A stretch of DNA of 64,000 nucleotides from an uncultured Gammaproteobacteria bacterium (GTDB lineage: Bacteria; Patescibacteriota; Microgenomatia; CAZXEC01): positions 326,903-390,902 of the forward strand of contig CAZXEC010000001.1 of assembly GCA_964639595.1 (NCBI GenBank). Direction: 5' to 3'. Shown in pieces: positions 1 to 64,000 of the stretch. The notes under the pieces were generated by a model, which saw only the letters and a list, made by a program, of their open reading frames with translations, was not told the DNA's origin and did not search any database. Every line of letters begins with the position of its first letter. The first letter of the stretch is position 1. The translations under genes and the position numbers were made by a program.

Positions 1-1
1 G

Positions 2-670
2 TGGGGAATTTTTTCAGGTATCACCACTAACCCACTAATTTTTCGTGAAGTTGCCTCGACAGAACCGTTGGCATATTATCAAAAAATAGCTCACCTTTTC
101 CCAAATGTTCCGGTGTCTATCCAGTTGCTGGAAGGGGATGTAGAAACACTAGTCAAACAAGGTAAGGCTTTTGCCGGACTTGCCCCCAATGTCGTTGTTA
201 AAGTTCCCATGTTTGGAGATGGCCGAGGCTTGACTGTTTTGACAGCCTTGACTCAAGAAGGTATCAAAGTTAATGTGACCGGGCTGATGAGTGCAGAACA
301 ATTACTACTGGCGCTGATAGCTAGTCCCGGGCCTTCTTATGTTTCTCTTTTTTTTAACAGGATAAAAGATGGTGGAGGTAATCCCCAAAAAGAAATTAGC
401 AACGCCAGAGAGCTAATTGAAAAAATAGGGTCAGCGGCCAAAATTATTGTCGGCTCAATCCGCAAAGGTGATGATGTTAGAGAAGGTATGGTCGCTGGTG
501 GCCATATAGTTACCGTAACACCGAAGGTCCTTGCCGTGATGGTCAATCATCCCAAGTCTGTGGAATTTATCACCCAATCTCAATCAGCTTGGGATGAGAT
601 TATGGGTTTGCGCAGAAGTAGGCCTCAAACAAGAACTCTACACCAAAGAGCTCCACGTTCTAAAAAATGA
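2..670 (+). CDS. Transaldolase / fructose-6-phosphate aldolase family (TalC/Fsa-like), 5'-truncated at the window edge
   Basis: The frame is open from base 2 with no stop upstream of the listed TTG at 68. GIFSGITTNPLIF matches the transaldolase GVTTNP motif, and YVSLFFNRI matches YVSPFVGRI. The size is right for the ~220 aa Fsa subfamily. The C-terminus carries an unusual basic extension. Confidence 0.8.
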   Translation, partial: WGIFSGITTNPLIFREVASTEPLAYYQKIAHLFPNVPVSIQLLEGDVETLVKQGKAFAGLAPNVVVKVPMFGDGRGLTVLTALTQEGIKVNVTGLMSAEQLLLALIASPGPSYVSLFFNRIKDGGGNPQKEISNARELIEKIGSAAKIIVGSIRKGDDVREGMVAGGHIVTVTPKVLAVMVNHPKSVEFITQSQSAWDEIMGLRRSRPQTRTLHQRAPRSKK

Positions 671-711
671 ATCTCTTTTAGTTCGTTGCTGCCCAAGTAA
701 AGGTTGAATTT

Positions 712-1671
712 ATGAAATATATTATAGTGGGATTTGGTAATATTGGCCATAAAAGGCAGGCTATTTTAGGCCCTAGGTGTATTGCCACGGTTGACCCGGA
801 TCCCAGGACTAAAGCTGATTTTGCCGATTCATCACAAGTTCCAAGAAGCTTAATAGACGAATGCCGGGCGGTCATAGTGGCAGTGCCCCGCCAGCCTAAA
901 CTAGAACTGGTGGAATATTGGCTGTTGCGCAGCAAGCATGTGCTGGTGGAAAAACCTGTAGTCATTACCAAAACTCAAGCCAAGAGACTACAAAGTATAG
1001 CCAGAAAAAATAAGGTGATCTGGTATACGGCCTACAATCATCGGTTTGAGCCCAATATTGCCAGAATTAAAAAATTATTAGCCAAAAAAACCATTGGTAA
1101 ACTGTATCATGGCCAAATTGCTTATGGTTTTGGCAACGTGAAAGAACTTAAAAAAACCTGGCGGGAAACCGGCTACGGGGTTTTAGATGAAGTCGGTTGT
1201 CATTTGGTTGATTTTGCGCACTGGTTTTATGGGTATAGAGCGGAAGATTTTCGAGGGGAGAGATTTGGCAGTAATGAATTATCAGTCTGGGATTATTGTA
1301 CTTTTGGCACGACAGACGGTAAATTAATTGCAGAAGCCAGTTGGGTAACTTGGAAAAATTCTTTTTCCATAGAGTTTTTTGGCAGCTTGGGATCAATACA
1401 TCTGAGCGGATTGTGCAAATGGGGTACGAGTCGCTTGACTATTAGAACTAGGATTTTCCCCGCCGGAGTGCCCATAGAGAAAATTTTTGTCGAGAAAGGA
1501 CCGGACCAGACTTGGACAAAAGATCTGAAGTATTTTGAAAATCAGGTTAGGCAAAATAAAACAACGTATGATAACGATTTGGTCACCAGCCAAGCTTTAG
1601 TAAATATAGCCAAAAGCCTTGACCAGAAATTAAAAAACGAACAAGTGTATAAGAAACTTAAGGGATTATGA
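712..1671 (+). CDS. Gfo/Idh/MocA-family NAD(P)-dependent oxidoreductase, probably a sugar dehydrogenase
   Basis: N-terminal Rossmann motif IIVGFGNIGHKR and a 319 aa length; ATG start with an upstream AGGT. Confidence 0.65.
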   Translation: MKYIIVGFGNIGHKRQAILGPRCIATVDPDPRTKADFADSSQVPRSLIDECRAVIVAVPRQPKLELVEYWLLRSKHVLVEKPVVITKTQAKRLQSIARKNKVIWYTAYNHRFEPNIARIKKLLAKKTIGKLYHGQIAYGFGNVKELKKTWRETGYGVLDEVGCHLVDFAHWFYGYRAEDFRGERFGSNELSVWDYCTFGTTDGKLIAEASWVTWKNSFSIEFFGSLGSIHLSGLCKWGTSRLTIRTRIFPAGVPIEKIFVEKGPDQTWTKDLKYFENQVRQNKTTYDNDLVTSQALVNIAKSLDQKLKNEQVYKKLKGL

Positions 1672-2978
1672 ACAAAATTTCCAAAATAGCCTTTGTTGGC
1701 CTGTCTCATTTGGGACTGGTCACCTCCATCTGCACAGCATCCAAACATAGTAATGTAATTGGACTAGATACTGATGCTTTGCTGGTATCTTCCCTAAAAA
1801 AAGGAAAGCTTCCCGTGTATGAGCCTGGATTAGATAAATTGTTGGGAAAGGTAGAAAAAAGAATCAGTTTTTCAAATGATTTCTCTCAACTGGCATCATG
1901 TGATGTAGTTTTTTTTGCTCAAGATACGGCCACCGACGGCTCCGGGTCAGTAGATAAATTAAACAGGTTAGTTAGTTTGTCCCTGCCATATTTTAAGCCG
2001 CGCGCGCAACTTATTTTTATCAGTCAAGTGCCGGTGGGATATTACAGGCAACTGGTACGTGATATAAAAAAGAAAAAGCCGAAGTTGAAGTTTTCCCTTT
2101 ATCACTGGATTGATACATTAATTATGACCCAAGCCATAGCCAGCTTCTTGACACCATCCCGCATCATCATTGGCATGGCAGATCCAAAAAAGCCGGTCGA
2201 TGATAAATTAAAAATTATCCTGAATTGGTTTGACTGTCCGGTTTTTTACATGTCCTATGAGAGCGCTGAAGTTACTAAAGCGGCCATCAATCTATATCTG
2301 GCTACCAGTGTCACTTATGCCAACACAGTGGCTGACTATTGCGAAGCAGTGGGTGCCAATATTTATGAAATAATCCCGGCGCTGGCAACTGACAGGCGGA
2401 TAGGCCAATTTGCCTATATCAGGCCGGGTTTGAAAATTGCCGGAGGCCATCTGGAAAGAGATCTGCTCATGCTGTCAAGATTAGCAAAAAAAGCCCAGAT
2501 TAACTCCGGAGTAGTTGATTTTATTATTAAATATGACCGACGCAGATTTGGCTGGCTGAAGAAGCAGTTAAATAATCATTTGCTGTCAAAAACCAAAATG
2601 CCGAAAATCTGCATCTGGGGCTTATCATATAAACCCAACTCGGCATCACAAACTGGAGCGATATCGCAACTGGTAATAAAATACTTAAAAGGAAAAGCTG
2701 GCTTGGCAGTTTATGATCCCCAGGCCAAATTATTGGAAAATATTAATTGGGCTGTTCAATATCGCAACAAATGGCAGGCCCTGAAGAGGGCTGACTGTTT
2801 GATAATACTGACGCCTTGGGATGAATTTAAGACGGTCAAGATATCTAATATTGTCAAAAAAATGAAAGATAAATTAGTTATAGATCCAACAGGTTTATAT
2901 GCGGATCGGGAAAAAGAGTTAGATAAATTGCGCTATTTCTCATTAGGCTTCTCAAACCAGGATTTATCGATCTCATAG
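1668..2978 (+). CDS. Nucleotide-sugar dehydrogenase (UDP-glucose/GDP-mannose 6-dehydrogenase family)
   Basis: N-terminal KIAFVGLSHLGLV NAD-binding motif, a central dimerisation region, and a C-terminal GLSYKPNSASQTGA resembling GLAFKPNTDD. The start overlaps the upstream stop as ATGA. Confidence 0.8.
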   Translation: MNKISKIAFVGLSHLGLVTSICTASKHSNVIGLDTDALLVSSLKKGKLPVYEPGLDKLLGKVEKRISFSNDFSQLASCDVVFFAQDTATDGSGSVDKLNRLVSLSLPYFKPRAQLIFISQVPVGYYRQLVRDIKKKKPKLKFSLYHWIDTLIMTQAIASFLTPSRIIIGMADPKKPVDDKLKIILNWFDCPVFYMSYESAEVTKAAINLYLATSVTYANTVADYCEAVGANIYEIIPALATDRRIGQFAYIRPGLKIAGGHLERDLLMLSRLAKKAQINSGVVDFIIKYDRRRFGWLKKQLNNHLLSKTKMPKICIWGLSYKPNSASQTGAISQLVIKYLKGKAGLAVYDPQAKLLENINWAVQYRNKWQALKRADCLIILTPWDEFKTVKISNIVKKMKDKLVIDPTGLYADREKELDKLRYFSLGFSNQDLSIS

Positions 2979-4588
2979 ACTACGGCGTTATTATCAAAGG
3001 TCTTGATATGTGTGAGGGGCGGCCCCACTTGAGATGGATCAAACATGAACAACAAGTCTTGTTCCTGAATGTCACGATCAACTAACACGTAATCAACCCC
3101 GAATTCCTTAATTTGCCTTACGACCACCTCGTACCCGTAGCCGGAAGTGGTATGAGGAAAATATATTATTTCGCCGTCGGCATACCAGGCGTAGCCTTCT
3201 CTTCTGGTCATGATCTTGGGTCTGTTGATGGTGGTATAGTTTTTGATCCATTCGCCCTGTTCTTTAATTTGAGGGATTGAAGACAGCGATGGTACGCCGG
3301 GTTTTAGATCACCATATATTAAAGCGATGTTATTCTTGGCAATTACAAAAATGATAACTATTATCACCAAAGGCTGCCAGATTATCTTCATGGGTTTTGG
3401 TAAAAACATGCCAGCTACTTGCCAGATGGCATATACTCCCCATCCCTGCAAGATTAAAAGTACTGGCATGAGCCATAATACGTACCTGTCAACTACGCCT
3501 TGGGAGATCATCATCAGAAGAATAAATTGCGGTAGGATGTTGGCCATCAAATAAATAGTAAATTTGTCTTTGATGACAATTAATGAGGCTACTGCTCCGA
3601 TTAGAATAAGGTATATATAAAAACCCTGGAAAAATTGGGAGAGTAACCTCATATTAGCTAAAAATTTATCCCAGGCGCTGGAGATTAAAGCATCCCTACC
3701 TTTCCATAGCTTGGAAGATAGTGAGACTCCGTAAAATTCAGAGTTGAGATTGGGGTGGTCTATTGACCAGGCATCTTGGGCCAGGTTAGAAGACCCATCA
3801 GATGTCACCGTGGTCACATGAGCCGGACCAAAAGCCAGTGCTGCTTTTACTGGTGACAAAACCGGCCGCTCCGCTCTAATTGATAATGTCCCCAAGTATG
3901 GAAGTAAAACAATATTGAAAATAAGGAACATGATCACTAAATTACGAATAACCCGGACCCCTTTTGTTTTTACGATGAAGAGTTGATATATAAAAAAGAG
4001 AACAAGAAAGGTATAAAAAATAGATTGCGTCTCTTGCCTGGTCCAGTAGGTTAAACCAAAGAAAGTTGGCGCCAGCAGCAGATAAAACCACTTTTTGCTT
4101 GTCAGAGCCAAGTATCCCAGAAAAAAAGAGCAATAAAGAAAAAAAACATATTGGTGCTCTGTGAGGGCAACAATAGATGATGTATGAAAAATAGGAAACG
4201 TGGCAATCATTATTGACATGATGAGGCCTATCTTCCAGGATGCGTACCTGGCGAAAAATATGTAGGTGGCGATAGGAAGCAAGAAGCTAAAAATTGCCGG
4301 GACCAGTCTGGCGGCAAATTCCCAATTATTAAAAAAGCTATAGGTAATAGCCATAACTAATGGGTATCCCCCTGGCCAATAGAGATGAACAATTTTGTAA
4401 TACTCGCCTTGCAAAAACCTTTTGGCCATGGTGGCATAGATGGCATCATCGCTGTAGAAAATAAGTTCTTGGGATTTGATAGCTGCTAATTTAATATCAA
4501 AAATCCAGATCGCCATTGCCGCCACAACGACAAATGACAAAAACGGCAGGATATTTTTTCTGATAAATACTTTTCTTAAAAATAACAT
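2933..4588 (-). CDS. GT-C fold membrane glycosyltransferase, ArnT/PMT-like (GT39/GT83-like)
   Basis: More than 10 predicted TM helices. The first extracytoplasmic loop carries YSDDAIY, analogous to the DExxY of ArnT, followed by a W-PGGYPL motif. A ~150 aa soluble C-terminal domain follows. It is a paralog of 28724..30328. Confidence 0.6.
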   Translation of the reverse strand: MLFLRKVFIRKNILPFLSFVVVAAMAIWIFDIKLAAIKSQELIFYSDDAIYATMAKRFLQGEYYKIVHLYWPGGYPLVMAITYSFFNNWEFAARLVPAIFSFLLPIATYIFFARYASWKIGLIMSIMIATFPIFHTSSIVALTEHQYVFFLYCSFFLGYLALTSKKWFYLLLAPTFFGLTYWTRQETQSIFYTFLVLFFIYQLFIVKTKGVRVIRNLVIMFLIFNIVLLPYLGTLSIRAERPVLSPVKAALAFGPAHVTTVTSDGSSNLAQDAWSIDHPNLNSEFYGVSLSSKLWKGRDALISSAWDKFLANMRLLSQFFQGFYIYLILIGAVASLIVIKDKFTIYLMANILPQFILLMMISQGVVDRYVLWLMPVLLILQGWGVYAIWQVAGMFLPKPMKIIWQPLVIIVIIFVIAKNNIALIYGDLKPGVPSLSSIPQIKEQGEWIKNYTTINRPKIMTRREGYAWYADGEIIYFPHTTSGYGYEVVVRQIKEFGVDYVLVDRDIQEQDLLFMFDPSQVGPPLTHIKTFDNNAVVYEIDKSWFEKPNEK

Positions 4589-4594
4589 GGATGA

Positions 4595-5473
4595 CTATTT
4601 CTTATACAATTTAGGTTTGTAGCCGATCGATACGGTTTGCAGGCTGAAGAATCTCATCAGACTGGAATGGTCAAGCAAGGTTGCAATAAAAACAAGAGGC
4701 CGAACAATCGCATTATCCCAAATAAACCTGTAAATACCGTAGATATTTTTCCATTCCATAAAAAGATCCATATATCTAACCAGACGGGGGAAAATGATCA
4801 TTCCAGTTATTTTAATATTAACAAATCCGGCATTTTCCAACCATTTCTTTTGCTCCCAAGGGAAAAAAGACGGTTCATAACTAGTAACATTTTTCAAAAC
4901 TCTGTTAAAAAGCTCATTAATAAAATATGCCAACCACATATCTAATTTGTTATTAACTCCACTGATAAAAATACCTCCTGGTGTTAAGACCCTGAATGCT
5001 TCTTTCACTGCCTGTTCATTTTCCCTAATATGCTCGATAGTACCATAGCTAAAAACAATATCGAAATAATTGTCCGGAAATGGTAACTGGCGGACATCAC
5101 CTATCAAAAATTTAGCAGTGTCGGTTTTCGATCTAAAGTTCCTTTTGGCTAGTCTGATTACTGCCGGTGAAATGTCTATTCCGTAGTAATCACATCCTTG
5201 TGATAAAAACCAATCTGCCAGTGTAGTTGTACTCATGGCTTCATTGTAAAGATCATATTTTAGGACTTTGAGGCCTGTTTTATGTGGTAGGTAAATTTTA
5301 AGTAACCTTACAATTGATTGGACGAAATATAAATCAGATAGGGTTGGTTTGGTGATGTGTTTATGGGGGCTATTTTTGACAACCTCATCCCATCTTTTGG
5401 CCAGTGTCCTATTAACCTCGTCCCAGTTATTGAAAAAATCTGACTTATTGTAGGTGCCTGTTTTTTTTGTCAT
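4595..5473 (-). CDS. Class I SAM-dependent methyltransferase
   Basis: Motif I is DYYGIDISPAVIRLAK, and the later LTPGGIFIS matches the Methyltransf_11/25 pattern. Confidence 0.7.
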   Translation of the reverse strand: MTKKTGTYNKSDFFNNWDEVNRTLAKRWDEVVKNSPHKHITKPTLSDLYFVQSIVRLLKIYLPHKTGLKVLKYDLYNEAMSTTTLADWFLSQGCDYYGIDISPAVIRLAKRNFRSKTDTAKFLIGDVRQLPFPDNYFDIVFSYGTIEHIRENEQAVKEAFRVLTPGGIFISGVNNKLDMWLAYFINELFNRVLKNVTSYEPSFFPWEQKKWLENAGFVNIKITGMIIFPRLVRYMDLFMEWKNIYGIYRFIWDNAIVRPLVFIATLLDHSSLMRFFSLQTVSIGYKPKLYKK

Positions 5474-5480
5474 GAGGGTA

Positions 5481-6791
5481 TTATAGTAAGAGCTTGTTCA
5501 GCAGATCGTTTGGTGTTTCGGCTTGCCTGATGATTTTTATTTGTTGATTGGAGCTGACGAAAACCACAACTGGTCTAAGAATTGTAAACTGGTTTGAACG
5601 TGTTAGAGAATAAGCCCCGGCATCTAAAACTAAAACTATATCTCCCACTGCCATTTCGGGTAATTTCTGATCTGTTGCCAAAACATCGGCAGTATTGAGT
5701 GTGGGCCCGGCGATGTTGTAGCGACGGGTAGGTTTTCGATGGGCTTTATTGGCAATAATAAATCCCCGCCTAATAAAAAATATACTCTCTGGTACCAAAT
5801 TAATTCCACCATCTATAAAAATCCAATCCTTTTTGACAGCCACTACTCGAGTTACCAAGATGCCAGTATCAGAAACTAAAAATCTTCCCGGTTCCAACAC
5901 TAACTCTATTTCAGGTAGGTGATAATTATTGAGCATTTCCCTGAATTTAGTTCCGATTTTTTTACCAAATTCTTCAATCGACGGGGCTTTACTGTATTGA
6001 GATATTCCAGCCTTGTTCAAGATGATATTTTGCAGTGAATAATAATTAAGGCTCTGTAATCCGTATCCGCCGCCGATATTGATAGTTTTAATACTAAGTC
6101 CTAACTGGTCTCTAAGTCTGGCTGCTAAGGTAACTAATCTTTCGATGGACTTTTGGTAGTAGGATGGATCGGTAATCATTGAGCCAATATGGCTGGAGAT
6201 AGCCATCGGTTGCACATGAGAATAGGAAAGAGCCTTGCTATAAGCATCAACCGCTTGGGAAATGGGAATTCCGAATTTACTGATATAACCCTCGATAAAG
6301 CTTTTTAATATTGACATTTTTAACTCTGGATAAATTCTAAAGCTGATGTTGACCTTAATGTCTAATTTTTGGGCAATTTTGGCAACTCTTGCCAAAAGAT
6401 CTAAAGAGTCCACATTAAAAACTGCAACTCCTTTTTTAATGCAGAAGGCAATTTCCTGATCGTTCCAAGCCGGGCCATCAATAATCAATTCAGAAGCATC
6501 AAAGCCTGCTTTTTGAGCAAGGAGTACCTCTAGTGCCGAAGCTATTTCTCCTCTGCTGCCTTGGGATCTGAGAGTCTTGAGTATTTGAGGTTCAAAATTA
6601 GTTTTTACCGAATAGTAGATGCTAGTTTTTCTGTAATATTTTTGGAAAGCGGCAGATAGTGCGTGGTAATTATCAATTAATCTTTTTTCGCTAAACAAAA
6701 AAAATGGAGTACCGAATTTCTTGATCAGCTTGTCTAGCGGAACGCCATCGAATTTAACCTTATCCTGCACCAAATTAACACCGCTGATCAT
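5481..6791 (-). CDS. Fold-type III PLP-dependent decarboxylase (Orn/DAP/Arg decarboxylase family), substrate unknown
   Basis: N-terminal TPFFLFSEKRL resembles TPLYVYD. The PLP-lysine motif YYSVKTN, the Gly-rich NIGGGYG and the C-terminal LEPGRFLV are all present. Confidence 0.75.
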   Translation of the reverse strand: MISGVNLVQDKVKFDGVPLDKLIKKFGTPFFLFSEKRLIDNYHALSAAFQKYYRKTSIYYSVKTNFEPQILKTLRSQGSRGEIASALEVLLAQKAGFDASELIIDGPAWNDQEIAFCIKKGVAVFNVDSLDLLARVAKIAQKLDIKVNISFRIYPELKMSILKSFIEGYISKFGIPISQAVDAYSKALSYSHVQPMAISSHIGSMITDPSYYQKSIERLVTLAARLRDQLGLSIKTINIGGGYGLQSLNYYSLQNIILNKAGISQYSKAPSIEEFGKKIGTKFREMLNNYHLPEIELVLEPGRFLVSDTGILVTRVVAVKKDWIFIDGGINLVPESIFFIRRGFIIANKAHRKPTRRYNIAGPTLNTADVLATDQKLPEMAVGDIVLVLDAGAYSLTRSNQFTILRPVVVFVSSNQQIKIIRQAETPNDLLNKLLL

Positions 6792-6805
6792 AGAATGGTA
6801 TTATA

Positions 6806-7795
6806 TCAGCTCGTTTTTAAGTAAGCAATCAAACTTTTTATGCCCTGGGCATAATTAACCTTGGGTGAAAAGTTAAGCTCCTTGGTTGCTTTGGTGATAT
6901 CGTAGTTCCAATTGTTGGCAATGGTTTTGACTTTCATGACCGTAATTGGTGGCTCCCGATAAAACAATTTAGGCCATAATCGGTGGCCTTGTAGATAAAT
7001 AAACTCAATAATATATGCAGCCAGGAGTGCAATCCTCTTGGGAATGTTCAGTGGCGAATAGTCGCTTCCTAACTCCCTGGCAATTATCTCTGCCAGTGAT
7101 TTAATCTGAATAGGTTTTGCCCCAGCTATGATATATATTTGGTTTACCCCTGCTTGTTTGATGACATGCAAAAAAGCTTCCACTAGGTCATCAATATAGA
7201 TCAAATGCAGTAGGTTACACCCATTGCCAATGATAAAAAATTGCCTCTTTCTTATCAGGTTGACCATTTTCATCACCATTCCTGTTTTATTATCACCTGG
7301 TCCGTAGACGATGCATGGTCTGATGATAGTAAATGGTATATGGTATTTTTGGTAAAGTTGTCTGCAAGTTTCCTCCAATTTTATTTTGGAAATTCCATAA
7401 ATGTCCGTTGCCGCCAGAGGATGTTTTTCATCAGCCGGCAAATATTGTAGATCTCCCATTGCATATACAGAACTGGTGATAATCAGGTGCTCAAGTTGGG
7501 AATTTTGGGTAATGATTTTTAGTAAAGACTGACTGTTGGTCGATGGTATTTTGCCATCAGGATCCCATGGTGATCTTTCTGCAGCTAGATGAATCAATAT
7601 CTGGCAAGAATTGAGATTTTTGATGAAAGTTTGCGGTCGATTAATATCACCAGTGATTATTTTTACACCCTTGGCTAACATATTACTTGCCAAAGGGTGC
7701 CTGGCTAGGACAGAAATTTCGTAGCCTTCTTGAGTTAGCCTTTTGATTAGATGTTGCCCGATAAAGCCTGTCGCACCTGTAATAAATATTCTCAT
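6806..7795 (-). CDS. NAD-dependent epimerase/dehydratase (extended SDR family)
   Basis: MRIFITGATGFIGQHL Rossmann motif. The start is set at the internal Met; the track ORF extends 12 codons further to 7831. It does not look like gmd. Confidence 0.7.
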   Translation of the reverse strand: MRIFITGATGFIGQHLIKRLTQEGYEISVLARHPLASNMLAKGVKIITGDINRPQTFIKNLNSCQILIHLAAERSPWDPDGKIPSTNSQSLLKIITQNSQLEHLIITSSVYAMGDLQYLPADEKHPLAATDIYGISKIKLEETCRQLYQKYHIPFTIIRPCIVYGPGDNKTGMVMKMVNLIRKRQFFIIGNGCNLLHLIYIDDLVEAFLHVIKQAGVNQIYIIAGAKPIQIKSLAEIIARELGSDYSPLNIPKRIALLAAYIIEFIYLQGHRLWPKLFYREPPITVMKVKTIANNWNYDITKATKELNFSPKVNYAQGIKSLIAYLKTS

Positions 7796-7875
7796 AGAAA
7801 GGATCGGATAAACAGACGGTAGCATAGACAACTGTCACAAGCAAGTCAATCTGTTGTAAAATGTCTTAAAATAAG

Positions 7876-10029
7876 ATGTTTGGTAAACAAGCAAAACTCG
7901 CGTCTGGTAATCTGGCTTTGGTTATAATACTATTTTTGGCCGCCCTGGTGAGGTTTTACGGCCTTTTTCCCAATACTCTTCTTCATCCTGATGAACCGCA
8001 TTTGCTCGCGTCAGGACAGAAAATTGCCAAAAATGTTTTAACTAATTTTGATTTCTCTGCCGATGTCTCGCAGTATCCTTATAAATACGGTTCCTCCATG
8101 TATTATCTGCATGGTGCGCTGCAGACAGGTGCGTTATTAGGTATTTATGCTTTGCATTCCTTGTTGCCTCATTTGTTGGAAAATTTTCCGCAAAAATCAG
8201 ATCTTTTGACTTTCTTGACTGACACAGGACTATATAATTACCAAAATTTGCTTTTGACCGAATCGCGGCTGGTGACCGCTTTATTTGGTATAGGAACAGT
8301 GCTGTTGACTTTTTTGATCGGCAGGAGATTATTTGGCTATCCAGTGGGTATTCTGGCTGCGCTTATATTAACATTTGCACCACTGCATGTACGAGATTCC
8401 CACTATGCCACCGTTGATATTCCGCAATTATTTTTCATTCTCTTATCAGTATTTTGGCTAATTAAAGTTTTTCAGACAGGTAAAACTAGATTCTATTTAT
8501 TGGCAGGCTTGACCATTGGTTTTGCCACTTCTTTGAAGTATTTCCCCATTGCTGTGTTGCTTTACCCCTTGGCGCATTTTTTGGGTGCTGGCCGGCAAAA
8601 ATTATTAGACCAAAAATTTTGGCTGGGATGGGCTATGATGCCCATTGGTTTTTTGGTCAGTTCACCTACTCTACCTTTCCATTTTGGAGATTTTTTGAAT
8701 ACCCTCATTATTAGCAGTCAATGGTATGCCCCAGGGGTGGTTTCTGCCAAAATCCACTGGTGGCAGTTTTTCATTCCCCCTTATGTTCATCCTTTTCATT
8801 GGTCATTTGTATTTTTTATCGGATTTGGGGTGATGCCAACATTGTTGGCTATTTGGGGATTTATTATTGCTTGGAAACAGCATCCCCGACCGATGCTTTT
8901 CTTATCAGTAGTGCCGGTTGTTAATTTTATCTTCATCACTTTTTATCTTAAAGAAATTTATGAAAGATTATCTTTGCCCAGCCTGCCATTTTTAGCATTA
9001 TTTGCCGGTTATGGCTTATGGCAGCTGGTGCGATGCGTCAAGCCGGACAAGTTGAAAGCGGTGGTATTAACGATGACACTGGGAGTTGTTTTGTTTTATC
9101 CGGCTCAAGAATCGATCTCTGCCAGCTGGGCTTGTTCTCAGGAGATTACCGATTATCAAGCCCGGGATTGGATCAAGGATAATATCGCACCGGGATCTAC
9201 TTTTGGTTTTTCTCCGGGTATGCGCATTCCAGAAACTGGTACCAAGCCAGTCAGAATGGATGTGACATCGATGTTCTCTTGGCCAGAAGCAGAGGAAGCA
9301 GGTGTGAATTTGGTGTTTTTTAATTCCGGTTATTATAATTATTATCAGTATTGGGCGCTTGATTATTTTAGTCGTCCAGAAGATCTTCTTGCCAACAGTT
9401 TTGTGGGAGCGGCACTTCGCCAGTATCAAACACAATCCCAGCTGGTTAAAAAATTTGTCAAGCCTTACACCTGCATGGGTAATGATATTTACGCCTATAG
9501 GCTGGCAAAACTTTTACAGCCCGGCAGTCGCCATTTGATTTATCAAGACTCTTGGGAAAAAAGCAGCCAGGAATGGCGGTTGGTGGAATTTCCTGTTTTT
9601 GGTCAACAACAAGCTCTTTTGAGTACCAATTCTAATGATTTAGTGTTTACTTGGCAACGTGGCGCTGACAAGATGTGGGAAAAGAATAGCTATCCCACGC
9701 CGCGAGCAGTGGTTGGCCCCTTCCCGGTTACACCGGGCAAGATGTATTTTTTACAAGCTCGACTGTCATCAGGTAAAGAAATTCCTAAAGAAAAACGTGA
9801 TGGCTTCTTTAGAATAGATTTCTATAAACAGCGAAGTATTGGTAACAAGCCAGGTTTTGATGTTGCTTTATCTGGGCGCTATTGGGGTCAGGGAGAAAAA
9901 ACTGTCCAAACCCAAGCAGTTGCTCCACCTGGCGCTGTTTTTGCCACCCTGTCTTTTCAGACAACAATGGTAGAAGAAAAAGGTGATTTTCGCATAAGCC
10001 AAGTGCAATTTTTCCAAATGGAAGACTAA
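7876..10029 (+). CDS. GT-C membrane glycosyltransferase (PMT_2/ArnT-like) with a C-terminal CBM-like beta-sandwich domain
   Basis: LHPDEPHLL acidic loop motif, HVRDSHYATVDIPQLFF, and more than 10 TM helices. The ~200 aa C-terminus (WVK..FFRIDFYKQ..ATLSF..QVQFF) resembles a CBM4/9-type domain. Paralog of 10807..12996. Confidence 0.6.
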   Translation: MFGKQAKLASGNLALVIILFLAALVRFYGLFPNTLLHPDEPHLLASGQKIAKNVLTNFDFSADVSQYPYKYGSSMYYLHGALQTGALLGIYALHSLLPHLLENFPQKSDLLTFLTDTGLYNYQNLLLTESRLVTALFGIGTVLLTFLIGRRLFGYPVGILAALILTFAPLHVRDSHYATVDIPQLFFILLSVFWLIKVFQTGKTRFYLLAGLTIGFATSLKYFPIAVLLYPLAHFLGAGRQKLLDQKFWLGWAMMPIGFLVSSPTLPFHFGDFLNTLIISSQWYAPGVVSAKIHWWQFFIPPYVHPFHWSFVFFIGFGVMPTLLAIWGFIIAWKQHPRPMLFLSVVPVVNFIFITFYLKEIYERLSLPSLPFLALFAGYGLWQLVRCVKPDKLKAVVLTMTLGVVLFYPAQESISASWACSQEITDYQARDWIKDNIAPGSTFGFSPGMRIPETGTKPVRMDVTSMFSWPEAEEAGVNLVFFNSGYYNYYQYWALDYFSRPEDLLANSFVGAALRQYQTQSQLVKKFVKPYTCMGNDIYAYRLAKLLQPGSRHLIYQDSWEKSSQEWRLVEFPVFGQQQALLSTNSNDLVFTWQRGADKMWEKNSYPTPRAVVGPFPVTPGKMYFLQARLSSGKEIPKEKRDGFFRIDFYKQRSIGNKPGFDVALSGRYWGQGEKTVQTQAVAPPGAVFATLSFQTTMVEEKGDFRISQVQFFQMED

Positions 10030-10778
10030 TGTCTAATAAACTTGCAGTTTACGATCGAAATCAACATGAACAGGAGTTTTTTGATCAGCTGGCAAAAGAT
10101 AATTGTGAATACTGGGGTTGCCAAACAAAGGCCGGTTGCTATCGGATGGAGATGAGAGCGCAACTGGCCCAGCGATTCTTGGGGTTGTGTCCGGGGATGA
10201 AAATATTGGATCTAGGGTGCGGGTTAGGCGCCTTTACTCAATATTTGTTACCGTATGCTGCCACCATCTATGCTATTGATATTTCCTCTGCCACCATCGC
10301 CCAAGTTAAGATGAGAATTTCATCACTGAATGTTATCTTTTCTGTCCAAGATGCCCATCACTTAAGCTTTGCAGATAATTTTTTTGATGCGGTGGTAGGG
10401 AATGCGACCCTGCATCATCTGGATTTATCTTGCGCTTTGCTAGAAATTCAGCGAGTGGTCAAACCGCATGGTCAGATATTTTTTACCGAGCCAAATATGG
10501 CAAATCCACAAAATTGGCTTGAGAGACATGTTAGATTTATTGGTAAACTCATGCGCAACTCGCCGGATGAAACTGCTTTTTATCGCTGGCAATTGAAAAA
10601 AAAATTGAAGGCGGCAGGTTTTATCAATGTATCAGCTGAACCATTTGATTTTATCTATCCGGCGATCCCTGAAGCCTGGATTGGTCCGGTAAAAAAGATG
10701 TCGGATTTCTTAGAGAAAATTCCTTTGTTGAGAGAAATTGCCGGTTCACTGTTGATAACCGGACAAAAAGAGCGGTAA
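10029..10778 (+). CDS. Class I SAM-dependent methyltransferase
   Basis: ILDLGCGLGAF motif I and VKPHGQIFFTEPN. Confidence 0.75.
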   Translation: MSNKLAVYDRNQHEQEFFDQLAKDNCEYWGCQTKAGCYRMEMRAQLAQRFLGLCPGMKILDLGCGLGAFTQYLLPYAATIYAIDISSATIAQVKMRISSLNVIFSVQDAHHLSFADNFFDAVVGNATLHHLDLSCALLEIQRVVKPHGQIFFTEPNMANPQNWLERHVRFIGKLMRNSPDETAFYRWQLKKKLKAAGFINVSAEPFDFIYPAIPEAWIGPVKKMSDFLEKIPLLREIAGSLLITGQKER

Positions 10779-10806
10779 TAATTTACAAGAAGAGCAGGTC
10801 AATACA

Positions 10807-12996
10807 ATGGCAAAATTATCGAATGGAAAAAAGAAATTCTGGACCTTCCTAAAATACCACTGGATGCTGATTAGCATTCTTATTTTGGCTGGCATTCTCC
10901 GCCTTATCGGCCTTTTCCCGAATACTCTCTTACATCAAGACGAACCAGCTCTTTTGGGTCCTTCCCAAAAACTGCTGGAGCAAATCTTATTCCAAGCTAA
11001 TTTTGATCCCAACATTCCCCCCCAACCTTTCAAGTATGGCTCTTTTCTCTATTATCTGCATGCTCTAATTCATGGGGTAGTACTATCAGTTATCTATTTA
11101 TATGAACTGGCATTGCATAAGCTGACGATTTATTCTGCGATGTATAAAGACCAGGTTGATTATTGGCAATTTATTACTAATACGGGACTAGCCAATTATC
11201 GTGATGTCTTGTTATGGTTTGATCGGGCCTCCGGGGCGCTGTTTGGCGTTGCTAGCGTTTGGCTCACCTATTTGATAGGGAAGCAGCTGTTCTGTCAACG
11301 ACTGGGACTTTTGGCAGCATTACTTTTAGCAGTTAACCCCCTCCATGTTCGCGAATCTCATTATGCCACAGTTGACGTTCCCCAGCTATTTTTTATTTTG
11401 CTGTCTTTCCTGTTTTCATTTTTTGTGTTGAAGAAACCTAGTGTCAAGTGGTTTGCCTGGGCTGGTTTTATGGCGGGATTCACCACTTCCATAAAATATT
11501 TCCCCTTGGCACTGTTGCCGCTTTTTTTCTTTCATTTACTCAATATAAAAAAACCTCAAGATATCTATCAGATAGCGAGAAATTTAGTTGTTTCTCTTGT
11601 TTTTGTCTGGTTAGGTTTTTGGGCAGGATCGCCATATTTACCGTTTCATTTTAAAGAAGTTACAGAAATTTTACAGATACATGCTAATTACTACGGTTCA
11701 GATAAATATAATCAACCGAATCTGATCACCAATTTCCTGCCGACCAGTGCCCATTTCTTCCATATCGGGTTTCTGATTGATGAAGCTTATCTGGCCCTGC
11801 CACTTGCAGCTACCATAGTTGGAGTTGTGATGAGTATTTTATCTTTTGGCCGTTTGGCAATTACTCTTTTGGTTATTCCTCTGGTTAACTTTCTGATTAT
11901 TTTTGGCTATGTGGCTCCCATTTATGAGAGATTGCTTTTGCCTGGTATTCCCTTTATGGCCCTATTCAACGCTGTCTTTTTAGATAAAGCTCTTGGCTGG
12001 TTAAGATTGAAGTTTACCGTTACTGGTTTGGTGATGGGCTTGTTATTGATCGTAGCGACTATTGGGCCTTCACTTCAAAAGTCCCTGGCAGCCAGCCTAG
12101 CCTGTGGTCAACCAATTGCCGACTATGCGGCCCGTGATTGGATCAAACAGCATTTTGCTCTCGGAACCAGATTAGCTTATCAACCAGGGATACGCATCCC
12201 GGAAATTGGTCTGGATTTAATCCGATCAGAGATAGCAACCAGTTTTTCTTTAATGGAATTGCAAGAACAACCAGCCGAATATCTGATTATTACTTCGGGT
12301 TACTTAGATCGCTTTAAGGAATGGGCGGCTGATTTTCCAGTGACTCCGGTTGAGGAGATCAACAATCTCTATCCGGTTTTAGTTTTCCAAGAATACCAAA
12401 AAACAACCCAGCTAGTGCAGGAGTTTGTCAAACCATCCCTGTGTGTAGATAACCGGATTTACATTTTTAAATTATTTCCCATTTTAGGAAGAGTCAATAA
12501 TAAAATCAAGCAGTTTTCATTTATGGAAGCAGGCGAACTTTCAGATTGGCGCTTGGTATCTTGGCCAAGTAGCAGACAGCACGCGGTGATCAGTTTTGTT
12601 GCCAGAGGACATGATGGTGCCGGCGCCTTGCGTTATCATTTTCCTCACTCGAATCTGAATCCTACTGATTTAGTTGTTGCCGAACCGATTTTTTCTCCCA
12701 TGATGGAAATAACAGGGGGCGCCAGATACAGTGCTTCTGCCTGGGTAAAGCCTGAAGTGGTACTATCGGATAGTATCTCTGATGGCTTTGTCAGATTAGA
12801 TTTTTATGATCAGCTACAAGGGCAACCTATTGCGACTGCCTTGTCTTCAAGGGCTCGGCCAAATTCTCAATGGCAGGAATTAGTGGTAACAGCCACCGCT
12901 CCCAAAGGAGCCAGATTCGCCACTGTCGGATTTGGCAGTTTTAATCCGTATCAAGCGGGCAGTTTTTTGATTGATGAGGTAAAATTAGCTAATTAG
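10807..12996 (+). CDS. GT-C membrane glycosyltransferase (PMT_2/ArnT-like) with a C-terminal CBM-like domain; paralog of 7876..10029
   Basis: LHQDEPALL and HVRESHYATVDVPQLFF are conserved with the upstream paralog. The C-terminus reads AWVK..FVRLDFYDQ..ATVGF..IDEVKL. Confidence 0.6.
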   Translation: MAKLSNGKKKFWTFLKYHWMLISILILAGILRLIGLFPNTLLHQDEPALLGPSQKLLEQILFQANFDPNIPPQPFKYGSFLYYLHALIHGVVLSVIYLYELALHKLTIYSAMYKDQVDYWQFITNTGLANYRDVLLWFDRASGALFGVASVWLTYLIGKQLFCQRLGLLAALLLAVNPLHVRESHYATVDVPQLFFILLSFLFSFFVLKKPSVKWFAWAGFMAGFTTSIKYFPLALLPLFFFHLLNIKKPQDIYQIARNLVVSLVFVWLGFWAGSPYLPFHFKEVTEILQIHANYYGSDKYNQPNLITNFLPTSAHFFHIGFLIDEAYLALPLAATIVGVVMSILSFGRLAITLLVIPLVNFLIIFGYVAPIYERLLLPGIPFMALFNAVFLDKALGWLRLKFTVTGLVMGLLLIVATIGPSLQKSLAASLACGQPIADYAARDWIKQHFALGTRLAYQPGIRIPEIGLDLIRSEIATSFSLMELQEQPAEYLIITSGYLDRFKEWAADFPVTPVEEINNLYPVLVFQEYQKTTQLVQEFVKPSLCVDNRIYIFKLFPILGRVNNKIKQFSFMEAGELSDWRLVSWPSSRQHAVISFVARGHDGAGALRYHFPHSNLNPTDLVVAEPIFSPMMEITGGARYSASAWVKPEVVLSDSISDGFVRLDFYDQLQGQPIATALSSRARPNSQWQELVVTATAPKGARFATVGFGSFNPYQAGSFLIDEVKLAN

Positions 12997-13002
12997 AGAC
13001 TA

Positions 13003-13857
13003 ATGATTTCTATTATTGTCAGTACTAAAAATGAAGAAAAAAACCTGGAGAGGCTGCTTGCCAGTATTAAAAACCAGACCTACCAGGATTGGGAAGTTAT
13101 AGTGGTGGATAATAATTCTTCTGATCAAACCAAAGCAATTGCCCAGAAGTACACCCCTTTGGTTTTCAATTATGGTCCGGAAAGATCGGCCCAGAGAAAT
13201 TTTGGAGCAAAACAAGCCAGAGGCGAGTACGTCTTAATTTTAGATGCTGATATGGAACTGGAGGAAAATGTTTTGGCAGAGTGTGCAGAGGTAGTTGGCT
13301 CCGATAAATCCCGATTTAATCGGGATAAAATCGGAGTTGACAAAACTTCTACCTTAAAAGCCCTGATTGTTCCGGAAAGGTCGACATCGCAAAATTTTTG
13401 GGGCCGCTGCAAAGCGTACGAAAGGTCATTTTATGTGGGAGACGAGACCATTGAGGCGGCCCGTTTTTTCAACAGGCAAATTTTTGACCAACTGGGTGGT
13501 TATGACACTGCCATGACCGGGCCGGAAGATTATGACCTGTCGTATCGGGTCAGGCAAAAATATCAGATAGGGAGAATCGGCTCTTTTATCATTCATCATG
13601 AAGGAGCGCCTAGTTTATGGCAATTGATGAAGAAAAAGTTTTATTATGCTAAACATGCCAAGGCCTATTACGCAAAATACCCTGGTTTAAGATTATCCCA
13701 GGGCAACCTGCTGCTGCGTCCGGCTTTTATTAGAGGATGGATGAAACTGATTTCTCATCCGGTCTTGACCCTCGGTCTGGTGATCATGCGTAGTTGCGAG
13801 ACAGCAGGAGCCCTGGCGGGGTTTTTGCTAAGTGGTACAGTTAAGATGAAGAATTAA
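13003..13857 (+). CDS. Glycosyltransferase family 2
   Basis: ISIIVSTKNEEKNL..VIVVDNNSSD and a DAD (DXD) motif. Confidence 0.75.
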   Translation: MISIIVSTKNEEKNLERLLASIKNQTYQDWEVIVVDNNSSDQTKAIAQKYTPLVFNYGPERSAQRNFGAKQARGEYVLILDADMELEENVLAECAEVVGSDKSRFNRDKIGVDKTSTLKALIVPERSTSQNFWGRCKAYERSFYVGDETIEAARFFNRQIFDQLGGYDTAMTGPEDYDLSYRVRQKYQIGRIGSFIIHHEGAPSLWQLMKKKFYYAKHAKAYYAKYPGLRLSQGNLLLRPAFIRGWMKLISHPVLTLGLVIMRSCETAGALAGFLLSGTVKMKN

Positions 13858-14785
13858 GGAATTGTCTCAGTAATTGTCTCCTGAAGGTACTCGTATCATG
13901 GGGTACTAGCGGTGCGCTGGCTATTTCACCATCGTACTCGACGACAAATCGGGTCCATTCGTCAGCCGGCACTTCTCCATCTGGCCAAGCTAGCAGATCT
14001 TCAATTGGTACCGCCAGCATGACACTATTTTCTTTATGGTCAACAGCCTTTTTCCATGATTCAATCAGAACACTTGGGTCTGCTACTACTTCTGTGACAT
14101 GGATCCAGCAAGTATAGGCAAAGGGTTTTTCAGCGCCGATGGCCAGCAATCTGGTGGTGCCTGCTTTGGGCTCCAGACCAAACTCTTCCTTCAGACCTCG
14201 ATGAACCGTAGCAAAAGAACTGGCATCTTCAGGCTCCATTTGCTCCTCGAAGGAGAGAGAATATCTGCCTGGATGAAAATCTTGCCCTTGGGCCCGTAAG
14301 GAGATAATAACACTACGCTGGTATCGGTCGAAAATAGCTTCTTGGAATAGCACAATATTATGGGTAGAAATTCCCACCGGCACTTCTGTTTGCCTGAATC
14401 TGGTAATTTCTTCCCGGCTGCGCATATGCAAATCAGGGGCTGCCTGATCAATACCCCTGATGGTAAAGTAGTCGCTTATGCCCAGTGTAACTCTAAGATG
14501 ATCGGGTGTGGCGGCGATGCTTCTGACTGTGACTTTGGGGTCATTCCAGACATTGGGTCCTGTTCTTTCTTGGGTTTTGTTAAAAGCTTGGGCCAAACCC
14601 TGCCTCATCCATTCTGGCGCCTGGGCTACCAGTTCCGGGTGGCCGGAGACGGTCTTTGAATCTGGGCTTTGAAAAAATTCTACTTGTTCGGAAGATAAAC
14701 CCTGAGGCCAGGCAGCAATCTCGATGGTGGTGCCGATTTCCCTGAAAGGGTATTCCGGACGGTGACCTAAATCCTCTCTTGTCAT
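13841..14785 (-). CDS. Hypothetical protein, compositionally atypical (GC ~50%); possible degenerate Nudix box
   Basis: A 314 aa ORF fills an otherwise gene-free gap, with ATG at 14785 and a TATAAT -10 upstream on the minus strand. RGLKEEFGL resembles the Nudix REUxEExGU, but the preceding spacing is inexact. No other recognisable motifs. Confidence 0.45.
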   Translation of the reverse strand: MTREDLGHRPEYPFREIGTTIEIAAWPQGLSSEQVEFFQSPDSKTVSGHPELVAQAPEWMRQGLAQAFNKTQERTGPNVWNDPKVTVRSIAATPDHLRVTLGISDYFTIRGIDQAAPDLHMRSREEITRFRQTEVPVGISTHNIVLFQEAIFDRYQRSVIISLRAQGQDFHPGRYSLSFEEQMEPEDASSFATVHRGLKEEFGLEPKAGTTRLLAIGAEKPFAYTCWIHVTEVVADPSVLIESWKKAVDHKENSVMLAVPIEDLLAWPDGEVPADEWTRFVVEYDGEIASAPLVPHDTSTFRRQLLRQFLNSSS

Positions 14786-14818
14786 ACAAACGGCATTCTA
14801 ACATTATAGGTTTTGCAT

Positions 14819-14845
14819 GTCAACCCCGACCTAATCGGGGTTGAC
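14819..14845. promoter_or_regulatory. Perfect 11-bp inverted repeat (GTCAACCCCGA-cctaa-TCGGGGTTGAC) in a divergent intergenic region; candidate operator
   Basis: Read directly from the sequence. It lies between the divergent starts at 14785 (minus) and 14897 (plus). No T-run follows, so it is not an intrinsic terminator. Its outward ends read TTGAC. Confidence 0.4.
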
Positions 14846-14856
14846 TCATCCGTAGG

Positions 14857-15910
<1,054 letters not shown>

Positions 15911-15912
15911 AC

Positions 15913-17070
15913 ATGAAGAATTTTAAAAAAATGAGGGTGGTGATTGCCACTCATGAGGCCACCACTGGCCCTGCCCATGATGTGAGAGATTTTCTCAAAG
16001 ATAAAGTAGCAGAGCTGTTATTTATTGCCCACCCGCTGTTGTTTATTCCGGCAAATTATAAAAGGAGTTCCTATTATGAAAAATACTTGCCGGGTAAACC
16101 GGTTAAAAGATCTCAAGCCAGACATTGGCAAGGGCCTGAAGTAATGCTGTATGTGAAGGATCTGATCTATACCATCTTTTGGACCATTCGCAACGGCGGT
16201 GCCGATATTTTTATCGGCTCCGGCAACTTGAGCGCTTTTGCCGGAGTGATCTTAAAAAAATTAAGAGTAGTTGACAAAGTGGTTTTTTATTGCATTGATT
16301 ATGTGCCGGAAAGATTTGCCAACCCGCATGTTAACCGGCTGTACCATTGGGTGGACAGGCTGGCTTGCGCCGGTGCTGATATAACTTGGAACTTATCTCC
16401 CCGGATGGCCGATGGTAGAAATAGCAGGTGGGAAAGATCTCTGGGCAGGCAAGTGACCTTACCGATCGGTGTTCATTTTAACCGGATTCATCGGCTGCCT
16501 TTGGATCAAATCCATCATGCGGAAATTGTTTATTTGGGGACTCTTTTGGAAAAACAAGGTGTGCAGTTGGTGATTGGAGCGTTAACTAAAATTGCCAGCC
16601 AGATCCCCAATTTACATTTTCTGGTGATTGGCTCCGGGCCGTATGAAGAGCAGCTCAAAGAATTAACCAAGCAAAAAGGAGTTGAAGCGCTGGTGACATT
16701 TGCCGGATATGTTGAAGATCACCAGCAGGTGGAAGAGATGATGGCCAGAGGAGCAGTGGCAGTGGCTCTTTACAACAAAGAAGTAGATCAATTCAGCTAT
16801 TACGCCGACCCCAGCAAGGTGAAAAATTATTTAGCGGCCGGCCTACCGGTTATCATTACCGATGTACCATATATTGCCCAGGAGATTGTCCAAAAAAAAG
16901 CCGGAATAATAGTAGAATACCAGGAAGAACAAATGGTTGATGCCATACTTGGCTTGTTGAAAGATCCCAGAGAGTTAGCAAAGTATCGGCAGAATGCTGT
17001 TAATTTTGCGCGAGATTTTGATTGGGATGTACTGTTGACGAAAGCATTTGCCGAGCTGGTAAAAAACTAA
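15913..17070 (+). CDS. Glycosyltransferase family 4 (GT-B fold)
   Basis: C-terminal GT4 pattern VIGSGPYEEQLKEL...FAGYV...E...AAGLPVIITD. Confidence 0.7.
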   Translation: MKNFKKMRVVIATHEATTGPAHDVRDFLKDKVAELLFIAHPLLFIPANYKRSSYYEKYLPGKPVKRSQARHWQGPEVMLYVKDLIYTIFWTIRNGGADIFIGSGNLSAFAGVILKKLRVVDKVVFYCIDYVPERFANPHVNRLYHWVDRLACAGADITWNLSPRMADGRNSRWERSLGRQVTLPIGVHFNRIHRLPLDQIHHAEIVYLGTLLEKQGVQLVIGALTKIASQIPNLHFLVIGSGPYEEQLKELTKQKGVEALVTFAGYVEDHQQVEEMMARGAVAVALYNKEVDQFSYYADPSKVKNYLAAGLPVIITDVPYIAQEIVQKKAGIIVEYQEEQMVDAILGLLKDPRELAKYRQNAVNFARDFDWDVLLTKAFAELVKN

Positions 17071-17078
17071 AAATAGAT

Positions 17079-17837
17079 ATGACAAAAAGTAAAAAATTAA
17101 GTTCTACAAAATATCAAACAACATCGCCAACAAAAACAAACCATAACTTCTATCAGCAGATAAGGGATCTCTATGCAATGATAAAGCAAGCCCCGGATAC
17201 TGCCAATCAGGAGCTTAATCAGGAACATATCAGCCTGGCGCAGGACTATCGCCGGAACTTTTATAGCTATTTTGGCGGACTGAAACACTTTAAAAATAAA
17301 AATGTTTTGGAAATTGGTTGCGGTTATGGGGGAGACAGCGCTCTCATTGCCGAAGTGGCTAAAAAAGTAGTCGGTACTGATCTTAACAAGGATCAACGTT
17401 GGGAAATTTGGCAGAAAACCAATATGATATTTGCCAAAGAAAATGCCCAGAGTTTGTCATTTGCCAGCCAGAGTTTTGATGTAGTTTGTGCCCGTGATGT
17501 TTTGCATCATGTCGATTACCCATCACTGGCTATCAAAGAGATGGGTCGGGTTGTCAAAAAAGGCGGCAAGATAATTATTATTGAAGCCAACAGATACAAC
17601 CCCATATTTTATTTACATTTAACATGTCTTTTAGGGCATGATCATTTTACCCAAAACAAATTTATGGAGTTGGTCAGAAATAATTTTGACCAAGTGGAAT
17701 TTTTCTTTGTAGAAAGTCACTTCTTACCGATCAGAAACAAAATCTTCAGGTGGTGGTGGAATAGTGTTTGGAGTCTGGCTAACTTATTTCTGCCATCTTT
17801 TCTAAAATCATATAATGTAGCAGTAGCAACCAGATGA
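17079..17837 (+). CDS. Class I SAM-dependent methyltransferase
   Basis: VLEIGCGYGGDS motif I and VKKGGKIIIIEAN. The start is moved to the ATG at 17079; the track ORF begins inside the upstream gene. Confidence 0.7.
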   Translation: MTKSKKLSSTKYQTTSPTKTNHNFYQQIRDLYAMIKQAPDTANQELNQEHISLAQDYRRNFYSYFGGLKHFKNKNVLEIGCGYGGDSALIAEVAKKVVGTDLNKDQRWEIWQKTNMIFAKENAQSLSFASQSFDVVCARDVLHHVDYPSLAIKEMGRVVKKGGKIIIIEANRYNPIFYLHLTCLLGHDHFTQNKFMELVRNNFDQVEFFFVESHFLPIRNKIFRWWWNSVWSLANLFLPSFLKSYNVAVATR

Positions 17838-19636
17838 AAAAGAAATCTCTTTATTGTTTATCGATCCATTCCGGCCATGTGGCAGGTGCGGCCCTGTCTT
17901 GTGACGGGAAAATAGTCCAGTGTGTGTCAGAGGAGCGTTTCAACTGGCAAAAAAACTACCTGGGTTATCCCCGGCAAAGTATTGACTACGTCCTCACAGC
18001 CGCCGGCATCACAGCCGCCGATCTTGACTTGGTAGTTTTGCCTTCCAGATATGGGGCGCCTATTGTTTCCACCCAAGAAGTGCAAGCACAAATGGCCCTA
18101 ATATTATGGTTGTATAGACCAATTAATATTATCAGGCAACTGTGGGGAATCCTAGTGTATTACCTGCCGCCTTTATCAGGTATTGGCCGCCTGTTGTACA
18201 GGGTGATGGCCTATACCTTGGGCAGATATACTGCCAGCAAGGAAAAAAGTGTGATTGCCAAGCATTTACATATTCCCCGGGAGAAAATTATAGAATTGGA
18301 GCATCATTTCTCTCATGCTGCCACAGCTTACCTGGGCTCCCCTTTAAATAAGCAAACAGCCTTAGTTTTTACTTTGGACGGGGAAGGTGACTTGCTTTGT
18401 TCCAGCGTCTCAGTTGCCGAAGGCGGCAAAATTTGCCGAATTGCTGCAACTCCCCGGGAATACTCTTTGGGCTGGATGTATTATTACGTCACTAAATATT
18501 TTGGGATGAAGCCCAATGAGCATGAATATAAAGTCATGGGTCTGGCTCCTTATGCTAAAGATCGCGATGTTCAAAAAGTGTATGACCAGATCAAGGATAT
18601 TATTTATCTGAATCCTAAAAATAAACTTACTTTCAAGGCGAAATTCCATATGCAGAATATGGAATATTTTTTGAGGAAAAAAGTTTTCTGGGCTCGGTTT
18701 GATAATCTGGCCGGAGCCATCCAAAAACTTTTGGAAGATCGGGTAGTGGAGTGGATCAAAGAAGGCATTGCCGCCACCGGTATATCGACGGTAATTTTAT
18801 CCGGCGGGGTCTTCATGAATGTAAAAGCTAATCAAAAAATTGCCGAACTTGACGAGGTGAAGAAGATTTTTATTTTTCCCTCTTGCGGTGATGAGTCGCT
18901 GGCAATAGGAGCATGTTATGTTGGGTATCAAAGGTTGATCAAGCAGCAGGGCAGACAAGCCGATATTTGCCCCATTTCCGACTTATATCTGGGGCCAAGT
19001 TATTCTAACGAGGAGATTGAAAGGTTTTTAAAAAAAGAAAATTATTTTGCTAAATATACGATTGATAAACTGGAGAAAATCGAGGAGAGGGTTGCCCAGC
19101 TGCTGGCTCAAGGCCAGGTGGTTGGCCGCCTGTCAGGTAGAATGGAATGGGGGGCAAGGGCTTTGGGTAACAGATCGCTGTTGGCAAATCCCCAGGATCC
19201 GGATGTGGTGATGGTCTTAAATGAGCAGATGAAAGATCGTGATTTTTGGATGCCTTTTACTCCATCTGTTTTGGACAGATGTGCCCGCAACTATATTAAA
19301 AATCCCAAAAAGATATCTGCCCCATATATGATTATGACTTTTGATACAACCAAACTTGGTAAAAAAGACTTAAAGGCTGCTATTCATCCATATGATTTTA
19401 CTTGCCGGCCGCAAGTTTTAGAAAAATCATGGAACGTGAAATATTATAGCCTTATTGAAGCTTTTGAGAAGTTAACCGGCATTGGGGCGGTTTTGAATAC
19501 TTCGTTTAACCTACATGGTTTGCCAATAGTTTTAGGTCCCAGAGAAGCCATGTATGTTTTTGAAAATTCCGGCCTGGAATTTTTAGCCATGGAAAACTTC
19601 TTGGTTCGTAAATCTAGCCCAACACATGCCGAATAA
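17834..19636 (+). CDS. Carbamoyltransferase (NodU/CmcH/TobZ family), divergent N-terminus
   Basis: A 600 aa protein with the HH metal motif EHHFSHAATAY, a Kae1/YgjD-like N-domain and a C-terminal ...LNTSFN... motif. The start overlaps the upstream stop as ATGA. Confidence 0.75.
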   Translation: MKKKSLYCLSIHSGHVAGAALSCDGKIVQCVSEERFNWQKNYLGYPRQSIDYVLTAAGITAADLDLVVLPSRYGAPIVSTQEVQAQMALILWLYRPINIIRQLWGILVYYLPPLSGIGRLLYRVMAYTLGRYTASKEKSVIAKHLHIPREKIIELEHHFSHAATAYLGSPLNKQTALVFTLDGEGDLLCSSVSVAEGGKICRIAATPREYSLGWMYYYVTKYFGMKPNEHEYKVMGLAPYAKDRDVQKVYDQIKDIIYLNPKNKLTFKAKFHMQNMEYFLRKKVFWARFDNLAGAIQKLLEDRVVEWIKEGIAATGISTVILSGGVFMNVKANQKIAELDEVKKIFIFPSCGDESLAIGACYVGYQRLIKQQGRQADICPISDLYLGPSYSNEEIERFLKKENYFAKYTIDKLEKIEERVAQLLAQGQVVGRLSGRMEWGARALGNRSLLANPQDPDVVMVLNEQMKDRDFWMPFTPSVLDRCARNYIKNPKKISAPYMIMTFDTTKLGKKDLKAAIHPYDFTCRPQVLEKSWNVKYYSLIEAFEKLTGIGAVLNTSFNLHGLPIVLGPREAMYVFENSGLEFLAMENFLVRKSSPTHAE

Positions 19637-20669
19637 TGTCGTGGTTTCTGTAATAATTATCAACTGGAACGGGCAAAAAGATTTGTCCGGCTGCTTGACC
19701 TCCTTGAAAAAAGTGAAAGATGTAGAATTTGAGGTAATACTGGTTGATAATGGATCGACTGACCAAAGCGCAAAAGTTGCCCAAAAAATATTCCCGGATG
19801 TTCATGTTATTCGCAATCAGCATAATTTAGGCTATGCGCCGGCCAATAATCAGGGGTTGGCTGGCGCCAGGGGTGAATTCATCCTGTTTTTGAATAATGA
19901 CACCAAGGTCACGGATGATTTTTTGAAGATATTAGTCAGTATTCTTAAAGCCGATCCAAAAATTGCCGCTGTTCAGCCTAAAATTTATCTAATGGGTCGG
20001 GGCCAGATGTTGGATGCGGTCGGATCATTTTTAACCTGGACCGGATTTTTGGACCACTTTGGCTATGAGAGGCGCGATGGGCCCCAATATGCAAAACCAA
20101 GGGAAATATTTAGCGCCAAGGGAGCCTGCATGTTATTTCGCAAATCGGTCCTTGACCAAATAGGGAATTTTGATAATTTATTTTTTGCCTATTTTGAAGA
20201 GACTGACTTATGTTGGAGAGCTTGGTTGGCAGGGTATAGGGTATCTTATGTTCCGCAAGCTGTCATCTATCATAAAGGAGGAGCAACCGCCCACCGCTTG
20301 CCAGAGGCCATCAGTTTATATCATTCATACAAAAATAGAATCAGGACATTTATTAAAAATTTTGCAGTTGTCAATCTGGTCAGGGTTTTATTTGTCCATA
20401 GTCTTATTTGTACTTTTTTAGTGTTGGCTCATCTTTTGATGGGCAGGACCAGTCAGGCATTAGCTATTGTCAGGGCATACTGGTGGAATATCACGGTTTT
20501 GTCAGATACTCTCCAGGAGAGAACTCGCGTCCAGGCCTTGAGGCAAGTTGGCGATAAGCAGTTGTTTGGTCCTTTAGTCAGGCACAAAGGACTGGTACAA
20601 TATCTTAAAGAAGTTTATTTTTCTTTCTTTATTGCGCCAAAAATCAGGCAGGAAAAAATGGGATGGTAA
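19626..20669 (+). CDS. Glycosyltransferase family 2 (rhamnosyltransferase-like)
   Basis: VSVIIINWNGQKDL..VILVDNGSTD, NNDT, and a C-terminal hydrophobic region. Confidence 0.75.
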   Translation: MPNNVVVSVIIINWNGQKDLSGCLTSLKKVKDVEFEVILVDNGSTDQSAKVAQKIFPDVHVIRNQHNLGYAPANNQGLAGARGEFILFLNNDTKVTDDFLKILVSILKADPKIAAVQPKIYLMGRGQMLDAVGSFLTWTGFLDHFGYERRDGPQYAKPREIFSAKGACMLFRKSVLDQIGNFDNLFFAYFEETDLCWRAWLAGYRVSYVPQAVIYHKGGATAHRLPEAISLYHSYKNRIRTFIKNFAVVNLVRVLFVHSLICTFLVLAHLLMGRTSQALAIVRAYWWNITVLSDTLQERTRVQALRQVGDKQLFGPLVRHKGLVQYLKEVYFSFFIAPKIRQEKMGW

Positions 20670-20670
20670 A

Positions 20671-21810
20671 ATGAGGATTGGACTTGTTACCCACAATTAT
20701 CCAAGCGGCTTGCATGACCGCCAAAACGCCGGCATTTTTGTCCATGATTTGGCGCAGGCTTTAAAAAAAGGCGGACATGAAGTATTTGTATTGTGCCCTG
20801 ACAATGGGCGCCAAAAGCAGCCAGATAAAGTGCCGGTGACCTGGTTTTCTTGGAAAGGGCAGAGTAAAAAATTAGGAGATTTATCATTAAAAAATCCCAG
20901 TGACTGGGTTTATTTTTTTGATCTTTTTAGACAGGGGATAAAGAACATGACTCCGTTTATTAAAGATAATAAAATTGATTTTTGTGTAGCGATGTGGGCA
21001 TTCCCGGCCGGAGTTTTTTGCTACTTTGCCAAACGGAAATTAAAAGTGCCATATCTGACTTGGTGTTTGGGTTCAGATATCTATGTCTATGCCAAACTAC
21101 CAATTTTGAAACAGTTGATTGTCAAGATCCTTAAAAGTTCATCAGCGGTTTTTGCCGACGGCATAGATTTGGCCCAAACAACACAAAATTTATTTTCAGG
21201 TGTTTGCCAGTTTGTCCCATCTGCCACCAAATTACCAAACATGCCAGATCACCAAGCCGAATTTAGACATCCAAGCGCTTTGCATCTGATGTTTTTAGGC
21301 AGGATGGAACCTGTTAAAGGACCAGACGTGTTGATAGATGCAGCCTGCCTGATAAAAGATTTAGATTTTGAACTTCATTTGATGGGAGAAGGTGCACTGC
21401 TTGGTGCTCTTGAGCAACAAGTCACAACTTTTGGCCTGGCGGATAAGGTGATTTTCCATGGTAATGTAGCCGATCCTGCCAAAATCGAAGCTTATCTTAG
21501 CTCTGCTGATTGGTTGATAATCCCTTCCCGCTCTGATAGTATTCCTTTAGCCTTTTCCGAGGCTGCCAAAAATGGCACTCCTTTGCTGGTGGCTGCAGTT
21601 GGCGATATGGCCCAGTTAGTTAGACAATACCAAGTTGGTTTGACTTTTGGCAAAGGAGATGTCAAACAGTTAGCCAAACTACTTAGGGATATTATTAAAA
21701 ATAGGGGCAAAAGGGCCATATATGCAGCTAACACTCCCAAAGTATCCCTGTTGTTTAATATTGATACATCAGCCAAAAAATTGGCTGAAGAGGCAGAAAA
21801 ATGGTTATGA
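20671..21810 (+). CDS. Glycosyltransferase family 4/1 (GT-B fold)
   Basis: MRIGLVTHNYP..., and the C-terminal region FLGRMEPVKG...E..AAKNGTPLL. The start is set at the internal ATG just after the upstream stop. Confidence 0.65.
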   Translation: MRIGLVTHNYPSGLHDRQNAGIFVHDLAQALKKGGHEVFVLCPDNGRQKQPDKVPVTWFSWKGQSKKLGDLSLKNPSDWVYFFDLFRQGIKNMTPFIKDNKIDFCVAMWAFPAGVFCYFAKRKLKVPYLTWCLGSDIYVYAKLPILKQLIVKILKSSSAVFADGIDLAQTTQNLFSGVCQFVPSATKLPNMPDHQAEFRHPSALHLMFLGRMEPVKGPDVLIDAACLIKDLDFELHLMGEGALLGALEQQVTTFGLADKVIFHGNVADPAKIEAYLSSADWLIIPSRSDSIPLAFSEAAKNGTPLLVAAVGDMAQLVRQYQVGLTFGKGDVKQLAKLLRDIIKNRGKRAIYAANTPKVSLLFNIDTSAKKLAEEAEKWL

Positions 21811-23228
21811 ATAAAAGAAAAATTATTATTGTCGGGGCCGGTGTAGCTGGAGTGGAGTTGTATGATGAATTAAAAAGGCGGCCATCATTAGGATATGAGG
21901 TGGTTGGTTTTGTTGACGATGATCCCAAAAAACAAGGCAAAAAAATCAAAGGCTTACCACTGCTGGGTAACATCAGACAACTAGCGTCGATTGTTCATCA
22001 ATATAAGATTGAAGAGGTCTTGATTGCCATCCCATCTGCACAGGGGAGCCAAATCAGGGAAATTGTCACCCAGTGTCAAAATGCCCAGGTAATTTTTAGG
22101 ATTGTCCCCAGGATTTTGGAAATCATCCAAGGTAAAGTGCATATTGGGCAAGTCAGGCCGGTCAACGTGGAAGATCTCTTGGGTCGGGCCTTAAGACAGC
22201 ATGAACAAGCCCAAATTGCACCACTGATTAGAGGCAAAACAGTTTTAGTCACCGGCGCTGCCGGCTCAATTGGCTCGGAGCTATGCCGACAAATCCTCCA
22301 GTTTAACCCCAAAAAACTGATCATGGTGGATTGGTGGGAAAATGGTTTGTTTGAACTGGATCGGGAATTTTCCCAGAGCGCTTCTCACATCAGTCGTGAA
22401 TCAATTATCGCCAATATCCAAGACCTGCCGAAAGTTAATTGGATTTTTGGCAAGTTCCGGCCGCAAATTGTTTTTCATGCGGCAGCATTTAAACATGTAC
22501 CTTTGATGGAGCTGCATCCGGAGGAAGCTGTCAAAAACAACATTTGGGGAACCCAAGTTTGTGCACGGATAGCCGGGGAGCATAAAGTTGATAAATTTGT
22601 ATTTATTTCTACTGATAAAGCAGTCAACCCAGAGAGTGTAATGGGGGCAAGCAAATTGTTTGCTGAATTGATAGTAAGAGAATTGGGCCGAAAATATAGC
22701 ACCAAGTATATTACGGTCAGATTTGGCAATGTCCTGGGCAGTTATGGGTCAGTAGTTCCCATTTTTACCAAACAAATTGCCCGGGGCGGCCCTGTGACTG
22801 TAACTAATGCGGATATGGTCAGGTATTTTATGACGATAACCGAAGCAGCGCAATTGGTCTTACAATCAGCCCAACTGGGCAAGGGATCAGAAGTGTTTAT
22901 ACTGGACATGGGCGAGCCGGTCAGAATTTTGGAACTGGCTCGTTTGATGATCAGATTGGCTGGCTTTCAGCCAGATGATGAGATCCCAATAAAAATTATC
23001 GGCCGGCGTCCGGGCGAGAAATTAGTGGAAGAGCTTTTAACCGACCAGGAAAACGCCGCCAAAACCACCAATGACTATATTTTCATCTCCACCAATGGTA
23101 TAAATATTGATGATGGGGTGCTCTGGCACAGCTTTGACCGCTTAAAGAAATTATCTGATGCCCTAAACCGGCCAGGCATTTTAAAAGAACTGGGAGCGAT
23201 CTTGCCGGTGTTTAAGAAAAAACCATGA
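21801..23228 (+). CDS. Nucleotide-sugar 4,6-dehydratase of the PglF/CapD/WbpM family, with no TM segment
   Basis: N-terminal Rossmann-like IIIVGAGVAG, then a second SDR domain with GKTVLVTGAAGSIGSEL and ...STDKAVNP... The 475 aa length matches the soluble portion of PglF-type enzymes. Confidence 0.75.
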   Translation: MVMNKRKIIIVGAGVAGVELYDELKRRPSLGYEVVGFVDDDPKKQGKKIKGLPLLGNIRQLASIVHQYKIEEVLIAIPSAQGSQIREIVTQCQNAQVIFRIVPRILEIIQGKVHIGQVRPVNVEDLLGRALRQHEQAQIAPLIRGKTVLVTGAAGSIGSELCRQILQFNPKKLIMVDWWENGLFELDREFSQSASHISRESIIANIQDLPKVNWIFGKFRPQIVFHAAAFKHVPLMELHPEEAVKNNIWGTQVCARIAGEHKVDKFVFISTDKAVNPESVMGASKLFAELIVRELGRKYSTKYITVRFGNVLGSYGSVVPIFTKQIARGGPVTVTNADMVRYFMTITEAAQLVLQSAQLGKGSEVFILDMGEPVRILELARLMIRLAGFQPDDEIPIKIIGRRPGEKLVEELLTDQENAAKTTNDYIFISTNGINIDDGVLWHSFDRLKKLSDALNRPGILKELGAILPVFKKKP

Positions 23229-24310
23229 CTAAAAATATTCCATTTGCCAAACCGGGTATCACTCAAAAAGAAATCAGTGCAGTGACCCGCGTTCTCAAAG
23301 GCGGTTGGCTGACTATGGCTGATGAGACAGCCACTTTTGAAAAAGAATTTGCCAAATATGTTGGCGCCGGCCATGCCATTGCGGTCAACAGCTGCACCAG
23401 CGGTTTATTTCTGTCGCTTCTATCGCAAGGCGTGGGGCCTGGCGATGAAGTGATTGTGCCATCTTTTACTTTTGCCGCCTGTGCAAATGTAATAGTCCAT
23501 TGCGGGGCAACTCCGGTATTTGTAGATGTCCTGCCCAATGGTTTTACCATTGATCCGGATGATGTAAAGCGCAAGCAAACTAACAGAACTAAAGCAGTGA
23601 TGCCGGTCCATTATGGCGGAAATTGTGCTGCGACAAACTTTGATATTACCACCATTGAAGACAGTGCCCACAAAATTACTAAAAACTATCACTCTAAAAA
23701 CATCGTCTGCTATTCATTTTATGCCACCAAAAATTTAACGACCGGCGAAGGCGGGATGATTACTTGTGAAGATGATCGCGTTGCCGAGTGGCTGACTAAA
23801 GCCAGGCTTCATGGTCTGTCACATGACGCCTGGAAGCGTTATCTGCCGGGCAACAAATGGCATTATGAAGTTGAATTTGCCGGATACAAAACCAATACCA
23901 TTGATATGCTATCTGCCATGGGTCGCGTGCAATTGTCGCGGCTGGATCAGATGGAAGAACAGAGGCGAAACATTGTGACTTATTACAATAAATTACTAGG
24001 CCTCACCAACAAAGGCACCCACCTCTATCCCATTTTAGTAGAAAAAAGGGATGAGTTTATGGATTATATGAAAGACAATGACATTGGCTGTTCTTTCCAT
24101 TTCCTGCCACTGCACCAAACACCGGCCTATAAAGGCTACAAAACTCCCAGCTTGCCTGTAACAGAATTTATAGGCTATAGAGTAGTTACACTACCACTGC
24201 ACTCCACCTTATCTCTCAAGAACATAGAGTATGTCTGCCAAAAAGTATTACAATTTGGTAAATTTCAAAATGACCGATTTAGCTTATCCGTTTTGAGAGC
24301 TAAGCTATGA
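23225..24310 (+). CDS. DegT/DnrJ/EryC1/StrS-family PLP-dependent sugar aminotransferase
   Basis: N-terminal FAKPGITQKE..., with the PLP-lysine in SFYATKNLTTGEGG. Confidence 0.8.
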   Translation: MTKNIPFAKPGITQKEISAVTRVLKGGWLTMADETATFEKEFAKYVGAGHAIAVNSCTSGLFLSLLSQGVGPGDEVIVPSFTFAACANVIVHCGATPVFVDVLPNGFTIDPDDVKRKQTNRTKAVMPVHYGGNCAATNFDITTIEDSAHKITKNYHSKNIVCYSFYATKNLTTGEGGMITCEDDRVAEWLTKARLHGLSHDAWKRYLPGNKWHYEVEFAGYKTNTIDMLSAMGRVQLSRLDQMEEQRRNIVTYYNKLLGLTNKGTHLYPILVEKRDEFMDYMKDNDIGCSFHFLPLHQTPAYKGYKTPSLPVTEFIGYRVVTLPLHSTLSLKNIEYVCQKVLQFGKFQNDRFSLSVLRAKL

Positions 24311-25407
24311 AATACATTCCTGTCGCTGAACCATTCTTAGGTAAGGAAGAAGAGAAGTTGGTTTTAGAGGGTTTAAGGTCAGGTTGGATTTCTTCAATTG
24401 GTAAATATATCCCACAATTTGAGGAAGAATTTGCCAGATATTGTGGCGTTCGCTATGGCGTGACTTGTTCTAATGGAACTACTGCCCTGCATTTGGCTTT
24501 GGTTGCCTGTGATGTTGGACCGGGCGACGAAGTGATTGTGCCGTCGATGACCTTTGTGGCAACTGCCAACGCTGTTGTCTATACCGGAGCAAAACCAGTC
24601 TTGATTGATTCCGAACCAGATACTTGGAATATTGACCCGGAAAAAATTAAAGAGAAAATCACCAGGAGGACCAGAGCTATCATTCCCGTACATCTTTATG
24701 GGCATCCTGCTGATATGGGGCCGATTCTCTCAATTGCCCGGAAATACGGCCTTACGGTAATAGAAGATGCCGCAGAGGCCCACGGTGCCATGTACAAACA
24801 GAAAATGGTGGGATCTTTGAGTGATATGGCTTGCTTTTCCTTCTTCGGTAATAAAATTATCACTACCGGTGAAGGCGGAATGCTCATCACCAATAACAAA
24901 GCTCTGGCAGAAAAAGCCAAAATGCTCCGTGATCACGGTGTTTCCAAAAAAAGACGTTATTATCATCCTCATCTGGGATACAATTACAGAATGACCAATC
25001 TGCAGGCAGCATTGGGTTTGGCGCAGCTGGCAAAAATAGACAAAATTATTGCCGCCAAAAGGCAGCTTGCCCAAAAATACCAACAGTTTTTGTCGCCCGT
25101 TGCCCATAAGCTTGTTTTGCATCCGGAAGCCAAATGGGCTAAGAACGTTTTTTGGATGTACTCTGTCTTAGTTAAGCCAAGAAAGAATATCACCCGTGAT
25201 CGACTAGCCAAATATCTTAAAAGAGCTGGTATAGATTCACGACCATTCTTTTTCCCCATTCATAAACTAGCCAGATATAAGGTTGATGAGAGATTACCGG
25301 TGGCTGATTTTTTAGCAAGTGCTGGTTTAAATTTACCATCCAGTGTTAATCTGACAGAAGAACAAATAAAATACATCAGCCATAAGATTATCCAATTTTT
25401 AGGCTAG
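24307..25407 (+). CDS. DegT/DnrJ/EryC1/StrS-family PLP-dependent sugar aminotransferase (second copy)
   Basis: PLP-lysine in FSFFGNKIITTGEGG; ATGA overlap with the upstream gene. Confidence 0.8.
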   Translation: MKYIPVAEPFLGKEEEKLVLEGLRSGWISSIGKYIPQFEEEFARYCGVRYGVTCSNGTTALHLALVACDVGPGDEVIVPSMTFVATANAVVYTGAKPVLIDSEPDTWNIDPEKIKEKITRRTRAIIPVHLYGHPADMGPILSIARKYGLTVIEDAAEAHGAMYKQKMVGSLSDMACFSFFGNKIITTGEGGMLITNNKALAEKAKMLRDHGVSKKRRYYHPHLGYNYRMTNLQAALGLAQLAKIDKIIAAKRQLAQKYQQFLSPVAHKLVLHPEAKWAKNVFWMYSVLVKPRKNITRDRLAKYLKRAGIDSRPFFFPIHKLARYKVDERLPVADFLASAGLNLPSSVNLTEEQIKYISHKIIQFLG

Positions 25408-25424
25408 CAAAATCATCTTGCTTT

Positions 25425-26615
25425 ATGGACAGTCAGGTTAATGATGATTCTTCCCAAACAGTAAATCCTGCCAAAAAAGTGTTGCTAGTTATACTGGGAA
25501 TTTTACTAGCTGTTGTTATTGGTGAATTATCACTTCGTTTTATATATTTTTTGGCCGATAGGCAAATTCTAGGCTTACATCCACTCAAGAACACTATTGG
25601 CTGGCAAGATGATAAGAGGATTGGCAGAAGACTCCTCCCCAACCAGCAAGGATGGTTCGTCACCCCCACACAGGAATATTATACTTGGGTGACTGTCAAC
25701 TCCCAAGGCTGGAGGGATTCAGAACATCAATTTAATAAAGAGGATAAGGTTTTCAGGATAATACTGATAGGTGATTCTTTTGTGGAAAATTTCCAAGTCC
25801 CCCTAGCAGAGACTTTTTTTAAAATCGTCGAAAAAGAGATTAATTTAGCAAATCCTGGCCCAAAAGTAGAAATTATTGCCTTAGGTTTGGGAGATACAGG
25901 CACAGCCCAACAATTGCAGATTATAGAAAAGTACGCCAGCTTGTATCAGCCTGATTTGGTTGTTCAGCTTTTCTATATGGGCAATGATGTCAAGAATAAT
26001 TCGGCCAAACTGCAAGGCGATCCGCACCGTTTATATTTTAAATTACAAGATGGTCAACTTCAGGTAATACCTTTTACTACCAGGAGTAGTTTACTTCCGC
26101 AACGCCTACTGTCATTTGTCAAAAATAATTCAAATTTGGTTGAGTGGTTGCTTGATCAAAAAGGCCGGATTTTTACCAAGATTGATGCCTATCCTATTGA
26201 TTACCAGGTGTATAGCATAAGCTATTCTGACGAATTTCAGCAAGCCTGGGAAGTAACCAAAGCATTAATTAAAGAAGCCAGAAATCAGGTGGCAAATCAA
26301 GGTGCAGATTATTGGCTGGTGGCAATTCCTGCTCAAGAGCAGGTAGATAGGCAGTTTTGGCAAGACGCCATCTCTTTCTATCCCAAGGTGCAAAAAGCTG
26401 ATTTTGATCTTGCCAAGCCAGATAAAATCTTGAAGGAATTTTGCTCACAGGAAAATCTTAGCTGCTTATTCACAGCTGATATTTTTAAAGAAAAATTTGC
26501 TCAAAATAACCAACGGCTTTTTTACAAGCAAGATGGCCATTGGAACAGTAGCGGCAGCAGACTCATGGCAGATATTTTAATTAGCAATTTGAAAGACTAT
26601 TTCTCCAGCAGATAA
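25425..26615 (+). CDS. Membrane-anchored SGNH/GDSL-family hydrolase (AlgX/AlgJ-like candidate O-acyl esterase or transferase)
   Basis: N-terminal TM helix, GDSF block I (ILIGDSFVEN), and a DxxH block V (QDGHWN) near the C-terminus. Confidence 0.6.
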   Translation: MDSQVNDDSSQTVNPAKKVLLVILGILLAVVIGELSLRFIYFLADRQILGLHPLKNTIGWQDDKRIGRRLLPNQQGWFVTPTQEYYTWVTVNSQGWRDSEHQFNKEDKVFRIILIGDSFVENFQVPLAETFFKIVEKEINLANPGPKVEIIALGLGDTGTAQQLQIIEKYASLYQPDLVVQLFYMGNDVKNNSAKLQGDPHRLYFKLQDGQLQVIPFTTRSSLLPQRLLSFVKNNSNLVEWLLDQKGRIFTKIDAYPIDYQVYSISYSDEFQQAWEVTKALIKEARNQVANQGADYWLVAIPAQEQVDRQFWQDAISFYPKVQKADFDLAKPDKILKEFCSQENLSCLFTADIFKEKFAQNNQRLFYKQDGHWNSSGSRLMADILISNLKDYFSSR

Positions 26616-28303
26616 TTTTCCAAAACTAGCGCATCCAGACGGCTTTTGGTAAAAGTATCAAAAGCTTCACCGTAGGTGTTGACTATCGGCTCGCCTTTAA
26701 GATTGAAGGAAGTATTCAGAAGAACAGGGGTGCCGGTGGCCTGCCCGAACTTATTAACCAGTCTCCAGTAGCAGGGGTTGATATTTTTTTTGATAAATTG
26801 CGGCCTGGCTGTGCCGTCAACATGGGTGATCGCACCCAGCTGGGATCTTTTTTCCGGCTTGACCGGCACTACTGCCAGCATATATTCAACCAGTGATGGG
26901 GGATTTTGGCCTGTTTCAAAATAGTCGTGACCTTTCTCATTGATAACCACTGGCGCAAACGGCCGGAAACCTTCACGAAATTTTATTTTAGAGTTGACCA
27001 GCTCCTTCATTTTTTTGTCGCGAGGATCAGCCAAAATGCTGCGTGCTCCCAGCGCTCTGGGGCCCCATTCAAAACGACCCTTAACCCAACCGACGACCTT
27101 TTTATCAGTCAGCAGGTCAACCAGTCGATCTTCCAAGTTATCATCACTTAAAAATGTAGCTTTAATATTGTTTGAATCAATAAATTTTTTGATGTCTGCC
27201 AAATTGTTTTGTTGTCCCCAATAACAATGGTTTTGGACAAAAACCCTCTTGTGGCCTAGGATGTGATGGTAAACATATAAAGCTGCTCCCAAGGCGCCTC
27301 CTGAATCGCCGGCAGCAGGCTGAATAAAAATGTTGGCAAAACCAGCCTCTTGGAAAATTTTCCAGTTGGCCACCCCATTTAGGGCAACTCCACCAGCATA
27401 GCACAAGTTTTGCTCGCCAGTTTGCTGCTTGACGTATTTGGCAATTGCCAGCAGTTTTTCCTCCAGCACCTTCTGAACACTGGCGGCAATATTGGCATAA
27501 GCGGGAATTATTTGGTCGCTTTTTTCGCTTTGTTGAGGCGGGATGCCCAGTAGTCTGACCAATCTATCACTGAAAGCCAGTTTATCTGATTTGTAGTAAT
27601 CAAAATAAGATAAATCAATCTGGAATGATCCGTCGTTTGTCTGTGTTATTAATTTATTAATTTTATCATAGTATTCAGGCCGACCATAAGGAGCTAGTCC
27701 CATCACTTTATATTCACCTTCATTCACTTCAAATCCCAAATATTGGGTAAAAGCACTGTAAAAAAGTCCCAGAGAGTAAGGGAATTTGATTTCCCAATCC
27801 AGAGATAATTTGTTATCATGCGCCCTGCCAAATGAAGTAGTAGTCCATTCTCCCACGCCGTCGCAGGTTAACAGGGCGGCGCTGTCAAAGCCGGAAGCAT
27901 AATAGGCGCTGGCTGCGTGTGAGAGATGGTGACCGCAAAAAAGAATTTGCTGATCGGATATTTTTAGCTTTTTTATAATTTGTGATTTGATCCAAAGTTT
28001 GTTTTTCAGCCAGGTGGTATAAGTATTGATAAAAGTTTGTCGAGCCGATGGAGCTAGTGCTAAAGCTGATAGTGTAATCCTTTCAAATTTGATAAATGGT
28101 TTCTCGTAAAATACCACCCAATCAATATTTGGAGATGTTATGTTGGCAGTTTTCAAACAAAAGTCAATTGCGCATGAGGGAAAGCCGGAGTCATGTTTTT
28201 TTCTGGTAAATCTTTCTTCTTCAGCAGCTGCCAGCAATTGGCCATCCTTGAGAATGACAGCTGCGGCATCATGGTAATAACAGGAGATTCCTAAAATGGT
28301 CAT
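26597..28303 (-). CDS. Carbamoyltransferase (NodU/CmcH family), canonical
   Basis: ILGISCYYHDAAAVIL N-terminus, GHHLSHAASAY, and the C-terminal LLNTSFNLKGEPIV. Confidence 0.85.
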   Translation of the reverse strand: MTILGISCYYHDAAAVILKDGQLLAAAEEERFTRKKHDSGFPSCAIDFCLKTANITSPNIDWVVFYEKPFIKFERITLSALALAPSARQTFINTYTTWLKNKLWIKSQIIKKLKISDQQILFCGHHLSHAASAYYASGFDSAALLTCDGVGEWTTTSFGRAHDNKLSLDWEIKFPYSLGLFYSAFTQYLGFEVNEGEYKVMGLAPYGRPEYYDKINKLITQTNDGSFQIDLSYFDYYKSDKLAFSDRLVRLLGIPPQQSEKSDQIIPAYANIAASVQKVLEEKLLAIAKYVKQQTGEQNLCYAGGVALNGVANWKIFQEAGFANIFIQPAAGDSGGALGAALYVYHHILGHKRVFVQNHCYWGQQNNLADIKKFIDSNNIKATFLSDDNLEDRLVDLLTDKKVVGWVKGRFEWGPRALGARSILADPRDKKMKELVNSKIKFREGFRPFAPVVINEKGHDYFETGQNPPSLVEYMLAVVPVKPEKRSQLGAITHVDGTARPQFIKKNINPCYWRLVNKFGQATGTPVLLNTSFNLKGEPIVNTYGEAFDTFTKSRLDALVLENYLLEK

Positions 28304-28626
28304 CCTTGCCTTAATGCCTCATCAGCGGAGTCTGCCTTGATAGTAGTTTTTTGCCAAAAAGGAGATTTTTTTTGACAGAAGGGATCTGCCAAAGCTCGAT
28401 AAACGGTTCCAGTTATAGTAAAAAGCGTTAAATAAAAAATAGAAAAGATGATCATTATTTGGATATTCCCAATTACCTCGGCAATTCTTTTCCAGCTGGT
28501 GATAATTTTTTTCATAGCTGTAGTTAGAATAATGGATAGATCAATGGTGCCAAGGGGGACGATCCCACGCTGACCATCAGTAGCCCGATTAAAATCAACA
28601 CGCTCAACAAGGGGATCAGCCACCAT
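28300..28626 (-). CDS. Small hypothetical membrane protein; the start may be the internal Met at 28515
   Basis: One or two hydrophobic helices. The stop overlaps the carbamoyltransferase start as ATGA on the minus strand. No motif support. Confidence 0.3.
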   Translation of the reverse strand: MVADPLVERVDFNRATDGQRGIVPLGTIDLSIILTTAMKKIITSWKRIAEVIGNIQIMIIFSIFYLTLFTITGTVYRALADPFCQKKSPFWQKTTIKADSADEALRQG

Positions 28627-28723
28627 AATTTGCGCCTACACAAAAACTGCAATAATTCTTTTAAAATATTAATATGGGACATGTTAATATACTAGACGCT
28701 TATCTGGTCGCTTGCAACAGTTA

Positions 28724-30328
28724 TTAGTGTATAAATTTATATAGGTATGCTCTCTTATCATCGTTTCTGTAGACTATTTTCATATCAGGATAATCTTTAG
28801 GAGCTAGGTAAAGATTATCCAGCGCGCCAGCTATTTCCCCACGGGCGGCAACCAGATATTGCGCCTGCCAAAGCTGGGCATATTCCACTAGTTGTTCTAA
28901 AGTGGTAACTTGTGGCGTATAAATAACAAAACCCCTGCTATAAAAGACTAAGCCTTCATGGCTGGTCATAATTCTGGCGCCCCTGTCATTATCAAGCAGC
29001 CATTGGTCAATTTCTTGGATAGAGGATGTGTTGGCGGCTGTTTGATTGATAAAGAAAAAACGGTCATTATTAGGAATATAAATGAAACTTAAAGTTAAAA
29101 GTATGGCAAATATTGTTATCAAAAATCTATGCTGGAGTATTTTTAACGCTTTACCAATGCCTATTCCCAAAAATATCAAAAGAAGTGGAAATGACCATGC
29201 GATATACCGTTCTTTAATCCCTGGAGCATAAAAAGTGATTGCTGCAAACATGACCAGGTTGGCAAAAGCCAGTAGTGTCAAAACCGGCCTTCCGGTTTGC
29301 TTTATCACAGTCCATCCCATTCCTAATATAATCAGCAGCATTAAAAATGGTGAAAAATAACCGCTAATTAATTTTATATCCCCTAGAGATCTCTGTTTGG
29401 TACCTTCAAAGAAAAGTTCTCTTTGAATATGCTTTTTAAGTCCCGGATATGCCATGAATTCCGAATTAATATCAAAAGTCCTCAAGCTCCAGGCATCTTG
29501 CGCCCAAGTAGATGTTCCGGTTTTATTAAGATCAAAAGCAGTATAGATATTATAAATTGCCCCGAGTTTGGCTGAACTATAGTTTATCCCAAATCTACCA
29601 AACATGAGCAGGTTATAACTCAAAAAGAGCGGCAAGAACCCAGCTAGAATTGAGATGGCAATCAGGATAAGATGCTTCCGACTGATAAACTTACTGCACA
29701 GGTTGGAGATTAATGAAAAAATAATAAATAAGAAAAAACCTGCCAAAATAAACACCCCTTCATTTTTAGTCAAATACGCCAATGATATGGCTAGTCCTGC
29801 AATTATGGCCCAACAATAACTTTTTTGTGCGATAGCTTGCCAACACAAATAGATTCCCAGCCAGATAAAAAATGCCAAAACAATATCGGATAGGGGTCTG
29901 GATGCAAGGATAACCAGTGGCTTGAAGAAAATAACCAGCAAGCTGGCGATGGTTGCTTCAAGCAGATTACCGACCCTCTGTGCTAGGAGGAAAATTGGTA
30001 TAAATAATAAAGTTCCAAATATTAATGGGACTATCCTGACGCTGACAGCCCAATCATTGATGAATAAATTAGATAATGATATCGCAATCGGGAAAAACGG
30101 CGACCACATGGGATGAAGGATTTTTGTCCAATCTCCTTCTGACAAAAATCTGGCCATGTTCATATATACTGCATCGTCAGAAAATAAGGTGTATGGGTAG
30201 AAGTTGTTAGCAAGGATGCCTGTTATTATAGATGTTGCTGCAAGAGACAAAAATGTCGCTTCAAGCAGGTATTTTGAGAGAAAGGTTTTTTTTGATTTTG
30301 TATAAATGGATAGACTGGACAAGCTCAT
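28724..30328 (-). CDS. GT-C membrane glycosyltransferase, ArnT/PMT-like; paralog of 2933..4588
   Basis: LFSDDAVYMNMA acidic loop, HPMWSPFFP, and more than 10 TM helices. Confidence 0.6.
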   Translation of the reverse strand: MSLSSLSIYTKSKKTFLSKYLLEATFLSLAATSIITGILANNFYPYTLFSDDAVYMNMARFLSEGDWTKILHPMWSPFFPIAISLSNLFINDWAVSVRIVPLIFGTLLFIPIFLLAQRVGNLLEATIASLLVIFFKPLVILASRPLSDIVLAFFIWLGIYLCWQAIAQKSYCWAIIAGLAISLAYLTKNEGVFILAGFFLFIIFSLISNLCSKFISRKHLILIAISILAGFLPLFLSYNLLMFGRFGINYSSAKLGAIYNIYTAFDLNKTGTSTWAQDAWSLRTFDINSEFMAYPGLKKHIQRELFFEGTKQRSLGDIKLISGYFSPFLMLLIILGMGWTVIKQTGRPVLTLLAFANLVMFAAITFYAPGIKERYIAWSFPLLLIFLGIGIGKALKILQHRFLITIFAILLTLSFIYIPNNDRFFFINQTAANTSSIQEIDQWLLDNDRGARIMTSHEGLVFYSRGFVIYTPQVTTLEQLVEYAQLWQAQYLVAARGEIAGALDNLYLAPKDYPDMKIVYRNDDKRAYLYKFIH

Positions 30329-30379
30329 GTATGATTAGGTGGTAACATCAAATGAAAATTCCCTGCCCAGTTTACAACA

Positions 30380-31303
30380 ATGAAGTTAATCGTGCAAATA
30401 CCTTGCCATAATGAGGCAGCTACCATTGCCTGGGTTATCAAAGGAATTCCCAGATCCATCAGGGGCATTTCTAAGATAGAGGTTATGGTGATTGATGATG
30501 GTTCAACAGACCAAACCGTAAAAATTGCCAAGAAGGCTGGGGTAGACCACCTGATTTCTAATGAGAGAAAATTAGGTTTGGCTAAAACTTTTTATCTGGG
30601 GCTTGGAAAATGCTTAGAGAAAAATGCTGATATTATCGTTAATACAGATGGCGATAACCAATATGACCAATCACAGATCGTAAATCTGGTAAAACCAATA
30701 CTTGCACGCCAGGCTGATCTGGTGATCGGCAACCGGCAGGTAGAACGATTAAACTGGTTACCAAAAAGCAAAAAAATAGGCAATATTCTTGGCAGCTGGT
30801 TTATAAGAAAGTTAACTGGCACTCAAATAAGAGACGCTTCTAGCGGTTTTAGGGCGTTTTCGCGAGATTGCGCCAAAAATTTTATATCGTTATCCGATTA
30901 TACCTATACTCATGAGACTATTATACAAGCTTATGAGAATGGCCTAAATATAGTTGAAATACCAATCAATTTTCGACCAAGGATCAACGGCCAATCCAGA
31001 CTAATCAATAACACTTTCTGGCATATCCCTAGGTCTGCGCTGGTGATTATCAGGATGGTTTTACTGTACAAAGCTATTAAATTTTTTACTGTCATCGGCG
31101 TATCTACGATAGCAGTTGGGATACTTTTGGTAATCCGTTTTATGTATTATTTTGCAACCAGCGAAGGTAGGGGTCATATTCAGTCTTTAGTGCTTGCCTC
31201 TATTTTTATCAGCGTTGGTTTTAATATCTGGCTGCTGGGTATAATTACAGATGCTATTGCCATAAATCGTAAGTTAATAGAAAGAATAGTCAAAAAAAGA
31301 TAA
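30380..31303 (+). CDS. GT2 polyprenyl-phosphate glycosyltransferase (GtrB/ArnC/DPM1-like, with two C-terminal TM helices)
   Basis: GT2 core (VMVIDDGSTDQT; DGDNQYD) followed by two C-terminal TM helices. This is the classic architecture of lipid-phosphate sugar donor synthases. Confidence 0.7.
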   Translation: MKLIVQIPCHNEAATIAWVIKGIPRSIRGISKIEVMVIDDGSTDQTVKIAKKAGVDHLISNERKLGLAKTFYLGLGKCLEKNADIIVNTDGDNQYDQSQIVNLVKPILARQADLVIGNRQVERLNWLPKSKKIGNILGSWFIRKLTGTQIRDASSGFRAFSRDCAKNFISLSDYTYTHETIIQAYENGLNIVEIPINFRPRINGQSRLINNTFWHIPRSALVIIRMVLLYKAIKFFTVIGVSTIAVGILLVIRFMYYFATSEGRGHIQSLVLASIFISVGFNIWLLGIITDAIAINRKLIERIVKKR

Positions 31304-31304
31304 T

Positions 31305-31919
31305 ATGATTGCCGGAAATTATGAGGATAAGTACCATGCCAAAAATCCTATTTCCAGACTACTGGTCGCAAATTTCTTAAAAGATTTTCATAAGTGTCTG
31401 ACGCAAGTTAATAACCCACAAACGATCGCCGAGTTGGGGGCAGGAGAAGGATATTTAACAGAAATCATTTCAAATCGTTTCCCCCGGGCAAAAATTATCG
31501 CCTCTGATCTGTCGATTAATATTTTAAAGATTGCCGAAAAAAATACTATGGCTGGAAATGTCCATTTTGAACAGCAAGAGATTTCCCGTTTATCTTATAA
31601 AGATAATAGTTGCGACTTGATTATCTGCTGTGAAGTATTGGAGCATGTCAAAAATCCCCAAAAGGCTCTCCAGGAGATTCACAGAGTAGGTAGAGGTTTT
31701 TTTATTTTGAGTGTGCCCCATGAACCATTATGGAGAATACTTAATATGGCAAGAGGTAAATATTGGCATGATTTAGGTAATACTCCAGGGCATATCAATC
31801 ACTGGACAAAAAATGATTTTGCCCAAGCTTTGGCTGGAGGCGGTTTTGATATTATACAGATGTTTAAGCCGCTTCCCTGGATAATGGTTCTGGCAGCCAA
31901 AAAGAAAGTAGCTGTTTGA
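31305..31919 (+). CDS. Class I SAM-dependent methyltransferase
   Basis: IAELGAGEGYLT motif I, and CCEVLEHVKNPQKAL. Confidence 0.7.
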   Translation: MIAGNYEDKYHAKNPISRLLVANFLKDFHKCLTQVNNPQTIAELGAGEGYLTEIISNRFPRAKIIASDLSINILKIAEKNTMAGNVHFEQQEISRLSYKDNSCDLIICCEVLEHVKNPQKALQEIHRVGRGFFILSVPHEPLWRILNMARGKYWHDLGNTPGHINHWTKNDFAQALAGGGFDIIQMFKPLPWIMVLAAKKKVAV

Positions 31920-31970
31920 CATAAGGAGGGTTTTCTAATATCCTCTAGCACAGAAGAGAGCATAGTAGCT

Positions 31971-32678
31971 ATGGCCAAAATTCAAGCATCAGTTGTGCTG
32001 CCTACCTATAACGAATCAGGCAATATTATTGGCTTGATAGAGGAGATCAAAAAAGAGTTAACTGCCAAAAGGATTAGTTATGAGATTGTGGTGGTAGACG
32101 ACGATAGCCCTGATAAAACCGGACTTTTGGCTCAGAAATACTTTGCTAAAATTCCTGACGTTAGGGTTATTATTCGCAAGAATGCTAGGGGTTTAGCTAG
32201 CGCTATTCGTCGCGGGATTGAACAATCTGTCGGAGATATCATTGTGGTGATGGATACTGATTTTAACCACGAGCCAAGACTTATTCCCCGTTTGGTGGAA
32301 AAATGTGGCAGATATGACATGGTAGTTGGCTCCAGATTTGTTAAAGGCGGCGGGATGACTAATAAGACGAGAGAAACACTAAGTCGGTTATTTAATATTC
32401 TGATTAGAATAATTTTGGGTAGCCCGGTTCACGACAATTTGAGCGGATTTTTTGCCATAAAAACTAAAGAGCTGGATAAGATCAATTTTGATCAGGTATT
32501 TTGGGGCTACGGTGATTATTTTATCAGGCTGATTTATTTTATAAAAAAGCAAGGCAATACATTTTTCGAGATACCTTCTTATTATAAAGAACGGGAATAC
32601 GGTAGTAGTAAATCTCAATTTTTGCAGATGTTTAGGGATTACTTGGCTTCTACCTTGGCACTTCGGTTTGGGAATTAG
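31971..32678 (+). CDS. GT2, dolichyl/polyprenyl-phosphate mannose synthase (DPM1/Ppm1)-like, soluble
   Basis: SVVLPTYNESGNI..IVVVDDDSPDKT and a DTD motif; 235 aa with no TM segment. Confidence 0.7.
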   Translation: MAKIQASVVLPTYNESGNIIGLIEEIKKELTAKRISYEIVVVDDDSPDKTGLLAQKYFAKIPDVRVIIRKNARGLASAIRRGIEQSVGDIIVVMDTDFNHEPRLIPRLVEKCGRYDMVVGSRFVKGGGMTNKTRETLSRLFNILIRIILGSPVHDNLSGFFAIKTKELDKINFDQVFWGYGDYFIRLIYFIKKQGNTFFEIPSYYKEREYGSSKSQFLQMFRDYLASTLALRFGN

Positions 32679-32680
32679 AA

Positions 32681-33274
32681 ATGATAACCTCCGCAAAATA
32701 TACAGATTTATTTCAAATTACTAATCTTCACATACAGGGCCTGTCAGGAGATTTCCTGCCGTCTCTGGGTAGCAAATTTTTACAAACGATGTATGAAGGT
32801 ATTATTGGTAAACCGGGCGTCTATATTTTTGTTGATAAGGCAAAAGCAAGAATTTTAGGTTTTATTATTGGTACATCAGATATGGATTATTTTTTTAAAC
32901 AAGCCATTAAGAATAATTTTATTAAGTTGTCGTTGTTACTGATTCTCCAAATCCTTAGAAATCCCTTGCTAATAAAAAAAATTACCGAAACTTTTTTTTA
33001 TCCCAAGAAAGATATTGGACCAAAAGCAGAGCTAGTGGTGCTTGTTGTTGATAAAGCTCATCAAGGACAGGGTATTGGTAAGAAATTAATAAACTCTCTG
33101 GAGCAAGAGTTTACCAAAAGAAGCATCACTAGATATAAGTTAACTGTCCATGCGGACAAATATGCTGTCTTGTTTTACAAACACTTGGGTATGAGGCGAA
33201 TTTCATCGTTTCAGCTGTATGATAAAATGTGGTACGTATATGAAAAAAATATCAAGAAAAAGAGCAGTCATTGA
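32681..33274 (+). CDS. GNAT-family N-acetyltransferase
   Basis: LVVLVVDKAHQGQGIGKKLI matches the GNAT motif A (Q/RxxGxG). Confidence 0.55.
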   Translation: MITSAKYTDLFQITNLHIQGLSGDFLPSLGSKFLQTMYEGIIGKPGVYIFVDKAKARILGFIIGTSDMDYFFKQAIKNNFIKLSLLLILQILRNPLLIKKITETFFYPKKDIGPKAELVVLVVDKAHQGQGIGKKLINSLEQEFTKRSITRYKLTVHADKYAVLFYKHLGMRRISSFQLYDKMWYVYEKNIKKKSSH

Positions 33275-34070
33275 TTACCTGACGCCGCTTTTGACCTATG
33301 CTCCGGCCGGTTGGGCTCTTGTCCGTGCCAATGAAATAAGAGCCCTAGAGCGCATTAAAGTCTTTCAAGCTCCGGTTCTAGATGTGGGATGCGGTGACGG
33401 ATTGGTAGCCAGTGTCATGCTGCAAAAAAAGAACAAGTTCGAGGTGGGGATTGATATTTTTGATAGAGAAGTAAAAAAAGCCCAGAAGCTTGGTATTTAT
33501 AAGCACTGTCTGGTAGCTAGCATATATAGTCTGCCTTTTCCAAATTCGAGTTTTGCGACAGTTTTTTCTAATTCTGTTATAGAACATATCAGAGATCTCG
33601 ACAGGGCGCTTGATGAGATCAATCGAGTGTTAACACCAGACGGCCGAATGGTCATCACTGTACCTTCGGTGTATTTGGCTAGATATTTATTAGGTACAGC
33701 TGTACTCTCTTTTTTGAAATTGGATTTCTTGGCAAAAATTTATGGGAATTTTTTCAATAAGCTGTTCAAACATTACAACGTTTACGATCATGACCAGTGG
33801 GCAAAAATTCTACAGGTGCACGATTTAAGACTGGTTGACCATTTCTATTATCATACGCCATCCATAGTCAAAGTGCACGAGATATTATCTTTGCTGGCTT
33901 TTCCTATTCATATTTTGAAACCGCTTGTAGGATATTGGGTGGTATTCCCCAAGATCAGAAGATGGCTGATCGTGCCTTGGGTCAGACAGCTATTATGGAG
34001 ATTTTATATTGATGATTGCCAAAAAGACCAAGGAGGCTCACTACTGTTGGTAGCTCAAAAAACAAAATGA
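33240..34070 (+). CDS. Class I SAM-dependent methyltransferase
   Basis: VLDVGCGDGLVAS motif I and VLTPDGRMVITVP. The start is set at an internal ATG. Confidence 0.7.
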   Translation: MKKISRKRAVIDYLTPLLTYAPAGWALVRANEIRALERIKVFQAPVLDVGCGDGLVASVMLQKKNKFEVGIDIFDREVKKAQKLGIYKHCLVASIYSLPFPNSSFATVFSNSVIEHIRDLDRALDEINRVLTPDGRMVITVPSVYLARYLLGTAVLSFLKLDFLAKIYGNFFNKLFKHYNVYDHDQWAKILQVHDLRLVDHFYYHTPSIVKVHEILSLLAFPIHILKPLVGYWVVFPKIRRWLIVPWVRQLLWRFYIDDCQKDQGGSLLLVAQKTK

Positions 34071-34861
34071 AAAACGATGCGGTAGCTAAATTATGGCAGG
34101 AGCGTGGTCTTAAATACCATGATACCCTGCAATCAGTCTGTTTTGCTAATCTGCCAGACCAGCTCAATACCCTGATCCATAATTGGCAACTAAACCAAAT
34201 CTATGATTTTTTATCTGATTTTACTAGAGATTCAACTGCCCAGGTGCTGGATGTTGGGTGTGGTTGGGGCAGGATTGCTAAGCCTTTATCTGAAAGGTTT
34301 CACCACTGGCAAATGATAGGTGCGGATCCAGCTCCCGCCATGGTAGAACTATTTAATAAAAACTTGGCAGGTCATGGGCAAGCTATGATTGGATCTTTAC
34401 CGAAACTTAAATTTGCTGATCAATCTTTTGATGTTGTTATTATTGTGACTGCTTTAATGTATTTGAGCAGTGATGCAGAGAGGCACCAAGCAGCCAGAGA
34501 GATCAGCAGGTTGCTGAAAGTCGGTGGCAGATGTATCGTAATTGAAAATAATCGACTGGGCTGGCACATCTCAACTGGCTTTGGAATATCTCAAATATGG
34601 GAAAGAAAAACACCGCCTACTGGTGGCTATATTTTTTCCTCATCAGAGATTTTTGATTTATTCTCATCAGTTAATCTGGTGGTGAAGAAGATCACGGGCA
34701 TGCCGACAACGACTGCTTTCTTGCCAGTCATGATAGTATTTTGCCGAATTGCGCCTTTTTTAGTAGGTCAGATCGGAAAATTAATGCTGCTGATTGACAA
34801 CATGCTGGGGGCCTTCACCAAGATCTCACTGTATCAAGCTCACCACTTTGTTAAGGAATAG
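34067..34861 (+). CDS. Class I SAM-dependent methyltransferase
   Basis: VLDVGCGWGRIA motif I and LKVGGRCIVIEN. The start is set at the ATG overlapping the upstream stop (ATGA). Confidence 0.7.
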   Translation: MKNDAVAKLWQERGLKYHDTLQSVCFANLPDQLNTLIHNWQLNQIYDFLSDFTRDSTAQVLDVGCGWGRIAKPLSERFHHWQMIGADPAPAMVELFNKNLAGHGQAMIGSLPKLKFADQSFDVVIIVTALMYLSSDAERHQAAREISRLLKVGGRCIVIENNRLGWHISTGFGISQIWERKTPPTGGYIFSSSEIFDLFSSVNLVVKKITGMPTTTAFLPVMIVFCRIAPFLVGQIGKLMLLIDNMLGAFTKISLYQAHHFVKE

Positions 34862-34864
34862 TCA

Positions 34865-37600
34865 ATGCCGAAGGTAAAAATGAACAAGTTAGATAAACAG
34901 GTCAATAAATCTATAACTTCCCAAAATAAACCTCTGAGGGCTAAAAGCCCTCGGTTTCTCTTTCGAGAAAGCGGTTTGATCACTGCCAAGAATCCATGGT
35001 TTGCGCAAAGTTTGAATCAATTTCTCAAAATAGCTTTGCTACTTTTTGCGGTAGTTTTTTTAGCCTTTTGGCAAACACTGCAGATGTATTTCTGGAAAGA
35101 TGACAGCGCTTTGATGTTTAAAGCCCAAAATCCGCAAGTTGAAGCAGGTTTTTGGGGCAGGGGAATGTTTGGAGAAGGCCCATATAGGCATATACTTGAA
35201 CCATTTGTTTTTTTATACCCAATTTTAGGTCTGGAGCCTACAGGATATTTTGCAGCAGGAATAATTTTCTATTTTCTGGCTGCTTTGTCAGTTTTCTACT
35301 TAGCTAAAGTTATTTTTCAAGATCTTCGATCTGCCATTTTGGCGGCGCTTGTTTTTTCCGCAGGTTATATCGGCTCAGAAACGATCTTTGGCTTGACCAA
35401 TTCACTACAAACCAGTCGGGGTATTGCTATGGCTGCTCTAATGATGGCAGTGTATATCCGCTTTTTGAGAGAAAAACAGATCGTTCTCTACCTCATTTCT
35501 TTACTGTTGTTTTTCTTTACTTTGGATACTGTTTATATCAGATCACATGGCCTGATTTTTACGGTCGTAGCTGCTGATTTATTATTTTCCGGATTTCCGT
35601 TAGATAAAAAAAAGATATTATGGTTTGCGTTAAGAGTTGTCCCATTCCTGGCGATTTTCTACCGTATATATCTGGCGACCGTCTCTGTTAATTTTGCCGC
35701 TTCTGGGGCCCTATCAAATATCTTACAGGGCGATTTTACTCCCGTCACCTCACCGATTATTTCCTTGGGCAATTTATTTTTGCCGGAGCCATGGCTTGAA
35801 GTGGGTAACCAGTGGCTAAAAGCTATTTTCGGCTTTAATGCCAGTTGGTCATTATCAGGTTTGCTGGCAGGTATTCTGTTGTTGATATTGCTGGTGATCT
35901 TAGTTCTATATAATTTTGCCAAGAAAAATAATTACTGGAAGATTACCACGTTTTCATTTGTTTGGATTATTGCCAACGTTTTGTTGTATTTTAGTTTTGA
36001 TACTAAACAAGTCTTAGGATCGTCCCATAGGTATTATTCATATTCATCTGTCGGCTGGGCTATTTTAGTTGCGACAGCTGCTCAAACTGTAGGATATTTA
36101 TTCAAGAGATATCAATTACTGCCCACATATCTGATCATTACCGTGTGCATAGTTTATCTGGCCATAGGCAATCAAATCCAATATGATATTGTGACAAAAA
36201 GGTCACAGCCAGCCAGAAGATTTTTTAATACTCTTAAAAATACCTTGGCTGATATTCCTAAAGGATCACTGGTTTATTTTGACGTGCATCATGATGTGCG
36301 AGTTCAGAGCGAGTTCGGCGATTTTTTTGGTGCGGGATCTATGCCGGAAACTACAGTGCTGGCTATCTATTATGGTCGCGATCGATATGATTTTGAATTG
36401 ACTTATGATTTCAGCCAGGTTGTTAAAGAGCTGTCCCAAAAATCGATCAGTTCAAAACAACTATTCACTTTTTTTTATGACCGCAGTGGACTGGTCAACA
36501 CCACTGATCAAGCCAGACGAGTTTTGTCAGAGGGTTTTAGTAAAAGTATTCCGATTGAGCAGTTATCTGCCAGTACGCAGTTTAATTATAAAGATCATAT
36601 TTTGTCTACCAAGACCAAATTTGAACCAACCCAGACTGGAACCGATCATGTAGATCCGCGGATTGATATCAATTTTAACAGAGAGATAAATTCTATTGCC
36701 GGTGCAACTTTAGAGTTTGATATGGCACTGACCCCGCTTATGCCGAATGGAGTAGTGTTCCCATATGGAGAAAGCCGGTCATCTTTTAGTATATCCGATA
36801 GTCAATTATTACAAACTTTGATGTATTTGAAAGACAGATTAGAGTTTAGAAGATCAGCCCAAGTTATCAGCATGTCTTTTTGGCAGGATCAAGTTCCTCA
36901 AAATTTGAATGATGGCCGTCTTGATACAACTTGGTTGGCTCACCGGGGAGCTTGGAACAGTTGGGTCCAAAAAACATCCATGCAAGCCGAATATGTCATG
37001 GTTGATTTAGGGATGATCAAGTCGGTAGGCAGGCTGATTTGGACCAATGGTCATACAACAAGAACACCTACTCATTATCTTATTTATACTTCAATCAATG
37101 GCGAAAATTGGCAGACGGCTGGTGATATTAAGTTAGAGAGCGCACTGCCCAGCAATCAAGTTTCGGTTGATGATTTCCCAGAAAGGCTTGCGAGGTTTGT
37201 TAAGATGGAGATTATTGATTCATCAGGAGGAGATGCTCCCCAACTGGCAGAGATTGAAGTGGTGGCTGGCAAATATAAAAATATAGATTTAAATTTAGCT
37301 CATAAACTATCAATTTCCCCGTTTGCTTCCATCGGAGATTTATCGCAATGGTCTTTGGCGCTGGCCTGGGCTGCTGACAATATAAGTGCGCAGATATGGT
37401 GGAAATCCAACAAAGATCTATCTTGGAATCAAACTAGCTACCAAGACTTTCCTGTAATTGCTGATGGCAGATTTTACCACTATCGCCTCGATATACCAGC
37501 CGGCGGAACTGTTTTGGAAGCAGTTAGACTGGATAAGATTTCTATACCGGTTGAGGTAAAAATCAAAAATGTTAAAATGCTGACCGATCCGCTTCCATGA
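34865..37600 (+). CDS. Large GT-C-like membrane glycosyltransferase fused to a C-terminal F5/8 type C (discoidin) domain; paralog A1
   Basis: About 11 TM helices, with YFWKDDSALMF (a DD motif) in the first loop. A long soluble region contains the F5/8-C hallmark DGRLDTTW...W...VDLG...IW.NGHTTRTPTHY..TSINGENW...AEIEVV. Confidence 0.6.
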   Translation: MPKVKMNKLDKQVNKSITSQNKPLRAKSPRFLFRESGLITAKNPWFAQSLNQFLKIALLLFAVVFLAFWQTLQMYFWKDDSALMFKAQNPQVEAGFWGRGMFGEGPYRHILEPFVFLYPILGLEPTGYFAAGIIFYFLAALSVFYLAKVIFQDLRSAILAALVFSAGYIGSETIFGLTNSLQTSRGIAMAALMMAVYIRFLREKQIVLYLISLLLFFFTLDTVYIRSHGLIFTVVAADLLFSGFPLDKKKILWFALRVVPFLAIFYRIYLATVSVNFAASGALSNILQGDFTPVTSPIISLGNLFLPEPWLEVGNQWLKAIFGFNASWSLSGLLAGILLLILLVILVLYNFAKKNNYWKITTFSFVWIIANVLLYFSFDTKQVLGSSHRYYSYSSVGWAILVATAAQTVGYLFKRYQLLPTYLIITVCIVYLAIGNQIQYDIVTKRSQPARRFFNTLKNTLADIPKGSLVYFDVHHDVRVQSEFGDFFGAGSMPETTVLAIYYGRDRYDFELTYDFSQVVKELSQKSISSKQLFTFFYDRSGLVNTTDQARRVLSEGFSKSIPIEQLSASTQFNYKDHILSTKTKFEPTQTGTDHVDPRIDINFNREINSIAGATLEFDMALTPLMPNGVVFPYGESRSSFSISDSQLLQTLMYLKDRLEFRRSAQVISMSFWQDQVPQNLNDGRLDTTWLAHRGAWNSWVQKTSMQAEYVMVDLGMIKSVGRLIWTNGHTTRTPTHYLIYTSINGENWQTAGDIKLESALPSNQVSVDDFPERLARFVKMEIIDSSGGDAPQLAEIEVVAGKYKNIDLNLAHKLSISPFASIGDLSQWSLALAWAADNISAQIWWKSNKDLSWNQTSYQDFPVIADGRFYHYRLDIPAGGTVLEAVRLDKISIPVEVKIKNVKMLTDPLP

Positions 37601-40455
37601 AATATAAAGCCTTGCTTGTTTTGCTTTTGGCATTGGTAGTGTTTCTTACTTATGGTACAACTCTTAAGATGTATTTCTGGGAGGATGATAATGGCTATAT
37701 TTTCAAACTACAGAACCCTTATGTTGAGGCAGGTCCCTATGGTCCTGACCTTATTGGGTCGGGACCATATAAATACCAAGCCACTTTTGCTTTTCCGTTC
37801 TACCAATTTTTTCAATTAAACCCGGTAGGATATTTTGCCTATGGACTAGTGATGTATTTTTTGGCATCACTTTCAGTATATTTCCTGGCAGTAAATTTTT
37901 TACGCAATAGGCGATCAGCTTACATGGCGGCTTTGATTTTTGCATCTGGATTAGTTGGAGCAGAGAGCTTATTCCGCATCACCAATACTTATCAGACTAG
38001 TGCTGCAATTATTCTGGCTAGTCTTTCGTTCGGCTATCTTTTTAGAAATCTTTATTATGGCGGAGTATCCAATTATTTGCTGTCAGTTTTATTTTTCCTG
38101 CTGGCTGTTGAACTTGTTCAAATCAGGTCCCATGGATTAGTATTTTCAGCTGTAATGGCAATTTTGCTATTCTCGCAATTTTGGAAAAATATTAAACAGT
38201 TACCCATTACCGCGATTAAAATCTTTCCATTTCTGTTTATTTTTAATAAATACTATCTTTACTTAGGTAGCAGTAATAGTACGGTTGGGTCTGAAGGATC
38301 AAGGTTTATCGGTGACCTCCTTTATAATGGGCATTTCGAATATGTTTTTACTATTCTTTCAATTTTTTCCAATTTATTGCTGCCAGATCTAGTAGTTGTG
38401 GAAATCAACAGGATTTTATCAGCCAAGTTACCCTTTGTTGACGGTAAACTTTTCCTTGCCAGTTTGCTGATAATCATATTTTGGCTATTTTTATATTTTG
38501 AAAAATTAATCTTTTCGTCATCCCGAAAAGTTTTTGCATTGATTTTATCGATTAGTCTTTTTTGGTATGTTATATGTTTTTTGGCCCAGTTTAATAATTA
38601 CCAGTTTTTTCAGGACCAATTTAATATGGTACAGGTCTTGATTGGTGGACTGTTTTTTATTAACGTAGCGTATCTGGTGTTGCTTAGTGTTTACAAAAAT
38701 GATGATGCTGGGAAAAAAATAGTATTTTGTATCCTCTGGGTAGGTTTTTCATTTTTGGCTTTTTTGGTACATTCTCCACTGAATGTTTTGTCTAGCACCC
38801 ATCGCTACTTATCTGTATCTTTGGTGGGGTGGTCGATTTTCTTGGCTTTTTTGCTGACCTTGATTGTTAAGTTTGCTAGGCAAAAGATAAGCAGGAGGAC
38901 TTTTTTTAACAGATTGCTGCTGGCAGGAAATAAATTTACAATTTTAGGTTTAGGGTTTATTTTGACTACCAATATTTGGCTTAATTCTAGTCTGCAGACT
39001 AGAATAGTTGACGACCGTAGTATTCCAACTGCCGACTTTTTCTCATCACTGCAGAAGGTTTTACCGAAAGTAAGCAAAGGCGATGTGTTCTTTTTTAATG
39101 TCCAAAATGATGATTTAATGAGTAGTCGATTTAAAAATTTTTTTGCTGTTGCTTCTATGCCGCCAACCACCGCTTTGGCCATCTATTATCGCCTAGATAG
39201 GTATGATATTAAATTATTGCCAATTTTTGATGAACTGGCTAGTCTTGTTGCTGCGGGTCAGGCCGGCCTTCATCAGATTCATACTTTTTCTTATGATCGT
39301 CATGGCCTTTTGGACACTACTGGCACAACAACTGCCGCTCTTGGCTTTGGCGGACAAACCCAATTAAAAATTAATACCACCAGCCAAACCCAATACAAAA
39401 AAATAAACGAGGTAATTGTTGGTTACACACCGCCCTTGATAATTAATCTAGAAAAACCAATTATCGCTGCGTCCCCCCTAGAGGTAACTTTGTCAGTAAA
39501 ATTAGATGTTGATTATGGCGTATCTTATGGTCAATATCATCAAACTAATAAGATGGATGATTTATCACAGCTGGTCGAATTAAAAAATATCCAGACAAGA
39601 CCGTTATCTAATTTAGATCGACAGCTGATCTTTAATTATTTAATCGCCAAAAAAGACTATCAAAAGAATTCTAAAGCGCAATCGTCAAGCAGCTGGAAAT
39701 ACCATGAAATAGACAACATTAACGATGGCAGGCAAGAGACTGACTGGCTGTCCCATGTAGGCAAGTGGCATGAATTGCCGTATGAGGAAATAGTAATTGA
39801 TTTGGGAAAGATAAAAAATATTTCCAGAGTAGTTTGGGTTAATGGCTATCCTCAAAGAACTCCAACAGTATATCAAATCGAAGTGTCGGCGGATCGGACC
39901 AACTGGCCCCGACTCAATCGGGGCTGGCAAAAAGTGGTAAGTATCAACCAAACTGCCATGTCTCTTGGGGCAATAAAGCAAGATAACTTTGCCCCTCATT
40001 TTGCCAGATACGTCAAGATGGCAATTTCGGCAACAGCCGGAGACTCTCCTCAAATTGCCGAGATGGAAGTGGTAGAAGAGAAATTTAGGCAGGTTGACTT
40101 AGACCGGGCAAAAGAACTAGCTACGACGCCTTTTATGTTGGGTAATCAGGAAGATTTTATCCTGGCTGATAGTTTTGCCAGAAACGGCCACCACAGCGCT
40201 AAAATTTATTGGAAGTCGCCAGAGGATTCGGATTGGAAGAATACCCAGTCAACCTCTGCAGCAGTTTATGCAGATAGTAAGTGGCATGACTATTCTGTGA
40301 TAATTCCTGTTGATGGAGCAAGGCGTATTAGCCAGATCAAAATTGATAATCTGATGTTTCCTGCACGAGCCCATCTGACTGGCATCTCCTTTAGATATTT
40401 AACTTTGTCAGATTTAATAAGCAGAGGACTGATCCGTCAATTTAATGACAACTAG
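37597..40455 (+). CDS. Large GT-C-like membrane glycosyltransferase with C-terminal discoidin domain; paralog A2 (divergent)
   Basis: MYFWEDDNGYIF loop motif. The F5/8-C block reads DGRQETDW...IDLG...VW.NGYPQRTPTVY...AEMEVV. ATGA overlap with A1. Confidence 0.6.
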   Translation: MKYKALLVLLLALVVFLTYGTTLKMYFWEDDNGYIFKLQNPYVEAGPYGPDLIGSGPYKYQATFAFPFYQFFQLNPVGYFAYGLVMYFLASLSVYFLAVNFLRNRRSAYMAALIFASGLVGAESLFRITNTYQTSAAIILASLSFGYLFRNLYYGGVSNYLLSVLFFLLAVELVQIRSHGLVFSAVMAILLFSQFWKNIKQLPITAIKIFPFLFIFNKYYLYLGSSNSTVGSEGSRFIGDLLYNGHFEYVFTILSIFSNLLLPDLVVVEINRILSAKLPFVDGKLFLASLLIIIFWLFLYFEKLIFSSSRKVFALILSISLFWYVICFLAQFNNYQFFQDQFNMVQVLIGGLFFINVAYLVLLSVYKNDDAGKKIVFCILWVGFSFLAFLVHSPLNVLSSTHRYLSVSLVGWSIFLAFLLTLIVKFARQKISRRTFFNRLLLAGNKFTILGLGFILTTNIWLNSSLQTRIVDDRSIPTADFFSSLQKVLPKVSKGDVFFFNVQNDDLMSSRFKNFFAVASMPPTTALAIYYRLDRYDIKLLPIFDELASLVAAGQAGLHQIHTFSYDRHGLLDTTGTTTAALGFGGQTQLKINTTSQTQYKKINEVIVGYTPPLIINLEKPIIAASPLEVTLSVKLDVDYGVSYGQYHQTNKMDDLSQLVELKNIQTRPLSNLDRQLIFNYLIAKKDYQKNSKAQSSSSWKYHEIDNINDGRQETDWLSHVGKWHELPYEEIVIDLGKIKNISRVVWVNGYPQRTPTVYQIEVSADRTNWPRLNRGWQKVVSINQTAMSLGAIKQDNFAPHFARYVKMAISATAGDSPQIAEMEVVEEKFRQVDLDRAKELATTPFMLGNQEDFILADSFARNGHHSAKIYWKSPEDSDWKNTQSTSAAVYADSKWHDYSVIIPVDGARRISQIKIDNLMFPARAHLTGISFRYLTLSDLISRGLIRQFNDN

Positions 40456-40462
40456 CAGGAGT

Positions 40463-41569
40463 TTAATGATCAGCCGAGTTATTGCTTGCCACTGTTTGTT
40501 GATAAGGGATAATAGCGCTGGATACTGGTTGACCGATAATTTCACTGTAACGTTGTTTGCCTTTGATGTAATACTGCCATAGAATGCTAAAAGGTGATAA
40601 TTCTTTCTCGGCAATACCGATGGGCACATTTCTGTGGAAACGCCGGTAGTTAATAGTGTTCTTTAGCCGCTTTGCAAAAGACAGATGAGCCAGTATAACC
40701 GACCAAACAAAATAGATATCTCCGGAGAGCGTATAGTAGACAGCGCTAACCAAGTCCAGTAAGAATCGTGCTGGTAGCACCCATATCAAACTGGTCAGGG
40801 TCATATTACGGGCAGCCAACAGTAGCGCGTTGCGGTGAACGTAGAAGATTCGTTTTTGTAGTTCTCTTTTTGATCTGCGGGATGAACCAGCCCCTTTGTG
40901 ATAGATAAGAGATCTAGGTACAAAGACAATGCGATAACCGGCATCTTTGAGTCTCCAACATAAATCGGTCTCTTCATGATAGAAAAAAAAATCTGTAGGC
41001 AACAGGCCATATTTAAGACCAATATCGCGCCGGAGCAAAAAAGCAGCACCAGAGGCCCAAAAAATATCAACCTCATCATCATATTGTCCTATGTCTTCCT
41101 CCAGGGAAAAACCAACCCGGCCTCTGGCATAAGGATATCCCAGTCGATCAATAAAACCACCGGCAGCTCCGGCGTAATCAAAGAAATTTTTGTTATAGAG
41201 AGAATGAATTTTACCCTGACAAACAGCAATTTTGGGATCAGACAGAGCAGCAGCAATTAAAGGTTCCAGCCAGTTGGGATCGACCTCGGTGTCATTATTG
41301 AGCAGGACGACAAATGGTGTTTTTATCTCGCGAATAATAATGTTATTTGCCCCGGCAAAACCTAAATTTTGCCCCAAAGCCCTCCAGGTAATTCTCGGAT
41401 CAGCAAATTCTGCCTGCAGGCTTGCCAGCTCATTTTCTTGCGAACCATTATCTATCACAATAACATTGAAGTGTTGGTAATTGGTTTTAAGAACTGAATT
41501 TAAGCAAATTCTGGTATCGGCAAGGCCATTAAAGTTGATAATAATAATGGAAACAGCAGCAGGCTTCAT
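40463..41569 (-). CDS. Glycosyltransferase family 2 (rhamnosyltransferase-like)
   Basis: VSIIIINFNGLADT..VIVIDNGSQ, and NNDT. Resembles 19626..20669. Confidence 0.75.
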   Translation of the reverse strand: MKPAAVSIIIINFNGLADTRICLNSVLKTNYQHFNVIVIDNGSQENELASLQAEFADPRITWRALGQNLGFAGANNIIIREIKTPFVVLLNNDTEVDPNWLEPLIAAALSDPKIAVCQGKIHSLYNKNFFDYAGAAGGFIDRLGYPYARGRVGFSLEEDIGQYDDEVDIFWASGAAFLLRRDIGLKYGLLPTDFFFYHEETDLCWRLKDAGYRIVFVPRSLIYHKGAGSSRRSKRELQKRIFYVHRNALLLAARNMTLTSLIWVLPARFLLDLVSAVYYTLSGDIYFVWSVILAHLSFAKRLKNTINYRRFHRNVPIGIAEKELSPFSILWQYYIKGKQRYSEIIGQPVSSAIIPYQQTVASNNSADH

Positions 41570-42233
41570 ATAGGATTTTTACATATAGCGATCAAATCTA
41601 TGGCTTGAGAGGTTTTGGTATTGATGGAATAATCATTCTCGCCAATATGATAAGTTTTGTTACCCTTATGAAGAATACTGCGTGTTAAATATGTTACAAT
41701 ATCACCAGCAAATTGCCTGATTGGCCGGGGTAGTAATTTCCTCAAGTTGAAGATGTCGCCTTTGAGTATTTTCAACACCATCTTTTTCCTGGCTTCTCCA
41801 TAAGTTGTAACTGTGGCATTCCCCCAAAGGCCATAAATAAACACCTCTTGAAAAAAGGCAGAAAGGAGCTGATACCATTCATCTGGTGTATATTCCTTGT
41901 AATGATAAGGATTTTCATTATAAGATTGGGTAATAGCGTTAGGTGTGGAGAAAATAGCCACACCATTTTTTGTAAGAGAGACCTCACTTTATCAAAAAAT
42001 ACTTGTGCATTGGGGAAATGCTCTATTGTTTGTAGGGCAATTATTACTTCAAATAGCGTATCAAAACTGCTTTGAATAAATTCCCACCATTCAAATTGTA
42101 AATTACCAGGTTGTCCTTTAAGACGCTTTGCTGCCTTGATAGCCAGTTGGGTAAAAGTGGGCATCAGAGCAGTATTATTGATGTCGGTTCTTTCCGCACT
42201 GATAGTGTAAAAAAATTGTTCAGGCCCAAGCAT
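41566..42233 (-). pseudogene. Frameshifted, 5'-truncated remnant of a class I SAM methyltransferase
   Basis: Two overlapping minus-strand ORFs sit in different frames (41772..42233 and 41566..41961). The upstream one carries FDTLFEVIIALQTIEHFPNAQVFFDKV, matching the post-motif-II region of an MTase. The downstream frame continues with TKNGVAIFSTPN (GG-like). No GxGxG motif I is present and there is no room for one upstream. Confidence 0.45.
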
Positions 42234-42315
42234 GTTAGGAGAATTATAGCATAGAGATGTTTTGCAGGTTTGAAAAATGTTAGCTGTGATGGTAGATTAG
42301 GTGATAGCTACTAGG

Positions 42316-44988
42316 ATGCACATCAATAATGCAGAGAAAATAGCCAGAGCTCTTGCTTTCTTATCTGCTCTGGGGAAGATAGGCAAATCTTGGATTGCTG
42401 GCCATCAATTGTTAAGCGTGGCAATACTGCTTGCCTTTTTGGTATTTTTGGCATACGGCCAGACCCTAGAGATGTATTTTTGGAAAGACGACAGCGCTTT
42501 AATGTTTAAGGCCCAGCACCCGCAAGAAGATGCCGGTTTTTGGGGAAAAGGGATTTTTGGCGAAGGCCCATATCGTCATATTGCCGAGCCCTTTGTCGTG
42601 TTATATTCGATATTCGGTCTTGAGCCGACCGGCTATTTCGTCATCGGCTTAATATTTTACCTCTTGGCAGCATTTTCAGTTTATTTTCTAGCATTGACGC
42701 TTTTTAGAAAAAAGTTACCCGCCCTGCTGGCTGCCTCGTTATTTGCTGCCGGCTACATTGCTTCAGATAGCATTTATGGATTAACCAATTCTTTGCAGAC
42801 CAGCCGCGGTATTGTGATGTTATCCTGGCTGGTTATTTTCTTTGCACGTTATCTTAGAGAAAATAAATTCCTGTTCTATATTGCCTCACTTCTTTTGTTT
42901 TTCTTCACTCTGGATACGGTTTTTATCCGTTCACACGGTGTCATATTTGTGATAGTAGCAGCCGATATTTTTTTTACCTACCAAGGATTGTCCAGAAAAT
43001 GGCTAAGCGGCATCTTGTGGCGCCAACTGCCATTTTTGCTTATTTTCTACAAAATATATCTTGAGACAAACCAGCATAGTTTGTCGGCAGGCCAGTCGCT
43101 ATTTAGCTTATTACAGGGTGATTTCACCATAGTTATGTCAGGGCTGGTTTCTTTTGGCAATTTATTGGTGCCAGAAGTATTTCTACAACAGTTAGGTAAA
43201 TTATTTAATGTCAATTCCACTCAACCATTGGCAGAAATGATTTCCGGCGTGGTGTTTGCTGGTATTTTGATAGCCTCTATTATTATCTTTAGATTAAAAA
43301 AACAGGACGAGAATGTTCGCCTGCTACTTTTTTGTATTGCCTGGATTGTCGGTAATGTAGTATTGTATTTTGCTTTTGATGCTAAGCAAGTTTTGGGATC
43401 AACCCACAGGTACTATGCTTATTCGGCTGTAGGATTTGCTCTGCTGGTGGGTTTATTATCTTATAGTTTGTCCAAGATGTTTTTGGGTAATTCTTTACTA
43501 AAAACATTGCTGCCGGTCGTTATTGTCGGCTGTTTTATATTAACCTATCTGGTAATTGAACGCGGGGTCCAGCGTTCAATTATTAACAAGCAGGCCCAAC
43601 CTGCCAAAGTTTTCTTTAAGACCCTGAAAACTGCAGTACCGCATTTACCAAAAGGGGCAATAGTATATTTTGATGTTGCCAACAGTGCCCAAGTGCAAAA
43701 TCAATTTGCCCAGTTTTTTGGTGCCGGTTCCATGCCGGAGAGTACGGTTATTGCCATCTATTATGGGCTTGATCGTTATGATTTGATACTGACTTATTCT
43801 TTTGATGATATCGCAAAAAAATTGCGGGATCAGACGATCACACTGGATAAGATTTATACATTTTACTATGATGGCATACGACTCCATGACACTACCAAAA
43901 GCGCCCGCCAACAACTGACTACTTTCCAAGAGGTTGACCTACCTTTAACATCAATCGGTGCTAATGTGCCGATCAGTTTAGAGCCCGACATGATGATTGC
44001 TACACAGCTTACCAGGGATGGCGATAAGACAATAGGGGAAAATCCGGAAATTATCATCACTTTTGATAAAAAAGCACCATCGGTAACACCACAAATACTG
44101 GAGGTGACCATGGCCCTGACTGTAAAATCACTATCAGATGCGCTTTTGCCATACCAAGATAGCAGTGCTAGTCAAGAGGTTAATGTAGGAGACACAGAAC
44201 AGGTTTTCGCATATTTGATAAATCAATCAGAGTACTTGCGTACGGTTTCTATACATACTACCAGTTCTTGGCAAGACCAAATTACCGCTAATTTGGCAGA
44301 TGGCAGAATTGAAACCAATTGGATGGTCAACAGGGTATCCTGGAATGAATGGGTACATGGCGATAAACAAAAAGAACAGTCAATAGTTCTTGATCTGGGT
44401 AGTCCAAAAAATATCAGTAAAATTATTTGGACTAATGGCCATACTGTCAGAACTCCTACCAGCTATTCCATTTTTACTTCACTAGACCAAGGCGACTGGC
44501 AGGCAGCCAAAACAATATCAGCTGGCCCAGTTCGCGCCACTAACGCTGTTTGGCAGGACGATTTCTTACCGCGTCGGGCACGTTTTGTCAAAATCAACAT
44601 TACCCAAAGCTCGGGGGGCGATTCTCCCCAGGTGGCTGAATTGGCGGTAGTTGAAGATCAATTTAAAAATGTTGACTCAACTGTTGCCAGTCAACTGGCC
44701 AAAACACCTTTTTCAGCAATTAGTAATCAGACTCAATGGGGCCAGGCATGGCGCTATATCAGCCAAAACGGACAACTGCGCTGGCGATGGAAAAAGGATA
44801 AGGATTCTGGCTGGGACACGGTAAATTATCAGTACTTTCCCATCTTTGTTGATAGACAATTTCACACGTATAACCTAGCGATTCCAGCTGGCGGTTTGTA
44901 TTTGGATCAGGTGATGATTGATAATTTCAATTTTCCAGCGACTGTTTTTATTCAATCTGTTAAAATAGCCAACCAACAGCGGTATTGA
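42316..44988 (+). CDS. Large GT-C-like membrane glycosyltransferase with C-terminal discoidin domain; paralog A3
   Basis: The N-terminus is ~65% identical to A1 (YFWKDDSALMFKAQHPQ...GEGPYRHI). The F5/8-C block reads DGRIETNW...LDLG...IW.NGHTVRTPTSY...AELAVV. Alternative GTG start at 42301. Confidence 0.6.
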   Translation: MHINNAEKIARALAFLSALGKIGKSWIAGHQLLSVAILLAFLVFLAYGQTLEMYFWKDDSALMFKAQHPQEDAGFWGKGIFGEGPYRHIAEPFVVLYSIFGLEPTGYFVIGLIFYLLAAFSVYFLALTLFRKKLPALLAASLFAAGYIASDSIYGLTNSLQTSRGIVMLSWLVIFFARYLRENKFLFYIASLLLFFFTLDTVFIRSHGVIFVIVAADIFFTYQGLSRKWLSGILWRQLPFLLIFYKIYLETNQHSLSAGQSLFSLLQGDFTIVMSGLVSFGNLLVPEVFLQQLGKLFNVNSTQPLAEMISGVVFAGILIASIIIFRLKKQDENVRLLLFCIAWIVGNVVLYFAFDAKQVLGSTHRYYAYSAVGFALLVGLLSYSLSKMFLGNSLLKTLLPVVIVGCFILTYLVIERGVQRSIINKQAQPAKVFFKTLKTAVPHLPKGAIVYFDVANSAQVQNQFAQFFGAGSMPESTVIAIYYGLDRYDLILTYSFDDIAKKLRDQTITLDKIYTFYYDGIRLHDTTKSARQQLTTFQEVDLPLTSIGANVPISLEPDMMIATQLTRDGDKTIGENPEIIITFDKKAPSVTPQILEVTMALTVKSLSDALLPYQDSSASQEVNVGDTEQVFAYLINQSEYLRTVSIHTTSSWQDQITANLADGRIETNWMVNRVSWNEWVHGDKQKEQSIVLDLGSPKNISKIIWTNGHTVRTPTSYSIFTSLDQGDWQAAKTISAGPVRATNAVWQDDFLPRRARFVKINITQSSGGDSPQVAELAVVEDQFKNVDSTVASQLAKTPFSAISNQTQWGQAWRYISQNGQLRWRWKKDKDSGWDTVNYQYFPIFVDRQFHTYNLAIPAGGLYLDQVMIDNFNFPATVFIQSVKIANQQRY

Positions 44989-45076
44989 ATTGAGACTTCG
45001 GCAAGGATTAAAAGCAAAAGTCTTGGCTGGCTTAGGCTATAATAGTTAAATCAGGAGTCTAACTGGTTAAACACTG

Positions 45077-48046
45077 ATGAATCTAAAACATACCATTGTC
45101 TTGGCCGTTTTTGCTTTACCAGCTTTAGTTTGGTGGTTTGCACCTGGCTATGTAGTTGATGGAACTGACATCACCTTTCCATTGAATCCCCAGATTGCTC
45201 TTCAGAGATCATTCTATGCTTGGGATAACATTGATAATGCCGGTAGTTACCAAACCGCGATTCAGCTCAACCTAGCCAGACAACCCATTCACTTATTCTT
45301 GAGCTTTCTACAGATAACTGGTTTATCTATTGGTGATATTTCCAAGATATGGTATTTCACATTACTCTTCTTATCCGGAGTTGCTTTCTATTTTTTTATT
45401 GATCAATTGAGGCAATGGATTACCGCCTACAAGATACATCCTCTGTTTTGCGCCCTGTTTTATATGTATAACCCATATTTTATGCAACTAATTTCTGATC
45501 AGGCCATAATGCTCACCTACGTCTCTGTGCCACTTCTTGCCGGATTTTGTCTGCATGCTCTACGAAGGAGAAAAATATTTCCCGATATGCTTTGGATTGG
45601 AATGACTTGGTTCTTTTATTCTCCTGTTAACCCTAACTCCTTTGCTTCAGGCCTGTTGCTTTGGATGATGATTCTAATTGTAGCCAGCTATCATCTTTGG
45701 CGAAGCGCAAACCAAGAAACAATCCGATTCGCAAAAATTTTCTACATCGTCCTGGCTGCCACCACCATTGTTGTTAATGCTCGTGTTATCTTACCTTATT
45801 ACCAGTATTTGTCTAGTGATTTGGCAATTATCCAACAGACTTCCAAAGATTGGCTATCCGGTGTGAGCAAAAATACGACTTTTCCCAAAAGCGCACAGTT
45901 GATCGGAGCGTGGGATTGGTTTGAAAATTTTAATGGTGAAGCTTATGCGCCTTATGCTGCTTGGTATCAGGAGTTTTTTGTCAAGCTACTGGGAGTCTTA
46001 CTCCCTCTCTTGGTGGTGTTGGCGATAGTAATTGCCAGAGATAAATTTACTTGGTTTTTCGCAGGAGTAGCAGTGGCCGGTGTTATTCTTTCTACTGGTA
46101 CCCATCCTCCTTTCGGGTTTGTCTATCAGTTTCTATATGATCATGTTCCTGGGTTTTGGATTTTTCGCTCCCCCTGGTACAAGTTTAGTTTTTGGGTAGT
46201 TTTCTCATATGCTTTTTTCTTTGGCAAATTTACCACCAGCATAATTCAAAAACTGGGATCAAAACAAGTTAGGTTGGTTGATGTTTTAGTTTGGAATAAA
46301 AGAGCTTTGACCTACGCATTAGTTTATGGCGGAATTATCTGGTATGTAATTCTTTACTCCTGGCCTTTGTTTAATGGTTGGAGATTTACCAGGCCAGAAG
46401 AAAGGAAGGGTAATCTGCCGGCTACACAAGTAAAAATACCTGCTTATGTTTTTCAGACAGCAGATTTCATTAATAAACAACAAGAGGAGGGATCCATTAT
46501 ATTTTTGCCGCAAGTTGAACTTAATTATTCCATATATTTTTGGGGATATGGTAATTTGCAACCGCCGCTATTTTACTTACTGAATAAAAACCAGATTATA
46601 TATCTACCATTTGATAACCAAGTGGCCATCACGCAAAACTTATTGCAATTTAAGAAATATTTCTATCATGACTTACAATATCAAGCCCAAAAATTTGCTA
46701 ATTTAACATCAGCAAAATTTATAATTTTGCAAAAGGATTTTAATTATCAGCCATTTAAAGTTAATGAGGACAAACAATTCTTTCAAACTCGGCTAGACTC
46801 CAGTCGAATTTTTGAAAAAATTGCCAGTTTTGATGAATGGATTATCTACAAGAATCCTCAAGCTCTACCACCACTTTATGGAAATAGGTTTATTGTAGTG
46901 CCAGACAAACTGCCCAGCTTAGCAAATATTACCGCCGATGGGTTAGTCTACGCTCACCAAAATCAGCTACCATCGGATACTGTTAACGCCATAAAAACCA
47001 ATAGTCAGAATGTAGATCTATCTCAATTTCAACTGGCGGGAGATCAACTTATTAAATCTTTCCAGTTTGATAATCCCCAAGTAGCTGTTGTTGAGTCTAT
47101 TAAAACAAGTGAAACAAAACTATTGGTGAACGATAGCCCGTATACAATATCTGCTGATAATAAAGTTGATGTTGCCAGGCTACCTGTAGGTAATAACACA
47201 GTCTCAATCCCTGTCCGGCTATCAGAGAATATGGTAAAAAATCCTAATTTTAATTCAGGCCTCGATAACTGGGAATTGGCCAACTTATCTGAAGATATTA
47301 GCGCTAATATGAAAAAACACTTCCAGGCGGCACCAGGGCAGTTTACCCTATATTCAAGCGGAAAGAACTTGGGGATTTTCCAATATGTCAAAAAGGACGA
47401 TAAGACGCAAGTATATTCGATTTCGTTTGAATTTAACAAACAAGATCGCTCTGCCTCTAGGGTAGTATTATATGATGATATTCAGGGTGAGTTGGTAGCT
47501 GATGTTTTGCCATCTGGCAATATCTGGCAATCTTACCAAAAGCTGATCAAACTAGACCCGACAACAAAGAAATTTTCCATCAACTTCTTTGCCGCTACTG
47601 GACAAGAGTCAACGATTTTAGTTAGGAATGTCCGAATAAGAAAGGTCATAACGCCAATTATCTCATTGCAATTCTATCCACAATCTCAATGGGATAGTAT
47701 ACAAAAACTAGCCAGCCAGCCAGCCCCCGAGATAACAATCAACAGCCAAGATAAGACTGCAGTTGATTTTAATGTTCAATCTGATGGACCTATCTATTTA
47801 GTTTTCAACCAAACGTACCATCCGCTATGGAGACTATCTGGTAATTACCCTGATTATGCTGACCATTTTGTAGCCAATGGCTTTAGTAATGGATATTATC
47901 TAGCTAAAGCTGGGAATTATCACCTCAAACTGGAATTTGTTGGGCAGGCTAATTTGATTTTGGGCTGGCAGATTACGATTGTAGGCAGTTTTGCTTTACT
48001 TGCTATTTATCTAGTGCAAGCCGTAAAATCAAAACACATTATATAG
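45077..48046 (+). CDS. Giant YfhO/AftD(DUF3367)-like GT-C membrane protein; paralog B1
   Basis: N-terminal TM helix then DGTDITFPLNP. About 12 TM helices and a large extracytoplasmic region. The C-terminal hallmark YHPLWRLSGNYPDYADHFVANGFSNGYYLAKAGNYHLKLEF..(TM) resembles the YfhO C-terminus. Confidence 0.6.
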   Translation: MNLKHTIVLAVFALPALVWWFAPGYVVDGTDITFPLNPQIALQRSFYAWDNIDNAGSYQTAIQLNLARQPIHLFLSFLQITGLSIGDISKIWYFTLLFLSGVAFYFFIDQLRQWITAYKIHPLFCALFYMYNPYFMQLISDQAIMLTYVSVPLLAGFCLHALRRRKIFPDMLWIGMTWFFYSPVNPNSFASGLLLWMMILIVASYHLWRSANQETIRFAKIFYIVLAATTIVVNARVILPYYQYLSSDLAIIQQTSKDWLSGVSKNTTFPKSAQLIGAWDWFENFNGEAYAPYAAWYQEFFVKLLGVLLPLLVVLAIVIARDKFTWFFAGVAVAGVILSTGTHPPFGFVYQFLYDHVPGFWIFRSPWYKFSFWVVFSYAFFFGKFTTSIIQKLGSKQVRLVDVLVWNKRALTYALVYGGIIWYVILYSWPLFNGWRFTRPEERKGNLPATQVKIPAYVFQTADFINKQQEEGSIIFLPQVELNYSIYFWGYGNLQPPLFYLLNKNQIIYLPFDNQVAITQNLLQFKKYFYHDLQYQAQKFANLTSAKFIILQKDFNYQPFKVNEDKQFFQTRLDSSRIFEKIASFDEWIIYKNPQALPPLYGNRFIVVPDKLPSLANITADGLVYAHQNQLPSDTVNAIKTNSQNVDLSQFQLAGDQLIKSFQFDNPQVAVVESIKTSETKLLVNDSPYTISADNKVDVARLPVGNNTVSIPVRLSENMVKNPNFNSGLDNWELANLSEDISANMKKHFQAAPGQFTLYSSGKNLGIFQYVKKDDKTQVYSISFEFNKQDRSASRVVLYDDIQGELVADVLPSGNIWQSYQKLIKLDPTTKKFSINFFAATGQESTILVRNVRIRKVITPIISLQFYPQSQWDSIQKLASQPAPEITINSQDKTAVDFNVQSDGPIYLVFNQTYHPLWRLSGNYPDYADHFVANGFSNGYYLAKAGNYHLKLEFVGQANLILGWQITIVGSFALLAIYLVQAVKSKHII

Positions 48047-48062
48047 TAAGTTCGTTTTCCAG

Positions 48063-48105
48063 CCAGGTGTCAGCCCTGGTTTTGTGTATTTTGGCAGTAG
48101 CTGCC
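48063..48105 (+). terminator. Weak hairpin plus T-run after B1, followed by a second short hairpin
   Basis: CCAGG-tgtcagc-CCTGG-TTTTGTGTATTTTGG, then GGCAG-tag-CTGCC. This is the only sizeable intergenic gap in the B array. Confidence 0.25.
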
Positions 48106-48138
48106 CCATGTTGGATGTATTAATTGACCATAGAAAAT

Positions 48139-51100
48139 ATGAGAAAAGTTTTTAATCAAATCAGAAGATTTTGGGAGCTGGTTATCGTTTTTCTTTTCGG
48201 ACTGACGCCCGTTTTATGGTACAAGGGTGAAAGCTTGATCAATGGCGTTGATACTAATTTCCCCCTTGATCCTCTATCGTGGTGGCAAAGACGGTTTTTT
48301 GTCTGGGATGATACATTATATGGCGGGTCTGACTGGTCTTCTAATTTGGCTGGCATCTTCTTTCATGGTCTGCAAGTATTCTTTTATGAGGTGATCAGAT
48401 TTTCCCTGCAAAATACTGAAAAAGCCACCACTGTTTTCTGGTTTACCCTAATTTGTTTATCTATTTATATTCTTTTCAGAACTTTTCAAAAATCCCATTC
48501 TGGTCTTGTCAGAATTGTTCCGGTCGCCTTGTATGCCTATAATGTTTATTTATTTAACACTTGGGAAAATATTAAAGTTACTAATTTATCATTGATGGCA
48601 GCCCTGCCTCTGGCTCTTGCCGTAGTCAACCTATTTTTCAAAAACAGACTGTCGTTAATTGTTTGCCTGGTGCTACTTGGCGGAATATCGCTCATAGGTT
48701 CTGGAATGGGGATTAATCCTGCCTATCTGGCAGTATATTTGTCAACGTTAGTTGCCTTTGGCGTTTATATGGCTTTGGCAAACCACTATCAGAAGAGATG
48801 GGTGGTTGCATATGCAGCCATGTTTGTAGCAGCCGTATTAATAATTAATGCCTATTGGATTTTACCGCTCACCTTTAATCTGTTTGGTTGGGGGGGGACA
48901 CCGTTGCTTTCAGAGATAGGCCAGATTAATGCTGTGGATTGGATAGATGGACTGTCAGCTCACACTTCAATTTTTAATTTATTCAGGTTGTTGGGGGCAT
49001 GGGATTGGTATGGAGAAAGCTCGCCTGGCGTGCCGTATATACCTTATGCTTATAATTATTTCTCCAACCCAGTTTTTATATTTTTTGGCATCCTTATACC
49101 AATTTTGGGATTTTCATCTCTGCTGTTTTCAAGGCTAAGACGGGAAATAGTGTTTTTCAATCTGCTAGTATTAATCGGACTGTTTTTGTCAGCTGGAACC
49201 CATCCCCCAACTGGCAGATTTTTTAAAGTCTTATTAGATGCAGTGCCCTTCTTCTCATTTTTTAGGAGTCCTTGGTATATCTTTACTCCCATAGTTCTTT
49301 TGGGCTTGGCCATGTCGATTGGTTTACTTTTTGATCAACTTCTATATACGGCTAAGGGCAAATTTTGGCAGTGGAGACTGATTAAGCTTCCCCAAAGAAT
49401 AGCTTTATCTTTATTGATGTTGGTTTTTGTAATCTTTAATGTTTTATATTGCTATCCTTTGGTTAGCGGTGAGGTTTTTCGAGCCGGGACTCCGGGAAGT
49501 GTGCTAGTTAACATTCCCAATTATGTACTGGACACTCGAGATTTTTTGAATAGTCTTCCCAAAGACAAACGGATCATTTCTCTGCCATATACAACAAGTG
49601 AACATTTCAATTGGGAATATAAGGGGATCGCTTCCATATTAAATTTGCTCGCTCCTGTTAACGTGCTGACTTATAATTTTGCCAGTGCCAAAAATGACGC
49701 CATAGGCATACTGACTGATGAACTTTATAGAGCTATCCACTTTGGTGAAGTAGAAAATATTAAAAAACTGGCAGGACCGTTAAATGTGGAGTATTTGTAC
49801 AACAAAAATGATACCACTGACTTTGACAGTTCACCTCTATCACATCAAGTAGCCCAACAGATAGCAGATGCACCATTGCCTGCCAGTTTTGGTTTGTGGG
49901 ATTTTTGGAAGATTAAAGATCAATTTGTCTGGCCAAGGATTTTTGTTCCATCAAAAACAATATTTTCAGCAGAAGACGATGTTGGGCTGGTGAAAGATCT
50001 CTTGAGCATGACTGATGGATATCAGCCAAAACTTATCGCAAAAAGTAAATTAGACAAGCTAGCCAATGGCTGGATTAAGGCTTACCGTCAAGATGAGAGA
50101 ATAAGCTATTTATCACCAGATTTTAAAAATCGGGGGGTTTTTGAATATAGTAATTTGGAATTTAATCAAAATTTGGCAGTTTTTGATGTTAAGGTACCCA
50201 GAGATGGTCAATATCAACTCTATGTGGAGAAAGACCAGTTGGGAAGCTATGGCCTAGGATCGGGAAAACCCTGGGATATAATAATAGATAAGTATACCCT
50301 CTTAGAGAAGATGTATAAACTTAAAGTAGAAAAGTCAGATGTTAGATTTTTAGCACTGGAAAAATTTTTTCTATCAGAAGGTGGGCATACGATATCGATT
50401 AATCTGCCCAATAATTTCAATTATTTTGAAAATTATAAATTCGAAAGAATTGTCTTATCAACTGGTGAACTGGTTGGCCAATCAAAGGAAGAGTTTGAAA
50501 AGATGCCTTTTGCTAAGGTCAATTTAACGGTACGCTTAGGTGTTAGCCTTCCTGATATTAATTCAAAATCAATGTATCAAATTAGTTTGTTTGACCCAAC
50601 CCAGACAGCCTTGTCACGGGTGGTGATTGTTTCACAACAAATTCCCGAAAGAAATGTCATGTACTATCAGGTATCTACCAAGGACTATATCAGTTGGCCT
50701 TATACCAGACTCGTGATCAGACCGCTTTATTATCCGTCTATCTTAAATGTTGCTATTGATGATAATGGTAACAATATGCAATTTTTATCAAATCCAGCCA
50801 AAGAAATACAAGTGCATAGGATATTCACGAATAGCGTGATTTTAAAACCTGTCGGTGATGAATTGACAACGTCGCATGACTTGCCCCAAAATCCGCAAGT
50901 TAAATATGAGAAGCTGTCTCCAACTAAATATTTGGTGTCTATTGATAACGTTGACAGAAATACACCATTGGTTCTACAAGATAAGTTTTCACCGTCCTGG
51001 AAAGTCTACAGGAATGACGACAATGGCTATAATCTTTGGGCAACATGGGGCAAAAAGCCGATTTTGGAGAATAACCACCAGATTGCTAATGGTTACGGCA

Positions 51101-51267
51101 ATGTGTGGTGGCTACAAACCCCGGGATCATATGATTTAATCATAGAATATTGGCCACAAAGGCTTTTCTATCTGGGTTTCTTCATCAGTACATTAGTTTT
51201 TATTTTAGGATGTCTGATTGTTATCAGAGCAATTTTAATTACTAAATATGGCAGACAACTGGACTAA
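48139..51267 (+). CDS. Giant YfhO/AftD-like GT-C membrane protein; paralog B2
   Basis: INGVDTNFPLDP N-motif. The C-terminal block reads FSPSWKVYRNDDNG...HQIANGYGNVWWLQTPGSYDLIIEYWP..(TM). The start is set at the ATG 15 nt inside the listed TTG. Confidence 0.6.
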   Translation: MRKVFNQIRRFWELVIVFLFGLTPVLWYKGESLINGVDTNFPLDPLSWWQRRFFVWDDTLYGGSDWSSNLAGIFFHGLQVFFYEVIRFSLQNTEKATTVFWFTLICLSIYILFRTFQKSHSGLVRIVPVALYAYNVYLFNTWENIKVTNLSLMAALPLALAVVNLFFKNRLSLIVCLVLLGGISLIGSGMGINPAYLAVYLSTLVAFGVYMALANHYQKRWVVAYAAMFVAAVLIINAYWILPLTFNLFGWGGTPLLSEIGQINAVDWIDGLSAHTSIFNLFRLLGAWDWYGESSPGVPYIPYAYNYFSNPVFIFFGILIPILGFSSLLFSRLRREIVFFNLLVLIGLFLSAGTHPPTGRFFKVLLDAVPFFSFFRSPWYIFTPIVLLGLAMSIGLLFDQLLYTAKGKFWQWRLIKLPQRIALSLLMLVFVIFNVLYCYPLVSGEVFRAGTPGSVLVNIPNYVLDTRDFLNSLPKDKRIISLPYTTSEHFNWEYKGIASILNLLAPVNVLTYNFASAKNDAIGILTDELYRAIHFGEVENIKKLAGPLNVEYLYNKNDTTDFDSSPLSHQVAQQIADAPLPASFGLWDFWKIKDQFVWPRIFVPSKTIFSAEDDVGLVKDLLSMTDGYQPKLIAKSKLDKLANGWIKAYRQDERISYLSPDFKNRGVFEYSNLEFNQNLAVFDVKVPRDGQYQLYVEKDQLGSYGLGSGKPWDIIIDKYTLLEKMYKLKVEKSDVRFLALEKFFLSEGGHTISINLPNNFNYFENYKFERIVLSTGELVGQSKEEFEKMPFAKVNLTVRLGVSLPDINSKSMYQISLFDPTQTALSRVVIVSQQIPERNVMYYQVSTKDYISWPYTRLVIRPLYYPSILNVAIDDNGNNMQFLSNPAKEIQVHRIFTNSVILKPVGDELTTSHDLPQNPQVKYEKLSPTKYLVSIDNVDRNTPLVLQDKFSPSWKVYRNDDNGYNLWATWGKKPILENNHQIANGYGNVWWLQTPGSYDLIIEYWPQRLFYLGFFISTLVFILGCLIVIRAILITKYGRQLD

Positions 51268-51607
51268 ACAGATCGTAAAAAATTTTAAGAGAAAACAGCC
51301 AGAATTGTTGTTTCTGACAATGGTGGCTGTCCTATTATTATCGTTGCAGCAGACTGATTATTTTTTACCATTTATCAGATTAAACTTGCTTTTAAGCACT
51401 TTTATTATCTACAGTTTAGCTATTTTTGTTCTTAAAATTAATCAACAATTTACAGTTATCTTAGGTCTGGTAGCCTTAGCTCTGTCATTCCCGAATTTTC
51501 TATTCCACTATGTATCATGGGCTGAACGGATTTCACTTTATGCTTATGGATTCTTTCTACTGGGTATCCTTCAAACTATGATTACTCATAAAAATAATGC
51601 TAAATAG
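51248..51607 (+). CDS. Small 3-4 TM membrane protein (hypothetical; a GtrA-like flippase role is speculative)
   Basis: 119 aa and hydrophobic, sitting between YfhO-like genes. Overlaps the end of B2 by 20 nt; an alternative internal Met start exists. No GtrA signature motif could be confirmed. Confidence 0.3.
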   Translation: MADNWTKQIVKNFKRKQPELLFLTMVAVLLLSLQQTDYFLPFIRLNLLLSTFIIYSLAIFVLKINQQFTVILGLVALALSFPNFLFHYVSWAERISLYAYGFFLLGILQTMITHKNNAK

Positions 51608-51770
51608 ACTAGCCAATTTTTGCCTACTGGTCAGTTTCACATTATTGCTGGTGGCTTTTGCATCTATTCTTGGCAACCATCCAGGATTTGCTAATCAGGT
51701 AGTTGAGAAAAGCTATCTAGTTTTATTAAGTGCTATTGTGTTGAAGTTTGCATTAAATTTTTTGTTATGA
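51597..51770 (+). CDS. Unlisted small two-helix hydrophobic ORF (~57 aa), translationally coupled on both sides
   Basis: The ATG overlaps the TAG of the upstream gene (ATGCTAAATAG). The product MLNRLANFCLLVSFTLLLVAFASILG...YLVLLSAIVLKFALNFLL ends in a TGA that overlaps the B3 start (TTATGA). It falls below the ORF-track length cutoff. Coordinates are approximate (±3). Confidence 0.3.
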   Translation: MLNRLANFCLLVSFTLLLVAFASILGNHPGFANQVVEKSYLVLLSAIVLKFALNFLL

Positions 51771-54439
51771 AGCTATCAGGCCAAAGTGCTGCTATTTCAT
51801 TACTGGCGATATTGTCCATTTTGGTGTTTCATAGTTTTTTGACTACTAACCCTTTATCTTTTGGTGATGCACCCTTTTTTACCCAACTCAATTTGAAAGA
51901 GTTTTTCAATCCACCCATTAGTTGGGGTGCCAGAAATGAGAATTTCGGTGGGTTTGAAGCGGCCCGTTTATGGATTTATCCGCTACTGGTGCTGTCAAGC
52001 CTTTTTGGGATGCTGAATTTGGATAGCACTATTGCCATCAGGATAATTTTTTATATTCCGGCTGTGGGTTTCGCGCTGTATGGATCTTGGTTGTTATCAG
52101 GTGTGTTTGTCAGTCAAATGTGGGCTAAATTCGCAGTTGCCACGTTTTATACTATTAATACCTACTTTTTATTATTAATTGACGGCGGGCAAGTCGGAGT
52201 GGCTTTGGCTTATGGCGTATTCCCCTTGGCGGTGTTCACTTTATTTTATACAGCAAAAAGCTGGACCGTAACAGGTAATCTATTGGCGATTATCGCCTGG
52301 TCTTTGGTGACAGCAGCTGATTTGAGAGCATCTGTTTTATTGCCGATTGTGGCGATTTTGATTTGTTTGGTAAAAAACACTTCTTACCTAACAAGAACTA
52401 TTTTGGTTATCTTAGCATCAGGGATGGTAGTTATGCTGCTCAATTCATATTGGCTGCTGGCTCTATTTTTTACTAATTCAGGTATTCCTGCCCAAGATGT
52501 TGTTTCGCCTGCTCAGATTGCTGCTGTCAGCTTTACTAAACTAGCAAATTCATATCTGGTGCTTCAACCACACTGGTTTATTAATGAATTTGGTCAAATC
52601 ACACCTGTTCTGCCCAGTTTTTTGATTATACCGGCAGTAGCATTTTGGGGACTTTTTTACAAAAATCGGCAGACCATGCTTTTATCTTTTATCGCAATAG
52701 CATTTATTTTTTTGGCCAAAGGAGCCAACGATCCAGCGGGTAATTGGTATTTATGGATGTTTGATCGTATTCCCGGTTTTGGCATATTCCGTGATTCAAC
52801 TAAATTTTTTGTAGCGGAAATGATCTTTTACTCATTGCTTTTGGGGGTCAGTTTAGAACGACTCATAGTCAGTAAAAGTAAAATGCTGCTGGTTGTTATT
52901 GTGTTGTTGGCTGTCTATTTTGCCGGCATCATCTTCCCAGTTATAACCAACCAACTAAGTGGTAATTTGGGCCCAGGTGTCTATCCTGAATCATATCACC
53001 AACTTCAGCAATACCAAGCAGATGATGATTTTTACCGTCTGCTCTATTTTCCTTCCAAACCGTCTTATGCGCCAGAAAGTTTAGATCATCCTGCTTTATG
53101 GGCCAATTCCCTGTATCTTAAACGCCCATTCGGTATTCTTATTGATGGAGTTTATGATAAATTTTATTTTTTGCACCAGCCATTCTTTAAACAACTCTTG
53201 GATTTATCGGGCGTCAAGTATGTTTTCTTTGCGCCTGATCCGTATCGCAAGATTTGGACTGGTCAGAAGGTTGCCGAAAGACAGCAATTCCTGGATTTTG
53301 TTGACACTCTCACTTTGGGTAGGAAGATTGAATTCGACGACTACCCGATTTATCAGACTCAACGTCATTCTCCTCATTTTTTTGCTGCTGACCAGGCTTT
53401 AGCTATTTTAGGCGGCGATGATTTTTATTTCTGGATATCTAAACTGGCAGATTTCCGCCTGTCTAATGTTCCCATTTTGTTTTTGGAAGATGGCCAAACA
53501 ACGACAGCTGATCTGGAGAGAATAAACCCCGATTCTTTGAAATTGATATTTTGGTCCAAATCAGCACCAGACCTCACGTTTTCATTAATACCCAAAGATC
53601 ACCTGACCAGTTTATCAGATAATTATTTTTCTCAATGGGCTCACCTTACTGCAAACCAAATTTTAGAATGGCGGGATACAGCCAATAAGCATGGTATTGT
53701 CAATTATGATTTCAATTTTGGTAAGGGGATTGCCTGGTCTGATATTCGCGATCAGGTGATAAAACTCAAAATTAATGCAACAGATCCTGGACGATATAAA
53801 TTGTACGCCAGAGCTCTATCGGCAACAGATAGCGCCAGTTTGTCATTCCAGTTGGATAACTATTACCCGACAACTATAGAGACCACACCTGCTCGTTTTT
53901 CCTGGTATGATTTAGGCGAGTACAACTTGAATCAAGGACACCATGATATCCAAATCAAAAATAGTGGTGGTTTCTGGGCTGTCAACAGTTTGATTTTAAT
54001 TGATAAGCAAACTTTTGATCAACTGGAGCAACAAGCTAAAGTATTGACAGAAAAATTCCCACCCATTTACCTGGATAGTACTTCTCCTATCCAGACCTTG
54101 TCCAATTTGATCCGCTATCAACCTTTTGTCAGTCCCCCCTATAAGACTCAAAACCCGGCTACTTATCAGGTTCAAGTTGATAATCTTGACGCTCCCTACT
54201 GGCTAATCTTTACAGATTCATATAACGATGGTTGGCAGGCAAGATATTCCAACAATACTAGCCCAAGTTTGCCGTTTTATAGCTTTATCAACGGATTTTA
54301 TATCGATCAAAATTCAGATAGCGCAACCATAGATTTTGCGCCTCAAAAATGGACTAATATTGGGACTGGTGTTGCTACTGCTACATTGATTATGGCACTT
54401 GGGTTATTATTGTATTTGATCAGGCAGAGGGAAAAATAA
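51767..54439 (+). CDS. Giant YfhO/AftD-like GT-C membrane protein; paralog B3
   Basis: About 12 TM helices. The C-terminal block reads YWLIFTDSYNDGWQARYSNN...FINGFYIDQNSDSATIDFAPQ..(TM). Confidence 0.6.
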   Translation: MKLSGQSAAISLLAILSILVFHSFLTTNPLSFGDAPFFTQLNLKEFFNPPISWGARNENFGGFEAARLWIYPLLVLSSLFGMLNLDSTIAIRIIFYIPAVGFALYGSWLLSGVFVSQMWAKFAVATFYTINTYFLLLIDGGQVGVALAYGVFPLAVFTLFYTAKSWTVTGNLLAIIAWSLVTAADLRASVLLPIVAILICLVKNTSYLTRTILVILASGMVVMLLNSYWLLALFFTNSGIPAQDVVSPAQIAAVSFTKLANSYLVLQPHWFINEFGQITPVLPSFLIIPAVAFWGLFYKNRQTMLLSFIAIAFIFLAKGANDPAGNWYLWMFDRIPGFGIFRDSTKFFVAEMIFYSLLLGVSLERLIVSKSKMLLVVIVLLAVYFAGIIFPVITNQLSGNLGPGVYPESYHQLQQYQADDDFYRLLYFPSKPSYAPESLDHPALWANSLYLKRPFGILIDGVYDKFYFLHQPFFKQLLDLSGVKYVFFAPDPYRKIWTGQKVAERQQFLDFVDTLTLGRKIEFDDYPIYQTQRHSPHFFAADQALAILGGDDFYFWISKLADFRLSNVPILFLEDGQTTTADLERINPDSLKLIFWSKSAPDLTFSLIPKDHLTSLSDNYFSQWAHLTANQILEWRDTANKHGIVNYDFNFGKGIAWSDIRDQVIKLKINATDPGRYKLYARALSATDSASLSFQLDNYYPTTIETTPARFSWYDLGEYNLNQGHHDIQIKNSGGFWAVNSLILIDKQTFDQLEQQAKVLTEKFPPIYLDSTSPIQTLSNLIRYQPFVSPPYKTQNPATYQVQVDNLDAPYWLIFTDSYNDGWQARYSNNTSPSLPFYSFINGFYIDQNSDSATIDFAPQKWTNIGTGVATATLIMALGLLLYLIRQREK

Positions 54440-54442
54440 ACC

Positions 54443-55696
54443 ATGGATAGCATATGGAACTTAGTCAAACTATTATCTTCAACAACTGCCAGGCATACTT
54501 TTTATACTTTGACCGGTAACAGCGCCAACGTATTGGCGGTTTTAATTTTCACTAAAATTGCCACATCGCAACTATCGATCTCTGATTATGGTACGCTTGC
54601 TGTTTGTTTGGCGCTGTTTACCCTTTTTTTAGATGTCTTTGATTTAGGATTGTCAACTGCTGTCGTGAGACTGACTGCTGCCAATAGAGGTAATCAGCTG
54701 GGGCTGGTCAACCTTGTTGCCTCCGGCGGCCTGCTGCGGATATTATCTGGCACCTTACTTTTTATATTTGCACTAGTCAGCGCCAGATATTTTGCTGCTA
54801 TCCTGCTGCATGATGAAGCCAAGTCATATTTAATAGTTTTAGCTGCATTAGGGGCAGTAGCACTACTGTGGCAGAATTTTATTGCCAGTATTCTGCAGGG
54901 GCTGGAGCAGTTTTTAAAAAACAGCTTATTGGCAGTTGCCCTTGGTTCAACTAGGCTATTGGGCCTGTTGCTGTTGATTTTCTATTTACCTAGCGTATCG
55001 TTATTCGCAGCCATTTTTGTACTATCGCCTGTGGTACCTGCTGTTATTGGTATGTTCTTGTTGCCGCTTTTCCCGCTAATTGGTAAAGTAGATATTTCAG
55101 CAATTGGGTCAATCGTGAAATTCTCCCGTTGGATGATGTTGTTTGGTATTTTTGCGGCCATTGGATCCAGACTGGATATTCTAATGCTATCGTCAACGAT
55201 GTCAACTTACCAAGCAGGAGTGTACGGGGCGGCGGCCCGTTTGATTACTGTTTTTATCTTGATCACCACCAGTTTTGGCACGGTGTTAGTACCGCGTTTT
55301 TCTCGGATTACTGTTCTGGAACTGCCGGCCCTTATTAAAAAGACTATGCCGGGCGTTGGTGTATTAATTATATTGATGCTCATATCTATGATCTTGGCTC
55401 CTTTAGTTGTGCCCCTGTTTGTGACATACGGGCAGTCCATCCCAATTTTTCAACTGCTGGTTTTAGCCTACTTGCCGTTTGTTTTATCATTGCCAGCCAT
55501 GGCAGCCCTCTATACCTTAAATGCACCGCAGGTTATGGCATTGGTGGCGTTTTGCCAGTTGGTAATAGTAGTTTTTTTCAATTGGCTACTAATTCCGCCA
55601 TTGGCAGAAATTGGAGTTATCATCAGTTTAGGGATATCTCATCTGATGGCTCTAGTAATTGCCTGGACGTATATTATTATCAAGATAAAAGGCTGA
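54443..55696 (+). CDS. Wzx-like polysaccharide flippase (MOP/PST superfamily)
   Basis: 417 aa with about 12 TM helices. N-terminal ...TGNSANVLAVLIFTKIATSQLSISDYG... pattern and an internal repeat organisation. Confidence 0.65.
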   Translation: MDSIWNLVKLLSSTTARHTFYTLTGNSANVLAVLIFTKIATSQLSISDYGTLAVCLALFTLFLDVFDLGLSTAVVRLTAANRGNQLGLVNLVASGGLLRILSGTLLFIFALVSARYFAAILLHDEAKSYLIVLAALGAVALLWQNFIASILQGLEQFLKNSLLAVALGSTRLLGLLLLIFYLPSVSLFAAIFVLSPVVPAVIGMFLLPLFPLIGKVDISAIGSIVKFSRWMMLFGIFAAIGSRLDILMLSSTMSTYQAGVYGAAARLITVFILITTSFGTVLVPRFSRITVLELPALIKKTMPGVGVLIILMLISMILAPLVVPLFVTYGQSIPIFQLLVLAYLPFVLSLPAMAALYTLNAPQVMALVAFCQLVIVVFFNWLLIPPLAEIGVIISLGISHLMALVIAWTYIIIKIKG

Positions 55697-55697
55697 T

Positions 55698-56501
55698 ATG
55701 AAATTAGTTGCCCATTGTCTAGTTTGTAATGAAGAAAATTTTATTTGGTATGCGATACAATCTGTGATTGGGTTGGTAGATCAAGTTATAGTTTGGGATA
55801 CCGGGTCATCAGATCAAACCTGCCAGATAATTGAAAATATTCAAAATAGCAAAATTAAGTTTGCCCAAAAAGGCCAAGCCGACGCCAGAAGACTATCTAA
55901 TCTTAGGCAAGAGATGCTCGAGAGGACCAGTGCCGACTGGATTTGGATATTAGACGGTGATGAAATTTGGACACAACAAGGCTTATCAGAGGTCAAAAAT
56001 ATCATTGAAAATTATTCAGATAAATATTTTTTGATGGTACATCGGGCGAAAACATTAGTGGGGGATGTTTACCATTATTTGGGAGAAGACAGTGGACGTT
56101 ATCGCATTGCCCATGCTCAAGGCCATTTAAATATTAGACTGATCAATACCAAGATCGCTGGTCTCCATGTTGCTGGAGATTATCCCAATGAAGCCTATCA
56201 AGACAAAAACGGTCTCGCTATTCAAAATTTTCCGCCTGATCAGATTTATTTTGCAACTGTACCTTATTTCCATGCCAGTTTCCTGAAAAGGTCATCTGTC
56301 GATTGGCAGGCGGGTAAAAGAAAAATCAGGTATGAACTGGGAAATGAGCTGGCAAAAGACGATTTACCGGAAGTTTTTTGGCAACCTATTCCCGGTTTTA
56401 TTCCTGGGCCACCAAAAAGCAGGTCTTGGGAATTTATAGCCAAGTCGATCTTGGCAGCTCCGGCCAGGTTTATTAAAGGGCAGATAGGTAAAATAAGATG
56501 A
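55698..56501 (+). CDS. Glycosyltransferase family 2-like
   Basis: LVCNEENFI..VIVWDTGSSDQT and DGDE (DXD). Confidence 0.55.
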   Translation: MKLVAHCLVCNEENFIWYAIQSVIGLVDQVIVWDTGSSDQTCQIIENIQNSKIKFAQKGQADARRLSNLRQEMLERTSADWIWILDGDEIWTQQGLSEVKNIIENYSDKYFLMVHRAKTLVGDVYHYLGEDSGRYRIAHAQGHLNIRLINTKIAGLHVAGDYPNEAYQDKNGLAIQNFPPDQIYFATVPYFHASFLKRSSVDWQAGKRKIRYELGNELAKDDLPEVFWQPIPGFIPGPPKSRSWEFIAKSILAAPARFIKGQIGKIR

Positions 56502-57322
56502 AGACTTGTTTTATTTGCCAGGGTGAAAATTGGAAAAGTTTAGGTGTCAACCAAGGGAGACAAATTCTTCAATGTATAAAATGTGGCCTTGGGTCAACCA
56601 AGGGAGAATTTGTTGGGCTATATAAGCAGTACCACCGGGATAGTGCCTATCAGCAGTTTGAGGACCGCTTTATAAATATTTTTAATAAAAGGTATAATTT
56701 TGTCGCTAAATATAAAAAGGGCGGATCTGTTTTAGATGTTGGTTCATCTACAGGGACATTTTTGAAAATATTTCAAGAACATGGATGGCGCACCAAAGGA
56801 GTAGAGTCTTCGGAAAAAGCTTGTCAACTAGCTAGGTCAGCTGGGCTGGATGTTATCAACCAGGAATTTGAGCAAATTGATTTTGATCAAGATTTTGATG
56901 TAGTTTGCGCAAGTCACATCTTAGAGCATGTCGCAGATCCTGGGATATTTCTAGCTAAGGTGAAACAGATTCTTAAAATAGATGGCCTGCTGCTTTTGGA
57001 TCTACCCAATTTTAGCAGTTTGTCAGCTAGACTATTGGGTAGCAGGTGGTATTATATTTTACCGAATGAACATAGATGGCATTTTACAAAAAAAAGCCTT
57101 TCGATCCTGCTCGATCAAACAGGTTTTGAGATCTTAGAAGCCCGGACTGCTTCTGGGATCTTTGACTATGATAGCCCGTGGATGGAAATATGGCAGGCTG
57201 CAAGAACTTTCAAGAAAAGATTGCTTGGGGATGTTATAACTATCATGCCATCTTGGATAGTTACTATGCTTAATCTGGGCACGTCCTTGACAATAATAGC
57301 CAGAAAGAAGGCTAAAAGATGA
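56498..57322 (+). CDS. Class I SAM-dependent methyltransferase with an N-terminal Cys4 zinc ribbon
   Basis: CFICQG...CIKCG, then VLDVGSSTGTF motif I, and later LDLPNF. Confidence 0.7.
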   Translation: MKTCFICQGENWKSLGVNQGRQILQCIKCGLGSTKGEFVGLYKQYHRDSAYQQFEDRFINIFNKRYNFVAKYKKGGSVLDVGSSTGTFLKIFQEHGWRTKGVESSEKACQLARSAGLDVINQEFEQIDFDQDFDVVCASHILEHVADPGIFLAKVKQILKIDGLLLLDLPNFSSLSARLLGSRWYYILPNEHRWHFTKKSLSILLDQTGFEILEARTASGIFDYDSPWMEIWQAARTFKKRLLGDVITIMPSWIVTMLNLGTSLTIIARKKAKR

Positions 57323-58710
57323 TCGTTATCCCCCTGTTGGCTTTAATTGTTGCACATCTGTTCATCTTGGTCAACGTAAAATTTACGGCTTGGCCGGAGA
57401 TGTTGGCCTATCCTTATTTGATGTCTCACGGATTTCTGCCGTACCGTGATATAGTGTTCCCGTATTTCCCGCTACTGCCAAATCTGTTGACCATCGTCTA
57501 TAACTCTTTTGGCCAAAGCGTTAGTGTTTTGCAGTTTACTACCTGGATAACAATTTTAACTGTCGACCTGCTGGTTTTTTATCTGACTTTTTTGGTGTTT
57601 GGGAAAAAATATCTAGCCCTTTTGGGTATGGCAATGTTTATTTTGTGGCAGCCATATTTTGACGGCAATGCGATGTGGTTTGATTTGGCTTTGGCCCCTT
57701 TGGTTTTAGGTGGTGCTATTTTACAACTGCAATTTAACAATAAAAAACAGTTAGTATTTTTGTTGCTGTCAGGAATTTGTTGGGGATTGGCAGTAGCTGT
57801 TAAACAACAAGCCATAGTGTTTTTGCTGGCGGCCGTGTTGTTTTTGCTAACAGACACTGATAAAAAAATGCGTAGTTTACTATTATTGATGGCAGGTTTT
57901 GCTCTGCCGCTTTTATTAACTTTAGCGCCTTTGTTTAGTGCAAGCATCCTAGATGAATTCTGGAACTGGGCAGTGGTTGTGCCAATTTTTGTCATGTCGC
58001 GCATAGCGGGATATGCCAATCTTCCTGACGTGGAGCAGGTGGCCACTTTAGCAATGGTGCTGATGCCGGTCTGGTTATTGCTAGCCAGAATTGTTGATTT
58101 TGCCAAAACTAATCGTGCTATTTTTTTATTATTGTTGCTATTTTTGGCCAGCCTGACTAATTCGTTGCCAAGATTCTCTTTGCTCCGTTTTCAAACAATA
58201 CTAGTGTTGGCCATCCCTTTGTTTATTTGGTGGATTGATAGCCATTATGCCCGTCATAAAAAAATAGTAGTTGGGCTACTGATTGCGGCATTGGGAATAA
58301 GTCTTTGGTCGCAGCAGTGGTTTTATCGCTTCAACTGGGGCCAGTCGATTAGATTCTTTGAAGAAGAAACCTTAGTCGGGTCACAATACTTATCAAGTCA
58401 TACTAATCAGCAAGACAAAATTTATCTTTTTAATGTTTCATCCGTCTGGTATGTATTATCGAATCGTCTTCCCATCAAGCCATGGGTAGATAATTTTCCG
58501 TGGTATTTCGAAGTACCAGGTATGCAGGACCAGGTCATCGCCAGCTTTACCAGCCAACTGCCCAAAGTTGTTTTATATAAATATCCTGCTGCCGGTAATC
58601 CATATCAGCCAGGTACGTACCAACCGGACAAGCTGATCAAATATCTCGTTGAACATTATATCCAGCAGCAAGAAATAGCCCCAGGAGTTTGGTGGTGGGA
58701 GAGAAAATGA
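57319..58710 (+). CDS. Polytopic membrane protein, GT-C-like (DUF2029/GT87-like)
   Basis: About 12 TM helices. The early loop reads GFLPYRDIVFPYFPL, which resembles the conserved PYRDF..YPP loop of the GT87/DUF2029 family. Confidence 0.45.
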   Translation: MIVIPLLALIVAHLFILVNVKFTAWPEMLAYPYLMSHGFLPYRDIVFPYFPLLPNLLTIVYNSFGQSVSVLQFTTWITILTVDLLVFYLTFLVFGKKYLALLGMAMFILWQPYFDGNAMWFDLALAPLVLGGAILQLQFNNKKQLVFLLLSGICWGLAVAVKQQAIVFLLAAVLFLLTDTDKKMRSLLLLMAGFALPLLLTLAPLFSASILDEFWNWAVVVPIFVMSRIAGYANLPDVEQVATLAMVLMPVWLLLARIVDFAKTNRAIFLLLLLFLASLTNSLPRFSLLRFQTILVLAIPLFIWWIDSHYARHKKIVVGLLIAALGISLWSQQWFYRFNWGQSIRFFEEETLVGSQYLSSHTNQQDKIYLFNVSSVWYVLSNRLPIKPWVDNFPWYFEVPGMQDQVIASFTSQLPKVVLYKYPAAGNPYQPGTYQPDKLIKYLVEHYIQQQEIAPGVWWWERK

Positions 58711-58729
58711 TCAAGAAGCGTATCGAATT

Positions 58730-59740
58730 ATGAAAATCGCATTTTTAAATATTAGCCAGAGTCTTGTTCAAAGAGGCGCTGAAACATTCGTCCGTGAATT
58801 ATCAACGAGGCTGGCTCAAGACCACCAAGTAACTGTTGTCAGTGGTCACAAAATTCCACCGGGCAGATGGCCTATTATATGGAGATTTTTCATTGATGGG
58901 CATGGATTGTATATTTTATGGTTCACTTTATCTAAAATTCCACTGTTATGGAAGGAAAAATTTGATGTTGTTGTTCCTCTCAATGGCGGCTGGCAATCGC
59001 TGTTGGTGCGCGTCCTTACCCTGCTTTATGGCGGCAAGATGATTATATCAGGACAGTCTGGGAAAGGTTGGGATGATAGAGTTAATTTGTGGTTTTTTCC
59101 AAGTCGCTTCGTGGCCTTGTCTTCTTCTTTGTCTAAATGGGCCAAAAGGATAAATCCATTTACTGAAGTTTCTTATATACCCAACGGCGTTGATCTTGTT
59201 CGTTTTACTCCTGAAGGGGCAAAGGCCAAAGTTAGCCTCAATGGCCCAATTTTCTTGTGCGTTGGCGCACTTACCCATGAAAAAAGAATTGATTTGGCAA
59301 TTCGCGCAGTTTATAAACTTGCCAAGGGCAGTTTATTGGTAATAGGCCAGGGGAAAGATGAGAAGCAGCTGTCTTTATTAGGACAGCAACTTTTAGGGAA
59401 TAGGTTTAAGATTGTTAGCGCTGATTTTGAACAAATGCCTAACTGGTACAGGGCCGCTCACATTTTCACCTTGCCGTCGCCCTCATATAGAGCATTTGAA
59501 ATAGTTCTAGTTGAGGCGATGGCCTGTAATTTACCGGTGGTGGTCAATGATGACCCAATCCGTCGAGAAATTGTCCAGGAAGCTGGTTTATTTGTTAATC
59601 CTGATAAAATAGAGGCATATGCCAAGGCTTTGGACCAGGCTCTGGCAAGAAGTTGGTATAATAAACCCAGGATACAGGCAGAAAAATTCTCTTGGGATAA
59701 AATTACCCAGCAATATCTACAACTTTTTCAAGACCAATGA
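58730..59740 (+). CDS. Glycosyltransferase family 4 (GT-B fold)
   Basis: ...FEIVLVEAMACNLPVVVND... EX7E-type region. Confidence 0.7.
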   Translation: MKIAFLNISQSLVQRGAETFVRELSTRLAQDHQVTVVSGHKIPPGRWPIIWRFFIDGHGLYILWFTLSKIPLLWKEKFDVVVPLNGGWQSLLVRVLTLLYGGKMIISGQSGKGWDDRVNLWFFPSRFVALSSSLSKWAKRINPFTEVSYIPNGVDLVRFTPEGAKAKVSLNGPIFLCVGALTHEKRIDLAIRAVYKLAKGSLLVIGQGKDEKQLSLLGQQLLGNRFKIVSADFEQMPNWYRAAHIFTLPSPSYRAFEIVLVEAMACNLPVVVNDDPIRREIVQEAGLFVNPDKIEAYAKALDQALARSWYNKPRIQAEKFSWDKITQQYLQLFQDQ

Positions 59741-61179
59741 GACGGCAGATCTTTTTTCTGGGGGGCCTTATTACCAGCTTCTTGTTAGTTTGGCCAACTT
59801 TAAGCTCATATTTTGCTCAGGATGATTTTTTCCATTTTAGACTTGCCCAAGAACATTCACTGCTATCATTATTCCAGTTACCCGAAGGCTATTGGTTTTA
59901 TAGACCAATCGCTAGGGAACTTTATAATTGGCTGACCTTTAATTTATTTGGGTTAACACCGCTACCATATCATTTATTAATCTATGCTTTATATTTATTG
60001 AACGCGGGATTAGCCGCTCTTATTATTAAGTATATAACAAAAAAAACCCAAACAGCAGGCCTGATGTTTTTGCTGATTACATCATCCGGAGTTATCAATG
60101 TAGATTCTTATTACTTGGCATCTAATGAAATTTTAATGTCGTCAATCTTCATGTTGACCGCATTATATTTTTATTTAAGGTTCACTGACAAAAAAACTTG
60201 GAAATTGTATGCCGCTGGTTTAGTTTTTTATTTAGCAGCCCTGTTTTGTCAAGAAGTGGCGCTGGTCTTCCCCTTGATTTTATTAGCCATAGAGCTTTAT
60301 GCTACCAAACCGCTTGATTTCAGGGCTTTAGCATGCAGGCTTTCCCCGTTTGCTATCCTGGCTGCTTTTTTGGTGATAATTGATGTTTGGGTGATAGGTC
60401 TGCCGCCGGATCAGCAGTACCGGACTGTTTTTACTCCCAAAACTTTTCTCAATTCAATTTTTTGGTACAGTTTGTGGGGGATGGGCATATCGGAAATATT
60501 GGTCGATTTTGTCAAAGATTTCAAATTTTCCCCAGATTTTTTGATCTGGTATGCTAATTATTTAAAAATTGCCATGGGGATGCTTGTTATATTTATGGCA
60601 ATTCTAGTTAGCCTTTTTTTGCATGATATTAAAAAATTACCGTATAGACTGATGATATTGTTGATGGCTCTCTATGTGATATCGCTTTTACCATTTTTAC
60701 TTTTACCAGATCATAAGCAAAGTTACTATTTATCATTTGGGCAGATTTGGCTTTACGGACTTTTTGCGATTATTTTTAGTCAAGCTTTAGCCAGTCCGCG
60801 CATGCGAGTAACAATCGTGATTGGACTTGCTGCTTTTTTCTTGACTAACTTTGCCACTAGTCGCCTAAACGATAAAACTTATTGGGCTGCCAAAAGAGCT
60901 AAAGCTGCTCAAGCTTTATTGGAAAATATCCAAAAGCAGTATCCACAAGTTGCGGCCAGTTCAACTTTTTATTTCATCAGCAATAAGTCTTACCCGGATT
61001 TTGCACAATCTTGGGGGAGTTCTTCACAGCAAGCTGCATTGATTCTATCAGGAGCAGATGCCTTAAAAGTTGTCTATAATGACAGGTCCATCTCGGCCTT
61101 GTTCGATAATGCTGGTAGCTTACCAAGAAGCATCGACCATGATAAAGTATTAACAGTAGAGGCCGTTTTCCCTTACTAA
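59737..61179 (+). CDS. GT-C-like membrane glycosyltransferase related to the A1-A3 N-terminal domain, without the discoidin domain
   Basis: YFAQDDFFHF...YRPIAREL...GLTPLPYHLL parallels YFWKDDSALMF...YRHILEPF...GLEPTGYF in A1. About 11 TM helices. Confidence 0.5.
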   Translation: MRRQIFFLGGLITSFLLVWPTLSSYFAQDDFFHFRLAQEHSLLSLFQLPEGYWFYRPIARELYNWLTFNLFGLTPLPYHLLIYALYLLNAGLAALIIKYITKKTQTAGLMFLLITSSGVINVDSYYLASNEILMSSIFMLTALYFYLRFTDKKTWKLYAAGLVFYLAALFCQEVALVFPLILLAIELYATKPLDFRALACRLSPFAILAAFLVIIDVWVIGLPPDQQYRTVFTPKTFLNSIFWYSLWGMGISEILVDFVKDFKFSPDFLIWYANYLKIAMGMLVIFMAILVSLFLHDIKKLPYRLMILLMALYVISLLPFLLLPDHKQSYYLSFGQIWLYGLFAIIFSQALASPRMRVTIVIGLAAFFLTNFATSRLNDKTYWAAKRAKAAQALLENIQKQYPQVAASSTFYFISNKSYPDFAQSWGSSSQQAALILSGADALKVVYNDRSISALFDNAGSLPRSIDHDKVLTVEAVFPY

Positions 61180-61180
61180 T

Positions 61181-62023
61181 ATGACTGTATCGGTGATAAT
61201 CCCCGCGTTTAATGAGCAGGATACGATTGTCAGATGCCTGTTCAGCTTAAAAGATCAGACTTTTCCACCCTTGGAAATTATTGTGGTGGATGATGGATCA
61301 AATGATGATACTTTCTCTCAAATGCAGAAACTTAAAGACAGCCTGGTCTACTTAAAAATACTGCAGCAGGCACATCAAGGTCCTGCCAAAGCCCGCAATT
61401 TGGCAGCCAGTTATGCCCAGGGGGATATTCTGGTATTTGTTGATGCCGACATGGAGTTTGACCGGCATTTTTTAGAAATGCTGACCAGCCCAATTATAAA
61501 TGGCACGAGCCAGGGGACTTGGACGAAGGAAGAAAAAGTGGCCAACTGGGATAATCTTTGGGCCAGAATGTGGAATTTAAATGAGGGCTGGCCAGAAAAA
61601 AGCAGGATTGCCGTTAATGCGTCAGACAAGGGGACTGACTTTCGGGCAATTGTCAAAAGTGAATTTGACAGAGTCGGCGGCTTTGATGATATCGGCTACA
61701 CAGATGTTTACACCTTAGCTAGAAAGCTGGGCTATCAGCCGCAAGCAGCTCCAGGTGCTATCTGCTATCACTATAATCCAGACAGCCTGACAGAGGTTTG
61801 GGTACAAGCCAGATGGATTGGAAAAAACGAATTTATTTCCGGTAATTTTATCAGGCGGATTTGGTCTCTTTGGCGTTATGGGATAGTCAACTCTTTGCTG
61901 GTGGCATTTACAAAATCAATTATTACTATTCAGCCGGCTTTTGTGCCTTTTAAATTAACCTATGATTTAGGCATCTGGTGTTCTGTAGTTTTGTCATTTT
62001 GGGGGGAGCCGAAAATAAAATGA
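61181..62023 (+). CDS. Glycosyltransferase family 2
   Basis: VSVIIPAFNEQDTI..IIVVDDGSNDDT, and DADMEF (DXD). Confidence 0.75.
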   Translation: MTVSVIIPAFNEQDTIVRCLFSLKDQTFPPLEIIVVDDGSNDDTFSQMQKLKDSLVYLKILQQAHQGPAKARNLAASYAQGDILVFVDADMEFDRHFLEMLTSPIINGTSQGTWTKEEKVANWDNLWARMWNLNEGWPEKSRIAVNASDKGTDFRAIVKSEFDRVGGFDDIGYTDVYTLARKLGYQPQAAPGAICYHYNPDSLTEVWVQARWIGKNEFISGNFIRRIWSLWRYGIVNSLLVAFTKSIITIQPAFVPFKLTYDLGIWCSVVLSFWGEPKIK

Positions 62024-63444
62024 TTGCTCAAATAAAAACACATTGGCTGATTCTGTCAGTGTTGGCACTGGCTGTGGTATTGAGGCTCATCAACATTAAC
62101 CAGTCTGTCTGGTTGGACGAAGCAATTAATATCATGGCTGTTAAAAATTATGATGTGGGATTTTTGATCACGGATTATAGCATAGGAGATCTGCATCCGC
62201 CTCTATATCATCTCTTACTCAAAAACTGGACACAAATTTTTGGATATTCAGAAATTGCCGTCAGGTTGTTATCAGTAGTTTTCGGTACCATATCAGTTTT
62301 TTTGATATATAGTTTAGGGCAGCTGATCTTTGATAAAAAAACAGCGCTGATTTCGGCGTTTCTCTTGGCTATCTCTGGTCTGCATATTTATTATTCCCAA
62401 GAAGCCAGGATGTATGCTTTGGCTGCCATGCTGGTGCTTTTTTCCATGACCGGATTTGTGCAAATTTTGGGCCGGTTTTCTGACAAACTATTTGCCTGGG
62501 TATTTTATATTGTTTCCACTGTTTTGGTGCTGTATGCTGATTATCTGCCGTATTTCCTGTTTGCAACGTATAATCTTTATGTCGTTTTTAACAAAGCCAG
62601 TTTAGGCAAGAAATGGTTGCTGGCTTGGTGTTTGAGTCAAGCAGTCATCGTCCTATCCCTATTGCCCTGGCTGTCTGTTTTTGTTAAACAACTCTCCACT
62701 GGTTTACAAGCAGCACAAAATGTACCGGAATGGGGTCAGGTAGTAGGTGCAGCATCACTAAAAGCGCTGGCTTTGGTACCGCTTAAATTTATTATTGGTC
62801 GAGTCACAATCGACGATAAAATTATCTATACTATTTTGGCAGCCTCCGTAATTCTAGTGTGCAGTTTTATATCTATCAGAACTCTTCGAGATTGGCCCAA
62901 AACTAAATTATTATGGTATTGGTTGGTAATTCCAGCACTTTTGGCGTATTTGGTAGCTTTTTGGATTCCTATTTTTACCTATTTCAGATTCTTATTTGTA
63001 TTGCCGGCGTTTATCTTGCTTATTTCCAAGGGGATATCAATGTTTCCCCAAAAAGCCCAAACAATATTAACAGTAACAACAACTGCCATTTTTTTTGTAT
63101 CATCATTGTTTTATTTAGCGACCCCCAGATTTTGGAGGGAAAATTGGCGGGACGCTGTATCTTATGTTAAAGGCGCTCAAGTTGACAGGAGCGCGGTGGT
63201 TTTCGTCACCGATTACCAAACTGCCCCCTATCAATATTATGGGGCGCCGGTTACTTATTATGGACCAGTCGGCTGGCAAAATCGTGACTTCGACCAGATT
63301 TTCCTGATGCGCTATGTCCAGCCCATATTTGATCCCCAGGATAAATTAAGGCAAAATATAGAAAAGGCTGACTATTCTAAAGTCGAAGAAGTTGATTTTA
63401 ACGGAGTGACGATCTGGCGCTATGTTAAAGTCAGAAAATTATGA
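62020..63444 (+). CDS. GT-C membrane glycosyltransferase, ArnT/GT39-like
   Basis: WLDEAINIMA (DE loop) and DLHPPLYHLL; more than 10 TM helices. The start is set at the ATG overlapping the upstream stop. Confidence 0.65.
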   Translation: MIAQIKTHWLILSVLALAVVLRLININQSVWLDEAINIMAVKNYDVGFLITDYSIGDLHPPLYHLLLKNWTQIFGYSEIAVRLLSVVFGTISVFLIYSLGQLIFDKKTALISAFLLAISGLHIYYSQEARMYALAAMLVLFSMTGFVQILGRFSDKLFAWVFYIVSTVLVLYADYLPYFLFATYNLYVVFNKASLGKKWLLAWCLSQAVIVLSLLPWLSVFVKQLSTGLQAAQNVPEWGQVVGAASLKALALVPLKFIIGRVTIDDKIIYTILAASVILVCSFISIRTLRDWPKTKLLWYWLVIPALLAYLVAFWIPIFTYFRFLFVLPAFILLISKGISMFPQKAQTILTVTTTAIFFVSSLFYLATPRFWRENWRDAVSYVKGAQVDRSAVVFVTDYQTAPYQYYGAPVTYYGPVGWQNRDFDQIFLMRYVQPIFDPQDKLRQNIEKADYSKVEEVDFNGVTIWRYVKVRKL

Positions 63445-64000
63445 AGATAGGTATTGATGTATCACAAATAATTTATGGTACCGGTGTATCGAACTACACT
63501 AAAAATCTGGTCACATCACTGATTGCTCAAGATGATGCTAACCAATACGTGCTGTTTGGCTCTTCATTGAGACAATTCGGGCAGTTTTCCAAATTAATTC
63601 CCTCTAAAACTAACATTACTGCCAAATTCTACCCTTTTCCACCCAGAGTCTTGGATTTGATTTGGAATCAATTGCATATTATCCCTGTTGAAAACCTGAT
63701 TGGGCCAGTTGATATTTTTCATTCATCTGACTGGACTCAACCTCCCACCAAGAGAGCTGGCAAAATTACCACCATCCACGACTTGTCACCACTGGTGGTA
63801 CCGGAGCTGACACCACCATCGACACTTAAGACGCACAGAAGAAGGCTGCAGTGGGTCAAAAAAGAAGCAGATTTGGTGATTGCTGTATCGGAGGCTACCA
63901 AGAGTGATATTGTCAAATATTTATCAATTCCTCCAGAGAGAATTAGAGTCATCCATGAAGCTCCTGACCCGGTATTTAGTCCTGTTGGCAACACCCAGGT
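63441..64000 (+). CDS. Glycosyltransferase family 4 N-terminal domain, 3'-truncated at the window edge
   Basis: Open frame from the ATG at 63441 (ATGA overlap with the upstream stop) to the end of the window: MKIGIDVSQIIYGTGVSNYTKNL... It is absent from the ORF track because it has no stop. Confidence 0.6.
   Translation, partial: MKIGIDVSQIIYGTGVSNYTKNLVTSLIAQDDANQYVLFGSSLRQFGQFSKLIPSKTNITAKFYPFPPRVLDLIWNQLHIIPVENLIGPVDIFHSSDWTQPPTKRAGKITTIHDLSPLVVPELTPPSTLKTHRRRLQWVKKEADLVIAVSEATKSDIVKYLSIPPERIRVIHEAPDPVFSPVGNTQ

Follow-up and report, generated by a model that had tools for sequence, protein, structure and literature searches.

Which kind of enzyme are three giant membrane proteins that are encoded one after another in a bacterial glycan locus, and what is the role of two very small hydrophobic ORFs lying between the second and the third of them? 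The question is raised by an uncultured Daviesbacteria (CPR) bacterium, in which these proteins (named hereafter B1, B2 and B3) are encoded inside a very large gene cluster for a cell-surface glycan. The genomes of Patescibacteria (CPR) are tiny, and it is at the cell surface that these epibionts meet their hosts. Here, a bacterium with a tiny genome spends more than 64 kb on a single surface-glycan cluster. The window, i.e. the whole stretch of DNA that was analysed, is 64,000 nucleotides long, and its central features are the following.

45077..48046 (+): B1, predicted AftD-type GT-C glycosyltransferase, 989 aa (paralogue of B2; family profile matches AftD)
48124..51267 (+): B2, predicted AftD-type GT-C glycosyltransferase, 1047 aa from a TTG start (PF11847 match)
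51248..51607 (+): s119, 119-aa small membrane protein with 4 predicted TM helices (AF2 model, family conservation, dN/dS)
51597..51770 (+): s57, 57-aa predicted two-TM hairpin protein (ATGA overlap with B3, family, fusions, dN/dS)
51767..54439 (+): B3, predicted divergent AftD-like GT-C protein, 890 aa (hhalign to the B1/B2 family, AF2 model, Foldseek)

The original prediction regarded B1–B3 as a tandem triplet of YfhO/AftD-like enzymes and proposed that either small ORF could be a flippase-like partner. The ORF coordinates and the start/stop overlaps are as it described. Gene callers place the start of B2 at the ATG at 48139, which gives a protein of 1042 aa.

Genomic context

The 64-kb cluster encodes many GT2 and GT4 enzymes, Wzx, methyl- and carbamoyltransferases and amino-sugar enzymes, together with at least seven proteins with GT-C support, namely B1–B3 and four PMT-type proteins. 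Downstream of B3 follow two further conserved features.

54443..55696 (+): Wzx-type (Polysacc_synt) flippase (Pfam PF01943 and PF13440 matches)
55698..63444 (+): conserved downstream module (Pfam matches; synteny kept in related loci)

A Wzx-type gene is located immediately 3′ of the B3-like genes in 46 of the 70 loci. The module encodes, in this order, a GT2 enzyme (267 aa), a methyltransferase (274 aa), a 463-aa multi-TM protein, a GT4 enzyme, a 480-aa multi-TM protein, a second GT2 enzyme (280 aa) and a PMT_2-type GT-C protein (488 aa). Among the Pfam matches of the scanned ORFs there was no UbiA-type or DprE-type family, and none of these ORFs was seen to belong to the decaprenyl-phospho-arabinose route.

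Directly upstream of B1, three more giant membrane proteins, A1–A3, form another triplet of paralogues that was absent from the original prediction.

B1 and B2 belong to the AftD family by sequence comparison

B1 and B2 match each other in BLASTP with an E-value of 5e-33, and sequence comparison makes them clear paralogues within the AftD (PF11847) GT-C family. In a Pfam search, PF11847 (GT-C_AftD) matched B2 with an E-value of 5.7e-9 and 34.9 bits, against a gathering score of 26. B1 taken alone was without any Pfam match; in the B1/B2 family alignment, which has both proteins among its rows, 10 of the 20 rows were matched by PF11847. Furthermore, the profile of the B1/B2 family matched the AftD structures 6W98/6WBX with an E-value of 2e-12 over three collinear stretches (1.9e-12 for 6W98). 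The expectation that the locus encodes DUF3367/AftD-type enzymes was thus borne out for B1 and B2 and, by profile–profile alignment and fold, for B3 as well.

B3 is a distant relative unseen by Pfam

The relationship of B3 to the two other proteins is far less apparent, with pairwise E-values of only 2e-5 and 4e-6. What was described as a triplet does consist of three giant membrane proteins, but it is better described as a pair plus a distant relative. In the B3 family alignment, PF11847 matched none of the 36 rows, nor did it match B3 itself, for which no Pfam glycosyltransferase model was found. Alignment of the B3 family against the B1/B2 family with hhalign, however, gave a probability of 100 and an E-value of 1.6e-48 over 814 columns. 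The AF2 model of B3 (pLDDT 86, pTM 0.84) pointed in the same direction: its top PDB match in Foldseek was AftD (6W98_A; E 1.4e-13, query-normalised TM-score 0.52), followed by STT3 and CBM6/35 structures, and a beta-sandwich seen in this model, the B3 model only, resembles CBM6/CBM35 structures. Residues 239–249 of the model form a long disordered loop at the place of the flexible EL4 loop in GT-C enzymes. A search for B3 homologues returned 197 at E ≤ 0.001, and the 120 that were listed are nearly all full-length matches. Judged by profile and model, B3 is a distant relative of B1 and B2 that belongs to a large Microgenomates subfamily unseen by Pfam.

Shared architecture of B1–B3

In all three proteins, a multi-helix membrane core at the N-terminus, whose first outer loop holds a conserved Asp, would be followed by a large outward-facing region of alpha/beta and beta-sandwich (CBM-like) type and, at the C-terminus, by a single membrane anchor. 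An N-terminal motif DGxDxxFPL(N/D)P had been ascribed to all three proteins. It is exact in B1 (DGTDITFPLNP) and has one mismatch in B2 (NGVDTNFPLDP), whereas in B3 (FGDAPFFTQLN) only the first-loop residues G-D are shared with B1/B2. The first-outer-loop Asp31 of B1 is nearly invariant in its family alignment, Asp34 of B3 is invariant in the B3 family, and D43 of B2 is aligned with both. In the HMM alignment this acidic residue falls at most two positions from D41 of AftD, and in AftD the first-loop residues K39/D41 are essential (bioRxiv 10.1101/2019.12.22.885152). We infer from these alignments that the first-loop Asp of B1–B3 would be catalytic. Besides this Asp, the alignments of the two families contain invariant loop motifs, FRDSTKF / FRSPWYKF.

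At the other end, the C-terminal Trp block that was said to be common to the three proteins is indeed found in B1, B2 and B3, in the form W...(N)G(F/Y)...(L/I)x(L/I)(E/D)(F/Y)..Q and then a last TM helix, and it aligns weakly with residues 1198–1266 of AftD. There is one such C-terminal helix in each protein, B3 included, and an AftD-like TM13–16 bundle is absent. Taken together, the profile matches and the B3 model assign B1, B2 and B3, by family and by fold, as predicted extracytoplasmic GT-C glycosyltransferases of the AftD (PF11847/DUF3367) lineage.

s119 and s57 are real genes of one hairpin family

The small genes are tightly packed between B2 and B3. That is, s119 overlaps B2 by 20 nt and s57 by 11 nt (common sequence ATGCTAAATAG), and s57 overlaps B3 through an ATGA. 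Topology prediction, as originally proposed, gave an N-terminal amphipathic helix and about four TM helices for s119 (AF2 model pLDDT 91.6) and two TM helices for s57. The N- and C-terminal tails of s119 are rich in K/R and its loop 3 is net acidic, which predicts an N-in/C-in topology with the motifs D-Y-F-x-P-F and W-A-E-R on the outer face. The charge bias of s57, which carries the loop motif G-N-H-P-G-F-A, has the same direction, although it is weaker.

Conservation of the small ORFs in homologous loci had been named as a check, and they turned out to be conserved and coding. Orthologues are present in L086 and L087, over dozens of species-level genomes their motifs are conserved and their placement beside the big genes is fixed, and dN/dS is 0.155 for s119 and 0.128 for s57, compared with 0.12–0.15 for B1–B3. 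s119 and s57 are real genes under purifying selection. The 57-aa ORF was left uncalled in two annotations, the NCBI annotation of the contig being one of them; s57 is thus missed by standard annotation.

Neither s119 nor s57 had a Pfam match, and the s119 profile matched no PDB chain, AftD included. The two families match each other: hhalign aligned the s57 family with the C-terminal half of s119 with a probability of 95.6 and an E-value of 1.3e-8. On this profile evidence, s119 and s57 belong to a single, previously undescribed family of the Microgenomates. Its members are small membrane proteins made of a two-helix hairpin unit that can be repeated, and they occur in one-hairpin, two-hairpin and enzyme-fused forms.

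The small genes are coupled to the GT-C genes

Of the 57 B1/B2-like genes among the Microgenomates orthologues, 44 have an s119-type ORF abutting their stop. Of the 77 B3-like genes, 37 have an s57-type ORF at their start and 13 more have an s119-type ORF at that place. Further divergent ORFs with 2–4 TM helices occupy the same positions beside GT-C genes. About a quarter of the B3-like genes are without a detectable small partner, some of these being at contig ends or fused, and in the window B1 lacks its own small partner gene. Where other genes are inserted, they lie between the pairs, and the B2–s119 and s57–B3 pairs themselves are intact. Moreover, s57 is usually absent if s119 directly abuts B3 (12 loci) and present if the pairs are separated (25 loci).

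About 10 of the 120 B3 homologues among the matches listed begin with the s57 hairpin (hhalign probability 97, E 8.5e-11), joined in frame to B3 through a linker containing several Lys/Arg; a continuous 951-aa hairpin–B3 ORF was verified in L023. No B2–s119 fusion was found among the 57 genes or the database homologues, so that the proposed physical association of s119 rests on gene adjacency and on homology to s57. A third subtype of 72–77 aa occurs in glycan loci away from any GT-C gene, in three of them right after an ArnC-like GT2 gene; the hairpin family is therefore not strictly a GT-C accessory.

Candidate synthases of lipid-linked donors

Two genes upstream in the window could supply polyprenyl-phosphate sugars.

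30380..31303 (+): predicted GtrB/ArnC/AglJ-like polyprenyl-phosphate sugar synthase (Pfam GT2, NCBIfam, TM segments, likeness to SfV GtrB)
31971..32678 (+): second ArnC/PgfS-like GT2 protein, 235 aa, no TM segment (NCBIfam ArnC E 6.7e-21, under the curated cut-off)

A GtrB-like synthase had been postulated at 30380..31303, and the evidence agrees. The protein has a GT2 domain (PF00535, E 9e-20) and 2–3 C-terminal TM segments (residues 220–295), it is 25% identical to SfV GtrB (E 4e-9), and its top NCBIfam matches are AglJ (E 2e-34), Dol-P-hexose transferase, PpgS, PgfS and ArnC, all under the curated (equivalog) cut-offs. It is therefore a candidate maker of a lipid-linked donor, and the GT2 protein at 31971..32678 is possibly, by its sequence, a second lipid-phosphate sugar synthase. 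The GtrB-like gene is 14–20 kb from the B1–B3 region. Adjacent to it and divergent from it is a PMT-type GT-C gene (28724–30328, − strand), whose product may be its true partner.

Alternative explanations

The likeness to YfhO that was part of the original prediction would make B1–B3 members of a family glycosylating teichoic-acid-like polymers together with CsbB/GtrB and GtcA. The architecture is similar, in that several TM helices at the N-terminus precede a large outer domain and the chain ends in a TM helix, and a GtrB-like GT2 enzyme is present, but PF09586 was matched neither by B1–B3 (E ≤ 0.01) nor by any of the 56 rows of their two family alignments, B1–B3 included (E ≤ 0.1). The significant matches are those to PF11847 and the AftD structures, and GtcA/GtrA is absent. 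At the family level, the YfhO label is thus close to refuted, and we regard this explanation as extremely unlikely. B1–B3 could also have a GT-C fold without being transferases and serve as scaffolds for glycan or lipid export or delivery, as might be suggested by a weak match of NCBIfam MmpA (trehalose-lipid delivery) to residues 287–433 of B3 (E 5e-12, far under the curated cut-off) and by the lack of a Pfam glycosyltransferase model for B3. The invariant first-loop Asp and loop motifs are what catalysis would predict, though, and B1–B3 are collinear with AftD over their full length and embedded in a glycan-assembly operon, so that a pure scaffold role seems very unlikely.

As for the small ORFs, they might have arisen by chance, or be degenerate remnants, in spacer DNA that is AT-rich and hydrophobic, and be without function: they are short and lack Pfam matches, no obvious Shine-Dalgarno sequence precedes them, and s57 escaped two annotations. 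Such frames would not be expected to show dN/dS values of 0.13–0.16, motifs kept at fixed positions in dozens of species, in-frame fusions or a model as confident as that of s119, and the probability of this explanation, refuted by the conservation, is practically nil. Another alternative is that of a lipid-linked sugar flippase, a functional analogue of GtrA/GtcA or ArnE/F, in which the 4-TM unit of s119 (perhaps as a dimer) and s57 as an oligomerising half-unit would bring polyprenyl-phosphate-sugar to the outer leaflet, where B2 and B3 could use it. GtrA-type proteins have 3–4 TM helices and are probably dimers (PMC8035078, PMC7389260), and s119, with about 120 aa and four TM helices and abutting a GT-C gene, resembles them, but the GtrB-like gene is about 20 kb off and s57 has two TM helices. 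The window contains no GtrA-family gene or other GtrA-like ORF, the small proteins have conserved charged residues (E/R, H/K) at the membrane interface, and the 72–77-aa subtype, with its three copies after ArnC-like GT2 genes, fits a role with lipid-linked substrates. Nevertheless, the specific suggestion of a GtrA-type flippase failed, in that PF04138 matched 0 of the 26 s119-family members even at E ≤ 1 and the s119 family profile aligned with the authentic GtrA of phage SfV with an hhalign probability of 0.06%; nor is the family related to any solved structure by sequence or profile. A two-helix hairpin fused to the N-terminus of a transferase looks like an extra helix pair of the enzyme and not like a transporter, and a dedicated small partner for each enzyme type differs from known GtrA-type flippases, which serve several GT-C enzymes (PMC8035078). 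Wzx-type proteins have been proposed elsewhere for the flipping of lipid-linked sugars (PMC8035078). Because a conserved Wzx gene follows B3, the flippase role is the weaker rival, and we consider it unlikely; the fusions of the 57-aa hairpin to B3 and the conserved Wzx gene directly after B3 are the reasons for preferring an enzyme subunit over a flippase.

Proposed mechanism

The reading that we favour, and consider reasonably probable as a whole, is that B1–B3 are extracytoplasmic GT-C enzymes of the AftD lineage and that s119 and s57 are their dedicated membrane subunits. Synthesis of the polyprenyl-phosphate-sugar donors would take place at the cytoplasmic face, through the GT2 enzyme 30380–31303 and perhaps also the GT2 enzyme 31971–32678. 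B1–B3 would take single sugars from these presumed donors and add them outside the membrane to a putative acceptor, the cell-surface glycan built by the surrounding 64-kb cluster; for flipping of the donor, Wzx or an unlinked protein would be the default candidates. s119, with its two hairpins, would be the dedicated partner of B1/B2-type enzymes, and s57, whose only hairpin is a homologue of the second one in s119, that of B3-type enzymes. As integral membrane subunits, both would be packed against the GT-C membrane domain, with their loop motifs (YFxPF and WAER in s119, NHPGFA in s57) presumably facing outward next to the catalytic first loop, where they could stabilise the enzyme or help to form the lipid-donor site.

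A more tentative idea, to which we give rather little credence, is that the hairpin family acts as a donor-delivery device, binding or translocating the polyprenyl-phosphate-sugar head group at the outer leaflet and handing it to the docked enzyme. Such a role would account for the separate copy kept by each enzyme type, for the hairpin–enzyme fusions and for the free-standing subtype in glycan loci.

Comparison with known systems

AftD is a member of a drug-target family known from mycobacteria, and its lineage is now extended into the Microgenomates. AftD (PF11847 GT-C_AftD, formerly DUF3367; 6W98) is the best sequence-profile match for B1/B2 and the best fold match for B3. Common to AftD and the three proteins would be the GT-C membrane core, whose first outer loop carries an acidic residue, the soluble GT-C domain with CBM-type beta-sandwich domains after it, and a helix that re-enters the membrane after a W...NG...LxLxF block. 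The C-terminus of AftD comprises TM12 and a TM13–16 bundle to which an acyl carrier protein is bound (bioRxiv 10.1101/2019.12.22.885152), whereas B1–B3 have one helix without this bundle and are shorter (890–1047 aa compared with ~1400 aa). Moreover, AftD is an actinobacterial protein, the arabinofuranosyltransferase of Mycobacterium/Corynebacterium, while B1–B3 come from Patescibacteria, with no decaprenyl-phospho-arabinose genes seen among the scanned ORFs and with a B3 family that is below Pfam detection. Small hairpin proteins, separate or N-terminally fused, belong to the B1–B3 system; none are described for AftD.

In three-component extracytoplasmic glycosylation, the polyprenyl-phosphate sugar is the product of a membrane-anchored GT-A enzyme; after its transfer by a flippase, a GT-C enzyme adds the sugar outside (PMC8035078, PMC11127046). 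The logic proposed here, with a GtrB-like GT2 enzyme present, is the same as in GtrA/GtrB/Gtr-type GT-C, CsbB/GtcA/YfhO and PPPRS/MATE/GT136. Unlike in these systems, there is no GtrA-family member and no YfhO signal, the synthase is encoded apart from B1–B3, and the small proteins each go with one enzyme type and can form a single chain with the GT-C enzyme.

The closest parallel to the ambiguity of s119 and s57 is that of Rv3789 (GtrA family), regarded as a flippase or as an anchor of AftA (PMC7389260, PMC8035078). [quoted passage not shown] The Ost4-type mini-subunits of oligosaccharyltransferase, again small TM proteins tied to a membrane glycosyltransferase, are comparable. In contrast to Rv3789, GacJ and Ost4, to which they have no sequence relation, s119 and s57 come from a family built on a repeated two-helix hairpin unit. 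Genetically locked to GT-C enzymes and sometimes fused with them, the hairpin family offers a testable case of flippase versus subunit, the same dispute as that over Rv3789 and AftA.

AftD-like giant membrane proteins

B1, B2, B3 and the two small membrane protein genes s119 and s57 lie at the positions of the original prediction:

45077-48046, B1, giant membrane protein, 989 aa
48124-51267, B2, giant membrane protein, 1047 aa from a TTG start at 48124 (gene callers choose ATG 48139, giving 1042 aa)
51248-51607, s119, small membrane protein, 119 aa
51597-51770, s57, two-TM hairpin protein, 57 aa
51767-54439, B3, giant membrane protein, 890 aa

B1 and B2 are clear paralogues (E 5e-33, 26% identity over 487 residues), and B3 is far more distant (pairwise E 2e-5 and 4e-6). 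The predicted C-terminal block, W...NG[FY]...[LI]x[LI][ED][FY]..Q followed by a final TM helix, was found in all three proteins; the N-terminal motif that they were said to share is exact in B1 (DGTDITFPLNP), but reads NGVDTNFPLDP in B2 and FGDAPFFTQLN in B3. Two family labels had been proposed, and that of YfhO has to be dropped, as PF09586 was matched by none of B1-B3 (E<=0.01) nor by any row of both family alignments (E<=0.1). The AftD/DUF3367 label was borne out by several lines of evidence. Of the three, B2 alone reaches a passing Pfam score, 34.9 bits for PF11847 (GT-C_AftD; gathering score 26). This model is also frequent in B1 homologues and is matched by half of the rows (10 of 20) in the alignment of the B1/B2 family. 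A single-sequence search with B2 gave no match among PDB sequences, but the B1/B2 family profile retrieved the cryo-EM structures of Mycobacterium abscessus AftD (6W98 and 6WBX; E 2e-12), in three collinear stretches covering the N-terminal membrane core, the following soluble domain and the C-terminal block.

For B3, 197 homologues were found (E<=0.001), and nearly all of the 120 listed match over the full length, at about 30% identity and, wherever named, as 'hypothetical'; a genome scan placed the family in Davies-, Blackburn-, Woese- and Levybacteria. In the 36-row alignment of the B3 family, no row matched PF11847 and four matched PF10131 (a membrane-protein family), and the family profile returned only noise from PDB sequences. 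Nevertheless, the B3 and B1/B2 families aligned to each other over 814 columns (hhalign probability 100, E 1.6e-48), and the best PDB match in a fold search with the AF2 model of B3 (pLDDT 86, pTM 0.84) was AftD 6W98_A (E 1.4e-13), followed by STT3 subunits and CBM6/35 modules. The first outer loop holds an Asp that is invariant in B3 (D34) and nearly invariant in B1 (D31), and in the HMM alignment it falls at most two positions from K39/D41 of AftD, which are essential (bioRxiv 10.1101/2019.12.22.885152).

Residues 287-433 of B3 also gave a sub-threshold NCBIfam match to MmpA (E 5e-12, 45 bits against a cut-off of 210). MmpA is the 'trehalose lipid delivery protein' of Corynebacterineae, and the match hints that MmpA-type proteins share this part of the membrane core.

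A separate triplet of giant membrane proteins is encoded directly upstream:

34865-37600, +, A1, 911 aa
37597-40455, +, A2, 952 aa
42301-44988, +, A3, 895 aa

These are mutually paralogous (44% and 31% identity), each combining a multi-TM N-terminus with an F5/8 type C (discoidin) domain. No relation to the B family could be detected when A3 was compared with the B1/B2 profile (hhalign probability 0.8%). The A1 N-terminus is weakly similar to a 480-aa TM protein at 59737-61179.

Two small genes conserved beside B2 and B3

The B2 and s119 ORFs overlap by 20 nt, s119 and s57 by ATGCTAAATAG, and s57 and B3 by ATGA, in keeping with the ATG/TAG and ATGA overlaps originally described. No clear Shine-Dalgarno site was seen upstream of s119 or s57, which is uninformative because such a site is missing from several genes nearby as well. 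NCBI lists the 119-aa protein as hypothetical, from Candidatus Daviesbacteria (Microgenomates, Patescibacteria/CPR), and its predicted structure consists of an amphipathic N-terminal helix and four TM helices (pLDDT 91.6). For s57, which is without annotation in NCBI record JACQJB010000011.1 (MAG GCA_016198195.1), two TM helices are predicted. The s57 ORF lies at 3143-3303 in locus L002 and at 9829-9999 in L086, and in the latter, a relative whose B3 is 74% identical, it is intact though not called as a gene. Comparison of the window with L086 gave dN/dS values of 0.155 for s119 and 0.128 for s57, with 0.12-0.15 for B1-B3; s57, intact in both, is thus under purifying selection. Judged from sequence, s119 and s57 are real genes, also conserved in related loci, and the suspicion that the small ORFs matter proved right.

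A word-indexed search found only three s119 homologues, and an exhaustive search with the narrow three-sequence profile only 20 clusters in 1.84 billion representatives. It took iteration of HMMs over all ORFs extracted from 80 related genome loci to recover the wider family. Of 57 B1/B2-like genes, 44 have an s119-type ORF whose start falls between -80 and +60 nt of their stop. Among 77 B3-like genes, 37 have an s57-type ORF ending at or overlapping their start, and a further 13 have an s119-type ORF there instead; several 'empty' cases carry divergent ORFs of 2-4 TM helices in those positions, and one is a fusion. The conserved module runs B2-like gene, s119, optionally one to three inserted genes (sometimes on the opposite strand), s57 and B3, then Wzx, GT2, methyltransferase, a 460-aa TM protein, GT4, GT2 and PMT_2. 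Since insertions fall between the pairs, the units kept together are B2+s119 and s57+B3. Where s119 directly abuts B3 (12 loci), s57 is typically absent; where the pairs are separated (25 loci), s57 is present; and both s119 and s57 are found in the window and in four or five loci.

One hairpin family in three forms

As the iterated s119 family kept growing, homology to s57 was assessed with an HMM rebuilt only from ORFs of 90 aa or more. This HMM matched 14 of 37 s57 proteins (E down to 1e-8), 13 of them on the last two s119 helices (positions ~70-124 of 127), and alignment of s57 with the s119 family gave an hhalign probability of 95.6 (E 1.3e-8). Moreover, ten of the 120 B3 homologues listed are 944-978 aa long and have an N-terminal extension of 60-80 residues with homology to s57 (hhalign probability 97, E 8.5e-11). 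A continuous 951-aa s57-B3 fusion ORF was verified in the Daviesbacteria locus L023 (9773-12628), and the fusion linker contains several Lys/Arg residues. No B2-s119 fusion was found among the 57 B1/B2-like genes or the database homologues.

The N- and C-tails of s119 are K/R-rich, loop 1 is neutral and loop 3 net acidic, with the same, weaker bias in s57. By the positive-inside rule, both termini would therefore be cytoplasmic, in which case the conserved motifs YFxPF and WAER (s119) and NHPGFA (s57) would lie on the outer side of the membrane, where the presumed catalytic loop of the GT-C also lies.

A third subtype of 72-77 aa, starting MKPQDI and carrying the motif FTAERLxWYA (TAERLxWYA), occurs elsewhere in glycan loci of a Levybacteria-containing group, among others at:

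L075, 12824-13045
L078, 12948-13166
L083, 12657-12890
L080, 17840-18058
L082, 14433-14654

It is free-standing, with no adjoining GT-C gene. An ArnC-like GT2 lies directly before it in three loci, and in others it sits between an epimerase-like gene and a conserved block made up of a 176-aa ORF and a GT4.

The surrounding glycan cluster

Of the ORFs scanned in the window, nearly all are assigned to surface-glycan synthesis, and GC content is about 40% throughout. Among the products are a UDP-glucose dehydrogenase, epimerases/dehydratases, a PglF-like dehydratase and two DegT aminotransferases. There are about eight GT2 and four GT4 glycosyltransferases, one Wzx-type flippase, six giant membrane proteins, four PMT/PMT_2-type GT-C enzymes, two carbamoyltransferases and an unusually large number of SAM methyltransferases (about 10 ORFs):

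7876-10029, PMT/PMT_2-type GT-C
10807-12996, PMT/PMT_2-type GT-C
28724-30328, -, PMT/PMT_2-type GT-C
61978-63444, PMT/PMT_2-type GT-C
17834-19636, carbamoyltransferase
26597-28303, -, carbamoyltransferase
30380-31303, GtrB-like GT2, 307 aa, with 2-3 C-terminal TM segments

These 64 kb, part of a very small genome, thus encode at least seven proteins with GT-C support (B1-B3 and the four PMT/PMT_2-type enzymes), together with A1-A3. Because of the carbamoyltransferases and the many methyltransferases, the product is predicted to be a heavily O-methylated, carbamoylated glycan.

A small membrane ORF at 28300-28626 (-; 108 aa, one or two hydrophobic segments) adjoins the carbamoyltransferase gene at 26597-28303 and may be its conserved partner, since a homologue in L009 (6563-6775) directly precedes a carbamoyltransferase. 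At 41566-42233 (-), two overlapping ORFs in different frames (131 and 153 aa; no Pfam match) resemble by eye two halves of a class-I methyltransferase ('LQTIEHFPN', 'IFSTPNA'), so that the gene may be frameshifted or the assembly faulty here. Many module-bearing contigs, L007-L010 and L015-L017 among them, are titled 'uncultured Gammaproteobacteria bacterium' (binchicken/TPA assemblies); on contigs with Microgenomates-type modules, this looks like a labelling artefact of the submissions.

Proposed function and comparison with known systems

The best-supported reading is that AftD-like GT-C enzymes would use lipid-phosphate sugars to decorate or elongate a surface glycan on the outer side of the membrane, and that two of them would have dedicated hairpin subunits, s119 serving B2 and s57 serving B3. 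The GT2 at 30380-31303 had been proposed as the GtrB-like donor synthase, and its domain content agrees: its best NCBIfam matches are the lipid-phosphate sugar synthases AglJ, Dol-P-hexose transferase, PpgS, PgfS and ArnC, all below equivalog cut-offs, and its identity to SfV GtrB is 25% (E 4e-9). As it stands 14-20 kb from B1-B3 and adjoins a PMT-type GT-C, we only infer that it partners them.

Alternatively, s119 or s57 could be the flippase, as originally suggested under a GtrA label. That label is not tenable: PF04138 matched none of 26 s119-family members even at E<=1, and the s119 profile did not align with authentic GtrA of phage SfV (hhalign probability 0.06%). A Wzx-type gene begins 3 nt downstream of B3, an order kept in 46 of 70 related loci, and for some bacteria it has been suggested that a Wzx-type protein acts as flippase in such systems (PMC8035078). 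This adjacent Wzx, the s57-B3 fusions and the one partner per enzyme argue for a subunit, and we consider a flippase role less likely.

Among the papers listed by full-text searches, none dealt with AftD, arabinofuranosyltransferases or DUF3367 in Patescibacteria/CPR, which is not proof of novelty. The ambiguity between subunit and flippase likewise exists for the GtrA-family protein Rv3789 and AftA (PMC7389260). Compared with AftD, which has TM12 and a TM13-16 bundle, B1-B3 instead end in one TM helix.
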